A DNA stretch of 53,686 nucleotides from a virus (lineage: Duplodnaviria > Caudoviricetes), in the IMG/VR virus record IMGVR_UViG_3300023261_000002, positions 1 to 53,686 of that record; one strand, given 5' to 3'. The notes below the pieces were generated by a model. The model made no database searches, had not been told where the DNA came from, and saw only the letters and a list, made by a program, of their open reading frames with translations. The position numbers and the translations under genes were made by a program. Positions 1 to 53,686 of this stretch are shown piece after piece. Positions within the stretch are counted from its first letter, which is position 1, and each line of letters starts with the position of its first letter.

Positions 1-127
1 CGCTATGGAACGGGCTTTGGGATGAGTGGATACCCGAACTACGTACTCAATTGCTACGACACGGGCAACTTTGGCGCGCTGCTTATCTCCTTGCCTGTGA
101 GCGAAGGATTCAACCTAACATACTCCA
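1..127. repeat. Terminal 127-bp direct repeat (copy 1); circular assembly overlap
   Basis: Identical to 53560-53686. Confidence 0.95.
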
Positions 128-1143
128 AAGTGTTAAACGATATTGGCACAATGGCCTTTACAGTCCCGGCAGATGGGCAAGATTGGAATACAATTTTTGC
201 CGATGACAATATCATAGACTTATTGAGAACTGACCCCAACGGAAACTTAGTTGTTGAGGAAAGTTACTTCGTGGTGCTAAGAGACCATTTCGTAGCGACT
301 GACGGGGATAGGTATGTCATTGGCGGGTATTCGTTGAATGAGTTGATTCGCCGCGCTGTAGTAGACCCTGCTGATGATAGCGTACAACCTAATGGTGGTT
401 TTGTCACCAAAGCAGGCGATGTTGTGCAAGTGGTTCGTGCCTACGTGCGAGAGAATATAGGCGATTTAGCCAGCGCCGCAAGAACAAGGCCGCGCTTTAG
501 TGTGCCTGTACAACCCAATACAGGTTCAAACATTGGGGCGAATTTGCGCTATGAGAACCTATGGGATGAAATGCAAAAGCTAGCCGTAGCAGGCGGCATA
601 GAACTCAACATCGTACACGATGGCAGTGGTAATATTGAGTTAGAGCTTGCCAGAATTGGCACAGATAGAAGCGTGACAACCAACCCAATTCCGCCCTATC
701 TGGTATTTGACCCAAGGCGCGGAAATTTGTTTAACCCCCGTTTGCTGATAGACCGCAAGCAAGAAAAGAATTTTTATTATGTTTTGGGCGAAGGGGATGG
801 CGCGAATCGCCCGATGATTCCCGTTGTTTCTACAGCCTCAAACGATACGATTTACGCTAGACGTGAAGCAACAGTTGATGCTAGAGATGCCTCGCGTGGT
901 GATACAACGGTTATGCTCACCAGTGGCGCGCAAGCCCTACTAGATAACCGCGCCGTGATTGAATTTTCTTTTGACATTCTACCTGATATTGATGGCTCTA
1001 TTTACCGCCGTGATTGGTTCTTTGGGGATACAGCGACCTTCATTTGGGATAATGTGCAGTACGATAGGCGCATTACAGAACTTGAAGTATCTTTAGATGA
1101 GTCGGGCGAAAATATGTCAATAAAACTCAGTGAGGTGCTCTAA
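22..1143 (+). CDS. Minor tail/baseplate hub protein (siphovirus ReqiPepy6 Gp37-like)
   Basis: Follows TMP across the junction; 373 aa; motifs 'YVLGEGDGANR', 'RREATVDAR', 'YRRDWFFGD..T'. Confidence 0.75.
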   Translation: MSGYPNYVLNCYDTGNFGALLISLPVSEGFNLTYSKVLNDIGTMAFTVPADGQDWNTIFADDNIIDLLRTDPNGNLVVEESYFVVLRDHFVATDGDRYVIGGYSLNELIRRAVVDPADDSVQPNGGFVTKAGDVVQVVRAYVRENIGDLASAARTRPRFSVPVQPNTGSNIGANLRYENLWDEMQKLAVAGGIELNIVHDGSGNIELELARIGTDRSVTTNPIPPYLVFDPRRGNLFNPRLLIDRKQEKNFYYVLGEGDGANRPMIPVVSTASNDTIYARREATVDARDASRGDTTVMLTSGAQALLDNRAVIEFSFDILPDIDGSIYRRDWFFGDTATFIWDNVQYDRRITELEVSLDESGENMSIKLSEVL

Positions 1144-1457
1144 TGGCCTATAAAGCAGGCGATGTTGTTAAGGCGCGTTTTGCCTTGCTGAAACAAGATT
1201 TATTACGCCAGCAGGCGCTCGTACAAGAACAGAAGCGCAAGACTGAACGCTCTATGATTGGTTGGAGTTTCAACAACTACGAACTTGCCACCGCGCCATT
1301 AGCGGCGCAAGGTATGACGGGCTATGCAGTGGCCTTTATCACGGATGGCAGAAAGCAAGGTGAAGGCGCTGGCAATGGGACTGGCGTGCCTTCGTATTAC
1401 GACCCTGATACCGATAGCTGGTTAAAATTCTCAACAGATACGGCGGTGCTAACATGA
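1143..1457 (+). CDS. Small tail-module protein
   Basis: Overlaps both neighbouring tail genes; N-terminal coiled coil. Confidence 0.6.
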   Translation: MAYKAGDVVKARFALLKQDLLRQQALVQEQKRKTERSMIGWSFNNYELATAPLAAQGMTGYAVAFITDGRKQGEGAGNGTGVPSYYDPDTDSWLKFSTDTAVLT

Positions 1458-2392
1458 AACTGAAACAAGGCGGCATAGAGGTTATTAGCTTGGAAACCCG
1501 TGATGGTATGAAATTACCGCTTAAAGGCGCGTGGCTAGATTTTGGCTTTTCTAACTTTGGCGCGGCAGCGATTGAATGGCAATCCCAAACAGGTTACAAG
1601 CGCAATGGTTCACGGATTATTGACTATCGCTTACTGGAGCGCCGTTTCAATGTCTTGCTCGGTGGGAGTGAAGTCAATAACCAGCGCTATGAATATTGGA
1701 ATCAACGGGCGGAGCTTTTGAATATCTTGCGGCCTAATCGTGGCACAGGGCACAACGAATTAACGCTTACCATTTCGCGCCTTGATGAGAACGGCAACCC
1801 TATCAAACGGGCGATTAATTGCGTTTATGAAAGCGGCGCAGAGTTTGAAGATTTTGACGAAGATAGCAACCAGTTTAGGGTAACCGCAGGCTTGCAGTTT
1901 ATTGCCAATAACCCACTATGGTTTAACCCTGCTTCAATTAGTTTGGAACTCGTTGCTAGCACGAGCGAAGATTTGGTTTTTCCGATTACCTTTCCCATTA
2001 TCTTTGGGGCAAGTGGTTCGGTATTTGCCACAGGTGCTTTAGATTATGAAGGCACATGGCGCGCATACCCAACTATTACCCTAGAAGGCCCGTATGAGAG
2101 CGCCCAATTAGTGGATAATGGCACAGGTGCAACGATTACAATGGGTGTACCGATTTCCGCAGGGGGAAGTCGCATTATTCGCTTATCCGAAAATGGTTTT
2201 GAGATTGTGGACAATCTTGGGAATAGTGCTTTCTCGGAATTGTCCAGCGATTCTAACCTAATTGATTTCTACATTCCCACAGTCGGGCAAGTGATTAGCG
2301 GCGGCTCACAGAGTATCACGGTAACGCTGGTTGGTGGGGATGGCAGTAGCGGCGTAACGATTGATTATGACGAGATGTATTATGGTATTTAA
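1454..2392 (+). CDS. Distal tail protein (Dit-like)
   Basis: 'LQFIANNPLW', 'FPITFPIIFG', 'YEGTWRAYPTITLEGP' are typical of Dit; 312 aa. Confidence 0.75.
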   Translation: MKLKQGGIEVISLETRDGMKLPLKGAWLDFGFSNFGAAAIEWQSQTGYKRNGSRIIDYRLLERRFNVLLGGSEVNNQRYEYWNQRAELLNILRPNRGTGHNELTLTISRLDENGNPIKRAINCVYESGAEFEDFDEDSNQFRVTAGLQFIANNPLWFNPASISLELVASTSEDLVFPITFPIIFGASGSVFATGALDYEGTWRAYPTITLEGPYESAQLVDNGTGATITMGVPISAGGSRIIRLSENGFEIVDNLGNSAFSELSSDSNLIDFYIPTVGQVISGGSQSITVTLVGGDGSSGVTIDYDEMYYGI

Positions 2393-2404
2393 GGGAGCTA
2401 ACTA

Positions 2405-3562
2405 ATGGTTACACCGACTGAGCGAAGCATACCCTTTGATGGAACTGGGGCAGATGCAGGCCCATACGACAGCGATTATTTTGGCAGAATGCTAGAGGCC
2501 ATGATTGGTAGCTATACGCGCCGCACAACAGCAGGTATTTTGCTAGGTGTAGGTGATGGCACAAACGAAAGCTTGCTAGTGACTGAAACTAGCCCAGCTT
2601 CTTTGGGCGTAACGGTTTACACAGGTTGGGCGGTAGTGAATGGTAGAATGTATCAATTGACAGCGGATACAACCGTTTCTATTCCACAAAATACCGATGG
2701 CAGTGGTGATGACCGCATTGATTCAATTGTGGCACAACTCAATATTACCAATCGCGAGATTAGGCTTGTCGATAGGCAAGGGACTGTAGCGCCGTCTCCT
2801 GTAGCGCCTACGCTTACCCAAACCTCAACGGTCTGGGAGATACGCCTTGCTAACGTGCTTGTGCAAAATCTGGCAATACAGATAGACAATGCCGATATTG
2901 ATACCACAGTACGCGCCTATGCCCGTCAAACATTGGTAAAAGAGGGCGGATTAGCGCCGCTAACATCAGTTGCCGATGGTGAGCTCCCAATGGGAATTAG
3001 TGCCGATAATTACGGCCTTATACCTGCTATTTCCGACTTCGCTTGGCTTATTGGTGACAGCGCCAAAAGCCCGAAAGCACGCTTTGTTTCGATGCAGCCG
3101 CATATTATTGGAGGGAATACGGGGGTTGCATTGGGCACAAGCGCGGCAGGAACGGTTATTCCACTAGCCTCTCCTGCTGTTCTAAACCCGAATAGCTGGA
3201 TTTCATCCATTGCATCCAATCAATTCTTTCTAACGGCGGGTTATTATCTAATCTCGGCTATTTGTTGGATAGAGAATGTTTCAGGCGCAGCGCGTAATAA
3301 TTTAATCTGGATACACAACGCCACTACAACCGCCGTTGCCGCTGAGGGTATAACCTCAGTGGGGAAAACCATTGCTGAGAATAGCTATCCTGCTTTTATC
3401 AATCGGCAGGTTGTACAGAGCAATGGAACAGATGCCTTTGAACTTAGAGGTTTTTCAAGCGGCGCGCTTACGAACGCGGTTGCAGGGCAATTGACACCGA
3501 GCCTGACGGGCGGCGTTGCATCGTTCCCACGCCAAATCTTTATTCAGAAAATCAAGATATAA
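2405..3562 (+). CDS. Minor tail/baseplate protein, possible receptor-binding C-terminus
   Basis: 'GWAVVNGR', 'DRIDSIV', 'PVAPTLTQT..VWEIRLA' resemble actinophage-type minor tail N-domains; beta-rich C-terminus. Confidence 0.7.
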   Translation: MVTPTERSIPFDGTGADAGPYDSDYFGRMLEAMIGSYTRRTTAGILLGVGDGTNESLLVTETSPASLGVTVYTGWAVVNGRMYQLTADTTVSIPQNTDGSGDDRIDSIVAQLNITNREIRLVDRQGTVAPSPVAPTLTQTSTVWEIRLANVLVQNLAIQIDNADIDTTVRAYARQTLVKEGGLAPLTSVADGELPMGISADNYGLIPAISDFAWLIGDSAKSPKARFVSMQPHIIGGNTGVALGTSAAGTVIPLASPAVLNPNSWISSIASNQFFLTAGYYLISAICWIENVSGAARNNLIWIHNATTTAVAAEGITSVGKTIAENSYPAFINRQVVQSNGTDAFELRGFSSGALTNAVAGQLTPSLTGGVASFPRQIFIQKIKI

Positions 3563-3573
3563 GGAGCATTCTC

Positions 3574-4065
3574 ATGCCTGAATTATGGCAAGCACTCACA
3601 AAAGGCGGTTATGAAGTTGCTTTACATTATCAGATTCGCAAAGACTACCCAGCTAACCCCCTTGCGGACAGTCTCGAATGGTATCATCCAAGCGATGCCT
3701 ACCCAACTCAAATACAGGTAGATGCTTGGATGGCACTGGTTCAAGCTGAGGAAACAGCCCAAAGCAATCTAAACACCGCCCAAAGCGGCCTAAAAGACAA
3801 AGCAGCTTTAGCTAAAACCTATGCGAGCGAAATTAAAACGCTATGGAATGTTTGTCTTGACCAGCTTGAAACAAATAGCTCGCACCCGACAAGGTTTAAC
3901 GCAGTCAAGGCGGCGGTGGATGCTTTGCCGACTGCCTTAAAGAATCGCGTCAACAAAGGCACGCCAGACCCCCTTAACGCCTCAACAGATGTGTTAAGGG
4001 ATGCTTATGTTGACCATGTTCATTTGGTTGCTGTTTCGCTGGCATTGTTATTATCGCGTGCCTGA
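3574..4065 (+). CDS. Hypothetical protein (possible tail fibre chaperone)
   Basis: RBS AAGGAG; lies directly after the minor tail gene. Confidence 0.5.
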   Translation: MPELWQALTKGGYEVALHYQIRKDYPANPLADSLEWYHPSDAYPTQIQVDAWMALVQAEETAQSNLNTAQSGLKDKAALAKTYASEIKTLWNVCLDQLETNSSHPTRFNAVKAAVDALPTALKNRVNKGTPDPLNASTDVLRDAYVDHVHLVAVSLALLLSRA

Positions 4066-4066
4066 A

Positions 4067-4131
4067 TGCAAATTCCAGCTTCCAAGCGGCTAAAGCTCTC
4101 TCCTTAGTTTGTTTGGTAGCTGCAATTTGTG
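4067..4131 (+). other. Long intergenic RNA hairpin with CU-rich (anti-SD-like) loop
   Basis: Arms GCAAATT-CAGCT-CCAAGCGGCTAA / TTAGTTTGTTTGG-AGCTG-AATTTGT with G:U pairs; apex CTCTCTCCT. Confidence 0.6.
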
Positions 4132-4163
4132 CTTAGGGATTGACACTTAGCAAGGGACAAGTC

Positions 4164-6098
4164 ATGAAACTAATCCGTAGGTATAGATATTTTTCGGGCG
4201 GCAGGCCTGCTATTAGCGTTTCGCCTAGTTCATGGGACTTCGGTGCTACGTCTGTTGGCACGCCTGTTACAAAAGAGTTCACAATTCAAAATACGGGCAC
4301 GGCAACGCTTACCATTGGTGATAGAAGCTACCCAAGTGGTTATAGCGAATCCGTTGCCTTGAGCAGCGCGAGTTTAGCGCCCGGTGCTAGCGCCACATTC
4401 ACGGTGCAAGCGACTGCGGTAACGGGGCAAATATTTAGTGGCAATATTTCGATTGCGAGTAATGCGGCGAGTAGCCCGACACTGGTAGCGGTTACAGTGA
4501 ACGTGACGCATCTGTTTGAGGATGAGTTTATCACCGCAGATGCCGCGCCACTCACTAGCCCACGCACTGCTGAACCGGGGCCGGGTAGCTGGACAGTAAC
4601 CAATGGCGCTAATTTGTCCATTAGTAATGGAAAGCTAGTGCGTTCAGGTACGGCAACATTGGCCTCTGTTGCCACTTACGCACGAACGAATCTAGCTTTT
4701 TACATGCGCCACTTAGCAACCGCTGCCGATGGGGCTTTAATTGGCTTCTCTGCAAATGGTATCCATTTACAAAGCGGCCTTACCATCGGCATTGCATCAG
4801 CTGCGCCAACAACAGTCGGAACGGGGATTTTTGTCTTTATAGATGGCCTATTCCCCAACTCTTGGGTTGATGTATTAGTGATTGAGCGCCCTTCAGGCGG
4901 TGTTTGGATGTACTTGCGCGGCGCGAATTATGGGCGTTGGCAGTTGGTTTGGGTATCTATAGCTGAAACGTCTACTCCCCTTTATGCTTTTTACAAAGGC
5001 GCAGTTGGTGACGTTGGGTTGTCGGACGATGCGTTTCTAACTCTCGCTCCTAGCGAATTTTTAAGCCAATTTGGGAATGCTTTGCACTATGAAGCTTCCC
5101 CCGTTGCAGGCTTAACAAGCGCGGCGGCAAAGGTATTTCAAGAGATAAGCTGGACACCTGCTAGCGCTGAAATCCTTGAGATGACCTTAAACGAAGTTGA
5201 CTCAAACAATAAGATTATTCTGCGCTGTAATCAAGCAGGCTCAACAATTGCCCTGATTAGCAAAGTCGCAGGCGTAGAAACAAGTTTGCAAAGCGCCGCG
5301 CAGACGTGGACAATTGGTAGCCCATACCGCGTGATTATGGTCAATCATCATTACTTGGGCGGTACACGCCTTAATGCTGTGGTGAACAACAATACGCTTT
5401 TAGCCGTTGCCTCTCCGATTACCCCCACAATGGCTTATGCGACAGGCTGTAGAATATCAGGATTCACAACGGCTACCGACTGGGCTGTCTGGCAAGTTGA
5501 ACCAATAGAATTGCCTGCGCCATTTAGTGACACGGGTTTTAGTCAGTTCTGGACATACGGCGATAGTAAAACCGATGCTTACAAGGTACAGGCGCGTTTA
5601 ACGACATTACTTGAGGACGATAGCGGTAATCGCTGGATTTACGATAGCGTGGCACGTTCAGGCTATACGGTTGCATTGCAAGCTGCACAAATTGCCACCG
5701 ACTTGGCAAATGTTGCGAGTTCGGTCAATCCGTCTTTTGTGATAATTAATCTAGGTAGTAATGACGCAGGGTCTTTGCCATCAGAAGCGACTTGGAAAGC
5801 CAATTATCGCATTATCATCGAGGCGATACACGCCAAATGGTCTAACGCCACAATCTATCTTGCCAAGCCTGTGCGATTATCAGGTGCGCCACCGAGTACA
5901 CCCGTTGCGGCGGTTGCTACCATGCACGGTTACATCGATGGACTTATTGCTGAGTATGCGTATGTCGAAGAAGGGTTTGATGAAATAGACCTCGAAAACG
6001 GCGATGGATACGTGACCTATTTAGCGGATATTACGCATCCGAATAATGCAGGTTACGCGCAATGTGCTGTTTTACAAATGACAGCAATGGGCTTGTGA
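4164..6098 (+). CDS. Ig-like (ASH/choice-of-anchor-D-like) + beta-sandwich + SGNH/GDSL esterase; probably virion-associated
   Basis: N-terminal 'ISVSPSSWDFG..FTIQNTGTATLTI'; SGNH blocks 'YGDSKT', 'LGSND', 'DITHPN'; ATG 4164 preferred over TTG 4140. Confidence 0.75.
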   Translation: MKLIRRYRYFSGGRPAISVSPSSWDFGATSVGTPVTKEFTIQNTGTATLTIGDRSYPSGYSESVALSSASLAPGASATFTVQATAVTGQIFSGNISIASNAASSPTLVAVTVNVTHLFEDEFITADAAPLTSPRTAEPGPGSWTVTNGANLSISNGKLVRSGTATLASVATYARTNLAFYMRHLATAADGALIGFSANGIHLQSGLTIGIASAAPTTVGTGIFVFIDGLFPNSWVDVLVIERPSGGVWMYLRGANYGRWQLVWVSIAETSTPLYAFYKGAVGDVGLSDDAFLTLAPSEFLSQFGNALHYEASPVAGLTSAAAKVFQEISWTPASAEILEMTLNEVDSNNKIILRCNQAGSTIALISKVAGVETSLQSAAQTWTIGSPYRVIMVNHHYLGGTRLNAVVNNNTLLAVASPITPTMAYATGCRISGFTTATDWAVWQVEPIELPAPFSDTGFSQFWTYGDSKTDAYKVQARLTTLLEDDSGNRWIYDSVARSGYTVALQAAQIATDLANVASSVNPSFVIINLGSNDAGSLPSEATWKANYRIIIEAIHAKWSNATIYLAKPVRLSGAPPSTPVAAVATMHGYIDGLIAEYAYVEEGFDEIDLENGDGYVTYLADITHPNNAGYAQCAVLQMTAMGL

Positions 6099-6148
6099 TA
6101 GCTTCGCTAACTGTTGGTATAAGGCTCATTCTATAAGGCGAGGAAACG

Positions 6149-6559
6149 ATGAAAGACAATCTAACCATATCCAATTTCGTACTCGCCTTCGCTATCGTCT
6201 TTCTGCTACTACTTTTCGTCTATCTGGATGGCACAGAGGCAAGTGAGGCACGTTTGCGCTATACCCTAATTGACAAGCGCGCCTCATTCCTATTCAGCAA
6301 TTATGATAGCTTGCCATTCACAATTAATCGTGAAATGTGCTGGAACGATGTTCAAGGCTTTTGTGATGTTGAAGGAAGTACGGACGAGCTTTACACTCTG
6401 ATTGACTGGCAGATGCAAGCCTACGGCGCAATATACGAAGATGAAAGCGGTGCGTGTTTCTGGTGGATGTATCAAGCGGAGTGGGGCGAAGACGGCAATC
6501 CACACGTTGCAGAGCATTATTGGATTACTTGCCCGACATTAGATATTCCAGAGCTTTAG
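6149..6559 (+). CDS. Hypothetical exported/membrane protein
   Basis: Hydrophobic N-terminal signal or TM segment; RBS GAGGA; upstream TGGTATAAG. Confidence 0.6.
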   Translation: MKDNLTISNFVLAFAIVFLLLLFVYLDGTEASEARLRYTLIDKRASFLFSNYDSLPFTINREMCWNDVQGFCDVEGSTDELYTLIDWQMQAYGAIYEDESGACFWWMYQAEWGEDGNPHVAEHYWITCPTLDIPEL

Positions 6560-6573
6560 CTAGTCAGTAGGGC

Positions 6574-6648
6574 TAGATGCCTTACTTAGAGCATGTTAGC
6601 GGCGGCGCTATCCCCTCCGTTGTTAGCATGTTCTAAGTAGCGCGTCTA
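6574..6648 (+). other. About 30-bp RNA hairpin with anti-SD loop
   Basis: Stem 6583-6605/6617-6639 plus 6574-6580/6642-6648; loop CGCTATCCCCT. Confidence 0.75.
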
Positions 6649-6680
6649 CACAAAAACGAATACAATAAGGGGATAGGATT

Positions 6681-7439
6681 ATGTCATGGAGTGCATTCTT
6701 GGAAACAATACCACCTGAAACGATGCTAGGGTTTACCATAACATTCGTTGGGATAATTTTTGCTGCTTTAGGTGGCGCAGGCGTTTTATTTCGCAACTGG
6801 TTTTTAGGCCGTTTGGAGATGGAACGTAAAACGAACGAACAGGCGATAGAAACCGCAAAAGCGAAAGTTGACTTGGATAGGCTTGATATTCAAAATCAGC
6901 TTGACCAGACCCAAAGCAGTCGTGAAATGCTACGTTTGCAAATGTCGGATAATGCCGAAAACCGCAAGGCTTTTCTCTCATTACTGGATACTATGCGTCA
7001 GGATATGAATTTACGTGATGCCCAACACGAGAAACACTTGGGCGAAATTACAGCCTCTTTTCGTGGTATTGAGGGTTTAGCCGCAAGCACTCTGGAATTG
7101 CTAAAAAGCAGTAAGGAGACGGGTGAGGCCATGAGTATCGGGCAGCGCAAAGTTTTAGACCAGAATGAGGAAACCCATCGCAAGCTAACCGAAATTACCA
7201 GCGATGTAGCGGCTATTGTGATAAAGCTAGAAAGTTTAACTGTTGGGCGTGCTGGCGATAGGCGCGTGATAGAAGAAATTCAGACATCGCTTTCTCAGTT
7301 ATTGAAAGTAGTCACCCAACTGGATAGCGCAAATTTGAAAATCGCTGTTTCTACAGCGCTAGAGAAAACCCAACCGCTTGAGATAAACGAAGTGACAGAA
7401 CAAAACAAAGAGTTTCAGGGGAAGCATGAGGGGCAATAA
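6681..7439 (+). CDS. Single-TM coiled-coil membrane protein (possible lysis accessory)
   Basis: TM at about aa 15-37, then a long coiled coil; RBS AGGGGA. Confidence 0.55.
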   Translation: MSWSAFLETIPPETMLGFTITFVGIIFAALGGAGVLFRNWFLGRLEMERKTNEQAIETAKAKVDLDRLDIQNQLDQTQSSREMLRLQMSDNAENRKAFLSLLDTMRQDMNLRDAQHEKHLGEITASFRGIEGLAASTLELLKSSKETGEAMSIGQRKVLDQNEETHRKLTEITSDVAAIVIKLESLTVGRAGDRRVIEEIQTSLSQLLKVVTQLDSANLKIAVSTALEKTQPLEINEVTEQNKEFQGKHEGQ

Positions 7440-7450
7440 GCCCCTCTTAA

Positions 7451-7966
7451 TCACTCAAATCTAGCAAATTCCCCATGATATTTGATAGCCGCTTTGCAGT
7501 ACGCTTCGTAAGCCTCTTGGGGTGTATCGAAATATCCGAGAGCGATTTTCTTTTTATTCACGTTGATTTGCGCCTTATACTTACCATTAGGATGTAAGTA
7601 AACCCCTTTATACCCACATTTGTTATTGCTGCAAATTTTCCGATTTGCCATATTTTGGCCGTTAGTTGCCAGTCTAAGATTTTCTCTGCGATTATCTAGC
7701 CCATTTAGGTTAATATGGTCAACCATCTCGCCTTTTTTGAGTTTGCGCCCCAACATTCGCTCCATAATAACGCGATGAATCCGAACTGTTTGTCTTCTAT
7801 TGATGGAAATACGTACTAGACGTTTTGCATATTGGACATTCACACCTTTTACAGCTAAAACACTCCAATCTACCTCTGCCAAATCCGCATCGCAATCATC
7901 CACTATTGTCACATATTTGCCGAAATTCTTTTTAGCTGTTTTGCCTAACACGATTTCTATAACCAT
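7451..7966 (-). CDS. HNH homing endonuclease with C-terminal AP2 domain
   Basis: 'VDHINLNGLDNRRENLRLAT..QN' HNH motif; 'GYKGVY..YKAQI..LGYFDTPQEA..AY..AA' AP2 motif. Confidence 0.92.
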   Translation of the reverse strand: MVIEIVLGKTAKKNFGKYVTIVDDCDADLAEVDWSVLAVKGVNVQYAKRLVRISINRRQTVRIHRVIMERMLGRKLKKGEMVDHINLNGLDNRRENLRLATNGQNMANRKICSNNKCGYKGVYLHPNGKYKAQINVNKKKIALGYFDTPQEAYEAYCKAAIKYHGEFARFE

Positions 7967-8202
7967 TTCTTGCCTATCCTTTGATTAAGATGTACAATGG
8001 ATAGCATAAAGCCTTCCTCAAAATTGGCTTATTGCGAACGCGCCCCTAAGCGCGTTTTTGCTTTATGCTACAGTCTAATTATAGCAGAAAACTGTGTTAT
8101 ACTCAAATAAAATCAGTAGAAATCTATTTTGCTGATTATCGCGCTTATGCGCCTCTTGAGCTTGCCCGTTTAACTATCCAATTAGAACAAAGGAAACTAC
8201 CA

Positions 8203-8721
8203 ATGACTAAAAACCACGCTGTATTCTTTATCCTTATCCTTGTGCTATTCGCCCTCCCCTTTGCTGCTATGGCGCAGGAAGGCGAAATTGCGCCTGCCGA
8301 TGAGGTAGCATTGTTTGCTATCCCTCCGATTTTGCTAGGCTTGATGACACTGAATAACCGCAGTACAGAAGCACTTAAGCTATATCTCGCAAGCGCTAAG
8401 TTACCATTCACGCCCCCTGCCGATGTTCGTAGCTTACTTGTCCTTTTATTCTCTATTGTCTTTGGGATGGCAAGCGCCGCCGTTACACCTACTGCCCTAG
8501 ATTGGTTAGGTGCTTCCTTCAATCCGATTGCCGCCGTTGTGGTGACGGGCTTTGTTGTATCGCTCGGTGCTGCTGCTTTCCAGATGGTTATGAGCTTGCT
8601 TGCAGGCTTGGGTAACAAATCGGTATATTCGACAACAACTACAATTAGCGCCCCACCTGCTGACAGCGCCGCGCCTAAAGAGGCTATGGCTGCTGTATCG
8701 GCACAAGTGGCAAAAGGTTAA
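8203..8721 (+). CDS. Multi-pass membrane protein, holin-like
   Basis: Signal-like N-terminus plus about 3 TM segments; AAGGA RBS before ATG 8203. Confidence 0.55.
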   Translation: MTKNHAVFFILILVLFALPFAAMAQEGEIAPADEVALFAIPPILLGLMTLNNRSTEALKLYLASAKLPFTPPADVRSLLVLLFSIVFGMASAAVTPTALDWLGASFNPIAAVVVTGFVVSLGAAAFQMVMSLLAGLGNKSVYSTTTTISAPPADSAAPKEAMAAVSAQVAKG

Positions 8722-8726
8722 ACAGA

Positions 8727-8756
8727 AAGACCCCTCACAATGAGGGGTCTTTTTTG
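8727..8756. terminator. Bidirectional rho-independent terminator
   Basis: AAAGACCCCTCA-CAA-TGAGGGGTCTTTTTT between convergent units. Confidence 0.85.
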
Positions 8757-8765
8757 ATTCTAGTA

Positions 8766-8840
8766 TAGGCCGTTTCGGAATTGCACCGACTACTTAGCGG
8801 CGATTCCCTCCGCATTACGTCACTTTGACGACCCTAGCCT
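8766..8840 (-). ncRNA. Degenerate tRNA-like element A
   Basis: Minus strand: AGGCU/GGCCU stem, CGUCA-AAG-UGACG hairpin, GCGG..CCGC arm, T-arm UCGG-UGCAAUU-CCGA. Confidence 0.4.
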
Positions 8841-8906
8841 GTAGTCTAGCCTCATCCACTTGCTAGCTCACGTCTCTCCGATTGACTGCTGAGAGCTTCC
8901 TCCTTG

Positions 8907-8977
8907 CGATGAATACGGGATTTGAACCCGTGACTCCACTTAGACAGAGTGGTGTTTTACCCCTAAACCAATTCACC
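8907..8977 (-). tRNA. tRNA-Asp (GTC)
   Basis: Cloverleaf GGTGAAT/ATTCATC, D GTTT/AAAC, anticodon arm CCACT-CTGTCTA-AGTGG, T ACGGG-TTCAAAT-CCCGT, discriminator G; CCA not encoded; unusual U37. Confidence 0.88.
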
Positions 8978-8978
8978 G

Positions 8979-9013
8979 TACACATTGCAGGGAATTGAAC
9001 CCTAACGGCGTGC
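8979..9013 (-). ncRNA. T-arm minihelix (tRNA fragment-like)
   Basis: Minus strand: GCACG..TAGGG-TTCAATT-CCCTG..TGTGT. Confidence 0.35.
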
Positions 9014-9016
9014 TAA

Positions 9017-9105
9017 TGGACTTTGTGGGAGTCGAACCCGCTTCAACAGCTTTCGCCGTTTTACCTGCGTTGTACACCGCAGAAGCATTCCGAATGCAAA
9101 AGCCC
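9017..9105 (-). ncRNA. Non-canonical tRNA-like element B (G3:U70, A73; 8-nt loop with GUA; long variable arm)
   Basis: GGGCUUU/AAAGUCC-A acceptor; GCAUU-CGG-AAUGC; CUGCG-GUGUACAA-CGCAG; AACGGC-GAAA-GCUGUU; GCGGG-UUCGACU-CCCAC. Confidence 0.6.
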
Positions 9106-9112
9106 ATAGTTG

Positions 9113-9188
9113 GCAAAATGGCGAGTTTGTTTTACTAATGACTTCGTCAGAAGTGCACGGGATAAGATAAAAGGTTCTCGCCATTTGC
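9113..9188 (-). ncRNA. 5' stem-loop domain of the ncRNA transcript
   Basis: GCAAATGGCGAG...CTCGCCATTTTGC closing stem with an internal ACTTC-TGAC-GAAGT hairpin. Confidence 0.45.
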
Positions 9189-9192
9189 GGAT

Positions 9193-9201
9193 ATTGTAGC
9201 A
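9193..9201 (-). promoter_or_regulatory. Extended -10 promoter (TGCTACAAT) for the ncRNA cluster
   Basis: Lies about 5 nt upstream of the first hairpin. Confidence 0.55.
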
Positions 9202-9207
9202 TACAAC

Positions 9208-9867
9208 TCAGAATAATGCAGGTTGCTTTTCTTGTAAAACACTTTCAAAAAACCTACGCATATTAATCGCACTATCCACAGCTAAATCTATATCTGCGTG
9301 TTTCTTATCACGCAATTGCACCCAGCGCCCATACTTAAAAAACTTGCCCCGTGACGCTTCTCGCACAAAACCATTTGCATCCAAGCTAGACATTACCCCT
9401 TTAGCCCCGTTCACTTTGCGAATTAAATCAGCTTGACGCCTGGGAGAACCGCCTAATAAGTGGATTTTACGACCTGCAATCTGTTCTAATGGCGGTATAT
9501 ACCCTGCATAGGTTTTAGCAGGCACACTGATAGCGATAACAGATGAATCAGGTGCATCTAGGATAGCCGTCTCGTATTTTGGGCATACCAGAATTTCAGG
9601 CACGCCTAACGCCTGTAATTCCCCTACCCTATCCCAAATCTCTTGACGCTGATTAGGGCTTTCAAAGTCGGGTACAAGTGCCATCGTGGGCTGATAGCGC
9701 TTAATCTTTTCAATCACATCAGCCCAATTATAATTCTTCCAGCGCACATCTAGCATGTGAACGGGGGAATAAGCTGTATAGTCATGCCGCACACCATAGA
9801 GCCATCCTGCACGCTCGGCAATTATGGCGGCGTCTTCATTGCCCCCTCTCACAAGAATATACTTCAT
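9208..9867 (-). CDS. TGT/DpdA-like TIM-barrel protein (DUF6610-like)
   Basis: 'HMLD', 'ALVPD', 'KIHLLGGSP..Q', 'SSLDAN' parallel motifs of the guanine transglycosylase fold; family assignment from memory. Confidence 0.55.
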   Translation of the reverse strand: MKYILVRGGNEDAAIIAERAGWLYGVRHDYTAYSPVHMLDVRWKNYNWADVIEKIKRYQPTMALVPDFESPNQRQEIWDRVGELQALGVPEILVCPKYETAILDAPDSSVIAISVPAKTYAGYIPPLEQIAGRKIHLLGGSPRRQADLIRKVNGAKGVMSSLDANGFVREASRGKFFKYGRWVQLRDKKHADIDLAVDSAINMRRFFESVLQEKQPALF

Positions 9868-10268
9868 TTTGTTCTCTCATAAACATACAAGGCGCGGCCT
9901 GTGCTAGCGCTATCTTCAGCAACGCGTAACATGCCGTAGCGCTCATAGAAACGAATAGCGTTAGGGTTATCGCTTGTCACTTTCAAGCGAATGGGCAAAC
10001 AGAGACAATTGAGTAAAGCTTGGCCTATGCCCTTTTGCCGTTGGCTGCTATCGACTGCAATATGATAGACAACATTCATGCCATCTTTACGCTTGCGATA
10101 TTCCACAAAGCCTAGAATTGTGTCATTCTCTACGGCGATGTGTACTGAATACCTCTCAATGCGTTCTTTCAATGCACCCATGTACAAAGCCCCTAGCATC
10201 GCGCTTTCCTTGCGCCATAGCTTGGCAATTGCTTCCTTATCATCCAATGTCGCTAATTGGATATTCAT
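9864..10268 (-). CDS. GNAT N-acetyltransferase
   Basis: 'IAVDSSQRQKGIGQALL' acetyl-CoA motif A; 'NPNAIRFYERYGM'. Confidence 0.92.
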   Translation of the reverse strand: MNIQLATLDDKEAIAKLWRKESAMLGALYMGALKERIERYSVHIAVENDTILGFVEYRKRKDGMNVVYHIAVDSSQRQKGIGQALLNCLCLPIRLKVTSDNPNAIRFYERYGMLRVAEDSASTGRALYVYERTK

Positions 10269-10699
10269 TCTCCAAACTCCCAATTATCTTTTATCCACTC
10301 GCTAAAAGCGCTACTATCTTTGCCGTTCCACACCCATTCTTCAGGGGCTAAATCTTCGTCAATAGGCGCTAACTCTTTGGTATCTACCTCATTCTCGCTT
10401 TTGAGAACAACCGTGTTTAGCTCAGAATTATATTCTCCGAACAAATTCAGGTGTTCGCTTTCTACCCACTCTGTCGGTTCTTCAATCTTGAATGCGCTAT
10501 CCTCTTTCAATAGCTTAAAGAAGTGGGCGCGCTGACGGGCGATTATTGCGGCGCGTAAGCGGTGATTCTCATCTAGTTCCGATAGCTTGGCCTCTTGCGC
10601 TTCCTTGTGAGTGGTTAGCAGCATGTAGCCAACAAAACAAGTGAACGCGATAGGCATGGCAATGAGTAAGATTGCGAGAATTGTCTCAAGTGTTGTCAT
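10265..10699 (-). CDS. Hypothetical single-TM protein
   Basis: Hydrophobic N-terminus; overlaps its neighbours. Confidence 0.55.
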   Translation of the reverse strand: MTTLETILAILLIAMPIAFTCFVGYMLLTTHKEAQEAKLSELDENHRLRAAIIARQRAHFFKLLKEDSAFKIEEPTEWVESEHLNLFGEYNSELNTVVLKSENEVDTKELAPIDEDLAPEEWVWNGKDSSAFSEWIKDNWEFGE

Positions 10700-11261
10700 G
10701 GTTAGCCTCTCCTGATACTTCAATTGGATTAAATCGTTTCAGTGATTCCATTTCAAAATCCGATAAATCAAACCACTCTCCCCTTACTCTTTTATTGGCA
10801 AGATAACCGTGAAGAAAACGCTCCAACTCAGCATCATTGTGATACTCAATAATATGCACAAGCCTAGTCGCAAACGGCAACTTTACGCCAAAATCGCGTA
10901 AACGATGGTAGGGGTTTGTTGAGCGCCCTATTTTTACATAGCCTGTAACGTCTATATCTTGAAGAAAATAAACGCAAGGCTTGTTAATCATGTGGATTGC
11001 AAGCGCTTTTTCGCTCGGTGTGTATTTAATTAGCTTTCTGCCAATTGGTATGTCCAAAAACATACCCCGATTCCATGCAAAAAGTACGGATAAAAAGCTG
11101 TATTGTACGCAACCTTGGATAATAGCGCCTGTTAAATCCCCTGCGAAAATCGCGAGAAATAACGCAACGCCTAGGAAAAATATCCCGATTGAAAGCGCAA
11201 CGATTACTACATTGTGCAGCCATATTGGGGCTAACAAAATCTTGCCACTCAAATTACTCAT
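10686..11261 (-). CDS. Two-TM protein fused to a GIY-YIG (T5orf172-like) nuclease domain
   Basis: 'CVYFLQ..GYVKIGRSTNPYHRL..LERFLHGYLANKRVRGEWF'. Confidence 0.8.
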   Translation of the reverse strand: MSNLSGKILLAPIWLHNVVIVALSIGIFFLGVALFLAIFAGDLTGAIIQGCVQYSFLSVLFAWNRGMFLDIPIGRKLIKYTPSEKALAIHMINKPCVYFLQDIDVTGYVKIGRSTNPYHRLRDFGVKLPFATRLVHIIEYHNDAELERFLHGYLANKRVRGEWFDLSDFEMESLKRFNPIEVSGEANHDNT

Positions 11262-11395
11262 CGTGTTTTTACCTTTTTCTGCTATACTAGATAGCAATAG
11301 AACCTTACTTGGTAGTGGGTTCGCATTCTTGCCCCTAGTTCACATTAGGGGCTTTCTCTTTATTGAGAACTCCCCTAATTATAGCAGAAAACACC

Positions 11396-11650
11396 CTACT
11401 TGACTACCTTTTTAAGCACTTTCCACTGTGCTGCTTTGGGCGCATATTCACGCATTCCCTTTAGGATAGCGTTTAAGTCGGTGCTCACAATCTCATCACG
11501 ACCACGCTTGCTATCGGTTGTCATCTTGAAGGATGTTTTCCCGTTAATCTCATAAGCGCGTACAACGGACTCACTGTAATCGTAGCGGCCTACCGTTCCC
11601 TTTGTCGCTTTCAATAAGCGCCCCTCGAATAGCTTTTCAATCTTCTTCAT
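11396..11650 (-). CDS. Hypothetical protein
   Basis: GGGAG RBS; ATGA overlap with the upstream gene. Confidence 0.6.
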   Translation of the reverse strand: MKKIEKLFEGRLLKATKGTVGRYDYSESVVRAYEINGKTSFKMTTDSKRGRDEIVSTDLNAILKGMREYAPKAAQWKVLKKVVK

Positions 11651-11952
11651 AGCTTTAACTCCCTTTCAATATTGTTCAACTGTTTGTCAATTTCATTCAA
11701 AATCTTAATTGCAAACTCATCACCCTTTTGGGCGGCCTCTCGTAATGTGATAAGCCCTGCAAAAACTTGAAGCTGTGCATATTCAACTGTTTGGGCATCG
11801 CTTCTTTTATTCCGCCGCATTTTCAGAATGCCCCTATTTTCTTTACGCTTTTCGTGCTGCCAATACGCTACACGGCACGTATCCCCACAGAACTCTATTC
11901 GCTTCGTGCCAGTGATGGGCTTTCCACATTTTTTGCATAGTTTCTTAATCAT
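11647..11952 (-). CDS. Zinc-finger DNA-binding protein (CxxC..FC..C, CGNR-like)
   Basis: 'CKKCGKPITGTKRIEFCGDTCRVAYWQ'; GAGG RBS before ATG 11952. Confidence 0.6.
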   Translation of the reverse strand: MIKKLCKKCGKPITGTKRIEFCGDTCRVAYWQHEKRKENRGILKMRRNKRSDAQTVEYAQLQVFAGLITLREAAQKGDEFAIKILNEIDKQLNNIERELKL

Positions 11953-11970
11953 GATATTTGGCCTCATATC

Positions 11971-11998
11971 GTTAACGCAATTACGTAATTGCGTTAAC
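11971..11998. promoter_or_regulatory. Perfect 28-bp palindrome, putative operator
   Basis: GTTAACGCAATTAC|GTAATTGCGTTAAC. Confidence 0.65.
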
Positions 11999-12017
11999 AT
12001 CGTTCTCATTCCTTTCT

Positions 12018-12043
12018 AAGCGCCTTCGCTTGGAGGCGCTTTC
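12018..12043. terminator. Terminator hairpin
   Basis: AAGCGCCTTC-GCTT-GGAGGCGCTTTT. Confidence 0.6.
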
Positions 12044-12055
12044 TGTTGTGTGTGG

Positions 12056-12394
12056 TTAGCCTAGCGGTGTCCAAAGTGTCTTGAGATATTCAAAGCGCTG
12101 CTGCAACCAGAGGCGAATCGCACTTTCATCACGCTCTCGCACTCTCACCGTTTGAGTAGAAACATACCCCTTGCGCTGGTGGATATAATTCAGTCTGATA
12201 AGCCTCTCGCCTTCAAACAATTGCCACTCTTCCTGATAATCCTCATTATCGAGAAAATCAAAGCGAAATAGCAGGTTCATATCGGCATCGGCATCGTCCC
12301 ACTCATCAATAAAATCTTGCCATGACTGGAAATCATCCCCTGATTCACTGCAATGATACGGGTGTTTCGTTTCCCAAAGTTTTTGTGTACTCAT
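12056..12394 (-). CDS. Hypothetical phage protein
   Basis: AAGGA RBS; 'LWETKHPYHC..DMNLLFRFD'. Confidence 0.65.
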   Translation of the reverse strand: MSTQKLWETKHPYHCSESGDDFQSWQDFIDEWDDADADMNLLFRFDFLDNEDYQEEWQLFEGERLIRLNYIHQRKGYVSTQTVRVRERDESAIRLWLQQRFEYLKTLWTPLG

Positions 12395-12468
12395 TTTTAA
12401 TTCCTTTTTTCTCATTCATTCGTTTGTGGTATGGCGCGGATTCGCTTATCCCTATGCTTGCAAGGCTT

Positions 12469-13047
12469 TCATTCGGCACTCTCGCTATCTTTGGTGTAGG
12501 GGGCTAGCCCATCGGCATAATGCCAATAGCTATACGTACCGCCCAATGAAACAAGATATTCATTATCATTCACTTGAATAACCTTGCCATTAGGGCTAGA
12601 TGGGTGCGAGATAATCCTAACTCTATCCCCAACCTTGAAGCGTGGGCTTTCAGGCGCTGTGTCTACAACGCTTTGCGGCGTGGCGCTTTCAACAGCCTTA
12701 TGCAATTCCTGATATATCGCCTCAATCTGAGTAGGGTAGTCTAACCCCGTTTCTGTCCCTGTTAATTCAATGGCATCGTGAATAAATTCTAGCAGGCGTT
12801 CTGCTAAATTCTCATTCTTCCGCCACGCCGCGATTGTCTCACTCTGTGCCTGTAACGCCGCTTGCATATCGGCTAGCGCTTCGTTTTGGCTGGCGATAGT
12901 TGCGAGTAGGGGGGCAGTCTCAATTCGCAACCAATTGCCTATATCTACCATGTGCGCTTGTTCGCCATATGTTAGTACCTCACCATCTGGGGAAAGCAAG
13001 ACAACTACCCCATTTTGCATTTCTGCCCGATAGGTATTTTCACTCAC
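12469..13047 (-). CDS. Hypothetical coiled-coil protein with C-terminal SH3/KOW-like domain
   Basis: 'RFKVGDRVRI..GKVIQV'; GGAGGA RBS. Confidence 0.6.
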   Translation of the reverse strand: MSENTYRAEMQNGVVVLLSPDGEVLTYGEQAHMVDIGNWLRIETAPLLATIASQNEALADMQAALQAQSETIAAWRKNENLAERLLEFIHDAIELTGTETGLDYPTQIEAIYQELHKAVESATPQSVVDTAPESPRFKVGDRVRIISHPSSPNGKVIQVNDNEYLVSLGGTYSYWHYADGLAPYTKDSESAE

Positions 13048-13127
13048 TGTCTAATCCTCCAATATAGCTTCGCTGAATAAATTATATGGGCTTAGGCCAA
13101 TCCCAAGCCCGTTCGTTTCGCTTTTAC

Positions 13128-14186
13128 TTAATCAAGGACGTAGAAACCCACGTAGTTCTTCCATTGCGTTTCATTGCCATGTTCATCCTTGCCAAGCTTG
13201 CCTGCTTTGAGCGCGATATGCGTAGCAGGCACTTCAAAGACTTGCCCTTCGGTGATGGTATGCGTCTCTAGCCCCATGTGCTTGATGATTTTCTGCCAAT
13301 CGCTTTCAATGAGCTTGCCCTCGTACTGCGTAGCATCCTTAACACGGATACGGATAGAAGATTGTGGAACGGGGATTTCCATAAAGAAGCCCTTGCTATC
13401 CCCACGATAGGCAATCTTGCCCATGATAGGGTAGGCGATTAAATCTTTATCTTGAAATTGCGGATTCATTGCATGGTAGGGCGCTTTTGGCACAATCGCC
13501 ATTTCAAAGCTTTCTTTGCCCTTAGCACCTTTTTGAAGCTTGATTGTGTCGGGCAAACTGCCAGCTTTTGCAGGGCGTACATAGGCGCGTAAGGCTTGCG
13601 TCGCTTGCATCCCTGTATTGTCATAGTCGCTTGCTTTTGTCGCTTGGGTATCAGGTTCTAACCACTCATCCATATTGTTAATATCTTTAGCGCTTTTGGC
13701 AGGATTTGGGGCGTTTTTGGGCGATTGAGAAGCAGGCGCATATTCAAGCTTATCAATGCCAAAACGGGCGGCGTGTTCTTTAATCTTATCTAAGCCCTGT
13801 AGCATCGAATAAGCGGTAAAAAGCGCTGTTGTGCCATCGTCCCATGAATGGACTGTTACACCTAAGCCCTTCGTATTCCATTCCTTATTCCAAACCGTGA
13901 CGAATGGTTCTGTTTCCTCAATACCTACGCCTTGCTTGGCTTGCGCGCTAGGCCAAGCCTTATCGCCAAATGGGGCAATCTCGAAACTGCCATTGCTAAC
14001 TGCCTCAATAACCCGTTGCCATGTGGCAATAGTATGCGCTGTCATGCCTGCTAGCTGCTCAGGGCTAACCGCTTGGTTATTGTCAGCAAAACGCGCATAG
14101 CTACCCATGCGAACCGTTACCGACAATTCGTAACGCACGCCTAGAACAGTGGCGAATACGGTATATGTACTTGCTGCTAAGTTCAT
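13128..14186 (-). CDS. Hypothetical protein (possibly recombination/ssDNA-binding)
   Basis: 352 aa, divergent from the HTH gene; no recognisable motif. Confidence 0.6.
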   Translation of the reverse strand: MNLAASTYTVFATVLGVRYELSVTVRMGSYARFADNNQAVSPEQLAGMTAHTIATWQRVIEAVSNGSFEIAPFGDKAWPSAQAKQGVGIEETEPFVTVWNKEWNTKGLGVTVHSWDDGTTALFTAYSMLQGLDKIKEHAARFGIDKLEYAPASQSPKNAPNPAKSAKDINNMDEWLEPDTQATKASDYDNTGMQATQALRAYVRPAKAGSLPDTIKLQKGAKGKESFEMAIVPKAPYHAMNPQFQDKDLIAYPIMGKIAYRGDSKGFFMEIPVPQSSIRIRVKDATQYEGKLIESDWQKIIKHMGLETHTITEGQVFEVPATHIALKAGKLGKDEHGNETQWKNYVGFYVLD

Positions 14187-14278
14187 TCTCTTTGCCTTCC
14201 TTGATACTTGCTTTTCTACTTTAGTAGTGTATCATGAAAGGGAATTAATTGCAATATAGGGAAAATGAAAGAGGCGAT

Positions 14279-14527
14279 ATGAACGGAAGCGAATTAAGAC
14301 AATGGCGGCGCAATGCAGACTTGACGCTGACTGACTTGGAAGGGATAACGGGCGTATCAAAATCGACTATCTCCCGTTTCGAGAAAGGCGGGAATATCAC
14401 AGCGACAAGCTACTGTAAGCTATCCGATGCTATGACGAATGTAGGGGGGAAAGCGCCCAGTAGCAAGACGCGCAAAATCAAGTATCACCTAAAGCAGATT
14501 GAAGTGCTTATTGAGAGCGAGGAATAA
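14279..14527 (+). CDS. XRE/Cro-type HTH regulator
   Basis: 'LRQWRRNADLTLTDLEGITGVSKSTISRFEKG'. Confidence 0.9.
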   Translation: MNGSELRQWRRNADLTLTDLEGITGVSKSTISRFEKGGNITATSYCKLSDAMTNVGGKAPSSKTRKIKYHLKQIEVLIESEE

Positions 14528-14529
14528 CC

Positions 14530-14907
14530 ATGCTAGATAAAACATTTGACTCTGTACCCGACTGCCTAGTATGGCAGGGCGAAATAGTCTACTTGGTGGA
14601 TATTGTGCATCAAGATAGCATCCAAGAGGGCTTAGTCCGTTACGATTTTGCCACGCGCCTATCCGATGGCACGATTGAAGCGATACGCCTACGCCAATGG
14701 CAGTTTCCGAACAATCCCCTTATTGATTGGCAGCGCTTGGAGGATGAGAACCGCGCCGCGCCTGCTGAGGGACTAGCCAAGTATGCGCCCAAACAGAAGC
14801 GCGCTACTGGCATTGAAAAGCGCCGTATCTTGGAACGCCTTATGAAAAGCGATGATAAGTATAAGTCCTTCCTTGATTGGTTGGAGAAAGAGGGAAGCAA
14901 TGACTAA
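14530..14907 (+). CDS. Hypothetical protein
   Basis: GAGGA RBS; within operon. Confidence 0.6.
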   Translation: MLDKTFDSVPDCLVWQGEIVYLVDIVHQDSIQEGLVRYDFATRLSDGTIEAIRLRQWQFPNNPLIDWQRLEDENRAAPAEGLAKYAPKQKRATGIEKRRILERLMKSDDKYKSFLDWLEKEGSND

Positions 14908-15127
14908 CACACGCCCCAACGCCAAAAAGCCTAAGCCAACAAAGGAACAAGCCTTAACTATCCGCAAGCCGCAAGAAGCAGCAAAGCCTATCTATATCGA
15001 AACACGCCGCATGGTATCACTCAGCAAAGCCGAACATGAGGCGCTTATTGCCGCAGAGAAAGAACAGGCGCGCGAATGGAATGATAGCGCTTCTAGCTTC
15101 TTTAGCAAGTTAATCGACAAGGAATGA
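14900..15127 (+). CDS. Hypothetical protein
   Basis: GAGGGA RBS before ATG 14900. Confidence 0.55.
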   Translation: MTNTRPNAKKPKPTKEQALTIRKPQEAAKPIYIETRRMVSLSKAEHEALIAAEKEQAREWNDSASSFFSKLIDKE

Positions 15128-15163
15128 GAGAATAGGCGCTGTGAATTGCAGCGCCTGAGGAGA

Positions 15164-15451
15164 ATGAGTATGTTTGAAGTGAATAAAGAGAAATGCAAAA
15201 CTTGTATCTTTGGGGCAAATTCCCCTATATCTAAGGCGCGCTTTGCACAGTTGAAACGTAGCTGGGCGAAAGATGATTGTCATCAGGTTTGCCACGCGTC
15301 AACGCATAATAACGGGAGTGTTGTTTGTCGTGGGTATTATGATGCTGCCATGCGTGGAGCTATCGACATGGGGCAATTGATGCGAATTGCAGGGCGCTTG
15401 AACGCGATTATCTTTGTTGACGTGCCCGACTTGAAAAAAGGGGATGAATAA
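15164..15451 (+). CDS. Cys/His-rich hypothetical protein
   Basis: 'CKTCIF..CH..VCRG' probable Zn site; GAGGAG RBS. Confidence 0.6.
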   Translation: MSMFEVNKEKCKTCIFGANSPISKARFAQLKRSWAKDDCHQVCHASTHNNGSVVCRGYYDAAMRGAIDMGQLMRIAGRLNAIIFVDVPDLKKGDE

Positions 15452-16037
15452 CATGGCAATTCACACATCACAAATCTATGCATGGTATCACAGCCTGCTA
15501 CGCCATATCGCAAGTTATGACGCGATTAGCTACGATAGCAATTACTTGTTCGGTAGCAATGGCGTATCACTGTACCAAGTAGCCCGTAGCGCCATTGTGC
15601 TTAAAGATTGGAAAGCGGCGCATGACGAGGCGTGGAATACAGAAGATAGCCTAGATTGGCACGATAAGGAAAAGAAGTTATTGGCCTGTGGTAATACGCT
15701 TGTATGTCTAGCGCCCAAGCTTTCTAGCCTCTATGCCATCGTGGGCGATGCTGTGCAATCTCACAAAGTTGGTGATGATACAGTCTTTCGTAGCACGCAA
15801 GCCTCTAAGTCATGGGTACTCGAAAGATTAAGCGGCTACAGCGTAGAGTTCTTTGGCGCTACCTTCAACTCACAGCGTATCAAAAACGCCCTAGAATGCC
15901 CGTTTTTGGCGCGTGCTGCTACTTTGCACCTATCGCTACTCAATAACGGTTGCTTGCGCCTGACTACGCCAATGAAGCCGAAAGCCTATGCTTTCATTAT
16001 GTGTATGCACGTTCCTGAAAAGAGAGATGAATCATGA
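15444..16037 (+). CDS. Hypothetical protein
   Basis: Overlapping operon gene. Confidence 0.55.
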   Translation: MNNMAIHTSQIYAWYHSLLRHIASYDAISYDSNYLFGSNGVSLYQVARSAIVLKDWKAAHDEAWNTEDSLDWHDKEKKLLACGNTLVCLAPKLSSLYAIVGDAVQSHKVGDDTVFRSTQASKSWVLERLSGYSVEFFGATFNSQRIKNALECPFLARAATLHLSLLNNGCLRLTTPMKPKAYAFIMCMHVPEKRDES

Positions 16038-16249
16038 CAGTTTTGGTGCGGTATCTTGCAAAAAGCGGAAACGCTAAATGGGCGTATGTGGAGCATCGTG
16101 ATGGAAGGTATTCCGATGGCACGAAAGAAACCGCCTTTCAAAGTGCGATTAAGCGCTTGCGACTTTATCCAGAAGAATACCAAGCATGGGCAATTATCCG
16201 ACTTTCTGATATGCGTATTCTTGCACAATCGAAGGGTTACACACCATGA
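16034..16249 (+). CDS. Hypothetical protein
   Basis: ATGA overlap with the upstream gene. Confidence 0.5.
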   Translation: MTVLVRYLAKSGNAKWAYVEHRDGRYSDGTKETAFQSAIKRLRLYPEEYQAWAIIRLSDMRILAQSKGYTP

Positions 16250-16546
16250 CGGGCGCGAAACAGTTGGGCATGTTCGGAGAGGAATAGTCCAAATTTTGGA
16301 CTGCCATATTGCAGAGATTCGCAATTGGCGCTATGATATAGAAGTAACACATTGGCGCTGAGTAGTCCGTGACGAAAGGCGCTTTACAAAGCGAAAACCC
16401 TTAGCTGTAAACTAAGGGTTAGGTATCAAATCAGGTTCACACGCCGCCAGCGTAGCCCGTTTGCTTTCTCTAATATAGCAGATAAGCACGAAATTCACAA
16501 GCGGTATAGGCACAAGTTAGGAAAATCGACTGATAGAGGAATAAGT

Positions 16547-16741
16547 ATGGACAGCATCAACTTAGATAGCCTTAGCTTAGACGAAAAATTACTGCTACTC
16601 GAAATTCTCTCAGAGAAAATCTTGGAAGCATTGCCAGAAAGCAGCATCGCAGCACAGACGGTTTTTCACGCACGGTATCTCAATGGGAAGCGGCCTAAAC
16701 AAAAGATTGTTCGCAATATTGACAAGATGGGGCGGCGCTAA
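16547..16741 (+). CDS. Hypothetical protein
   Basis: GAGGA RBS; TAATG coupling to the methyltransferase gene. Confidence 0.55.
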   Translation: MDSINLDSLSLDEKLLLLEILSEKILEALPESSIAAQTVFHARYLNGKRPKQKIVRNIDKMGRR

Positions 16742-17451
16742 TGAAACCGAGACTTTTGGATGCTTTTTGCGGCGCTGGGGGTTGTTCGGTAGGATATGCA
16801 CGCGCTGGATTTGATGTTTGCTTGGGAGTGGATATTAACCCAATGCCCCGGTATCCATTCGATTTTTTGCAATATAGCGCCTTAGACTATCTTGAAAAGC
16901 ATGGGCATGAATATGATTTCATTCAAGCTAGCCCACCATGCCAAGCCTATTCCGCTGCTAGCAATGTCGCAAAATCGAATGGCAATGAGTATGCAACATT
17001 CTTGCCACAAACACGCGCATTGTTACAAAGCTTAGGCATTCCCTACATTATTGAAAATGTTGTAGGTGCGCCACTTCAAAGCCCTGTGATGCTTTGCGGT
17101 ACAATGTTCGGATTGAATGTGATTCGCCATCGGCTTTTTGAAACAAGTTTCGACTTTGCCCCTAGCAGTATGCCAATCTGCCATCACACTAAAAAGGTAG
17201 TCGCACAAGGTTACGCGCCCAAAGAGAATGAATATCATTGTGTGACCGGGCATTTCTCTGATGTTGCCGCAGCAAAGCAAGCAATGGCAATTGATTGGAT
17301 GACTAGTAAAGAATTAGCGCAAGCTATCCCACCACAATACACCCAATTTTTAGGGGCTGAGTGGCTACGGACACAGGGCTTTGATTATCAATTCCCCAAC
17401 ATCTTAAGCTATCAGCAAAAGACATTGTTTTCGGCGGTGCAAAATGACTAG
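16741..17451 (+). CDS. DNA cytosine-C5 methyltransferase-like protein (short phage type)
   Basis: Motif I 'LDAFCGAGG', IV 'ASPPCQ', VI 'IENV', VIII 'RHRLF', X 'QAIPP'. Confidence 0.85.
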   Translation: MKPRLLDAFCGAGGCSVGYARAGFDVCLGVDINPMPRYPFDFLQYSALDYLEKHGHEYDFIQASPPCQAYSAASNVAKSNGNEYATFLPQTRALLQSLGIPYIIENVVGAPLQSPVMLCGTMFGLNVIRHRLFETSFDFAPSSMPICHHTKKVVAQGYAPKENEYHCVTGHFSDVAAAKQAMAIDWMTSKELAQAIPPQYTQFLGAEWLRTQGFDYQFPNILSYQQKTLFSAVQND

Positions 17452-17689
17452 CCCCCGTCAAATCTTAAAAGCACGCGGCATATACAGCGAAGCGCTTAAA
17501 GCAGGGCATAAAAATTGTTTTTCGTGGTATAATGAAAGGGTAGCATAAATTGAAAAGCGCCTTTACGGGGCGCTTACGTTTGCCAGCTTGAGCAGCGATG
17601 GCTTTATGTATTCTAGTATAGCACATTTTGTCCCAAGCACAAATACAATAGGTAGAATGTAGGAAAACAGATTATAAAGGAATAGGAAC

Positions 17690-18526
17690 ATGACTGAATA
17701 CAAGGTTATCGAAAAACACAGAGTAGTCTATGAGAAACAAGAACCGACATATTACTCAAAAATGCCGAAAATGGCGCTTGAAGAATTAACGCCCTACGAA
17801 TTAGCACTCTATGCAAATTACAAGCAAACAGCTAGCGAGAATGGGGCGGCGTTCAAAAGCAATAAAACACTCTCCAAAGAATGCAAAATGAGCATCCGTA
17901 TGATTCAAGAGTGTAGAAAGTCCCTTGAGACCAAAGGCTTTATCCATTGTACTTACGAATCGAATGAGCAAGGCGTAGTTACATCATCCGTGATTGTACA
18001 AATTGTGGACATTTGGGAACTAAACCATAAGCGCTATTCCAAGAAAGACCCCATGCAGGTGGTGCATACCCCCCATGCACATGATGCACACCCCCATGCA
18101 GGTGGTGCACCCAAAGAAGAACTTAATAATAAAGAACCAAAGAAAGAAAAAGATATTGCGCCTAAAGTCGCTAGCAATGGAAAAGCCTTACCCAAAGAAA
18201 AGAAACCTGCTGAGTATTTAGCTGATGCAATGGGTATAGCTTTAGTAAAGGCCGATTGGAGCAACTATACCAAAGTAGCCAAGACACTTAACGATTCAGG
18301 CGTTAGCTGTGATGAGTTCATTGGGTATGTCCTTGAAGTAAAGAAACAGGCGGCGGCGCAAAAGTGGGAGCTATCGGTCAATAGCCTTGTTTCAAACGGA
18401 CGTGTCTCGAAATACATCACCCAGCGCGATGCTTACAAAGTAGCGCCTAAGCACCATAGCACTAACAACTCGCAAGACTTAACCGCCCAAGCCATGCATG
18501 AGATTTTGAAAGGTCAGAAGTCATGA
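17690..18526 (+). CDS. Replication initiator (wHTH, lambda-O-like organisation)
   Basis: 'SNKTLSKECKMSIRMIQECRKSLETKGFI' HTH; internal iterons; upstream of the helicase. Confidence 0.75.
   Translation: MTEYKVIEKHRVVYEKQEPTYYSKMPKMALEELTPYELALYANYKQTASENGAAFKSNKTLSKECKMSIRMIQECRKSLETKGFIHCTYESNEQGVVTSSVIVQIVDIWELNHKRYSKKDPMQVVHTPHAHDAHPHAGGAPKEELNNKEPKKEKDIAPKVASNGKALPKEKKPAEYLADAMGIALVKADWSNYTKVAKTLNDSGVSCDEFIGYVLEVKKQAAAQKWELSVNSLVSNGRVSKYITQRDAYKVAPKHHSTNNSQDLTAQAMHEILKGQKS
18049..18109 (+). repeat. Three 18-bp iterons (putative origin)
   Basis: CCCCATGCAGGTGGTGCA 18049-66, CCCCATGCACATGATGCA 18071-88, CCCCATGCAGGTGGTGCA 18092-109; A-rich tract follows. Confidence 0.75.
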
Positions 18527-20055
18527 ACATGAAAGCATTTTCTATAGAGGCGTGGCAACAAACCGCCGATTACATCCTAGCCCCATTGGTTGCCGAGGAA
18601 GGGCTTGGTTTGGGGCACTCTCATTACTGGAAAACGGTAGAAAACCAAGTCTTGGCGATGCACTTTCCAGAGGGGCAGTGGAAAACGGTTTATTTAGCCC
18701 TTCAAGACTTAATTATCAGCCAAAGGGCTATTCACATGACAACCCTACAGAATGCGCTATATGGGCAAGTATCGCCTGAATATATCGCGATTCTATTCAC
18801 ACTCTGCCAGAAGAATAGCACGCTGCTCAATGGGGTATTCGATGCCAACCTAGCTACCCTGCGTAACTTTGGGGAACGCAACTACGCCATAGGCAAGCTT
18901 AACGCTGGCATTAGCGCGCTCACAGCAGGGGATAAGCGTGGGCAAGAGGGGGTTATCTCGGATACAATCGCTAGCCTCATGACTAGCGGCGCTGAAACCA
19001 TTCAAGGCGAAACAGCCGAGAGTATGGCGAATGACTTTGAAAGCTTTATGAACGATGCCCCACAACGCACAATCAAGACGAATGTGGATATTGTGGATTA
19101 CTGGACGGGCGGTATTGCAGTTGGGGAATTTATGGCAATCGTGGGTGCGATGAAACAGCGCAAAACCACGCTGTTACTCAATATGCTAATTAACATGGCA
19201 CGACAAGGGCATAGCTGTAGCTTGATGATGTTTGAAAGCAATAAGCGCATGATTAACGCCGCAATTGTCGCCATGCTTGGTGTTGAATGGGTTTGGAATA
19301 TGGGCTACTACGGCAAAGCAGATTGCAACGCCAACGGGGTGATTACAGGCAACTGCGAACAGATTTGGGTAAAGTCCTTAGTCAAGCTCCAAAAGAACTT
19401 TTTCACATTAGGCCGTTATCGCGCTGAAGCTGTGCGTTATGGCATTAGCGAACTCAAGAAACTAGAAAGCAATTTGCGGATATATGATAGAAGTAAAGAC
19501 GGCGGCGCGCTCACAGATACCGCTAGCGCCTACCGTTTGGCGCTTCGAGACAAGGCGCTTTATGACACCGAATTTCTAGCGCTAGACCATGCACAACGCA
19601 TTGCTGAGGAGGGGAAAACCGATTATGAAATTCTTCTAAAAGTAGTGCCATTCATGGAAGCCCTAGCGCGGCGCGAAGATATTGCAGTTTGCCTGCTCGC
19701 CCAACTTGCTACCGACAAGGCCGAGGGCACAGGGGATAGTCATTTTAGTGGAGTAAGAGGTGGGGCAAAATTGGATGAAGCTGTCGATTCGATGTTTAGT
19801 ATTGTATATAGGGGTAAATCGGAAAACGGGCGCTATCCCAACGATGTACTCAAGATTACAGCACAGCAATCGCGCTATGGGGATGGTGGGGCAGGCACAA
19901 GCGCTTTTGTAGCAATTGACCCTAATTCGGGATGGTTCCCACACGGCGGCAAAAAGTTAAGCGCTGTGCATCAAGACGGGGGCAATGTTTTGTTTCCTGA
20001 TACGCGTAAGCCCTCCGATTATGTTAGCAGCAAGTATGACGAAAGTGAGGACTAA
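18523..20055 (+). CDS. DnaB-like SF4 replicative helicase
   Basis: 'GGIAVGEFMAIVGAMKQRKTT' Walker A variant, 'MMFESN', 'ALDHAQ', 'LLAQL', 'QSRYG'. Confidence 0.8.
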   Translation: MNMKAFSIEAWQQTADYILAPLVAEEGLGLGHSHYWKTVENQVLAMHFPEGQWKTVYLALQDLIISQRAIHMTTLQNALYGQVSPEYIAILFTLCQKNSTLLNGVFDANLATLRNFGERNYAIGKLNAGISALTAGDKRGQEGVISDTIASLMTSGAETIQGETAESMANDFESFMNDAPQRTIKTNVDIVDYWTGGIAVGEFMAIVGAMKQRKTTLLLNMLINMARQGHSCSLMMFESNKRMINAAIVAMLGVEWVWNMGYYGKADCNANGVITGNCEQIWVKSLVKLQKNFFTLGRYRAEAVRYGISELKKLESNLRIYDRSKDGGALTDTASAYRLALRDKALYDTEFLALDHAQRIAEEGKTDYEILLKVVPFMEALARREDIAVCLLAQLATDKAEGTGDSHFSGVRGGAKLDEAVDSMFSIVYRGKSENGRYPNDVLKITAQQSRYGDGGAGTSAFVAIDPNSGWFPHGGKKLSAVHQDGGNVLFPDTRKPSDYVSSKYDESED

Positions 20056-21012
20056 GTGAATACGCCGTCTAAGTTTTTTCAAGAGTTATACCGTAGCGTC
20101 ACGCATGGCTATGCCGAAATTCGCTTGCTACATCACACAGGCGATATTAGCCTAGCTAAGAAAATCTATCGCCCTGCTATGAGTATTCATGAATGCAATT
20201 TTGATTACCTAACTGAGATGAATGAACAGGGCTACCATATCTATCATCGTGTCAATATCTCAGAAAAACCGCAAAGCAAGAAAGCGGATATAAGCCAAGT
20301 AGTCGCGCTATGGCTTGAGATTGACAATAACGATAGCAGCATCGAGGAACGCTTGATTGAATACCACTTTCCGCCAACTGCTGTGATTCACAGCGGTTCA
20401 GGATACCATGCTTATTGGTTGCTAAAAGAACCTCAAATCATTGATAGTCAACGGGCGCTTTTGGAACTGGAGCGCACGCTAGAGGGCATGATTTTAGATT
20501 GGGGTGCGGATAGTGGGGCAGATAAGCACACGAAAGATATAACGCGCATTCTGAGAACGCCGCATTTTTACAATATCAAAGCGAAATATGCCCCAGATTA
20601 TCCCCAAGCACGCATTGTTTGGTATGACGATTCACAGGGGGATAGGTATAAGTTTGCCCACTTGCACAAGCGCTATGCCCCTTTAGGCGCGCCAATTACA
20701 CCCCCTATCCGCCGCGCATTGCCTGTGCTAAACCGCAATGATAAGCCCAAATGGATACAAAACTATCTCGAAACAGGGGAAGGTGAGGGCAACCGTAACC
20801 AGCGCTTATTCGTTGTAGCGCGTTGGTTCTGCGATGTTGGCAACAAATCGGCTGAAGTAGAGCAAGATTTAATTAGTCGGGCGCTCGCTGATGGGCTTTC
20901 CCAAGCGGAGGCTGTAGCAACAATCCGCAGCGCATGGGCACAAGCGCCAAACCCTGCCAACAGTTTACCTAGTCACATGAGGCGCATTATTAGCTTAGAG
21001 GATAACGAATAG
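20056..21012 (+). CDS. RepB-like (AEP) primase with PriCT-type C-terminal domain
   Basis: 'ALWLEID', 'PPTAVIHSGSGYHAYW', 'DITRILRTP', 'GEGNRNQRLF..EAVATIRSA'. Confidence 0.82.
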   Translation: MNTPSKFFQELYRSVTHGYAEIRLLHHTGDISLAKKIYRPAMSIHECNFDYLTEMNEQGYHIYHRVNISEKPQSKKADISQVVALWLEIDNNDSSIEERLIEYHFPPTAVIHSGSGYHAYWLLKEPQIIDSQRALLELERTLEGMILDWGADSGADKHTKDITRILRTPHFYNIKAKYAPDYPQARIVWYDDSQGDRYKFAHLHKRYAPLGAPITPPIRRALPVLNRNDKPKWIQNYLETGEGEGNRNQRLFVVARWFCDVGNKSAEVEQDLISRALADGLSQAEAVATIRSAWAQAPNPANSLPSHMRRIISLEDNE

Positions 21013-21020
21013 GGGATAGC

Positions 21021-21416
21021 ATGAAAACAATTGAAATGTACACCGATGGCGCGGCTATTAGCAATCCGAACGGTTTTGCAGGCGCTGGCATTGTCTTATT
21101 GTATAATGGCGTAAAGAAAGAATTTGCCATTCCATTAGGGATTAATAGCAACTTTCGGGCGGAACTATGCGCGATTATCGAGGGGCTAAAGCTTTTGAAA
21201 GAACCTTGTACCGTTCACTTATTCTCGGATGCACAAGTGGTTATTGATATCATCAACGGGGATAAGCAGGCAAGCTCTAATCTGGACTTATGGAAAGATT
21301 ATCGCTTTGCAAGTTCTGAGCATAAGGTTATCGCTACGTGGATACGCAAAGACTCGAATGAGTGGAATAAGGTAGCACACAAGTTAGCTAATCAAGCCGC
21401 ATATTCACAGAGATAA
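21021..21416 (+). CDS. rnhA: Ribonuclease HI
   Basis: 'YTDGA..NP..GAG', 'NFRAELCAIIEGL', 'LFSDAQ', 'NLDLW', 'N..AHKLA'. Confidence 0.85.
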   Translation: MKTIEMYTDGAAISNPNGFAGAGIVLLYNGVKKEFAIPLGINSNFRAELCAIIEGLKLLKEPCTVHLFSDAQVVIDIINGDKQASSNLDLWKDYRFASSEHKVIATWIRKDSNEWNKVAHKLANQAAYSQR

Positions 21417-21422
21417 AGGAAA

Positions 21423-21707
21423 ATGAACATGGCAGAATTTTACTATAGCGAAACAGGTTGGTATATCACAGATAATCACGGCAAAACTATCAGCCCATTC
21501 GTAATCGGGGAAACGATTAAGCACCGACTCAAACATGGCGATGGCAAGCTAATCGAATTGACAATTGAAACTATATTCAATGCAGGCGTTTCGGCTGATA
21601 TTTACTCAATTCCTTTTGAACGCTTGTTTGAGGAAAACCCTCGCCCATTATCGCGCAAGGATTTTCTTAAGCAGGTGGATAAGTTTCTTGAGATAGCCAA
21701 GCAATAG
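21423..21707 (+). CDS. Hypothetical protein
   Basis: AAGGA RBS. Confidence 0.55.
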   Translation: MNMAEFYYSETGWYITDNHGKTISPFVIGETIKHRLKHGDGKLIELTIETIFNAGVSADIYSIPFERLFEENPRPLSRKDFLKQVDKFLEIAKQ

Positions 21708-21818
21708 CTTGCGCCAATCGCCAATCCGCGCTATGCTTAACACAATGACCGATAGCATACGCGCCTTAATAATCAAACGGTGTCTGTAGATAGCTCTTTG
21801 TCTGGCATTATACGAATT

Positions 21819-21850
21819 AAAGCCTTGTGTCGCTTACGCAAGGCTTTTTT
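21819..21850 (+). terminator. Rho-independent terminator
   Basis: AAGCCTTGTGT-CGCTT-ACGCAAGGCTTTTTT. Confidence 0.75.
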
Positions 21851-21869
21851 GTTGCAAGTAGCAGAAAAC

Positions 21870-21902
21870 AAAAGCGGCCTAGTTATTCGCTAGACCGCTT
21901 TT
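21870..21902. terminator. Bidirectional terminator ending the minus-strand hydrolase gene
   Basis: AAAAGCGGCCTAG-TTATTCG-CTAGACCGCTTTT. Confidence 0.7.
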
Positions 21903-21953
21903 GCACAGGAAGGAAGTTTATGCGTCAATCGTTTACTCAATTACAGAATAAGG

Positions 21954-23504
21954 CTAAAACACGGGACTGTCAAGTTTTGCGGCTTTAAGCGCTTCTAGCT
22001 CCAACTTTGCACTCGCAATTTCCAATTCTGCGTTAGCGATTATCTTATCCAAGTCAGCCTCAGATACGGTAATTGATACACTCCCGTTCCACCGAACCAC
22101 GAATTGCTTAGGTGGGGGTGGGGGCGTTTCAGTATGCTTGAACTCGAAAGCTAGGGTATCTGCTACCCAACCTTGTCTCAAAACACCGTAGGATACAACC
22201 TCAATCATGTACCAGTTATAGCCCTCAAAAGGCTTGTACTCTTTGGATAGCATACAATCTGTCCACGTTTGCGGAATAACGCCAATTACGCCCTCATTTG
22301 GCTTGCTACGAATATTGCTCCCTGTGATGCTTCTTACTTGTGCTGGATATAGAGTAAAGCTGGGGAATGTAGGCTCAGGGGTAGGCGTAGGAACGGGCGT
22401 AGGCGTGGCATATACCTCAGTGTTAATCATGCCTAGCAGGTTCTTACGGAATAGTTCAAATTCTGGCCTATCGAAATTGCTTCCAGCATGTTTGTGTGTG
22501 CCATCGGGCTTGCCATCGTAGCCGTAGCCCCATTGTGCATTCAGCGCAAAGATACACGCGCCTTTGAATGCGCTGTGGTAAAAGATATTTTTACGGGCGT
22601 GACGGAATAGGGCATATAGGGAATGTTGGAAGTCTAGCCCCTCGGCACTAAAGAACTCAGTCAAGTAACGTTCCCAACATTGCACGCCGCGAGGGTCACG
22701 CATAAAAGCATCTATGCCATACTTAGCGCGCCATGCTTCTTTAAGCTGTGGATTTTGCCCAAGCACGTTATCCACTAAGCATTCAGTGAGATAGATTTCA
22801 GGCGTAAAGCCTAAAGCCTCACAAGCTTGGATAATGCGGTAAGGTTCTGCGAGAAGCCAACCGCCATGACTTATAGGCCAGCGTTCATCTTTCATGTAGG
22901 CACGCGCTTTTTTAGCATCTAGCACGATGTCTAGCGGCGCTGTTTCGCCAGCTTCAAACGGAATCGCTCCATAGCTGTGGTAGCTAATCGCCTGCTTGTA
23001 TTCCTTAAGCGCAAGCCATAACGGGCGGTATATTGTGGGGACGGTTTTTTCTGGTAGGCTCCCGACTGAGAACGCGCCGATTGCTAGCTTAATACCTGCA
23101 TTCGCGGCGGCTTCTACCATGTCGAGACAGCGCTCGACATAAACCTGAGATGTTAGGTCATCCCCACTACCTATCTGCGGCTCATTTACAGGGTCATCAA
23201 AGACAACGCGCTTACACAATTCTGTGCCTAGCTGTGTCCGTACCCACGCCCAGTTTCTCTGATATTCTACCGCGCTAGGGTAGGCGGAAAAGTCACCTTC
23301 CAATCTGCTGAATACGCGCACGATTAGCGTGATATTGGGTAGGGCATTGAGATAGCGCTTGATGTTGTCTATATCGCCAATTTTGAGGAATGGCGTGGTG
23401 TTGTCTACCATGATTAAGTGGGTATGCGCCCGACTATCGCGCATGGCTTGGACAATACGTTCAAAGCTTAAGCTGCTTGTGTCACAGTTCCATCCGAACT
23501 CCAT
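21954..23504 (-). CDS. Clan GH-A-like glycoside hydrolase + Pro/Thr linker + SH3b-like domain; putative endolysin
   Basis: 'VNEP' acid/base, 'SYHSY', 'YLTE' nucleophile; 'TPTPVPTPTPEP' linker; 'SNIRSKP..WY.I..GWVA'. Confidence 0.6.
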   Translation of the reverse strand: MEFGWNCDTSSLSFERIVQAMRDSRAHTHLIMVDNTTPFLKIGDIDNIKRYLNALPNITLIVRVFSRLEGDFSAYPSAVEYQRNWAWVRTQLGTELCKRVVFDDPVNEPQIGSGDDLTSQVYVERCLDMVEAAANAGIKLAIGAFSVGSLPEKTVPTIYRPLWLALKEYKQAISYHSYGAIPFEAGETAPLDIVLDAKKARAYMKDERWPISHGGWLLAEPYRIIQACEALGFTPEIYLTECLVDNVLGQNPQLKEAWRAKYGIDAFMRDPRGVQCWERYLTEFFSAEGLDFQHSLYALFRHARKNIFYHSAFKGACIFALNAQWGYGYDGKPDGTHKHAGSNFDRPEFELFRKNLLGMINTEVYATPTPVPTPTPEPTFPSFTLYPAQVRSITGSNIRSKPNEGVIGVIPQTWTDCMLSKEYKPFEGYNWYMIEVVSYGVLRQGWVADTLAFEFKHTETPPPPPKQFVVRWNGSVSITVSEADLDKIIANAELEIASAKLELEALKAAKLDSPVF

Positions 23505-23764
23505 TGAATAACCTTTCTTTTTAGCTACTAGTATAGCTTAAGAAAGCAAAAAGAGCGCTACCCCTTTGAAAAGTGCGCTCTTTCGCCGAATATTATTGGC
23601 AACCAAGTGAATTTGTCAGTTACTTGATTGGTTTTATTATACCTAAAATTCTAATTTTGTGCTATAATAATACAAGGCTAGTGCATCGAACACGAACGGG
23701 GCGGAATCCATCACCGCCCTTGCCCAAACTCTAAAATGATGGAAAGGCGAAAGATGGAATCGCA

Positions 23765-24667
23765 ATGAACAAACCCTCTAAGAATCAGCTAGAACTCTTT
23801 TCTTTAGTCCCCTATACCCGTGACCGCGCCGCCGCTACAGTGGTAAAACCAGCGCCGTTACAGACCGCCGAAAAATTCAACTTTGCACTACAGCACTATG
23901 CTCCTATCGAATCAGGGCAAGAATACCAATACGCCATTCTTGATTGGATAACAGGGTTAACGGGTGATTCCCAGCGACAAGCTACAAAGTCATGGGGCAA
24001 TATGAAAAATCAGTTGTCCATTTCAATCGGACAACTGGACTATCTCGCCTCTGATGGCAAAACCTACCAATCGGATTATACCAACGCCAAAGGCTTGTAC
24101 ATGGTTGCTCAGTCTTTGCGCGTGACTACAGCACGTCCTCAACTTAAAGAAATTCGGAATTTTCTAGCCTCTAGCGCCGCATGGGTAGAACTGATAGCCC
24201 GTGACCGCGCCGCCGCTACAGTGGCAGTAAAGCAGCTTTCTAAGCGCCATGCTATTCGTGAGGAAGGCGTGAAAAAGCGCAAAGTCTTTACCAAGACAGC
24301 ACAAGAAACCCATATCACAGGCAAACCACGTTACGACATTTTGACGAATGTCATTTATCACAAGATAGGGCGAACTGTTAGCGAACAATACGCGGCGCGT
24401 GAAATTGCCGATTTATTAGGGCTAACAGATAAGGAAACTAAACGGATGCGCGATTTCTTCAATCCCCTGCTAGATAGCGCGATTAGCATGGCAGAGGAAG
24501 CGTCTACATTGAGAATGCAAACATCGGGGCGCAAGCTATCCACAGATGAACAGATTGCCATTGTAAAGCAATGTGCTCGCACCGTTGCCCCTGTTGCGTG
24601 GGAATTGGCAAATATGGCAGGCGTTGACTTGGTAACGAATCAGCCTTTACTCGGAAAGGGGCAATAA
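23765..24667 (+). CDS. BRO-like/antirepressor-type DNA-binding protein
   Basis: 'YAILDWITGLT..W..MK..ASDGKTYQSDYTNAKGLY.VAQSL'; promoter TGTGCTATAAT at 23658-23668. Confidence 0.6.
   Translation: MNKPSKNQLELFSLVPYTRDRAAATVVKPAPLQTAEKFNFALQHYAPIESGQEYQYAILDWITGLTGDSQRQATKSWGNMKNQLSISIGQLDYLASDGKTYQSDYTNAKGLYMVAQSLRVTTARPQLKEIRNFLASSAAWVELIARDRAAATVAVKQLSKRHAIREEGVKKRKVFTKTAQETHITGKPRYDILTNVIYHKIGRTVSEQYAAREIADLLGLTDKETKRMRDFFNPLLDSAISMAEEASTLRMQTSGRKLSTDEQIAIVKQCARTVAPVAWELANMAGVDLVTNQPLLGKGQ
23817..24224 (+). repeat. 27-bp in-frame direct repeat (23817-23843 and 24198-24224)
   Basis: CCCGTGACCGCGCCGCCGCTACAGTGG twice, 381 bp apart (RDRAAATV). Confidence 0.9.
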
Positions 24668-24933
24668 TGGCAGAGCAATTAGAGCGCCGCGCTAAGTGGT
24701 GGTTTATGTATCAAAACCCAACGCCCTCCAGTATCGAGATTTACACCGAGAACGAAGACTGGGAAGCGCTTAGGGATGATATAAAGCCGATGCGCTACGA
24801 TGGTTACAATTATGCCAGAAATTGCGCGCTGTTTATTGGGTGCAAGTTTGCGGAAAGTTCCGAGCTTGAAGATATGCTAAAGACAGTCAAGATGCTGGCA
24901 AAGTGGAAACGTAGTCACGAAGAAAAATCTTAA
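24667..24933 (+). CDS. Hypothetical protein
   Basis: TAATG coupling. Confidence 0.55.
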   Translation: MAEQLERRAKWWFMYQNPTPSSIEIYTENEDWEALRDDIKPMRYDGYNYARNCALFIGCKFAESSELEDMLKTVKMLAKWKRSHEEKS

Positions 24934-25010
24934 GCGCCAAAAACTAAGGTAATTCTGAGTTATCCGCTTGGGTAACTCTTTTGTTCAATTAAGCGAAGGG
25001 GATATGCAAG

Positions 25011-25496
25011 ATGAGAACGCAGCAAGAAATTATCAAGCGGATTGAAGAAATAAAAGACGGGGATTTTTTCGGCTTTGAAACGAGCGATTTAATCAATTAC
25101 CTTGATTTTGAAACAGCGAAGCCTTTTCTCAAGGACACGGCAACGCCTGAATCGTGGCAAAGCGCAAGAGAAGAAAACGGTACAATTGGGGATACATACG
25201 AATGCGCGAAAAAAGAACTTATCGAATACATGCCCTTCGCATGGGATAAGGCTAACGATTGCCGAGGCTTAAGCGCGGCTAGAAGTCTTAATCATTTTTC
25301 CGCTTGGCTTTGGCTAATGGGTGAAGACGCAATGGTGAGAAACATAAAAGCAGGCTATAGCTATTATGGCAAGCCTCACCTTGTTATGATTTGTGAAAAA
25401 TTCGGTATTGATTGGAAATCGCTGGATAATGGCGCATGGGTTAATGATGAGAGCGATGAAGCAGCAACAGCCGAAGAAGTTTTGAATAAGAGATAA
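25011..25496 (+). CDS. Hypothetical phage protein
   Basis: 161 aa; AAGGGGA RBS. Confidence 0.65.
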   Translation: MRTQQEIIKRIEEIKDGDFFGFETSDLINYLDFETAKPFLKDTATPESWQSAREENGTIGDTYECAKKELIEYMPFAWDKANDCRGLSAARSLNHFSAWLWLMGEDAMVRNIKAGYSYYGKPHLVMICEKFGIDWKSLDNGAWVNDESDEAATAEEVLNKR

Positions 25497-25543
25497 GCAT
25501 CGTGAACGGGGCTACTTGTTAGCCCCACTAAAGGAGTAGGGGA

Positions 25544-25750
25544 ATGCCAACATACGTTACGCGCAAAGGTAAGCTAATTGCTGAGATAAAAGAGGAATAC
25601 GGGGATAACAAAGACGGGATTATCCTAGCACAGGCTGCGCGGATTGAAGCGCTTAATCAGGCCGTAGCGCAAGCCAAGCAAGCGCTTGATAATGGCGATA
25701 TTGTAGAGGCGCTGAATATCTTAGATGAAGTGGAAAGGGAGGCGGAATGA
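25544..25750 (+). CDS. Hypothetical protein
   Basis: AAGGAG RBS. Confidence 0.55.
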   Translation: MPTYVTRKGKLIAEIKEEYGDNKDGIILAQAARIEALNQAVAQAKQALDNGDIVEALNILDEVEREAE

Positions 25751-25950
25751 GTGAAACTGAGAAGTACATCGCAATTGGTTCTCTCGCTGGCACTTGTACC
25801 GTATGGGCTAGCTATCTAGTTGTCGAGGCGCTTGGGATTACACCGAACTTAACCATACTTGCCATCACACAAAGCGCCTACTGGGGCTTGCGCCTATGGT
25901 GGCATTATCAGACGAATAAAGAAAAGAGGAAGAATGATGAAAAGCCATAG
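25747..25950 (+). CDS. Small two-TM membrane protein
   Basis: Two hydrophobic segments, basic C-terminus; ATGA overlap. Confidence 0.55.
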   Translation: MSETEKYIAIGSLAGTCTVWASYLVVEALGITPNLTILAITQSAYWGLRLWWHYQTNKEKRKNDEKP

Positions 25951-26254
25951 TGAATACTACGCAGATTGGGAACGTTATTTCGATGAATGCGAGAAAGAGG
26001 GCTTACCAGAGCGAGAGGTTTTAGGCGCTGGTGAGTGGGTAGAATTGCAGATAGAAAAGGACTTTTTGGCGTTAGAAGCAGAGAACGCGCTACTCAAGCA
26101 AGAACTAGCCTTCCTTGCGCGCTTGGATATAGAGGTATCGCGTTGGAACGCGGCGCAAACGGGCAAGCCTAACAGCTTACCAAAGCTTAACGAGATAGCG
26201 GAAATAGAGGAACGAATCTTGAGTATGGTATTGACTGAGAGGGCAGGGAAATGA
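25934..26254 (+). CDS. Hypothetical coiled-coil protein
   Basis: GAGGA RBS before ATG 25934. Confidence 0.55.
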   Translation: MMKSHSEYYADWERYFDECEKEGLPEREVLGAGEWVELQIEKDFLALEAENALLKQELAFLARLDIEVSRWNAAQTGKPNSLPKLNEIAEIEERILSMVLTERAGK

Positions 26255-26649
26255 GTACAGATGATTTTGCAGAGCGCGGTATTGATTACGATTTGAAAGC
26301 CGCAATTGAATATAATGAAAATCCGTTCACAGTTGAGGATATCGAAAAAGTCTTTGCGGTCTACGAAGGCGAAAACGATGGCCCGTCATGGCATTGGGTA
26401 TTAGGGCTTAAGGATAAGCGCTTATTCTATCTTGTTGGCGGCTGTGATTACACAGGTTGGGATTGCCAATCGTGGCTGAGTGCCGAAGAAATCCAAGACT
26501 TTTCAGTGATAGGAGGGCTTGTCGATAATGACGGAGTTCACAGCGTTCTTTTGCCGCAATTGGAGGGGATTAAGCTTGAGACATGGCGCGAAAGAACCGA
26601 TAAGCTAATAGGTGATGTTGATATTATTGACTTGGACGGGGCGCTATGA
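26251..26649 (+). CDS. Hypothetical phage protein
   Basis: 'EGENDGPSWHWV..GGCDYTGWDCQ'; ATGA overlap. Confidence 0.6.
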   Translation: MSTDDFAERGIDYDLKAAIEYNENPFTVEDIEKVFAVYEGENDGPSWHWVLGLKDKRLFYLVGGCDYTGWDCQSWLSAEEIQDFSVIGGLVDNDGVHSVLLPQLEGIKLETWRERTDKLIGDVDIIDLDGAL

Positions 26650-27323
26650 CCGCCCCAATTCTTGACTTTCAATCGGAAACCTACGCCCGTCTATACGCCG
26701 CATATCAGGCCGCGCACGAAGCGACTAAAGAAGCTTGGCAGAATGAAGTAAAGGCGGCGCTGGCATTGCAAGATAGCAAGTCATGGTTAGGGCTTGCGCC
26801 TACATGGAACGAATATTGCCTAAAGTACATGCCTTACACAGCGTCCAGCTATCGCGCCATGAAAGTAGAACTACCGCTATCGGAAGTGATTAGCGCTGTA
26901 ACCACAGCGCAATTGACAACACATGAGACGCGCCAAATACGGGAGCAATTCCAAGAGATAGTAGCATCAGAAGATAGGCGCTTAATCCCCGAATTGTGGG
27001 GTATCTGCTACGCTTATGACGAGAAGGTAGTACCGCGCCGCGATGTGATGAAAGCCGCCTACGAACTGCTTAAAGAGGAACGTGATAACGATTCAATTAG
27101 CTTCGAGGGTATGACGCATAACGTTAAGGATATGGCGCGCAAAATAGCGATTAAAGACGCTGTACTCAATAACATCCAAGCGCATAGCAAGCCAAGCCTA
27201 AAATTGACTTTACAAACCACAGGTGGCTTATTGCAGGAACTAGGCGCTATCTTGCCTAAAGGCGCTATCTTGCCCGAACTAGGGCAGCAAGTTACGTTAC
27301 TATTCGCCAAAAGGGAGGGGTAG
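26646..27323 (+). CDS. Hypothetical protein
   Basis: 225 aa; ATGA overlap. Confidence 0.6.
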   Translation: MTAPILDFQSETYARLYAAYQAAHEATKEAWQNEVKAALALQDSKSWLGLAPTWNEYCLKYMPYTASSYRAMKVELPLSEVISAVTTAQLTTHETRQIREQFQEIVASEDRRLIPELWGICYAYDEKVVPRRDVMKAAYELLKEERDNDSISFEGMTHNVKDMARKIAIKDAVLNNIQAHSKPSLKLTLQTTGGLLQELGAILPKGAILPELGQQVTLLFAKREG

Positions 27324-27327
27324 GAAA

Positions 27328-27624
27328 ATGATTATCGGATACATCAAACTCAAGGATTGTAAAGCAGGGCAATTAGTACGTTTGCGCGATGGCACTTATA
27401 TCGTGACAACGGAATACCGTACTTTTAACAGTGGGGCAGGGCTTACCCAAGACTCTTATCTTCTTGAAAGTGGCGAGTGCTTTCATGCTGGTAAAGAACG
27501 CGCTAACGATTGGGTTGCTATTATTGATATGAACTACATTGAAGTGAATGTAGCCCATGATGCCGATTATCCGCCCGACCCTAATGCGCCAATGGCGGCA
27601 GAGGAATATCGTGAAACCAAGTGA
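27328..27624 (+). CDS. Hypothetical protein
   Basis: GGAGG RBS. Confidence 0.55.
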   Translation: MIIGYIKLKDCKAGQLVRLRDGTYIVTTEYRTFNSGAGLTQDSYLLESGECFHAGKERANDWVAIIDMNYIEVNVAHDADYPPDPNAPMAAEEYRETK

Positions 27625-27847
27625 AATCAATCCGCTATTTGACGATAGCGAAGTAACCGAGGAACAAATCAAACGGGCGCGGCGCTTAATTGCAAAGCTT
27701 GAGTTGAAAGACGCGGCAAAAGATTATCATGCCAATATGCGGAATATTGACTACACAGTCCCTAGCGATTCGGGCTATCGCAAGCGCCAAAGTGAATTAG
27801 GCACACGGATTATAGAATTAGTCTTGGAATTGTTTCCAGAGGAATGA
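27611..27847 (+). CDS. Hypothetical protein
   Basis: GAGGA RBS before GTG 27611. Confidence 0.5.
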   Translation: MKPSEINPLFDDSEVTEEQIKRARRLIAKLELKDAAKDYHANMRNIDYTVPSDSGYRKRQSELGTRIIELVLELFPEE

Positions 27848-27850
27848 GAG

Positions 27851-28096
27851 ATGGCAGATAAAAAGCGCAATATAGGGATTGTAGGCGCTCCAGATAGCGG
27901 TGTTAGCGAAGTCTTTGCGGCTATTCTTCGGCATAGTTATACGCCTTCGCCTTGGGTGGGGGCAATGATACCTGATGCCTCCAATATAGATTTGGGCGAA
28001 TATGGAGATAGCGCGCCAGAGTCCTACAACCCAAAGAAGCGCGATAAGCTAGATGTATTCGATAAGGGCCAAGATGCCAGCAAAGAAGAAAGCTGA
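27851..28096 (+). CDS. Hypothetical protein
   Basis: Within operon. Confidence 0.5.
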   Translation: MADKKRNIGIVGAPDSGVSEVFAAILRHSYTPSPWVGAMIPDASNIDLGEYGDSAPESYNPKKRDKLDVFDKGQDASKEES

Positions 28097-28244
28097 AGCT
28101 GTGCAAGGCTGGCATAAAGACAGCAAAACCTACAAAAGCGGTTGCCTCATGTACCGCCTGCTGTATGACGGGGAATGCATCGTAGAAGCCAACGAAGAAA
28201 GCACAATTGATTATCTGCTAGCAAAACGAAAGGGCGCTGAATAG
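28074..28244 (+). CDS. Hypothetical protein
   Basis: AAGGG RBS; followed by a terminator-like hairpin at 28231-28254. Confidence 0.45.
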   Translation: MPAKKKAEAVQGWHKDSKTYKSGCLMYRLLYDGECIVEANEESTIDYLLAKRKGAE

Positions 28245-28400
28245 GCGCTTTTTTGTATCTAGGCAATAGGGGTATTTTTGCTATAATAGAACTATCGAAA
28301 ATAAAAACGCCCCGTTGGAAGGGCGTTCAATCTGCAATTAAGCAGGGAAAGCAATACTATGTCTACAGGCAATGATACCACAAGTAAAGATAGAAAAGAT

Positions 28401-28958
28401 ATGGAGGAGATAAGAGTCGTACATCCTTTAGTGGCTAGATGGCTTACACAAAACGGATACACCTACGTTCATGAATATAAAATGCCTGATTACGGGCGCG
28501 TTGATTTTTACGCGACTCATTCCGATGGGCACACACTTCTAGTTGAAGCAAAATTCTATGACGATTGTGTATCCGCAATGTTTCAGATTTTTGGATATGG
28601 CGTTCAAATATCGAGTGCAAAGCTTGCGATTGCTGCCCCGTCATTGTCTTTACGAACAAAAGAATTGGCACAAAAATACAATATCCTTGCAATTGAAGTA
28701 GGAGTTGAAACCCCAGAGAACTTAGCTATCGAAACAGAAAAGCTGAAATTAGCTGACGAGGCTTATAAAGCGCAGAAACCCAATCGCAAACGTGAATCAG
28801 GGGTGTATAGCCAAGAGCAGGTTGATTATGTACGGGCGAAATATCCTGAACTTAGCAATGCTTCCGCTGATTATGTTATTAAACACCATATCATGACACT
28901 TGACCCTAGTATCCCACAAAACAAGGCAGGTGGGCGAAAGGTTTACAAAAACATCTAA
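28401..28958 (+). CDS. PD-(D/E)xK nuclease-fold protein with C-terminal domain paralogous to 29020..29202
   Basis: 'HEY..GRVDFYA..LLVEAK'; alternative start at 28359. Confidence 0.65.
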   Translation: MEEIRVVHPLVARWLTQNGYTYVHEYKMPDYGRVDFYATHSDGHTLLVEAKFYDDCVSAMFQIFGYGVQISSAKLAIAAPSLSLRTKELAQKYNILAIEVGVETPENLAIETEKLKLADEAYKAQKPNRKRESGVYSQEQVDYVRAKYPELSNASADYVIKHHIMTLDPSIPQNKAGGRKVYKNI

Positions 28959-28962
28959 TTAA

Positions 28963-28991
28963 TTGACAATTGCCTAGATATTTGCTATTAT
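28963..28991 (+). promoter_or_regulatory. Sigma70-type promoter
   Basis: TTGACA-17-TATTAT with extended TG. Confidence 0.75.
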
Positions 28992-29019
28992 CTAGGCAAG
29001 CTTAGACTAAGGATTAAGA

Positions 29020-29202
29020 ATGAAAAACAAAGCCGCATTATGGTTATCTCCCGAACAAGTTGCCTACTTTGAACAAGAGTTAGGCCAAGCCGATAGCGCC
29101 ACATTCAAAGCGCTCCTATTACAATTGTTCCCTGATATGCCGAAGGATAAGCAATCAGGGAATCCGAACTTTGGCAAGGAATTGCCTAGACAAAAGGCTT
29201 GA
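29020..29202 (+). CDS. Small putative DNA-binding regulator
   Basis: Flanked by operators; AAGGA RBS; RHH-like strand-helix-helix pattern is speculative. Confidence 0.55.
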   Translation: MKNKAALWLSPEQVAYFEQELGQADSATFKALLLQLFPDMPKDKQSGNPNFGKELPRQKA

Positions 29203-29228
29203 CAATTGCCTAGATAATAGAGTATAAT
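29199..29228 (+). promoter_or_regulatory. Consensus sigma70 early promoter
   Basis: TTGACA-18-TATAAT. Confidence 0.85.
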
Positions 29229-29267
29229 TCTTTATATAGACAGCAGACAAGCACACGGAGAAACACA

Positions 29268-29555
29268 ATGAACCGCAAAGCCCTAGCAATTCTCGAAAAA
29301 GTAACAGCCCGTCAAGCGCAAGAAGTTAATGTAGGTGATTTGGTTATCGCCAGCCCTGACGGTGCATCATTCGTGAATGCTTACGTTTACGAAATTCACA
29401 ATGACTACATCGTGTTTCAATCGATGCGCGGTAATGTTCTCTTTGATTGCGAACGCGTCTTAGCCGAGCAAGTTACCGTCTTGATTGAAAAGTTTGAGAA
29501 TACCCCTAAAGCCCAATTGGTTGCCGAAATTCTGGCGATGGTAGGGGCGGCCTAA
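29268..29555 (+). CDS. Hypothetical early protein
   Basis: GGAG RBS; first gene after the promoter. Confidence 0.65.
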   Translation: MNRKALAILEKVTARQAQEVNVGDLVIASPDGASFVNAYVYEIHNDYIVFQSMRGNVLFDCERVLAEQVTVLIEKFENTPKAQLVAEILAMVGAA

Positions 29556-29800
29556 TGAGTAAGTATATCTCGCGCCGCCACGCATTAGCCGCAATTGCCC
29601 GTGAGCTTGGCGAACTTCGTGGTAATTCCGATGGCACAGCAACCCCTACAGCTTGGGTTTACCGCGCTGATAGTGACCTTTCGATGAAAGAATGCCGTGA
29701 ATGGTCATGGCAATACCGTGAGCAAGGTTTTCAGGCAATTGACCATGCAGCTTGGGAAGCTCGTGAGCTTGCATGGATGCAAAGAACAGGACGTGTTTAA
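29555..29800 (+). CDS. Hypothetical early protein
   Basis: TAATG coupling. Confidence 0.6.
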   Translation: MSKYISRRHALAAIARELGELRGNSDGTATPTAWVYRADSDLSMKECREWSWQYREQGFQAIDHAAWEARELAWMQRTGRV

Positions 29801-30036
29801 TGGTTAAGTTTATCAATTTACCAGAGTACGAAGAGAATCGCCGCCGCATGGCGATTAGCCCTTATGTTAAGCACCAACGCAACGAGCGCCGCGCCTTATG
29901 GTGGTTTTGCCATATCCGCCTGCGCCTGCGCGCTGGTAGCAAGCATGGGCAATTGTGGTTATCCCGATACGGGGCATTGTTTGGAATGGGCGAATATTAC
30001 CGCCTGCTACAAGACTTGATTAACGAAGCGGCCTAA
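29800..30036 (+). CDS. Hypothetical early protein
   Basis: TAATG coupling at 29798-29802. Confidence 0.55.
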   Translation: MVKFINLPEYEENRRRMAISPYVKHQRNERRALWWFCHIRLRLRAGSKHGQLWLSRYGALFGMGEYYRLLQDLINEAA

Positions 30037-30059
30037 GTAGGCCAAAAGAGGATGAGAGA

Positions 30060-30686
30060 ATGAACGCAAAGCAAAAACAATCTGAGCTTTACAAATACAC
30101 CGAGTATGTTCTTGGTTCAAACAAAACTTCTCAATATGTGTGGCGACTTCGAGGCGTAGAAATTTCTGCAAGCTCGTCATTTGCAAAGGCGACTAACGCG
30201 GCTTATGAACATTACCTTGATGCTTCGAACAAAGAATCCGAAGCGCACTACGAAGATTTGACGCGTACTTTTCTTGGTTCGGACGAAGAACCAAGCGAAG
30301 ATGATTTGCAAGCCCAACTCGAAAAAGCGCAAGCCGACTTAGCCGCCGCGCAAGCTGAAATTGGCACGCTACGCCTTGAAAATCTCGCTTTGTCCCGTCA
30401 AGTTGAAACTCTGCAATTTGATGACAAGATTGCCGATGAAGCGATTGAAGGCTTGGACACAGAGAACAAGGCGCTTAAGGCTGCGAATGCACGCTACAAA
30501 GACGGGATTAAAGGCATTGAGGACTACTGCAATCGCGTGATTGAAACGAATGGGATTTACAACGAATACCCATATCTCGCCCGTGTGGATATGTGCCGTG
30601 AATTTCTCAAGAAATTGGATGCTATCAAGCCTGCATCCAAATCCGATGAACTGTTCAAGTTCAACACACGAGATGGGGCAATCTAA
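30060..30686 (+). CDS. Hypothetical coiled-coil protein
   Basis: Heptad-rich central region. Confidence 0.6.
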   Translation: MNAKQKQSELYKYTEYVLGSNKTSQYVWRLRGVEISASSSFAKATNAAYEHYLDASNKESEAHYEDLTRTFLGSDEEPSEDDLQAQLEKAQADLAAAQAEIGTLRLENLALSRQVETLQFDDKIADEAIEGLDTENKALKAANARYKDGIKGIEDYCNRVIETNGIYNEYPYLARVDMCREFLKKLDAIKPASKSDELFKFNTRDGAI

Positions 30687-30907
30687 TGGGTATCCGAAGC
30701 ATTATCCGTAAGCGACTTATTGGGGAAGGTGTGCCAAGCACACTAGCTGATGAACTCGCCGACATTATTTTGCCAACAGTCACGGCAGAGAATTTGTACG
30801 AATCCGCGCCGCTTTTGGCATTAGATGATTTACTTTTTGAGGTTGTGGGGATTTGGAAATCCGAAGGCGCTAACTGCCTTGCAACTGTTCGCAGTATCTT
30901 AATCTAG
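30686..30907 (+). CDS. Hypothetical protein
   Basis: TAATG coupling. Confidence 0.55.
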   Translation: MGIRSIIRKRLIGEGVPSTLADELADIILPTVTAENLYESAPLLALDDLLFEVVGIWKSEGANCLATVRSILI

Positions 30908-30919
30908 GGAGACGAGAGA

Positions 30920-31483
30920 ATGAAAAACAACTTACGCCCAAGTCTTGAGTTATGGAATCAGGCGCAAACCTCATTTGAGGACATTATGACATTCGTCAAC
31001 GAAGGCAATAGCAGCTTGGAAGATAAGGCCGCACGGGTAGCGGAATATCCTGCTACTTTCGACTTCGCCCCTAGCCTTGCGCGCAAATTGTGTGAAGCGC
31101 TCGAAGTCCAGAACTTGCTGGCACGCTATCCGCAATTCAGCCTTGCCACACCGCGCTATTATCATGGCGGCAAAGTCTTTTTTATGCACGAAATAGATAC
31201 GACTTTTAGTGAACCTTTGCAACTGTATACCAAGTCGGGTTACTACACCGATGCCGAAACAGGTATTCGTTACCTGCTAGAGGGGCAATCGTGGGAACGT
31301 CAAAACCGCATTAACATGGAAGCGTATCTTGACGGGGTATTGGTTCACAAGACTGATTTTCTCAAGTATACCGATAGTTTAACAGGCATGGGGCGCTATC
31401 AGAGTAGTAGCCAATTGATTGCCAGCGCGTTTAATCGTGCTGAAACTGCCTTATTCGCCAAGCTAGGGTTAATCCCATTCTGA
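30920..31483 (+). CDS. Hypothetical protein
   Basis: GGGAG RBS; followed by a GCCCC/GGGGC hairpin. Confidence 0.6.
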   Translation: MKNNLRPSLELWNQAQTSFEDIMTFVNEGNSSLEDKAARVAEYPATFDFAPSLARKLCEALEVQNLLARYPQFSLATPRYYHGGKVFFMHEIDTTFSEPLQLYTKSGYYTDAETGIRYLLEGQSWERQNRINMEAYLDGVLVHKTDFLKYTDSLTGMGRYQSSSQLIASAFNRAETALFAKLGLIPF

Positions 31484-31532
31484 TTATCAATTGCCCCGTA
31501 ATTGGGGCTTATTCATTTTGAGGAGATAGGCA

Positions 31533-31826
31533 ATGAGTGAAAAGCGCGAGATGAGAGATGATTTCAATAATCCTGAATACCTTATTGATACCCCATCGGG
31601 GCAAGCTTTTAATCTTTCTAAGTGGGTACGCGAAAACGAGCCGCAAGCAGAACATCAATTCAAGGTAGGGGATATTGTAGCGCTTACCATTATCACGCAA
31701 ATTGAGAAGCTAACACGCGATTGCGATGGCACGCCGCTATATGTGCTTGAAGTGCGCGGTGGCGGTTGGAATGAAGACTCACTTCGTCTGGCAACTGGGC
31801 AAGAAAAAGAAGATAACCTTTATTAG
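31533..31826 (+). CDS. Hypothetical protein (SH3/KOW-like C-terminus)
   Basis: GAGGAG RBS; 'FKVGDIV..RDCDGTPLY'. Confidence 0.6.
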   Translation: MSEKREMRDDFNNPEYLIDTPSGQAFNLSKWVRENEPQAEHQFKVGDIVALTIITQIEKLTRDCDGTPLYVLEVRGGGWNEDSLRLATGQEKEDNLY

Positions 31827-31836
31827 TGAGGACACA

Positions 31837-32142
31837 GTGAAAAAGAAGCCTAAACGAGACAAGCAAGCTAAGAGTATCCGTGAATTGCAATTAGACCGTT
31901 ATCGCCTTGTCAATAAGCGTAGTAATGCCCTCATGCGGCAAGTTGAGGCGGTTGAGGATGATAACTCGCAAGCGGTTGCAGAGTACAGTCGATTAATTAG
32001 CGACTTCAATACTGAGATAGACAAGTTGAGTAAAGAGATTAAGGATAGGGGGCAAACACAAACGTCGCTTCCAAACGGAGGCGCTTTTGTTTGCAGCAAA
32101 ACTTGTGATAGAATGAGAATTGAGAGAGAAACCTATGGCTAG
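31837..32142 (+). CDS. Hypothetical protein
   Basis: GAGGA RBS before GTG 31837. Confidence 0.5.
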   Translation: MKKKPKRDKQAKSIRELQLDRYRLVNKRSNALMRQVEAVEDDNSQAVAEYSRLISDFNTEIDKLSKEIKDRGQTQTSLPNGGAFVCSKTCDRMRIERETYG

Positions 32143-32152
32143 TGAATAACCC

Positions 32153-32833
32153 ATGACTACCCCACGAAAAATTTGCAATGGACACAAAACCGATGGCAGT
32201 CCCTGTACATCGCCATTCCCTATGGCTAATGGCAAGTGCAGAGCGCACGGCGGTGCTACCCCAAGAGGCGTAGATAGCCCTCACTTCAAAACAGGCAAGC
32301 ATAGCCTCTACTATCTGCCTACCAAGCTTAAGGCCATAGCGGAGAGTATCCCTGCCGAATTTGACAAAGATGTTTTGGCGCGCAATACGCTGCTCACCGA
32401 AGCATTCATACGCCAAAAGCTTGAACAATTGGAAGATGCGCCTGATTCCCGTGAGGCATGGGAAGGCTTGCGTAGTGATTTGGATAAGCTGATAGAAGCC
32501 TTCTCGAATGAGGATTATGGCAAGGTAGCTATTCGCTTGGATAGAATTAGCCGCCTTGTCGATGAGCGCATTTTGTATCACATGGGAGTAAGTGAGATAC
32601 GCCGTGATTTGGCAGAGCAAAGAGCTAATCAGAAGGCGATAGCCGATATTGAGTTCAAGGGACAAAATGCTATCCCAGTCTCGCAACTAGTTAAGTTTCT
32701 TTTGTCGATTACAGAGTTAGCAGGCGCGATTATCAGCAATCCAAAGGAACGATATGCTTTGTTTGACGGTATTGATAAGCTAATTGGCAATCCTGTGAGC
32801 AATGCAATTGTGGTGGATGAGAATGCAGATTAA
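32153..32833 (+). CDS. Terminase small subunit (HGGxSTG-type N-terminus)
   Basis: 'ICNGHKTDGSPC..PMANGKCRAHGGATPRG..FKTGKHS'; directly upstream of TerL. Confidence 0.75.
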   Translation: MTTPRKICNGHKTDGSPCTSPFPMANGKCRAHGGATPRGVDSPHFKTGKHSLYYLPTKLKAIAESIPAEFDKDVLARNTLLTEAFIRQKLEQLEDAPDSREAWEGLRSDLDKLIEAFSNEDYGKVAIRLDRISRLVDERILYHMGVSEIRRDLAEQRANQKAIADIEFKGQNAIPVSQLVKFLLSITELAGAIISNPKERYALFDGIDKLIGNPVSNAIVVDENAD

Positions 32834-34406
32834 TTCGGGCTTAGAAGCGCTGGCGAAAGCATGGCAGGACGTAAAACCGCACATTAATCCTGCCAACGAT
32901 GCTCCTGCGCCCTATACAAAGGAATGGAATCCGCTTGCCTTCATTCAAAACTATTTCTATACCTACGATACTGAAGATATTCTAGGCTTGCATCCTAGCC
33001 AGCTATACCCACTGCAAGAAGCATTGGCACGTTTGCCAGATGGCAGATTTAAGTATCATACGGTGCTATGGAGTTGGCCTAAGAAGTCAGCTAAAAGTAC
33101 AATCGTTGCCGCCGTAGTCGATTACTGTTGTCTCTTTAAGCCTAAGAGTAGTTGGAAACTTATCGGCAATGACTTAAAGCAGGCAGATAGTCGCGTGGGG
33201 CATTACTTGCGAGAGAATATCCGCATTGGGGCAAGGAAAGGCTATGCAGGCCAAGCGAATGACGGTTTAGCGATGCAGGCGATACGACAAGCGACTAAGA
33301 TAAGCGCAAGCAACTACAAGATTGTCTATCCCAACGCCTCGCAGATTGAAATGATTCCAATCGACCCCCAAGGTGAGGCTGGGGCGAATGATGACGGGAT
33401 TGTATTCTCAGAGTTATGGGGATGGCGGCATAAATCGCATGAGGCTATGTGGACTGAGATGACCATTAGCCCCAATCGCTACGGTTATGCCCAACGCTGG
33501 ATAGATACCTACGCAGGCTTTACAGGTGAAAGTCTGGTTTTAGAGCGCTTGTATGAGTCGGTGGTGAAAGAAAGCAACCGCCTTGATATGCCGCACAATG
33601 CCGAATGCTATACCGCTAATGGGGTATTCTGCTGCTGGGTGACTCAGCAACTACTCCCTTGGCAACAAATCCCCGAATACTATGAGAGCGAAAAAGCCGA
33701 TAAACACCCTGCCGAATATGCCCGTATTCATGAGAACAGGTGGACACAATCCGAACAGAGCTTTATTGACATTGCTTATTGGGATGCGTGTGCGGATACG
33801 CGCCCTTCAGAAGACGGCGGTATTTTGAAACATCAACAGCATGACGAGGTGATTATCGCGCTAGATGCTGCTGTAACAAGTGATTGTTTTGCGATGGTAG
33901 CGTTATCCAGAGATAGGCGATTCCCACCAAAATATGACAGCAATGGAGAACAGATTAGCCCTGAACATTTTGTTAGGCGTTATGCCCGTGCATGGTATCC
34001 GCCCAAGGGGGGTAAGATAGCGTTTGATGGTGAGGATAGCCCTAAGTCTGAGCTTAAGCGCCTGATTGCCGAGCATAATGTCTATTGCGTCACCTATGAC
34101 CCTTATCAATTGGAGTTCTTTGCAATGGAATGCTCACAGGAGCTTGATACATGGTTTGAGGAGTTTCCGCAAGGCACACAGCGCGAAATAGCGGATAAGT
34201 TCTTATTCGATGTTATTCGAGAGGGAAGGTTGGCCCATCATGGTACAGATGGCGAATTGAGAGCCCACATTCTCAATTCGGGCGTTAAAATCATTGGGGA
34301 AGATAAGCGCCTACGTATCATAAAGAAGAATGAAACCAGAAAGATAGATTTGAATGTGGCAATGTCAATGGCCTGCTATCAGGCATCAAAGGTATTGCCC
34401 AAGTAA
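32823..34406 (+). CDS. Terminase large subunit
   Basis: 'WPKKSAKST' Walker A variant, 'VFSELWG' Walker B, nuclease 'IALDAAVTSD', 'YDPYQ', 'KIDLNVAMSMA'. Confidence 0.88.
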   Translation: MQINSGLEALAKAWQDVKPHINPANDAPAPYTKEWNPLAFIQNYFYTYDTEDILGLHPSQLYPLQEALARLPDGRFKYHTVLWSWPKKSAKSTIVAAVVDYCCLFKPKSSWKLIGNDLKQADSRVGHYLRENIRIGARKGYAGQANDGLAMQAIRQATKISASNYKIVYPNASQIEMIPIDPQGEAGANDDGIVFSELWGWRHKSHEAMWTEMTISPNRYGYAQRWIDTYAGFTGESLVLERLYESVVKESNRLDMPHNAECYTANGVFCCWVTQQLLPWQQIPEYYESEKADKHPAEYARIHENRWTQSEQSFIDIAYWDACADTRPSEDGGILKHQQHDEVIIALDAAVTSDCFAMVALSRDRRFPPKYDSNGEQISPEHFVRRYARAWYPPKGGKIAFDGEDSPKSELKRLIAEHNVYCVTYDPYQLEFFAMECSQELDTWFEEFPQGTQREIADKFLFDVIREGRLAHHGTDGELRAHILNSGVKIIGEDKRLRIIKKNETRKIDLNVAMSMACYQASKVLPK

Positions 34407-34556
34407 TTTTACAAAATCTAGCAATCATGCTATGCTTAAGCAACTCTCATTCCCCCTCACGATAGGGTTTAGGCATCGGCTTAAGCCCTTTGGCGGAAAA
34501 CTCCCCCTTATGCCCCATGTACGGCTCATTGTCTAATAATTCATTTGAGGCTAACA

Positions 34557-35015
34557 ATGAGTGGAATACACGTATTAGGTGCAGGGGATTATGAAAGCCT
34601 ACTTGGAGCATTTCAGCAGGCACAGATTAACGCTATTCAGCAGCTTAATAGCTCAGTTGGTATTAAGCGCAGCGCCAAACTAACAGGCACAGTTGCCAAT
34701 GGCGCAGGCGTAGGGGAAATCGAAAACTTTGTATCCCCCTATGGATTTCTGATGCTACGTATCCCCAACTGCACAGGCATTGCAGGCAGTACATCCTTAC
34801 GAATGCAATTAGGCATGGATGCATCAGATACCCTATGCCTCGTTTACGATATGACTTTGCAAAGCACGAACTTAGCAACCGTCCCAACATCGGGTACATT
34901 CCAGATTGTCATACCGCAAGCATTGGGATTCCAACGCGCTCAATTAGTTTTATCTGTGAATACAACGGGCGCAGTCGCTTATGAAATGTACGCTTGTGAT
35001 TTGATGAGTGCTTAA
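34557..35015 (+). CDS. Hypothetical beta-rich protein, possibly structural
   Basis: Between TerL and portal; GAGG RBS. Confidence 0.55.
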   Translation: MSGIHVLGAGDYESLLGAFQQAQINAIQQLNSSVGIKRSAKLTGTVANGAGVGEIENFVSPYGFLMLRIPNCTGIAGSTSLRMQLGMDASDTLCLVYDMTLQSTNLATVPTSGTFQIVIPQALGFQRAQLVLSVNTTGAVAYEMYACDLMSA

Positions 35016-35063
35016 ACCGTGATAAACCATTTACAGGCGCGTTCTTATGGAAAGGCCATATAG

Positions 35064-37067
35064 ATGCTTCCTAATCCACAAACGCTAGAGCGCGCGATAC
35101 GCCGTAATTCCATTCAATCACGGGCCGTTAATCAGCCTGCTTTTAACGTGCCCGTTGGTGGATACATGCCAAGCGGCCTATATGATTCAGGCGCTTTGTT
35201 TCAAGTTGGTACTTTAATTGAGAAAATCCCTGAGTGGACAATTTACCCTGCGGCGCGTGACCGCGTCTTACGCATGTTTTACAAGTCCGAACCGATTGCC
35301 GCAGGTGCTATCTATTCGATGTCAGCCCGTCTAAAGTCATTGAATTATGTGCTAACAGGCGATGAAACGAAACATGAATATGTGCATACCCTTTTTGATA
35401 ATGCCGATTATGGTAACGGCCTAAGAATACTGCTATCTAAGACAATTACGGATTTGTCCTGTCAAGATAACGGGGCTTTTTGGGAACTGGTTGGCATGGG
35501 TAACCCAGCAGGCGAACTCACAGGCGGTATTGTCATGGGTGTGAATTACCTTGACCCAGCGCAATGCTATCGCAGCTTTGACCCTGAATATCCTGTGTTT
35601 TATATTAATCCAATTAATGGTAGTCGCCATAAGCTGCATAAATCACGCGTGATTGCTTTCTCGAATATGCCACAACCGAATGAATTAGCGCGCGGCGTAG
35701 GCTTTAGCCCACTATCACGCGCTTTGTTATCGGTACAGCTTGCCAAAGGTATTCTACAATTCCGTTATGAGAAAACCACAGGCCAACGCAGACGGGCGAT
35801 TGGTTATGGCACAGGCATGACCTCAGCCACGTTACGGCGTATGGTTCAGCAAGCGGAATTAGAAGACGAATCATCGGGCTTTGTCAATTTCGGCGGCGTG
35901 CCATTCTTCATGACACCCAAAGGCGAAGTGAAGCTAGACTTGCTAGACTTGGCTTCTATCCCTGACGGTTTTGACTTAAAGACTGAAACGGAAATCTATG
36001 TCTATTCACTAGCGCTTGCTTTCGGTGTGGATGCGCGTGAGTTCTGGCCTGCTACCCAAAGCGGTGCTACCAAAGGTGATGCTGCTATTCAGAACATGAA
36101 AGCACGCGGCAAAGGGCTGGCTGATTTAATTACCACGATTGAAGACGCGATTAATAAGCGTGTCATGCCAGAAGATGTTAGCTTTGAATTTGACTTTGTT
36201 GACGATGAACATGATACCGAAGTAGCTGAGGGCAATCGTATCCAAGTCGATTATCTGACAACGGTTAAGAATGCAGGCGGCCTATCAGATGCACAATATC
36301 AAGCACATTTGATTAAAGAAGGCGTGCTTGATGAAGAAATTCTTAAGGAAGCTGATAGCATTGCCATACTACCCAAGCCCGAAGAAGTGGCAGAGGCTAA
36401 CCCAGCGCCCCCCACTTTGGAAGAAGCTTTAGCCGATAATGCAGGCGATATAACAGAAGAAAAAAGCATAAGCACCTATCGCAGTAGCTTACGTGCCTCC
36501 GCCGTTGCTTATCTTGAGGATACTGTCTCACAAGTGGGCTTTGTAGCACTCATGGATTCAACTGTACGCTTACATGTTCGAGAGGCATGGATAGGCGGCG
36601 CTGCTGAGGGCGGTTTGCGACAAGGTGATTTTACTGAAGAAGAAATCATGAGCCTTGAAACGCTTGTACGCAGTCAGCAAAGCTATGTCATGGGGGTAGC
36701 TGATTTCATTGCCACTGAGAAGCGCAAGGAAAAACCCGACTTCGTAGCAATCTTTGAACGCCTGAATTTGTGGGTTAATCAGTACGCTTATTTCTATAAC
36801 TTAGGCTTGATGGCGAGCAAGACGAATCAGAAGCTCCAATGGCTTAGAGGAAAAACTAAGGCTGGATGTTTGACTTGTACCACCTACGATATGAAAATCT
36901 ATCGCGCTTCTGTCTGGAAGAAGTACGCCCCGTTACCGCGTTCTAGGGAACTGGAATGCAAGGGCTATCAATGCCAGTGTGACTTATACCCGACAGATGA
37001 GCCTGCTACTAGAGGCACGCCTGCACGCATGAAAACACATGAGGGGCATAATCATGGTGAACATTAG
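35064..37067 (+). CDS. Portal protein fused to a MuF-like minor head domain
   Basis: Portal 'GVGFSPL', 'LALAFGVD..EF', 'IEDAIN..FEFDFVD'; C-terminal 'LQW..CLTC..LECKGYQCQC'. Confidence 0.8.
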   Translation: MLPNPQTLERAIRRNSIQSRAVNQPAFNVPVGGYMPSGLYDSGALFQVGTLIEKIPEWTIYPAARDRVLRMFYKSEPIAAGAIYSMSARLKSLNYVLTGDETKHEYVHTLFDNADYGNGLRILLSKTITDLSCQDNGAFWELVGMGNPAGELTGGIVMGVNYLDPAQCYRSFDPEYPVFYINPINGSRHKLHKSRVIAFSNMPQPNELARGVGFSPLSRALLSVQLAKGILQFRYEKTTGQRRRAIGYGTGMTSATLRRMVQQAELEDESSGFVNFGGVPFFMTPKGEVKLDLLDLASIPDGFDLKTETEIYVYSLALAFGVDAREFWPATQSGATKGDAAIQNMKARGKGLADLITTIEDAINKRVMPEDVSFEFDFVDDEHDTEVAEGNRIQVDYLTTVKNAGGLSDAQYQAHLIKEGVLDEEILKEADSIAILPKPEEVAEANPAPPTLEEALADNAGDITEEKSISTYRSSLRASAVAYLEDTVSQVGFVALMDSTVRLHVREAWIGGAAEGGLRQGDFTEEEIMSLETLVRSQQSYVMGVADFIATEKRKEKPDFVAIFERLNLWVNQYAYFYNLGLMASKTNQKLQWLRGKTKAGCLTCTTYDMKIYRASVWKKYAPLPRSRELECKGYQCQCDLYPTDEPATRGTPARMKTHEGHNHGEH

Positions 37068-37560
37068 GGGGAAAGCCTTTATTCCCAATACACCCAAAGA
37101 CCCCAAGAATTTCTTAAAGGAACTCGAAAGGCGCTATGCCCGAATAGGTGAACAGATAAGGCGCGATTTCGAGAGAACGGTATCCACATGGGATAAGAAG
37201 CCTAAGTTTACTGTGAAGCGTATTCGCACAAGCACAGGCGCGATTACCTATGAAGCAGGAACGGATAACGAGATTTACGGTTATGTCACACTGGGAACTA
37301 AACCGCACATTATCCGAGCTAAGAACGCGCCGTTTCTATCCTTTCGTACAGGTGGAAGCCCAAAGACTACACCTAACTTATTGACAAGCAAAGCAGGATT
37401 TATAGGGGATGGATGGGCGAAGAAACAAGAGGTTCAGCATCCGGGGACTGAAGCGCGTAATTTTCACAAAATCATTGCCAAGCGCTTTCAGGATAAGGTA
37501 GTCAAGGAAAGCAATCAAGCGCTAAGAGGCTATTTAAGCGATAAGCAGAAAGTGAGATAG
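37054..37560 (+). CDS. HK97 gp10-like neck/tail-completion protein
   Basis: 'YVTLGTKPHIIRAK..LSF..VQHPGT'. Confidence 0.65.
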   Translation: MVNIRGKAFIPNTPKDPKNFLKELERRYARIGEQIRRDFERTVSTWDKKPKFTVKRIRTSTGAITYEAGTDNEIYGYVTLGTKPHIIRAKNAPFLSFRTGGSPKTTPNLLTSKAGFIGDGWAKKQEVQHPGTEARNFHKIIAKRFQDKVVKESNQALRGYLSDKQKVR

Positions 37561-38957
37561 TGATGGAAGAGAATCAAGAACAAAAAGACGGGGAATACCC
37601 GATATTTACACTCAGTCAGGCTGAGGCGGAGTATACAACCGCAAGCACTAGCCCTGAGTTACAATGTGCAACCTGCCGCTTTTTTAGTGCTAGCGATAGC
37701 AGTTGCTATATTGTCCAGAATACGCCTTATCCCATTGTTTCAGGCGGTAGCTGTAAAATGCACATGCCTATCCCGATGCCTGCAATGGTAGAAGATGAGA
37801 TGGGCGAAGCATCCGATATAGATATGGGCGAAATGGCGGCAAAACCCAAGCCCGCTTTTCTAAATGGCGATGATGAAGAAACGGACGAAAACCCTAAGCC
37901 TAAGAAAGCCCTAGATTTGCTGCAATCGGCAACGAACGCCATAAGCGGCCTACTGCCAACGCTATCGAAATGGCTTAATCCTGATATATCTGAAACACCC
38001 GAAACAAGCGGCTTTAAGGTTTTGGAAGATAACCGTTTCTTAGCCTTCTGGACAAACAATTTCAAAGACAAAGAAGCAGAAATCATCTCAGAATATGCCA
38101 TTGATGAGTTTAACAATAAGGCCAATAGCGGCCTTATCCCCATGCCTGAACTCTGGTGGATGCACACAAAGGGAACGCGCCACGGGCAAGTCGAAAAGCT
38201 ATTCCGTGTTGGGCACTTTGCGCTAGCAGTTGGGCGCTTCGATGCTGAAAGCACTAATCCGCTTGTGAAAATTTTCAAGCAGTGGTATGCTAAACAAAAA
38301 AACATCACCATGAGTCACGGCTTTTTCTACAAGCCGTCTCTAAAAACCAATGGCGTATATCATCACATACGCACCTACGAAATAAGCTCCCTTATCGCTG
38401 GTCGTGAAGCGAACCCGTATACCACATTTGAGGTAAATAAAATGTCTCTCATCACCGAGAATCAACGCGCTGATTTAGAGCGTGAATTTGGCAAAGATTT
38501 TGCCGAGCGCATTGTTAGCCAAGCTGAGGCACAAGGAAAAGCGCTTGAAAGCCAAGATATTGCATTCAAATCGCTTCCGAGTGGCTTCGGCGCTGAAACC
38601 TTGCTTGTATTGGGTGCTGTCAAGGTAGTCGAGGACGATGCTAAGAAAGCCAGCAATGAGGCTACAGACGTTGGCAATCGTCTAAATGGCGTAGAGCAGA
38701 AGATGGGCAATTATGCTGATTCAGTTATTCGCTTGACTGAAAAGGTTGACGAACTCACCAACTACCTGAAACAATTGACGAACATCCAACCGCCTGCTAG
38801 TCGTTCACCTTTGTCAACGATTAAAACCGATGACAAAGAAGCTAATTTCCTGCAAAAGAAGAATGAGGAACAGGGCAAAGCATTCGTGCCTATCCTTAGT
38901 CAGATGAAAGCAATGGGTGAGTTTGAGAATTTCACACCGCCCACTAATCCTGAGTAG
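37560..38957 (+). CDS. Prohead protease/scaffold-like protein with N-terminal HiPIP-like 4-Cys domain
   Basis: 'DKEAEII', 'LWWMH', 'MSHGF', 'EISSL..ANP.T' resemble HK97-type protease motifs; coiled-coil C-terminus; precedes MCP. Confidence 0.65.
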   Translation: MMEENQEQKDGEYPIFTLSQAEAEYTTASTSPELQCATCRFFSASDSSCYIVQNTPYPIVSGGSCKMHMPIPMPAMVEDEMGEASDIDMGEMAAKPKPAFLNGDDEETDENPKPKKALDLLQSATNAISGLLPTLSKWLNPDISETPETSGFKVLEDNRFLAFWTNNFKDKEAEIISEYAIDEFNNKANSGLIPMPELWWMHTKGTRHGQVEKLFRVGHFALAVGRFDAESTNPLVKIFKQWYAKQKNITMSHGFFYKPSLKTNGVYHHIRTYEISSLIAGREANPYTTFEVNKMSLITENQRADLEREFGKDFAERIVSQAEAQGKALESQDIAFKSLPSGFGAETLLVLGAVKVVEDDAKKASNEATDVGNRLNGVEQKMGNYADSVIRLTEKVDELTNYLKQLTNIQPPASRSPLSTIKTDDKEANFLQKKNEEQGKAFVPILSQMKAMGEFENFTPPTNPE

Positions 38958-39017
38958 TCACTCTTAAACGCGAAACGTGCCGCGCCTTGACCCAACTAAC
39001 CAATGAGGCGCTTAACC

Positions 39018-40562
39018 ATGTCACTGTTAGAACAATTTCAAAAAGAAGCAGGGGTACAAGCCCCGGCAATGCCTGCGATGCAACAGGCACAAAAGAATGA
39101 CCCAACAGGCAGTCCTGTAGGGCCGTATAATCATGGGCAGAACGGGATTTTCTATCTGCCATACTCGAATAACCGTCTAGTCTCCACGCTCATCATGCCG
39201 CGCGGCGGTTTGATGGATGTTTTGCCTGTGCTGGATAGTGACCCCTACGAAAGCCCACAATCGAATATGTTTGGTGGGCGTGTCTATGATTATGACACCA
39301 TCATGACGGGGTTAACGGCTGGCGATTTAGACGATTTCGATAACCAACCCACCACCGACTGCGCCGATGGCCCAGTGGGCGGTTTAGCCAAACTCTGTAC
39401 GCAGATTAACACAATGGCGCGTTATCGCGGCGGCACACGCGAAGTTTCTTTGTTTCGCGCAGGCCAAGCCTATAACCGCCTTGACGAAATGTCACATAGT
39501 TTGCTGAACCAATCGGAAGCCTTGCGCGGCTTTTTCGGGATGCCTGAGAATATGCCAGCGCAAAACGATATTATCATGAATGAAGCGGCACGACGTATGT
39601 TTGAGGCGCTGGTATCCTTCCGCCGTATGTTTGCCCAACGCATCTGGATTGGTAGTCCTGCCAATAACAGTGGTGAAAAGCGCGATATTCTAGGGCTACA
39701 AACCCAAGTCAACACAGGTAAGAAAGATGTTTTCCAAAATATCCTCTGCCCTGCTGCTGATAGCATCGTGCGCAATTTCAATTTCAATGCTGCTGAGGGC
39801 GGCGGCGCGCTGGACATCGTTGATGAAATGGAAAGCATTGAATACGTCAACCAGATTAACGCTGATAGAATGGGGCTTGGCCCTGTTGATGGCGTGCTGG
39901 TCATGCGTGAAGAAATTTTCTATGCCCTCACCAACGTCTGGCCTGTGAAGCAGTATCAGGCCGTGATTGCGGCGCTAGCTGCTCAAAATGGTGGTGATAG
40001 AACTCGCATGACCATTGATGCAACGGGCGCGGCACGCGAACGTAATACTTTCCGCACAAGCAAGATGTTGCCCTTGAACGGCAAGATGTACCGCGTGGTG
40101 ATTGATGACGGCATTCCCCAATTGAATAGCACCAACAGCGCAAGCGTGCCTGCTGGTAGCTATGCCAGTGATATTTACTTCATTCCAACAACTGTCATGG
40201 GCGGAATGCCTGCTACATTCTTCCAATATTTCAATCATGACAACCGTCAAGCACAAGGGCTATTGGAACGCATTCCGGGGAATAATAGTTTCACGTTTAC
40301 GAGTGACGGCGGCTCGTTCCGTTGGTATATCAACTTCAAAAACGGTTGCTTGACACTCAATTTCGAGTTCAGCCCGTGGTTGAAGATGAAAGTACCTATG
40401 GTGGCTTGGCGTTTGACCAATGTTAAGGTTACACCGAACCTCATGGCGCGTGACTTTGACCCTGCTAGCAGCTACTTTGCAAATGGTGGCAGTATCGGCA
40501 ATAACCAAAGTACGAATGAGGTTATTTACCCCGGATGGGCTGAAAGTTCGCAGAACATCTAA
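39018..40562 (+). CDS. Major capsid protein
   Basis: Position; 514 aa; 'IWIGSP..DILGLQTQV', 'VVIDDGIP', 'SDIYF'; terminator follows. Confidence 0.8.
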   Translation: MSLLEQFQKEAGVQAPAMPAMQQAQKNDPTGSPVGPYNHGQNGIFYLPYSNNRLVSTLIMPRGGLMDVLPVLDSDPYESPQSNMFGGRVYDYDTIMTGLTAGDLDDFDNQPTTDCADGPVGGLAKLCTQINTMARYRGGTREVSLFRAGQAYNRLDEMSHSLLNQSEALRGFFGMPENMPAQNDIIMNEAARRMFEALVSFRRMFAQRIWIGSPANNSGEKRDILGLQTQVNTGKKDVFQNILCPAADSIVRNFNFNAAEGGGALDIVDEMESIEYVNQINADRMGLGPVDGVLVMREEIFYALTNVWPVKQYQAVIAALAAQNGGDRTRMTIDATGAARERNTFRTSKMLPLNGKMYRVVIDDGIPQLNSTNSASVPAGSYASDIYFIPTTVMGGMPATFFQYFNHDNRQAQGLLERIPGNNSFTFTSDGGSFRWYINFKNGCLTLNFEFSPWLKMKVPMVAWRLTNVKVTPNLMARDFDPASSYFANGGSIGNNQSTNEVIYPGWAESSQNI

Positions 40563-40588
40563 ACGAGTTCTCGCCTTGGTTGAAGATG

Positions 40589-40618
40589 AAAGAGAGTGGC
40601 GCAAGCCCTCTCTTTTTG
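40589..40618 (+). terminator. Rho-independent terminator after MCP
   Basis: AAAGAGAGTGGC-GCAA-GCCCTCTCTTTTT. Confidence 0.75.
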
Positions 40619-40672
40619 CTTTTCCTAAAACTCGTGTTATCATATCCATATCTATAATAGATAAGGTATCTA

Positions 40673-41095
40673 ATGGACACGCCAACTATCTCAATTAAAC
40701 GTGCCGAGTGGCGCGAAACAGTACAGCATTGCTTAGACGAAATTGACGCGATACTCCCCTCCCCTAATTGGGATTACATTATCTTTGGTGATGAGTCCCA
40801 AATCGACAGCTTTAAGCCCCTACCCCTAAAGAATATCAAGCTATCGGCTACGCTATTCATGGAAATGCCGCCTGAAGAAAAGGGGCGCATTGTGATATTG
40901 CCCCGTTCCTACAAAGTCACTGTGACTGACTACGATGAGAATGAGAATCCAATTGGCTTAAAAAAGATAGATAAGCCCGTTTCCTTTCTGGTATACCATG
41001 CCAAGCGTAACCCATTCGATGCGCCGCAATTCCGACTTGCCACGCCTTCTTATGCCTATTTAATTAAGATAGTTGAGGATGAAAACAATGAATGA
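40673..41095 (+). CDS. Hypothetical protein
   Basis: AAGGT RBS; AT-rich promoter-like upstream region. Confidence 0.55.
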   Translation: MDTPTISIKRAEWRETVQHCLDEIDAILPSPNWDYIIFGDESQIDSFKPLPLKNIKLSATLFMEMPPEEKGRIVILPRSYKVTVTDYDENENPIGLKKIDKPVSFLVYHAKRNPFDAPQFRLATPSYAYLIKIVEDENNE

Positions 41096-41897
41096 ATTTC
41101 CGAAGATAGCACTACTCGTTATCACCTATAAAAGACTCGAAGTTCTCCAGAGAACCTTAGAAGCCTTGCGCGAAAACTTGCATTATCCTGCCGATAAGTT
41201 GCATATCGTGGTATCAGACGATAGCACGGGCGGCGGCTACATCGGCAAAATCAAGAAATTGAAAGTGTTAAAAGGTTGGGGCGCTACTGTACATGTTTTA
41301 GAAACGCCTTCACGCTCAGGTTGGGGGGCGCATGTGAACATAGCCCATGCCCATATCATGGCGCATATTGACCCAGATTATATTTTTTTCTGCGAAGATG
41401 ACTATGTACTAACAGAACCGATTGACTTGCGCGTTGGCGCGGCGCTTCTGGAAACACGGCCTAATATTGGCATGTTGCGCTATCGTGGTACGGCAGGCAC
41501 GCATGTGATTTATCATCAATTCGAGACCGACATTAGCGATTATGTTCCCGATTATGATGAGAACGCAGGGCAATCGGTAGGCAAGTTATCTTATTTGCAA
41601 CTAGATTCAGGTAGCCCGACATTGTACCTCTATTCACACGGGGCGCATTTGAAGCGCATGAAGCCCAAGCAGGGACACAAGGCATGGCATGAGCATTATC
41701 TGAATTACCCAGAGGGCTTAGTCCTCGGTCAAACTGAGGAAGCGGCGGCACACATCGCAAAAGATAGAATGAAACTTGACGGCGCGCCTGCGCTGGCGAT
41801 TTTGCCTGCTTACATTCGCATGGTGTTTCAGCACATCGGAGAGAGCTATCAAGGTAGTAGCGATGATATTGGCGATAAGATAGAAGCATTAGGATAA
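41088..41897 (+). CDS. Glycosyltransferase family 2-like (GT-A)
   Basis: 'IALLVITYKR', 'VVSDDST', 'FFCEDDY', 'FQHIG'. Confidence 0.85.
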   Translation: MNEFPKIALLVITYKRLEVLQRTLEALRENLHYPADKLHIVVSDDSTGGGYIGKIKKLKVLKGWGATVHVLETPSRSGWGAHVNIAHAHIMAHIDPDYIFFCEDDYVLTEPIDLRVGAALLETRPNIGMLRYRGTAGTHVIYHQFETDISDYVPDYDENAGQSVGKLSYLQLDSGSPTLYLYSHGAHLKRMKPKQGHKAWHEHYLNYPEGLVLGQTEEAAAHIAKDRMKLDGAPALAILPAYIRMVFQHIGESYQGSSDDIGDKIEALG

Positions 41898-41931
41898 GCG
41901 CTATAAACACAGCGCAATAGGAGAGAGAACA

Positions 41932-42123
41932 ATGAAAACCTACGTATTTATTATCCTAGATATCGAGATAACAGTTCCGCCTTATCGAAAATATGTGATT
42001 GCCGAAAGTGAACACGCTAACAACGAAGAAGCAGGGCGCGTAGTTATCTTGCTAGAATCAACGGGCTTAAAAGTCATTTCCGTTTATCCTAAAGACGCTC
42101 AGGTGTTTCTCAAAAAGCGATAG
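41932..42123 (+). CDS. Small hypothetical protein
   Basis: AGGAG RBS. Confidence 0.5.
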   Translation: MKTYVFIILDIEITVPPYRKYVIAESEHANNEEAGRVVILLESTGLKVISVYPKDAQVFLKKR

Positions 42124-42132
42124 GAGAGAAAA

Positions 42133-42750
42133 ATGATTAACAATCAAGAAATCAAAGGCGACGCGCCGCTATCGCCTTACACATCGGTTCCGGGTTGGGA
42201 AACGGAAGCGGAGCAAGGCGTACTAATTACAGTAATGCAGGCCGTAGATGATTTTGAATGCTACCCAACTATTGTTGAAATCGGTAGCGAAAACGGCATG
42301 AGCGCAAGCATTTTTGCTAAGTATGGACATGAAAACAGTAGCAATATTGTTTGCATCGAAATTGACGAAAATGCGAACTTCTGGCATAACCTACAAGTGC
42401 TAGGGCTTGATAGAAACATTATCCCTATCTATGGCAATAGCGCCCAAATGGACTGGCAAGTTGAGGCCAAGCGAATTGAAGTCAAGCAAGCAATTGACTT
42501 ACTCTTTATTGATGGTGACCATAGCTATAACGGGGCATTGGCCGACCTACGCAATTTCGCGCCTTTTGTTGCAAGCGGTGGCTACTTGCTTTTGCATGAT
42601 TGCGCTTGTGAAACCAACAAACTCCCCCACAAGCAGCACAGAGACGTGAGTGAGGCGCTTAACGTCTGGTTGAAAGAAGCTGGCAAGGAACTCGGTTTTA
42701 AGTGTCTATTCACAGTCGATAGCTTGATGGTATTTCGGAGGATGGCATGA
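42133..42750 (+). CDS. Class I SAM methyltransferase (Methyltransf_24-like)
   Basis: 'IVEIGSENGMS', 'IDLLFIDGDHSYNGALAD', 'GGYLLLHD'. Confidence 0.88.
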   Translation: MINNQEIKGDAPLSPYTSVPGWETEAEQGVLITVMQAVDDFECYPTIVEIGSENGMSASIFAKYGHENSSNIVCIEIDENANFWHNLQVLGLDRNIIPIYGNSAQMDWQVEAKRIEVKQAIDLLFIDGDHSYNGALADLRNFAPFVASGGYLLLHDCACETNKLPHKQHRDVSEALNVWLKEAGKELGFKCLFTVDSLMVFRRMA

Positions 42751-43313
42751 AACTTGATATAAACAACCCTCCGAAAGGGTTCAAAATTCACGCCTCAGAT
42801 GGCATAGTCGTTTTAATCCCTGTTGAGGATTGCGTTATTGTAACCAATAAAGAAACCGTGCAAAAAACCAACGGCATATCTGTCGATGTTCCCAAAGGTG
42901 CTAGGTTTTCGCTCTTTTGCCTATATGGTATTAGCGAATTTCACGCGCAATCGAAACCGATTGAAAAACTTGAAACTCCTGAAGGCTTTTCTCCTTTTGG
43001 GGGGATTTGGTACTTTGATATTGACGATGTTGATATTGAAACATCATCCGAAATAGAAACCATTTATGAAGATATGAAAGCGGATAAGCTAGGAACGCAC
43101 CTCTATGAGGGGCTAAAAACACAAAGCAATCAGATATTTTTTGTTGTGATAGAGCAGGAAGAAGGCAGTCGATATTACAACACACTTGAGATTGTCTCAA
43201 CAAAAGAGGCCGCGATAAAGCTTATCGAAAACAAAAAGCAGTTTCAAGAAAAACATAACTATAAACCCCATAAATTCACATGGTACATGCATAATATTTG
43301 GGAGTTGGAATGA
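42747..43313 (+). CDS. Hypothetical protein
   Basis: ATGA overlap; GGAGGA RBS. Confidence 0.55.
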   Translation: MKLDINNPPKGFKIHASDGIVVLIPVEDCVIVTNKETVQKTNGISVDVPKGARFSLFCLYGISEFHAQSKPIEKLETPEGFSPFGGIWYFDIDDVDIETSSEIETIYEDMKADKLGTHLYEGLKTQSNQIFFVVIEQEEGSRYYNTLEIVSTKEAAIKLIENKKQFQEKHNYKPHKFTWYMHNIWELE

Positions 43314-43642
43314 ATCCTAAACCGCCGCAAGAATTACCCTATCAGGAGCAAGTCCAGTTCTCGCTTGAAGCTATGCCAGCATTTCGAGATAGCGATGAAC
43401 CTTGTCAGGAAAACGATTGCGTTATTATCTTCATGCCACCACAAGGCACATTGTTAGCCGCCGCGCTTGGCTTTAGGAATTTCGGCTTTTTCATCGGACT
43501 TGTCATGTCCTTTGGCGCGCCATACGGCTTTGGAAAAGTCATGCACGTTGTGAATGGTACAGCATTCGTGTGGTATAGTACCTTCCCCACGCCAGAAGAT
43601 ACCGATATAGACACGGGAGTTATCTCACAAAATGGCAACTAA
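43310..43642 (+). CDS. Hypothetical protein
   Basis: ATGA overlap; hydrophobic central segment. Confidence 0.5.
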   Translation: MNPKPPQELPYQEQVQFSLEAMPAFRDSDEPCQENDCVIIFMPPQGTLLAAALGFRNFGFFIGLVMSFGAPYGFGKVMHVVNGTAFVWYSTFPTPEDTDIDTGVISQNGN

Positions 43643-46337
43643 AAAAGTTTTCTCATCCCCCACGCCCTCACAAGCCAAGATGGATGATAGCAATTCAATT
43701 AACCAGATTGTTCTCAAGATGGCGGAACTACTACCAGAGCATGGGTGGGAAATTACAGAGGATAAAAGCAACGCTGATTTAATCGCCAGACACGCAGGGC
43801 AATCACACGATGGTAGCTATGATTGCGATGTGGCCCATTCACACGGCCTGCTCCCTACCTTTGAGCAACGCGATACACGTTGGTGGTTTGGTGCTAATGT
43901 CAACGTGATAGAAAGCCTGCGTTATGCGCGTGCTATCACTGTGCCGAGCGCGTGGGTTGGGCAAATTATTGAGAGAGAACTCAATCGTAAGGCAGTCGTT
44001 ATTAATTGGGCAACGGATAGCAAGCTATGGGAGATGCAGGGCGTAAAGGTGGAGCGCTGGGCAAATGGCGAACTGCATACCGAACGCAGTCATAAGGCTT
44101 ACACGCTTTGGAATAAGACACGTGCTGATTCTACCTGTGACCCTACGCCAATTGAATACCTTGCCAAAGCCAAGCCTGAAGCTTTATTCATGACAACCTT
44201 CGCTAATGATGCGCCGCCGCAAAATCTGAAAGTCATAGGCCGTCAAACATTCCCAAAGATGCGCGAAATTGTGCAGCAAGCAGGGCTATATCTGGCAACG
44301 ACTAAAGAGACATTCGGCATTGGGACGTTAGAGGCGATGGCTTGCGGTATCCCCGTATTGGGCTATAAATGGGGCGGAACTGAGGATATTGTAGAGCATG
44401 GGCTAACAGGCTATCTTGTTGAGCCCAACGATTTAGAGGGTCTTGTTAAGGGTTGGCATTGGTGTATGCGGCATCGCTCTATTCTCTCGAAAAACGCCCG
44501 TAAAGCCGCTTTAGATAAGCATTATTCATGGGAGCGTGTAGCCCAGCAATTCGCGTCTGTTTATGACAGCGTTCTTGAGGAAAAAGAAGCGGAGAAATGG
44601 CAGACAATCAAAGTCTCTGTTATCGTGCCTTGCTACAATTACGCGGTTTGGCTTCCAGAAGCTATTCGTAGTGTTGCCATGCAAGAAACCGACTTTCGCT
44701 TTGAAATCTGCATTGTCGATGATGGCAGTACAGACGATTCTTTTAAGGTAGCGCTTGCTTTGAAAGAACAGTACAAAGACAAGTGCGATATTATCGTTTG
44801 CAATAAGCCTAATGAGGGCGTAGCGCTAGCCCGTGACTACGGCATAAAAACCACCATTGGCAAATATATCTTGTGCCTCGATGCTGATGATATTTTAGGC
44901 GCGCCCAACTTCCTGCAAACCCTCTATGATGCGCTTGAAGCTGAACCACTTTTGGGCGTTGCTTATACGGGGCTTGCGGTATTCAAAGGTAAGGCTGAGG
45001 ACGGGGCTAGCCCTAGCGCATGGCCTCCCCAATTTGACGTGGTTAAAATGATGCAAGGGCAAAACCAAGTCCCCACCTGCGCCATGATGCGCAGACGCGC
45101 CTATGAGCAAACGGGCGGTTATCGTAAGCATTTTACCCCTGCTGAAGACGCGGCCTTGTGGTACTCGATTAGTTTACTCGGCTGGACTATTCGCAAGGTT
45201 AGCGAAAAACCTATGTTCTTTTACCGCTTGCATGATAATTCGCTGTCCTCAGTGATTCGCAAAGGTGAAAAGAAAGAACCTAAGTGGACACATCAAAGCG
45301 ATGCAGCAACGGCAAACCGCTATCCAATGGCGGCACAAATCCCACCGCTAGATAAGTCTTTGCCCTCGCACCCTGTACGCAACTACGATAGACCGCTTAT
45401 TTCTGTGATTATCCCCGTTGGCAAAGGCCATGAGATTGAGGTTAGTCGGGCTTTGGATAGCGTGGCAAGTCAAACCGAATGGCGTTGGGAGGCTGTGGTT
45501 ATCAACGACACAGGCGCAAAGCTGGAACTACAGCAAAAGTGGGTAAAGCTGATTAACGCTAACGGGGCAAGTCCGAAAGGCGCAGGCGCAGCGCGCAATA
45601 TCGGTATCAGTGAGGCTAAGGGTAAATTCCTTGTATTCCTTGATGCCGATGATACGATAGAACCGAGCTTCCTTGAGAAATGCTATCAGCTATGGCGTGC
45701 AAAGGGGCAATATGTTTATACCGACTGGCAAGAGGAAAAAGGTGGCAAATTAACGCCTCATCCAACCGTTGAGTATTCACAGGAAGCGATATTCACGCGC
45801 ATGTCGATACACCCGATAACGGTATTCATTCCAAAAGACTGGGTTTTGAAAGTGGGTTGCTTTCCAGAAGACTTGCAAGCATGGGAAGATACCGAACTTT
45901 TTATCAAGCTTGCCATACATGGTTTTTGTGGAATGCGTTTAGCTGAGGCGCTTTTAGTGTATAATCACGATACAGGTAAACGCCGTGAAATTGGAGCAAG
46001 CAATAGCGATGCGCTTAAAGCAGTATTCAGAGAACGCTTTGGAGAGTATTTAGACGGAAGGAAAAAGCCAATGGGATGCTGTGGACAACCTGCAAAGAAA
46101 GCGGTACTGAAAAACAATAATCAGCCGATGATTCGCGTCATGCTTCAAAATGGAAAATTAGGCGCGGAAACATTACGCGGCGCAGCAACCAAAACCAATT
46201 ACGGCGTTAAGCGGCATGGCGATATATTCCTGATGTTTACCCAAGACGCGGCAGTATCTGATATTTTTGTGCCGATTGCCGAGGATGAGAATACCGTCAA
46301 CCCAACGCCTGAACCTATTGCACCTGTGGGGTTATAA
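43632..46337 (+). CDS. Triple glycosyltransferase: GT4 (GT-B) + GT2 + GT2, with C-terminal MGCCG domain
   Basis: 'ETFGIGTLEAMACGIPV' GT4; 'VSVIVPCYN..VDDGSTD..CLDADD' and 'ISVIIPV..VIND..FLDADD' GT2. Confidence 0.9.
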   Translation: MATKKVFSSPTPSQAKMDDSNSINQIVLKMAELLPEHGWEITEDKSNADLIARHAGQSHDGSYDCDVAHSHGLLPTFEQRDTRWWFGANVNVIESLRYARAITVPSAWVGQIIERELNRKAVVINWATDSKLWEMQGVKVERWANGELHTERSHKAYTLWNKTRADSTCDPTPIEYLAKAKPEALFMTTFANDAPPQNLKVIGRQTFPKMREIVQQAGLYLATTKETFGIGTLEAMACGIPVLGYKWGGTEDIVEHGLTGYLVEPNDLEGLVKGWHWCMRHRSILSKNARKAALDKHYSWERVAQQFASVYDSVLEEKEAEKWQTIKVSVIVPCYNYAVWLPEAIRSVAMQETDFRFEICIVDDGSTDDSFKVALALKEQYKDKCDIIVCNKPNEGVALARDYGIKTTIGKYILCLDADDILGAPNFLQTLYDALEAEPLLGVAYTGLAVFKGKAEDGASPSAWPPQFDVVKMMQGQNQVPTCAMMRRRAYEQTGGYRKHFTPAEDAALWYSISLLGWTIRKVSEKPMFFYRLHDNSLSSVIRKGEKKEPKWTHQSDAATANRYPMAAQIPPLDKSLPSHPVRNYDRPLISVIIPVGKGHEIEVSRALDSVASQTEWRWEAVVINDTGAKLELQQKWVKLINANGASPKGAGAARNIGISEAKGKFLVFLDADDTIEPSFLEKCYQLWRAKGQYVYTDWQEEKGGKLTPHPTVEYSQEAIFTRMSIHPITVFIPKDWVLKVGCFPEDLQAWEDTELFIKLAIHGFCGMRLAEALLVYNHDTGKRREIGASNSDALKAVFRERFGEYLDGRKKPMGCCGQPAKKAVLKNNNQPMIRVMLQNGKLGAETLRGAATKTNYGVKRHGDIFLMFTQDAAVSDIFVPIAEDENTVNPTPEPIAPVGL

Positions 46338-46690
46338 TGCAAATCCATATCCTAAACAGTCTCGCAACATGGCGACTAACTCAGATGCTAAATTCGGAAA
46401 CGGGCGAACGCGGCCCTTTTGCCATTTTGGATAGGGCTAGGGAGTATGTCCAAGATAAGAAATTCGAGATAAGCAGAGATGCTATCCATCAGTACGAACG
46501 GGCTAGGGATATTCCTGAATACTCATTTTGGGGCGAACTATCTGAGGCGCTTTACTGCAAATTTTGCCTTAGTGTTTGGATTGGCATTACTATCGCGCTT
46601 GTCACACGTCAAAATATCTTGTATGGTTTTGCCTATTCAGCAGCAAGCCTGCTGTTCGGGCGAATTTTTGAAAGGTTAGATAATGGCTAA
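46337..46690 (+). CDS. DUF1360-like membrane protein
   Basis: 'LATWRLTQML..GPF..R', 'LYCKFCLSVW'. Confidence 0.7.
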   Translation: MQIHILNSLATWRLTQMLNSETGERGPFAILDRAREYVQDKKFEISRDAIHQYERARDIPEYSFWGELSEALYCKFCLSVWIGITIALVTRQNILYGFAYSAASLLFGRIFERLDNG

Positions 46691-47852
46691 TTCACAGGTT
46701 CAAACTCTACTCCCGTTGGACCAGTTCGCTAGCATCATGGGCATATCCCCTTTCGAGTTCAATCAGATAGGGGAGGGGATTACTTATCATAGAGAGAATC
46801 AATGTCAGTCGGTTTTCTTTCAATATAGCTGGATGCGGCAATTTTTAAGCCGTGACGAAGTAGCACGCGCTATCTCGAAAGCTGAACACGCTTTAGCCAA
46901 CATTCTCAACTTCTGGCCTGCGCCCAAATACATCACGAATGAGACAATTCCCTATCCACGCTCAGTACAAAGCTCGCAACCTAATTTTATGACTCCACGC
47001 GGTCAATGGAAACCAGTTAAGGCGCGCTACAACTATATTCAGGCGCTTGGCACACTAACAAGAACTTTGATTGAAGCTGATGTAGTCTATGTCGCAAGCG
47101 ATGATGATGGGGATGGGGTAGACGATACCTTTACGCTAACCGTTGCCACCACCGAAACCGATGCCACAAAACTCGCTTTGTATTTCAATGCCAGCGACAG
47201 AAATACAGCACTTGGAGAGGCTTGGCAGATTCGCCCTGTGCAATGCACAATCTCAGGTGGCAATGCGGTCTTTGTGGGCAAATTATCCCAAATTACTGTA
47301 CCGCTTCTTTGGCGCTTGCCCGATGCTGATAAGCTAGATGCTGCTGACGTAGCCATCTATGTTGAAAGCCTTGATATTTACTTGCACGAAACCGATAGCG
47401 CCAATGCAGGGACGGCCTATTGGGATGGCTATGTAGGGCAAAGTGGCACAAGTAGCGGCAGCATTGATAGCAACTCAGTGATTAGCGAAGGTGAACTCGG
47501 CTATTTCCGTCCTGCAATTTCGCTGTGTTCTTTGTGGAATGCTAGCCCGAATAGGCTAATTGTCAATTACTTGGCAGGCTATCCACGAGAGGCCGATGGC
47601 TCTATGGCTGAACCGTTTGCTTCAATTGTGGCGCATTTAGCAATGGCCTACATGCCTGCAAACTCTTGCGGATGCGAGAGAAGCAATCAGATATTTAGGT
47701 GGTGGAGGTCATACCCCTCTGACGGAGAAGAGGGAAGACGACCAATGATACCTTCTGAAATCGCCCAATGCCCATTTCCGCCCACTAGAGGCGGATTGTT
47801 CGCTTGGGAGGGGGTACTCGCTTGGCAACTTACAGGCAGCGCTATGGGCTAA
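46683..47852 (+). CDS. Head-tail adaptor-like protein
   Basis: Position; 'AISKAEHALANIL', 'VNYLAGY..IVAHLA'. Confidence 0.55.
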   Translation: MANSQVQTLLPLDQFASIMGISPFEFNQIGEGITYHRENQCQSVFFQYSWMRQFLSRDEVARAISKAEHALANILNFWPAPKYITNETIPYPRSVQSSQPNFMTPRGQWKPVKARYNYIQALGTLTRTLIEADVVYVASDDDGDGVDDTFTLTVATTETDATKLALYFNASDRNTALGEAWQIRPVQCTISGGNAVFVGKLSQITVPLLWRLPDADKLDAADVAIYVESLDIYLHETDSANAGTAYWDGYVGQSGTSSGSIDSNSVISEGELGYFRPAISLCSLWNASPNRLIVNYLAGYPREADGSMAEPFASIVAHLAMAYMPANSCGCERSNQIFRWWRSYPSDGEEGRRPMIPSEIAQCPFPPTRGGLFAWEGVLAWQLTGSAMG

Positions 47853-47880
47853 CTTGCCATAAAGGAGGTAAGACGTTATA

Positions 47881-48222
47881 ATGCTAAGAAAAGAGTATAC
47901 AGACTTACGCGGCTTTAAGCGCCGTGTTGGGGTGCTAAACAGCACAGACGACCCAAGCGAAGGCATACCATTAGATGTATTTCTGGACTTGGATGAGCTT
48001 TACAGTGACGTACCAGAAACATTCCGCGTGGCCTTATATAACCGATTGTGGGATATGGGGCTGATAGAAGCTACTGATTTCCTCGCCGCAAATGCCGCAA
48101 ACCGCGTCAAAACGGCTCTCCAATTAACGCTCAAAAGTGCAGCGACTGACATAGTTCGTTTCATCACTAGCATAAATTTGGAGAGTAATCAAAATGGGAC
48201 AAGCCATAAGCGACATGCTTAA
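47881..48222 (+). CDS. Hypothetical neck-region protein
   Basis: AAGGAGGT RBS. Confidence 0.55.
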   Translation: MLRKEYTDLRGFKRRVGVLNSTDDPSEGIPLDVFLDLDELYSDVPETFRVALYNRLWDMGLIEATDFLAANAANRVKTALQLTLKSAATDIVRFITSINLESNQNGTSHKRHA

Positions 48223-49699
48223 AATTGCAGAACGCGCTATCTTTCTCCAAGAAGGCGGCGCGTCTCCTGCTTCACAACCTTTTTATAGAGGCGAGGCCGT
48301 TGGCGGCGGCTTCAATACACCGCAAGGTGATGTTACCCCTATCTACTTGCCATCCCGTGAGCAACCTAATAATTGGGATATTGTGGATGTGTATCAAGGT
48401 TCACAGGGCTTGCCTACGAGCGACTTTACAGCCCGTGTGAATTATGTCCAGTATCGCAAATGGCAAAACTTGCGCTTGCGCCGTTGCCCCTTCACGTTTT
48501 ACGTGAAACATGATGATTGTGGGCGGCCTGATGACCCCCGTAGTTGGATATACAAAAAACTCTATTTGGATACGCGCTTCACAGACTTCACAGACGCAGC
48601 AGACGGCACATTGCAAGGTGATGACCAAGCGCCTGTAGAACTCACAGGCTCAATCACGTCCTTAGCTGAGTACATCCTCTACCCTATCTCATTTGAGGAA
48701 GTAGCAGACGCGGCGATTCTGGCAGATGTGCTTGATGGCTTCTATGCTTCTATCGCCTCATGCGGTGGCAAGTGCGGTGAACGCAAAGACGAATGCAATA
48801 ATTTCTATGCGCTAACCGCACTCAATAGCGGTAGCCCCGGACTTTCTTCACAGCTTGTTATCTCCACCGACAATAAGCAAACATGGAACGCGCTGGATAT
48901 TCCAACCCTCGGCGGTTTAGCTGGTACTGCGATTGCCGATGCTGGTAGCTATATCGTGCTGGTTAGCCAAAACATGGCAGGGCATCATTTTATTCGCTTC
49001 TCCGATGCGAACGCGCTAGATGCAGGTGGATGGGCTTTCCTCAATACCGATTATCAAGCAGGCGTAGGCTTATGGGATGTTTTCGCGCTATCGCCTGAGG
49101 AAGTCTATATCGCGGCGGCAGATGGTTACGCTTACCGCTTGAATAGCCCCGATGGTGCGCCTACGATTTTGACTGAAGGCTCAATCGTTTCAACTGATTT
49201 GAAGCATGTTGATGGTTACATTCGCACAGTGGTTTTTGCTGGCGATAGCGGCGTGGTGCTAGTCACACAAAATCAAGGTAGTTCGTTGGTGCTTAAGCCG
49301 ATTACCTTGAAAGACGGCACAGTCATTACAGGTAATGTAACCGCGCTCGGTGTCTTGTCGGATAATATCTGGTTCTTGGCTGTAGGTGGTGTTTTATACT
49401 ACACGATTGACACAGGTGAGACCTACCAAGCTAAAGCGCTTAATTCGGGCATTAGCGTGATTAATTCCATTCGCTTCTCTAATCCGCTTGTGGGTTACAT
49501 CACGGCGGAATTGGGCGGCGTAGGAACGGTTTATCGCAGTCATGACGCAGGCTATAGCTGGCAAAACAATGACCCTGATATTGACGGCATTCCAACCGTG
49601 ACCCGTTTCAACTTTGCCGCACCGTGTGGTGTTAACGAAGTTGCCGCAGGTGGGCGCGTATCGGCTGGGGGCGATGGCCTCTTGGCAATTGGCAGTTAA
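48194..49699 (+). CDS. Probable major tail protein with C-terminal BNR/Asp-box beta-propeller
   Basis: Position before chaperones and TMP; Asp-boxes 'STDNKQTW', 'TIDTGETY', 'SHDAGYSW'. Confidence 0.65.
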   Translation: MGQAISDMLKIAERAIFLQEGGASPASQPFYRGEAVGGGFNTPQGDVTPIYLPSREQPNNWDIVDVYQGSQGLPTSDFTARVNYVQYRKWQNLRLRRCPFTFYVKHDDCGRPDDPRSWIYKKLYLDTRFTDFTDAADGTLQGDDQAPVELTGSITSLAEYILYPISFEEVADAAILADVLDGFYASIASCGGKCGERKDECNNFYALTALNSGSPGLSSQLVISTDNKQTWNALDIPTLGGLAGTAIADAGSYIVLVSQNMAGHHFIRFSDANALDAGGWAFLNTDYQAGVGLWDVFALSPEEVYIAAADGYAYRLNSPDGAPTILTEGSIVSTDLKHVDGYIRTVVFAGDSGVVLVTQNQGSSLVLKPITLKDGTVITGNVTALGVLSDNIWFLAVGGVLYYTIDTGETYQAKALNSGISVINSIRFSNPLVGYITAELGGVGTVYRSHDAGYSWQNNDPDIDGIPTVTRFNFAAPCGVNEVAAGGRVSAGGDGLLAIGS

Positions 49700-49724
49700 G
49701 CAGTACAAATAGGAGAGAGAATCC

Positions 49725-50387
49725 ATGACAGAAAAAACCCGTGAGGACATTATCGCGGAAGTCCGTTCAAGTGTAAGTCAGTCGATTAACGACTGGTTTT
49801 TAGACCGTGAAACAGGCAAATTTTACAGCAGTGAAGGCAAGGACTTAGGCTTTGCCTTCTTTCCTGAGAAGCGCCTGTTTATCAATAGCGAAGGCTATCA
49901 TATTGAATTGCGCCGTGTGAACATGCAAACAGTTGCCAATTTCACGGCGGCCTATGATAAAAAGTATGCCCCTAAAGTGCCCCTGAAACGTATCAAGGTG
50001 GATGAAAACGAATACTATTCAGAGGGCAATATCAACGACCCTGCTTATCAAGATGAACTCCACCGCCATGACCAAGCTAAAGAAATTGCACAAGCTGCTT
50101 ATCAATTCTCACTCGCTGTTAAAAACCCACTCCCCCCACGCAGTGAATGGGATGATGTTTTTGCGATGGCAGTAGAGGCGTTGCAAGCATTATCCGATGA
50201 ACCGCTTAAAGATTATTCCATTCGTTATGAGTGGATAAATGCCATGCTACCCACCAACACCGAGTTAGTTGTTTTTGTGCAAATTGTCATGGGGGCAGAA
50301 TTGCCAACGGTGGAGGCGCTTCGTAAAGCTGAAAGCCGATTTCCGAGCGAACATGGGGCTAACGGACATAAGGAAGTATCGGCCTGA
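49725..50387 (+). CDS. Tail assembly chaperone (G-like)
   Basis: Between the tail gene and TMP; overlapped by a +1 ORF. Confidence 0.65.
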   Translation: MTEKTREDIIAEVRSSVSQSINDWFLDRETGKFYSSEGKDLGFAFFPEKRLFINSEGYHIELRRVNMQTVANFTAAYDKKYAPKVPLKRIKVDENEYYSEGNINDPAYQDELHRHDQAKEIAQAAYQFSLAVKNPLPPRSEWDDVFAMAVEALQALSDEPLKDYSIRYEWINAMLPTNTELVVFVQIVMGAELPTVEALRKAESRFPSEHGANGHKEVSA

Positions 50388-50646
50388 ACCCGGTATTGCT
50401 GAATTTTCCTACAATATGGAGTTCGAGTTACAGGAAGCGGCGGTTGCAAGAGATATAAGCCCGTTAGAACTCGCTGAAATGCCCGGTATACAGCTATGGT
50501 TGAAAGATGAAAGCGATATGTGCAAGGCTGATTTGTTAGTCTGGTATAGGCTAAAAAACCAGATTGAAGCGACAAGTAATGACCTACAGAGCAAGCACAT
50601 CAAACGATTGCAGGCGAAAGCCAGAATGAATCGCAATGGCAGATAG
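50341..50646 (+). CDS. Tail assembly chaperone frameshift extension (T-like)
   Basis: Open +1 frame 50269..50646 with no convincing RBS; TTT-C slip site at 50340-50343. Confidence 0.55.
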   Translation, partial: FRANMGLTDIRKYRPEPGIAEFSYNMEFELQEAAVARDISPLELAEMPGIQLWLKDESDMCKADLLVWYRLKNQIEATSNDLQSKHIKRLQAKARMNRNGR

Positions 50647-53584
50647 TGGACTCGAAAAGATTGGCGTATCAGTAGTTGCGGAGGGTTTGGCGGCCTATCA
50701 AAAAGGCATGTCTGATTACAAAAAATCCACCGATGACGCAACGAAGGCTACGCAAAATTATCAGAAGCAAACCGAGAGCGCAGGCCAAAAAGGGTCTGGG
50801 CTTCTTGGGTTTATCAAAAATCTGGTAGGCGGCCTTAAGCAATCGGCACAAGCAGCAACCGCGAATATACCCGGCTTTCAAGGCTTATCCTCTGCCATTG
50901 GGGGGCTTAGTTCTGGCGCTTTAGTTGCCATTGGCGGCATTGCCTTACTCACGGCTGGCATATTCAGCTTAGGCCAACGTGGGGCTGAGGTTATCGGTAT
51001 TCAGAATGCTTTTAATAATACCTTAGGGCAGTTTCAAAACGAACTTGGCACAAGTACCGAATACCTTGACGGTTTGCGGTTGGCGGCTGGCGACACAATC
51101 TCCGAACTCGAATTGATGCGCATTACCAATATCGCGCTTGCTGGTGCAACGGGCGAAGCTGGTACAGCCTTTGGACAAGCGCTTCCTAAGTTACTAGAAA
51201 TTGCCCGTGTGCAAGCGGCGGCAACGGGGCAATCTGTTGACTACTTATTCCAATCGCTTGTTACGGGTATTAAGCGCAGTTCGCCCCTACTTATTGATAA
51301 TACGGGCTTGGTTCTCAAGATTGGTGAGGCCAATGAGACTTATGCCGCTAGCATTGGCAAAACAGTTGAGGAACTCACAGCGCAAGAAAAACAAATGGCT
51401 TTAATTAACGCAACGGTTGAAGCTGGTAATGCCGCGATTGAAGCCGCAGGCGGTGTCCAAGAAACAGCTGCGACCAAGATGGCGCGTGCAATGGCGCTTA
51501 TTGAGAATAATCTTAATAATCTTTCTGTCGCAGTAGAACCGATACTGGGCGGCATTCTGGATTATTTCAACTTTGTATTCAAGGCTATGGCAGATGCATC
51601 CGCCATAGTTGGCCCGATTTTGCGCGAAGTGGTTTTACGAATCGGTGGGCTTTTTTCAAGCATAGGCCAATTCATTCAGCCTGCGGCGCAATTCATTATG
51701 GATACGATTGGCAACTTAGGGCAAATGTTAGTCGGTGGCATTGCCTTCTTCATCAAGGGCGCGGCGGCAATTTCGGGCGCAATAGGTAACGGGTTACTGG
51801 CAGGCGCAAACGCTTTTGTTTTCCCTGCGGTTATTGCCATTGCTCAATTCATTGCCGACTTTTTAAGCGGTTTTAGCCCCCCAAAGAAAGGGCCGCTATC
51901 CACAATTGATAAGGGCGCGGCTAATGTCATGGCGGCTTGGACTGAGGGCTTTGTAGGCGCGTTTAAGCCCCAATCCATTGCTGATGTTGCGGCGCAAGTG
52001 GATGCCCAATTAGGCTTAATCGGTAGCATGGGTATTGGGCAAGTAGAGAAGCGCTTGCGACAATTGGATAAGTCGCTTAGGCCATTCCAAGAGCAGCTTA
52101 AGATTGTCAAAGATAACTTTGATGCGCTTAAAGAACCTGCTGAGGCCGCTTTACGCGCTATAGATAGGCAGTTGGAGCGCTTAGGGCCAGCGCTTGCAGC
52201 TGGGGATACGGAAGCGGCAAAGCTTACCCAGCAATTGAATGTCCAGCGCTTGGCAATTCAAAAGCGCCTCGACTTACAGCAAGACGGTGTAGACCAAGCC
52301 CAAATCCAATTAGCTTTGCAACAGGCCCAACAGCAGCAAGAAAGAACCTTACTCGAAATTCAGAAAGCCCGTTTGGGCACGCAAGAAAAGCAAGCCAAAG
52401 CAGTCAAGAAAACCGTTGCGGCAAGTGGTGAAAAAGCGCCCAAACCAAAGACGGGCGGCGCGGCACCAGCCCCAGCAACAGAGGCGGCAGGCGGCGCGTC
52501 TATGCAACTGCCCGGAATGGCAGATAGTCTCACAAATCCGCTTGCAGGGCTTGATGCTTTTGGGGCGGAAGTCGGTACTGAGTTTATGGACTTCTTATCG
52601 GCAGGCGGTGAACTCGAAACATTCCAAAGCAATAGTGGTAAGCTTGGAGAGATATTCGCGCAAATTGGGGAAAGCAATCCTGTACAAGGTATCATTGGGG
52701 CATTTGATGGCTTTGGAGATGCCCTACAAGAGAATTTTGTCACGCCCATTAGTGAGAAAATCACTGAGGGCGTAGGCTGGTTTACAGACCCGACCGTAGA
52801 AGGCGGTTTAGCGAACTTCTTTACGCGTATTCGGGAGCAAGGTGTAGCGAGTGTGCTAGGGGATTTGGCTATTCCCTTTGGGCAGTTCTTATTTGATAGC
52901 ATTACAGCGCCAATTGATGCACTAAGCCCACTTACCACGCTGATAGATGCATTCTGGCCTGCAAAGGAATGGATTTTAGGTACAGCCGAGGGCGGCGGTT
53001 TGCCCTCTTTGCTAGCTGAAATTGGCAAAGCTTTCGACTTCGTGCCTGATATGATTTGGAGCGCTTTGCAATCTATCGGCTTGCTTTTGTGGAATACCCT
53101 AGCTGTACCTTTTGTTGAGGCGATTAATACCATTATCGACAAAATTAACGAGTTCTTTGGGGTGATTAACAATTCCGAGCTTGTCAATTTTGCTAGAACC
53201 CAACTCGGTATTCAGATACCAGAGGTTAGCTTTGAGCGTATTGATACCGCCGCGCCTGCTTCCTTGACCAATCCACCCCCACCCCCTGCTAGAAAAGGCG
53301 GTTTGTTTGGCGGCGGCGCAGTACGCACACATAGAGAAGAAGTTATGATGGGCGCTGAACCTTTTGCGGTATTCTCGCAACAGTTTGTAAAAGCGATGAG
53401 TGTTTTAAGTAACGCGATATTATCAGGAGGCATGGCAAGTCAATCTTTACAAATGCCCGTGATGGCATCAGGTATGGGCGGCACAACGAACAATAGCAGT
53501 ACAATTATCAATGCCAATATGAATGGAAATAGTAGCCCTGTGGATATTGCCAACCGCATCGCTATGGAACGGGCTTTGGGATGA
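50636..53584 (+). CDS. Tape measure protein
   Basis: 982 aa, Ala/Gly-rich and helical; 'SLVTGIKRSSPLLIDNTG', 'FSPPKKGPLS'. Confidence 0.9.
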   Translation: MADSGLEKIGVSVVAEGLAAYQKGMSDYKKSTDDATKATQNYQKQTESAGQKGSGLLGFIKNLVGGLKQSAQAATANIPGFQGLSSAIGGLSSGALVAIGGIALLTAGIFSLGQRGAEVIGIQNAFNNTLGQFQNELGTSTEYLDGLRLAAGDTISELELMRITNIALAGATGEAGTAFGQALPKLLEIARVQAAATGQSVDYLFQSLVTGIKRSSPLLIDNTGLVLKIGEANETYAASIGKTVEELTAQEKQMALINATVEAGNAAIEAAGGVQETAATKMARAMALIENNLNNLSVAVEPILGGILDYFNFVFKAMADASAIVGPILREVVLRIGGLFSSIGQFIQPAAQFIMDTIGNLGQMLVGGIAFFIKGAAAISGAIGNGLLAGANAFVFPAVIAIAQFIADFLSGFSPPKKGPLSTIDKGAANVMAAWTEGFVGAFKPQSIADVAAQVDAQLGLIGSMGIGQVEKRLRQLDKSLRPFQEQLKIVKDNFDALKEPAEAALRAIDRQLERLGPALAAGDTEAAKLTQQLNVQRLAIQKRLDLQQDGVDQAQIQLALQQAQQQQERTLLEIQKARLGTQEKQAKAVKKTVAASGEKAPKPKTGGAAPAPATEAAGGASMQLPGMADSLTNPLAGLDAFGAEVGTEFMDFLSAGGELETFQSNSGKLGEIFAQIGESNPVQGIIGAFDGFGDALQENFVTPISEKITEGVGWFTDPTVEGGLANFFTRIREQGVASVLGDLAIPFGQFLFDSITAPIDALSPLTTLIDAFWPAKEWILGTAEGGGLPSLLAEIGKAFDFVPDMIWSALQSIGLLLWNTLAVPFVEAINTIIDKINEFFGVINNSELVNFARTQLGIQIPEVSFERIDTAAPASLTNPPPPPARKGGLFGGGAVRTHREEVMMGAEPFAVFSQQFVKAMSVLSNAILSGGMASQSLQMPVMASGMGGTTNNSSTIINANMNGNSSPVDIANRIAMERALG

Positions 53585-53686
53585 GTGGATACCCGAACTA
53601 CGTACTCAATTGCTACGACACGGGCAACTTTGGCGCGCTGCTTATCTCCTTGCCTGTGAGCGAAGGATTCAACCTAACATACTCCA
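53560..53686. repeat. Terminal 127-bp direct repeat (copy 2)
   Basis: Identical to 1-127; the TMP stop TGA overlaps the ATG of ORF 22..1143 (ATGA at 53581-53584). Confidence 0.95.

What the first reader, a model, noticed from the sequence alone, without database searches (positions are those of the whole stretch)
6574..6683. 30-bp hairpin whose loop is the exact complement of the downstream ribosome-binding site
Seen: within the paired stems, all non-Watson-Crick pairs are G:U on the + strand, indicating selection on the RNA. Loop CTATCCCCT (6608-6616) is the perfect 9-nt complement of AGGGGATAG (6668-6676), the SD of the membrane gene at 6681. GCTATCCCCT also matches the RNase H SD AGGGGATAGC (21011-21020) over 10 nt. 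Inference: a pseudoknot translational switch timing a lysis-region gene, or a trans-acting anti-SD RNA.
Basis: partly seen in the sequence, partly recalled or inferred. Interest (0 to 1): 0.7.

Follow-up and report, generated by a model that had tools for sequence, protein, structure and literature searches.

The report
Phage leader hairpin masking a ribosome site
An unusually stable RNA hairpin in front of a phage membrane-protein gene carries a C-rich loop that can pair with that gene's ribosome-binding site, and a distant relative has the same arrangement, so it is probably a built-in brake on translation of a known general type.

Summary
Window 6574-6648 folds on the + strand into a 29-31 bp hairpin with 7 G:U pairs, one C·C mismatch and an 11-nt loop. 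It does not form on the - strand. It is the most stable 90-nt fold in this complete 53.7-kb phage genome. [quoted passage not shown]

The only homologous locus with DNA is L002, whose downstream protein is 37% identical and whose upstream genes are unrelated. It has two + strand hairpins in the same leader. The one next to the gene has an 8-nt loop complement to its own, different SD region. A soil-run contig (X2) carries window 6567-6666 identically (100 of 100) between unlike flanks.

Best reading, about 0.5: a cis-acting anti-SD loop that holds down translation of an N-terminally anchored coiled-coil membrane protein. RNase III cleavage or hairpin opening may relieve it.

- Trans action on the RNase H SD gets no specific support.
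- "Lysis gene" is unverified.
- No Rfam family matches.

I rate it a new variant of a known principle, of moderate interest.

The parts
6574..6648 (+). RNA hairpin: 29-31 bp stem with 7 G:U pairs, one C·C mismatch (6581/6641) and an 11-nt apical loop
   Evidence: fold and pair list; does not form on the - strand; most stable 90-nt fold in the genome
6606..6616 (+). Apical loop. Positions 6608-6616 are the C-rich anti-SD 9-mer and contain a UCCCC motif.
6649..6667 (+). A-rich spacer between hairpin and SD. It contains CAAAAAC, which is also present between L002 hairpin B and its SD.
6668..6676 (+). Shine-Dalgarno region of the downstream gene. It is the exact 9-nt complement of the loop and ends 4 nt before the ATG.
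   Evidence: duplex -14.3 kcal/mol; opening cost 4.2
6681..7439 (+). Regulated gene: a 252-aa protein with an N-terminal hydrophobic segment (residues 12-38) followed by coiled coil. It belongs to a family with an invariant QNQLDQTQS.REMLRLQ block. Function unknown.
6149..6559 (+). Upstream gene (136 aa, N-terminal hydrophobic segment). Its stop codon lies 14-16 nt before the hairpin base. It is not conserved in L002, so the hairpin goes with the downstream gene.
6567..6666 (+). A 100-nt block found letter for letter in a 288-nt contig of a second soil run (X2), with unlike sequence on both sides
   Evidence: record 3: 0 other letters, 0 gaps; loose ends on both sides
6577..6636 (+). 19-codon ORF lying inside the hairpin (AUG at the stem base, AGGG 5 nt upstream). 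It may be a leader ORF or may be chance.
   Evidence: sequence
21011..21020 (+). SD of the RNase H gene, 10-nt complement of loop 6607-6616. Candidate trans target only.

Best explanation
The hairpin is a cis-acting element in the mRNA leader of the membrane/coiled-coil gene at 6681.

SHOWN. It is a very stable + strand RNA hairpin. Its unpaired C-rich loop is exactly complementary to the gene's Shine-Dalgarno region 52 nt downstream. A distant homologous locus keeps the same architecture with different sequence.

INFERRED.
- Once the stem has formed, the loop pairs with the SD in a hairpin-type pseudoknot. The net gain is about -10 kcal/mol before the knot's loop penalty.
- This pairing out-competes 16S rRNA for the SD. 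Translation of this membrane protein then stays low even though it sits on the abundant late (tail) transcript.
- The same hairpin would also protect the upstream tail-gene message from 3' exonucleases.
- Whether the brake is ever released is open. My first candidate is RNase III cutting the roughly 30-bp stem, which would detach the loop from the message. My second is ribosomes opening the stem through the 19-codon ORF inside it.
For: STRUCTURE AND STRAND.
- 7 G:U pairs and 0 A·C in the window stem.
- L002 hairpins A and B each have 4 G:U pairs. The + strand folds at -79.8 kcal/mol (z -8.1) against -57.3 (z -2.7) for the - strand.

UNIQUENESS. It is the top fold of the genome and occurs once in the genome.

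COMPLEMENTARITY. The match is exactly 9 nt.
- 30 of 20000 downstream shuffles and 38 of 20000 loop shuffles reach 9 nt.
- It is the longest such match among 63 gene starts.

ENERGETICS. The duplex is -14.3 kcal/mol and the cost of opening loop and SD is 4.2.

INDEPENDENT REPLICATE. In L002 only the downstream protein is homologous (37% over 253 aa) and the upstream genes are unrelated.
- Hairpin B, next to the gene (2006-2078, 13-nt loop), has an 8-nt complement between loop 2041-2048 and 2087-2094, which covers the SD at 2090-2095. This match is reached by 315 of 20000 downstream shuffles and 301 of 20000 loop shuffles.
- The pairing extends 3' of the G-run in the window and 5' of it in L002. 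Complementarity is therefore kept while the sequence differs.

X2 CONTIG. The hairpin is identical, and after a 2-nt gap the G-run plus three bases (7 nt complementary to the loop) is kept before a start that reads MSLQE, like homologue P0004, which is 46% identical (start).

PRECEDENT. Unpaired UCCC(C) motifs pair with SD regions, block initiation and create RNase III substrates. Examples are the icaR 3'UTR (PMC3868564, passages read) and the RNAIII/Rsa loops (PMC2790875, passages read).
Against: - Only one independent homologous locus could be read. DNA for the other 8 homologues was out of reach.
- Ignoring the hairpin, by my own arithmetic about 0.26 such 9-nt complements are expected somewhere among 63 leaders. 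Two other genes show 8-nt matches. The significance therefore rests on the complement sitting exactly in the apical loop and on the L002 repeat.
- C-rich loops and G-rich SDs share a 4-5 nt core trivially.
- Geometry is tight. Nine base pairs must form from an 11-nt loop, leaving a 2-nt linker, and the 19-21-nt spacer must span a roughly 30-bp stem. The full 9 bp may not all form (inference; no pseudoknot program was run).
- In L002 the 9-nt spacer forces the weak lower stem of hairpin B to open.
- L002 hairpin A's loop matches a 7-mer that is buried in hairpin B (opening cost 9.1 kcal/mol), so not every loop has a usable partner.
- The X2 match may be residual homology rather than selection.
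- There is no expression, probing or cleavage data of any kind.
Confidence: 0.5

Rival explanations
1. The hairpin is only a processing or stability element at the end of the tail-gene message: an RNase III site, a 3' protective stem-loop, or a pause or terminator without a U-tract. The loop-SD match has no function.
For: The stem exceeds two helical turns. It lies just after the last tail-module genes. L002 hairpin A starts 6 nt after a tail-fibre-like gene's stop codon. The only Rfam near-misses are pre-miRNA-like hairpins, far below threshold. RNase III control of phage messages is established for T7 gene 1.2, but I saw only the title of Saito and Richardson 1981 in the reference list of PMC3074117. 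The mechanism is recalled.
Against: This reading does not explain the loop complementarity or its recurrence in L002. The upstream genes are unrelated in the two loci while the downstream gene is shared. No U-tract follows the stem, and the terminator scan does not call it. It is the only such hairpin in the genome, unlike the multiple RNase III sites of T7-like phages (the T7 comparison is recalled). This rival is compatible with the best explanation and differs only on whether the loop matters.
Confidence: 0.25
2. The hairpin is cut out or persists as a small stable RNA. Its loop acts in trans on several phage messages whose SDs carry the same G-run motif, such as RNase H at 21021 and the gene at 25011, and shuts them off late in infection.
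For: The loop has a 10-nt complement to the RNase H SD at -19.4 kcal/mol, stronger than the cis site at -16.0. Three genes (6681, 21021, 25011) share the AGGGGATA-type SD. The 9-mer is over-represented, with 4 matches against 0.22 expected. Trans-acting C-rich loops are known in S. aureus.
Against: The loop has 63 predicted sites at -14 kcal/mol or better, against 8-37 for 10 shuffled loops. Most lie inside genes and the cis site ranks about 18th, so there is no specificity for SDs. The site at 19731 is inside the helicase gene. No dedicated promoter or terminator was found. L002 offers no way to test trans targets.
Confidence: 0.07
3. It is a DNA-level feature: a conserved junction where phage modules recombine, or a target or by-product of the neighbouring HNH homing endonuclease. 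The RNA fold is secondary.
For: A 100-nt block is identical in a second soil run while both flanks are unlike. P0004, whose start matches that contig, is 46% identical overall yet shares an identical 18-residue stretch near its C-terminus with the window protein, which indicates mosaic exchange. An HNH-AP2 gene lies 800 nt away, and a homologue sits at a different position in L002.
Against: Seven G:U pairs would be A·C mismatches in the other strand, so as duplex DNA the palindrome is imperfect and strand-neutral selection is unlikely. L002 keeps the structure, not the sequence. A recombination junction and an RNA function are not exclusive.
Confidence: 0.06
4. The loop pairing activates rather than represses translation, as in the repZ pseudoknot of IncI plasmids. 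In this version, translation of the small ORF inside the hairpin remodels the leader.
For: A 19-codon ORF (6577-6636) starts at the stem base with AGGG 5 nt upstream. In the repZ system, translation depends on a pseudoknot formed upstream of the RBS (review PMC8383071, passage read).
Against: Here the pairing covers the SD G-run itself, which should exclude the ribosome. No comparable ORF with a clear start was seen in L002 hairpin B (reading). No antisense RNA is evident.
Confidence: 0.05

Closest known systems
icaR mRNA of Staphylococcus aureus: an anti-SD UCCCCUG motif in the 3'UTR pairs with the SD of the same mRNA (PMC3868564, passages read)
   Same: An unpaired UCCCC-type motif pairs in cis with a G-run SD. 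In icaR this blocks the initiation complex and creates an RNase III substrate. The window loop contains UCCCC and its SD contains AGGGG.
   Different: In icaR the motif lies 260 nt past the stop codon in the 3'UTR. Here it is the apical loop of a roughly 30-bp hairpin 52 nt upstream of the SD, so the pairing is a local pseudoknot. The host here is unknown and nothing has been tested.
C-rich (UCCC) hairpin loops of S. aureus RNAIII and the Rsa sRNAs (PMC2790875, passages read; PMC2837412, listing and abstract only)
   Same: Hairpin loops with an unpaired UCCC motif bind SD sequences and prevent initiation.
   Different: Those are separate trans-acting sRNAs with their own promoters and terminators. 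No such signals were found here, and the best partner is on the same message.
RNase III control of phage messages, such as T7 gene 1.2 and lambda int/sib (titles seen in the reference list of PMC3074117; mechanisms recalled)
   Same: A long intergenic stem in a phage polycistronic message, where cleavage could change how accessible a ribosome-binding site is.
   Different: Cleavage was not tested. This genome has a single such stem. T7 sites carry internal loops (recalled), whereas this stem is almost perfect.
repZ pseudoknot of IncI-alpha plasmid ColIb-P9 (review PMC8383071, passage read)
   Same: A hairpin loop pairs with a sequence at the RBS of the next gene to form a pseudoknot. A short leader ORF is involved.
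   Different: The repZ pseudoknot forms upstream of the RBS and activates translation, and an antisense RNA competes for the loop. Here the pairing covers the SD itself and no antisense RNA is evident.

Membership tests
Cis-acting SD-sequestering leader structure (translational operator or pseudoknot) | An anti-SD sequence on the same transcript, able to pair with the SD with favourable energy | tested here: met
   Exact 9-nt complement. The duplex is -14.3 kcal/mol against an opening cost of 4.2.
Cis-acting SD-sequestering leader structure (translational operator or pseudoknot) | Pairing is kept in homologues while the sequence changes | tested here: inconclusive
   Met in the 1 of 1 independent locus that could be read (L002 hairpin B, 8 nt). 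The X2 contig keeps 7 nt, but that may be residual homology. The 8 other homologues had no accessible DNA.
Cis-acting SD-sequestering leader structure (translational operator or pseudoknot) | The pairing lowers translation initiation | not testable with these tools
   This needs reporter, toeprint or probing experiments.
Trans-acting C-rich-loop sRNA (RNAIII/Rsa type) | An unpaired UCCC motif in a hairpin loop | tested here: met
   The loop 6606-6616 contains UCCCC.
Trans-acting C-rich-loop sRNA (RNAIII/Rsa type) | An independent transcript with its own promoter and terminator | tested here: not met
   No sigma-70-like promoter lies upstream and no terminator-like site lies at or after the hairpin. 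These are consensus scans only.
Trans-acting C-rich-loop sRNA (RNAIII/Rsa type) | Selective pairing with the SDs of target messages | tested here: not met
   63 sites at -14 kcal/mol or better, mostly intragenic. Only 3 lie at gene starts (6681, 21021, 25011).
RNase III processing site | A double-stranded stem of about two helical turns or more | tested here: met
   29-31 bp with one mismatch.
RNase III processing site | Cleavage by RNase III | not testable with these tools
   No RNA run holds the stretch. An in vitro assay is needed.
Intrinsic (rho-independent) terminator | A G+C-rich stem followed directly by a U-tract | tested here: not met
   The 3' flank is A-rich. The scan does not call it, whereas it does call other sites, and canonical terminators exist at 21821-21910 and near 8727-8750.
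Any curated Rfam family | A match at the gathering score | tested here: not met
   The only window hit at gathering is a tRNA. Around the hairpin and in L002 there are only sub-threshold miRNA-precursor matches, with E of 0.035 or more and bit scores of 12-23 against cut-offs of 34-100.

The most novel reading that the evidence does not exclude
The stem is a pre-miRNA-like RNase III substrate. Cleavage late in infection both unmasks the membrane-protein gene and releases a small, stable anti-SD RNA. The loop of that RNA then silences early genes carrying the same SD motif (RNase H at 21021, the gene at 25011). One hairpin would thus act as a two-way temporal switch, and it is exchanged between soil phages as a 100-nt cassette.
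Probability: 0.06. Interest if true: 0.75.

Novelty: new variant of a known kind. Interest (0 to 1): 0.45.

Why it matters
Phage late operons are long polycistronic messages, and how individual genes on them are dosed is mostly unknown outside model phages. This element would be a compact, sequence-programmable way to hold down one membrane protein on an abundant late transcript.

It uses the same C-rich-loop-against-SD logic known from staphylococcal regulatory RNAs, but built into a phage leader as a local pseudoknot. It belongs to an uncultivated soil phage lineage with no GenBank phage match (DNA or protein searches; the terminase search found one weak Pelagibacter-phage hit) and has no Rfam family. 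It is small enough to test with simple reporter constructs.

The 100-nt block that is identical between otherwise unlike phage contigs suggests that such regulatory cassettes move as units.

Tried and rejected
RELATED DNA NOT FOUND.
- blastn and tblastn against GenBank phages found nothing for the region, the two flanking proteins, or L002. The terminase gave one weak Pelagibacter-phage hit at 22% identity.
- The search for related loci in viral contigs found no relative with the downstream protein, the upstream protein, the terminase, or alignment A1. Genome contigs gave none. Metagenome contigs gave only L002.
- Exact-pattern scans for the loop plus upper stem of the window hairpin found 0 in viral contigs and 0 in genome contigs. 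Scans for L002 hairpins A and B found 0 and 0 in viral contigs.

RNA EVIDENCE. No RNA holder was listed for window 6100-7500. Only contigs could be laid, so no transcript ends or cleavage sites could be seen.

CONSENSUS FOLD. fold_alignment of the window hairpin with L002 hairpin B failed. MAFFT put the stems out of register, so the 15-pair consensus at -5.2 kcal/mol means nothing and is not used. The three-way alignment has 16 invariant columns of 131.

PROTEIN FUNCTION.
- Pfam and PHROGs gave only sub-threshold hits for the 252-aa protein.
- A PDB profile search hit designed coiled coils only.
- The ESM Atlas best score was 0.87, under the 0.9 bar. It is a DUF2746 lead only.

CONSIDERED AND DROPPED.
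- Intrinsic terminator: there is no U-tract.
- Riboswitch or other known RNA family: no Rfam match.
- Genome end or packaging site: the direct terminal repeats are at the contig ends.
- Antitermination RNAs of the HK022 put type: L002's tandem hairpins resemble them only superficially (recalled) and no test was available.

One literature search failed on term syntax and was not repeated.
Full report
WHAT THE WINDOW IS

The window is a whole virus record of 53,686 bases with direct terminal repeats. Pfam and PHROGs show a tailed phage.
- Terminase lies at 32802-34406.
- Minor tail proteins lie at 22-1143 and 1454-2392.
- A tail-fibre-like protein with a GDSL esterase domain lies at 4140-6098.
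- A replication block (helicase, primase, RNase H) lies at 17690-21416.

The + strand late genes run from about 32 kb over the record's end to about 6.5 kb. The finding sits just past the last tail genes. It lies between a 136-aa gene (6149-6559) and a 252-aa gene (6681-7439). After that come a convergent HNH-AP2 endonuclease gene (7451-7966, - strand), a multi-span membrane protein gene (8065-8721) and two tRNA genes.

The DNA and protein searches of the region, its flanking proteins and L002 matched no GenBank phage; the terminase gave only one weak hit (22% identity, Pelagibacter phage).

CHECKING THE OBSERVATION

The + strand RNA 6560-6690 folds at -47.6 kcal/mol, with z = -4.0 and 0 of 200 shuffles as stable.

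The pair list gives:
- 6576-6580 paired with 6642-6646;
- a C6581·C6641 mismatch;
- 24 contiguous pairs, 6582-6605 with 6617-6640;
- an 11-nt loop at 6606-6616.
The centroid adds two more pairs at the base, 6574-75 with 6647-48. Seven of the 29 MFE stem pairs are G:U.

On the reverse strand those seven become A·C mismatches. The hairpin is not predicted there: -33.6 kcal/mol, z = -1.7, and 12 of 200 shuffles as stable.

In a scan of every 90-nt window (step 10) on both strands, this is the most stable local fold in the genome, at -45.6 against -39.5 for the next. The sequence occurs once in the genome.

The 9-mer at 6668-6676 has its exact reverse complement at 6608-6616. It also occurs on the + strand at 19731 (inside the helicase gene) and at 21011 (directly before the RNase H start). 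That is 4 matches against 0.22 expected, and 0 of 100 shuffles reach 4.

IS THE LOOP-SD MATCH MORE THAN CHANCE?

- Shuffling the 38 nt between hairpin and start codon (dinucleotide-preserving) gives a complement of 9 nt or more to the loop in 30 of 20000 trials.
- Shuffling the loop gives one in 38 of 20000 trials.
- As an empirical control I took 63 gene starts. For each I found the longest exact complement between its SD region (-20 to -4) and the 128 nt further upstream. One gene had none of 4 nt or more; 19 had 4 nt, 29 had 5, 9 had 6, 2 had 7, 2 had 8 and 1 had 9. The single 9 is this gene.

By itself a single 9-mer among 63 leaders is not remarkable. My arithmetic expects about 0.26. What makes it unlikely is that it falls exactly in the 11-nt apical loop of the strongest hairpin in the genome, and that the arrangement recurs elsewhere, as described next.

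SD sequences in this phage are varied (AAGGAG, GGGAG, GAGG and others). Only three genes (6681, 21021, 25011) use the AGGGGATA form.

THE HOMOLOGOUS LOCUS L002

The 252-aa protein has 9 relatives at 40-58% identity in the large protein collection. All have an N-terminal hydrophobic segment and an invariant QNQLDQTQS.REMLRLQ block. DNA could be obtained for only one further relative, L002, a 3,093-base metagenome contig.

A BLASTP comparison of four window proteins with four L002 proteins shows homology only for the downstream gene (37% over 253 residues). The upstream genes are unrelated. Whatever is conserved in the leader therefore travels with the downstream gene.

The 180-nt leader of L002 folds at -79.8 kcal/mol on the + strand, with z = -8.1 and 0 of 200 shuffles as stable. 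The - strand gives -57.3 and z = -2.7. The leader contains two long hairpins:
- Hairpin A (1928-1999) has 26 pairs, 4 of them G:U, and a 12-nt C-rich loop.
- Hairpin B (2006-2078) has 27 pairs, 4 of them G:U, and a 13-nt loop.

Loop B positions 2041-2048 are the exact 8-nt complement of 2087-2094. That stretch covers the SD (AGGGAG, 2090-2095), which ends 7 nt before the ATG at 2103. A complement of 8 nt or more arises in 315 of 20000 shuffles of the downstream 27 nt and in 301 of 20000 loop shuffles.

The spacer between hairpin B and the SD shares CAAAAAC with the window's spacer.

The paired bases differ between the two loci. In the window the helix extends 3' of the G-run (the SD's GAUAG against the loop's CUAUC). 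In L002 it extends 5' of it (AACA against UGUU). Complementarity is thus kept while the sequence is not. That is the pattern expected of a selected interaction, but it rests on a single independent comparison.

Loop A of L002 matches a 7-mer at 2067-2073 (220 of 20000 downstream shuffles; 388 of 20000 loop shuffles). That 7-mer is buried in hairpin B, with an opening cost of 9.1 kcal/mol against a duplex of -9.9. I give it little weight.

A SECOND SOIL RUN

Two public runs hold words of window 6100-7500. X1 is probably the source sample.

In X2, which comes from another study, a 288-nt contig matches window 6567-6666 with 0 differences and 0 gaps. Its 152 nt before and 36 nt after do not match. 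The downstream loose end carries the G-run plus three bases, which is 7 nt complementary to the loop. It then has a start codon whose first five codons read MSLQE, the N-terminus of homologue P0004 (46% identical to the window protein).

P0004 also shares an identical 18-residue stretch near its C-terminus with the window protein. These phages are therefore mosaics, and the hairpin block is one of the exchanged or retained pieces. This shows the element is real and circulating. It adds little independent evidence for the pairing, because the retained 7-mer may simply be the edge of the shared block.

ENERGETICS AND GEOMETRY

The 9-bp duplex is worth -14.3 kcal/mol. Freeing the loop and SD from their alternatives costs 4.2. 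Because the stem is so stable, the anti-SD can reach the SD only as a loop-to-downstream pairing, that is, a hairpin-type pseudoknot.

By my reasoning (no pseudoknot program was run), this leaves a 2-nt linker on one side, and the 19-21-nt A-rich spacer must run the length of a roughly 30-bp stem. That is feasible but tight, so perhaps only 7-8 of the 9 pairs form. In L002 the 9-nt spacer would require the weak, mismatch-rich lower part of hairpin B to open.

WHAT IT MOST LIKELY DOES

I commit to a cis-acting translational brake. The C-rich loop occupies the SD of the membrane/coiled-coil gene. This keeps its translation low on a message that otherwise encodes abundant structural proteins. The hairpin would also shield the upstream message from 3' decay.

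What is shown:
- the structure;
- its strand specificity;
- its uniqueness in the genome;
- the complementarity;
- its recurrence in one distant relative.

What is inferred:
- that the pairing forms;
- that it lowers initiation;
- that it can be relieved.

For relief, the obvious candidate is RNase III, since a near-perfect stem of this length is its typical substrate. Cutting the stem would separate the loop from the message. A second candidate is the 19-codon ORF (6577-6636) that starts at the stem base behind an AGGG. Ribosomes reading it would melt the stem. Neither candidate could be tested.

RIVAL READINGS

- Pure processing or stability element with an incidental loop match. This cannot be excluded. 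It fails to explain the L002 repeat or the linkage to the downstream rather than the upstream gene.
- Trans-acting anti-SD RNA. The 10-nt match to the RNase H SD favours it (-19.4 kcal/mol). However, a genome-wide duplex scan finds 63 sites at -14 kcal/mol or better, against 8-37 for ten shuffled loops. Most are inside genes, and no promoter or terminator for a separate RNA was found.
- DNA-level recombination junction. The X2 mosaic favours it. The G:U asymmetry argues that selection acts on the RNA.
- Activating pseudoknot of the repZ kind. This is unlikely because the pairing covers the SD itself.

COMPARISON WITH KNOWN SYSTEMS

The logic matches the UCCC(C) anti-SD motifs of Staphylococcus aureus.
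- In icaR, a UCCCCUG motif in the 3'UTR pairs with the UAGGGGG SD region of the same mRNA. This blocks the initiation complex and creates an RNase III substrate (PMC3868564, passages read).
- RNAIII and most Rsa RNAs carry unpaired UCCC motifs, in RNAIII in three hairpin loops, that bind SD sequences (PMC2790875, passages read).

This element differs in three ways. It is a phage leader element, the motif sits in the apical loop of a very long stem only 52 nt from its target, and the pairing must therefore be a pseudoknot.

Other comparisons:
- The repZ pseudoknot is an activating counterpart (PMC8383071, passage read).
- RNase III control of T7 gene 1.2 is a phage precedent, but I saw only its title in a reference list and otherwise recall it.
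- No Rfam family matches.
- I found no description of this element in the four answered literature searches I ran.

VERDICT

The cis interpretation is plausible and has one independent comparative confirmation. The trans interpretation and the 'lysis timing' story are unsupported. It is a new variant of a well-known regulatory principle in an uncultivated soil phage, of moderate interest, and readily testable once the leaders of the other family members can be read.

Noticed in passing
window 6577-6636 (+): A 19-codon ORF (MPYLEHVSGGAIPSVVSMF) lies wholly inside the hairpin. Its AUG is at the stem base, AGGG lies 5 nt upstream, and the start is 18 nt after the upstream gene's stop codon. It could be a leader ORF that opens the stem, or it could be chance.
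   Followed up: partly
window 6567-6666; run X2 contig; P0004: A 100-nt block is identical in a second soil run while both flanks are unlike. P0004 is 46% identical overall but shares an identical 18-residue stretch near its C-terminus with the window protein. This indicates mosaic exchange around and within this gene.
   Followed up: partly
L002 1928-1999 and 2006-2078: The homologous leader has two tandem long hairpins, both with C-rich loops, and two copies of an ACAGGG(G/A) box (2064-2070 and 2088-2094). This looks like a duplicated hairpin-plus-box module.
   Followed up: partly
window 9016-9106 (-): ARAGORN calls a 91-nt tRNA-like gene with a four-base anticodon (gtac) next to tRNA-Asp (8906-8977). 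Rfam at gathering reports only the tRNA-Asp. It may be a long-arm tRNA with an odd anticodon loop.
   Followed up: no
window 6149-8721: Three membrane-type proteins follow the tail genes: 136 aa with one N-terminal hydrophobic segment, 252 aa with one segment plus coiled coil, and 218 aa with about three segments. Pfam and PHROGs found no endolysin or holin family anywhere in the genome, so the lysis genes remain unidentified.
   Followed up: partly
window 7451-7966 (-); L002 3-209 (-): An HNH-AP2 homing-endonuclease gene converges on the 252-aa gene with a 11-nt gap. A homologue lies at a different position in L002, upstream of the tail-fibre-like genes. The endonuclease is therefore mobile relative to this locus.
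   Followed up: no
window 6668, 21011, 24996: Three genes (6681, RNase H at 21021, and the PHROG 5706 protein at 25011) share an AGGGGATA-type SD, which is unusual among the 63 starts listed.
   Followed up: partly
window 41073-46337: Glycosyltransferase and methyltransferase genes, including a 901-aa multi-domain glycosyltransferase, are embedded in the structural module.
   Followed up: no
window 21821-21910: A pair of canonical hairpin-plus-U-tract terminators lies between the convergent genes ending at 21707 and 21954. The host therefore uses ordinary intrinsic terminators, unlike the hairpin at 6574.
   Followed up: no
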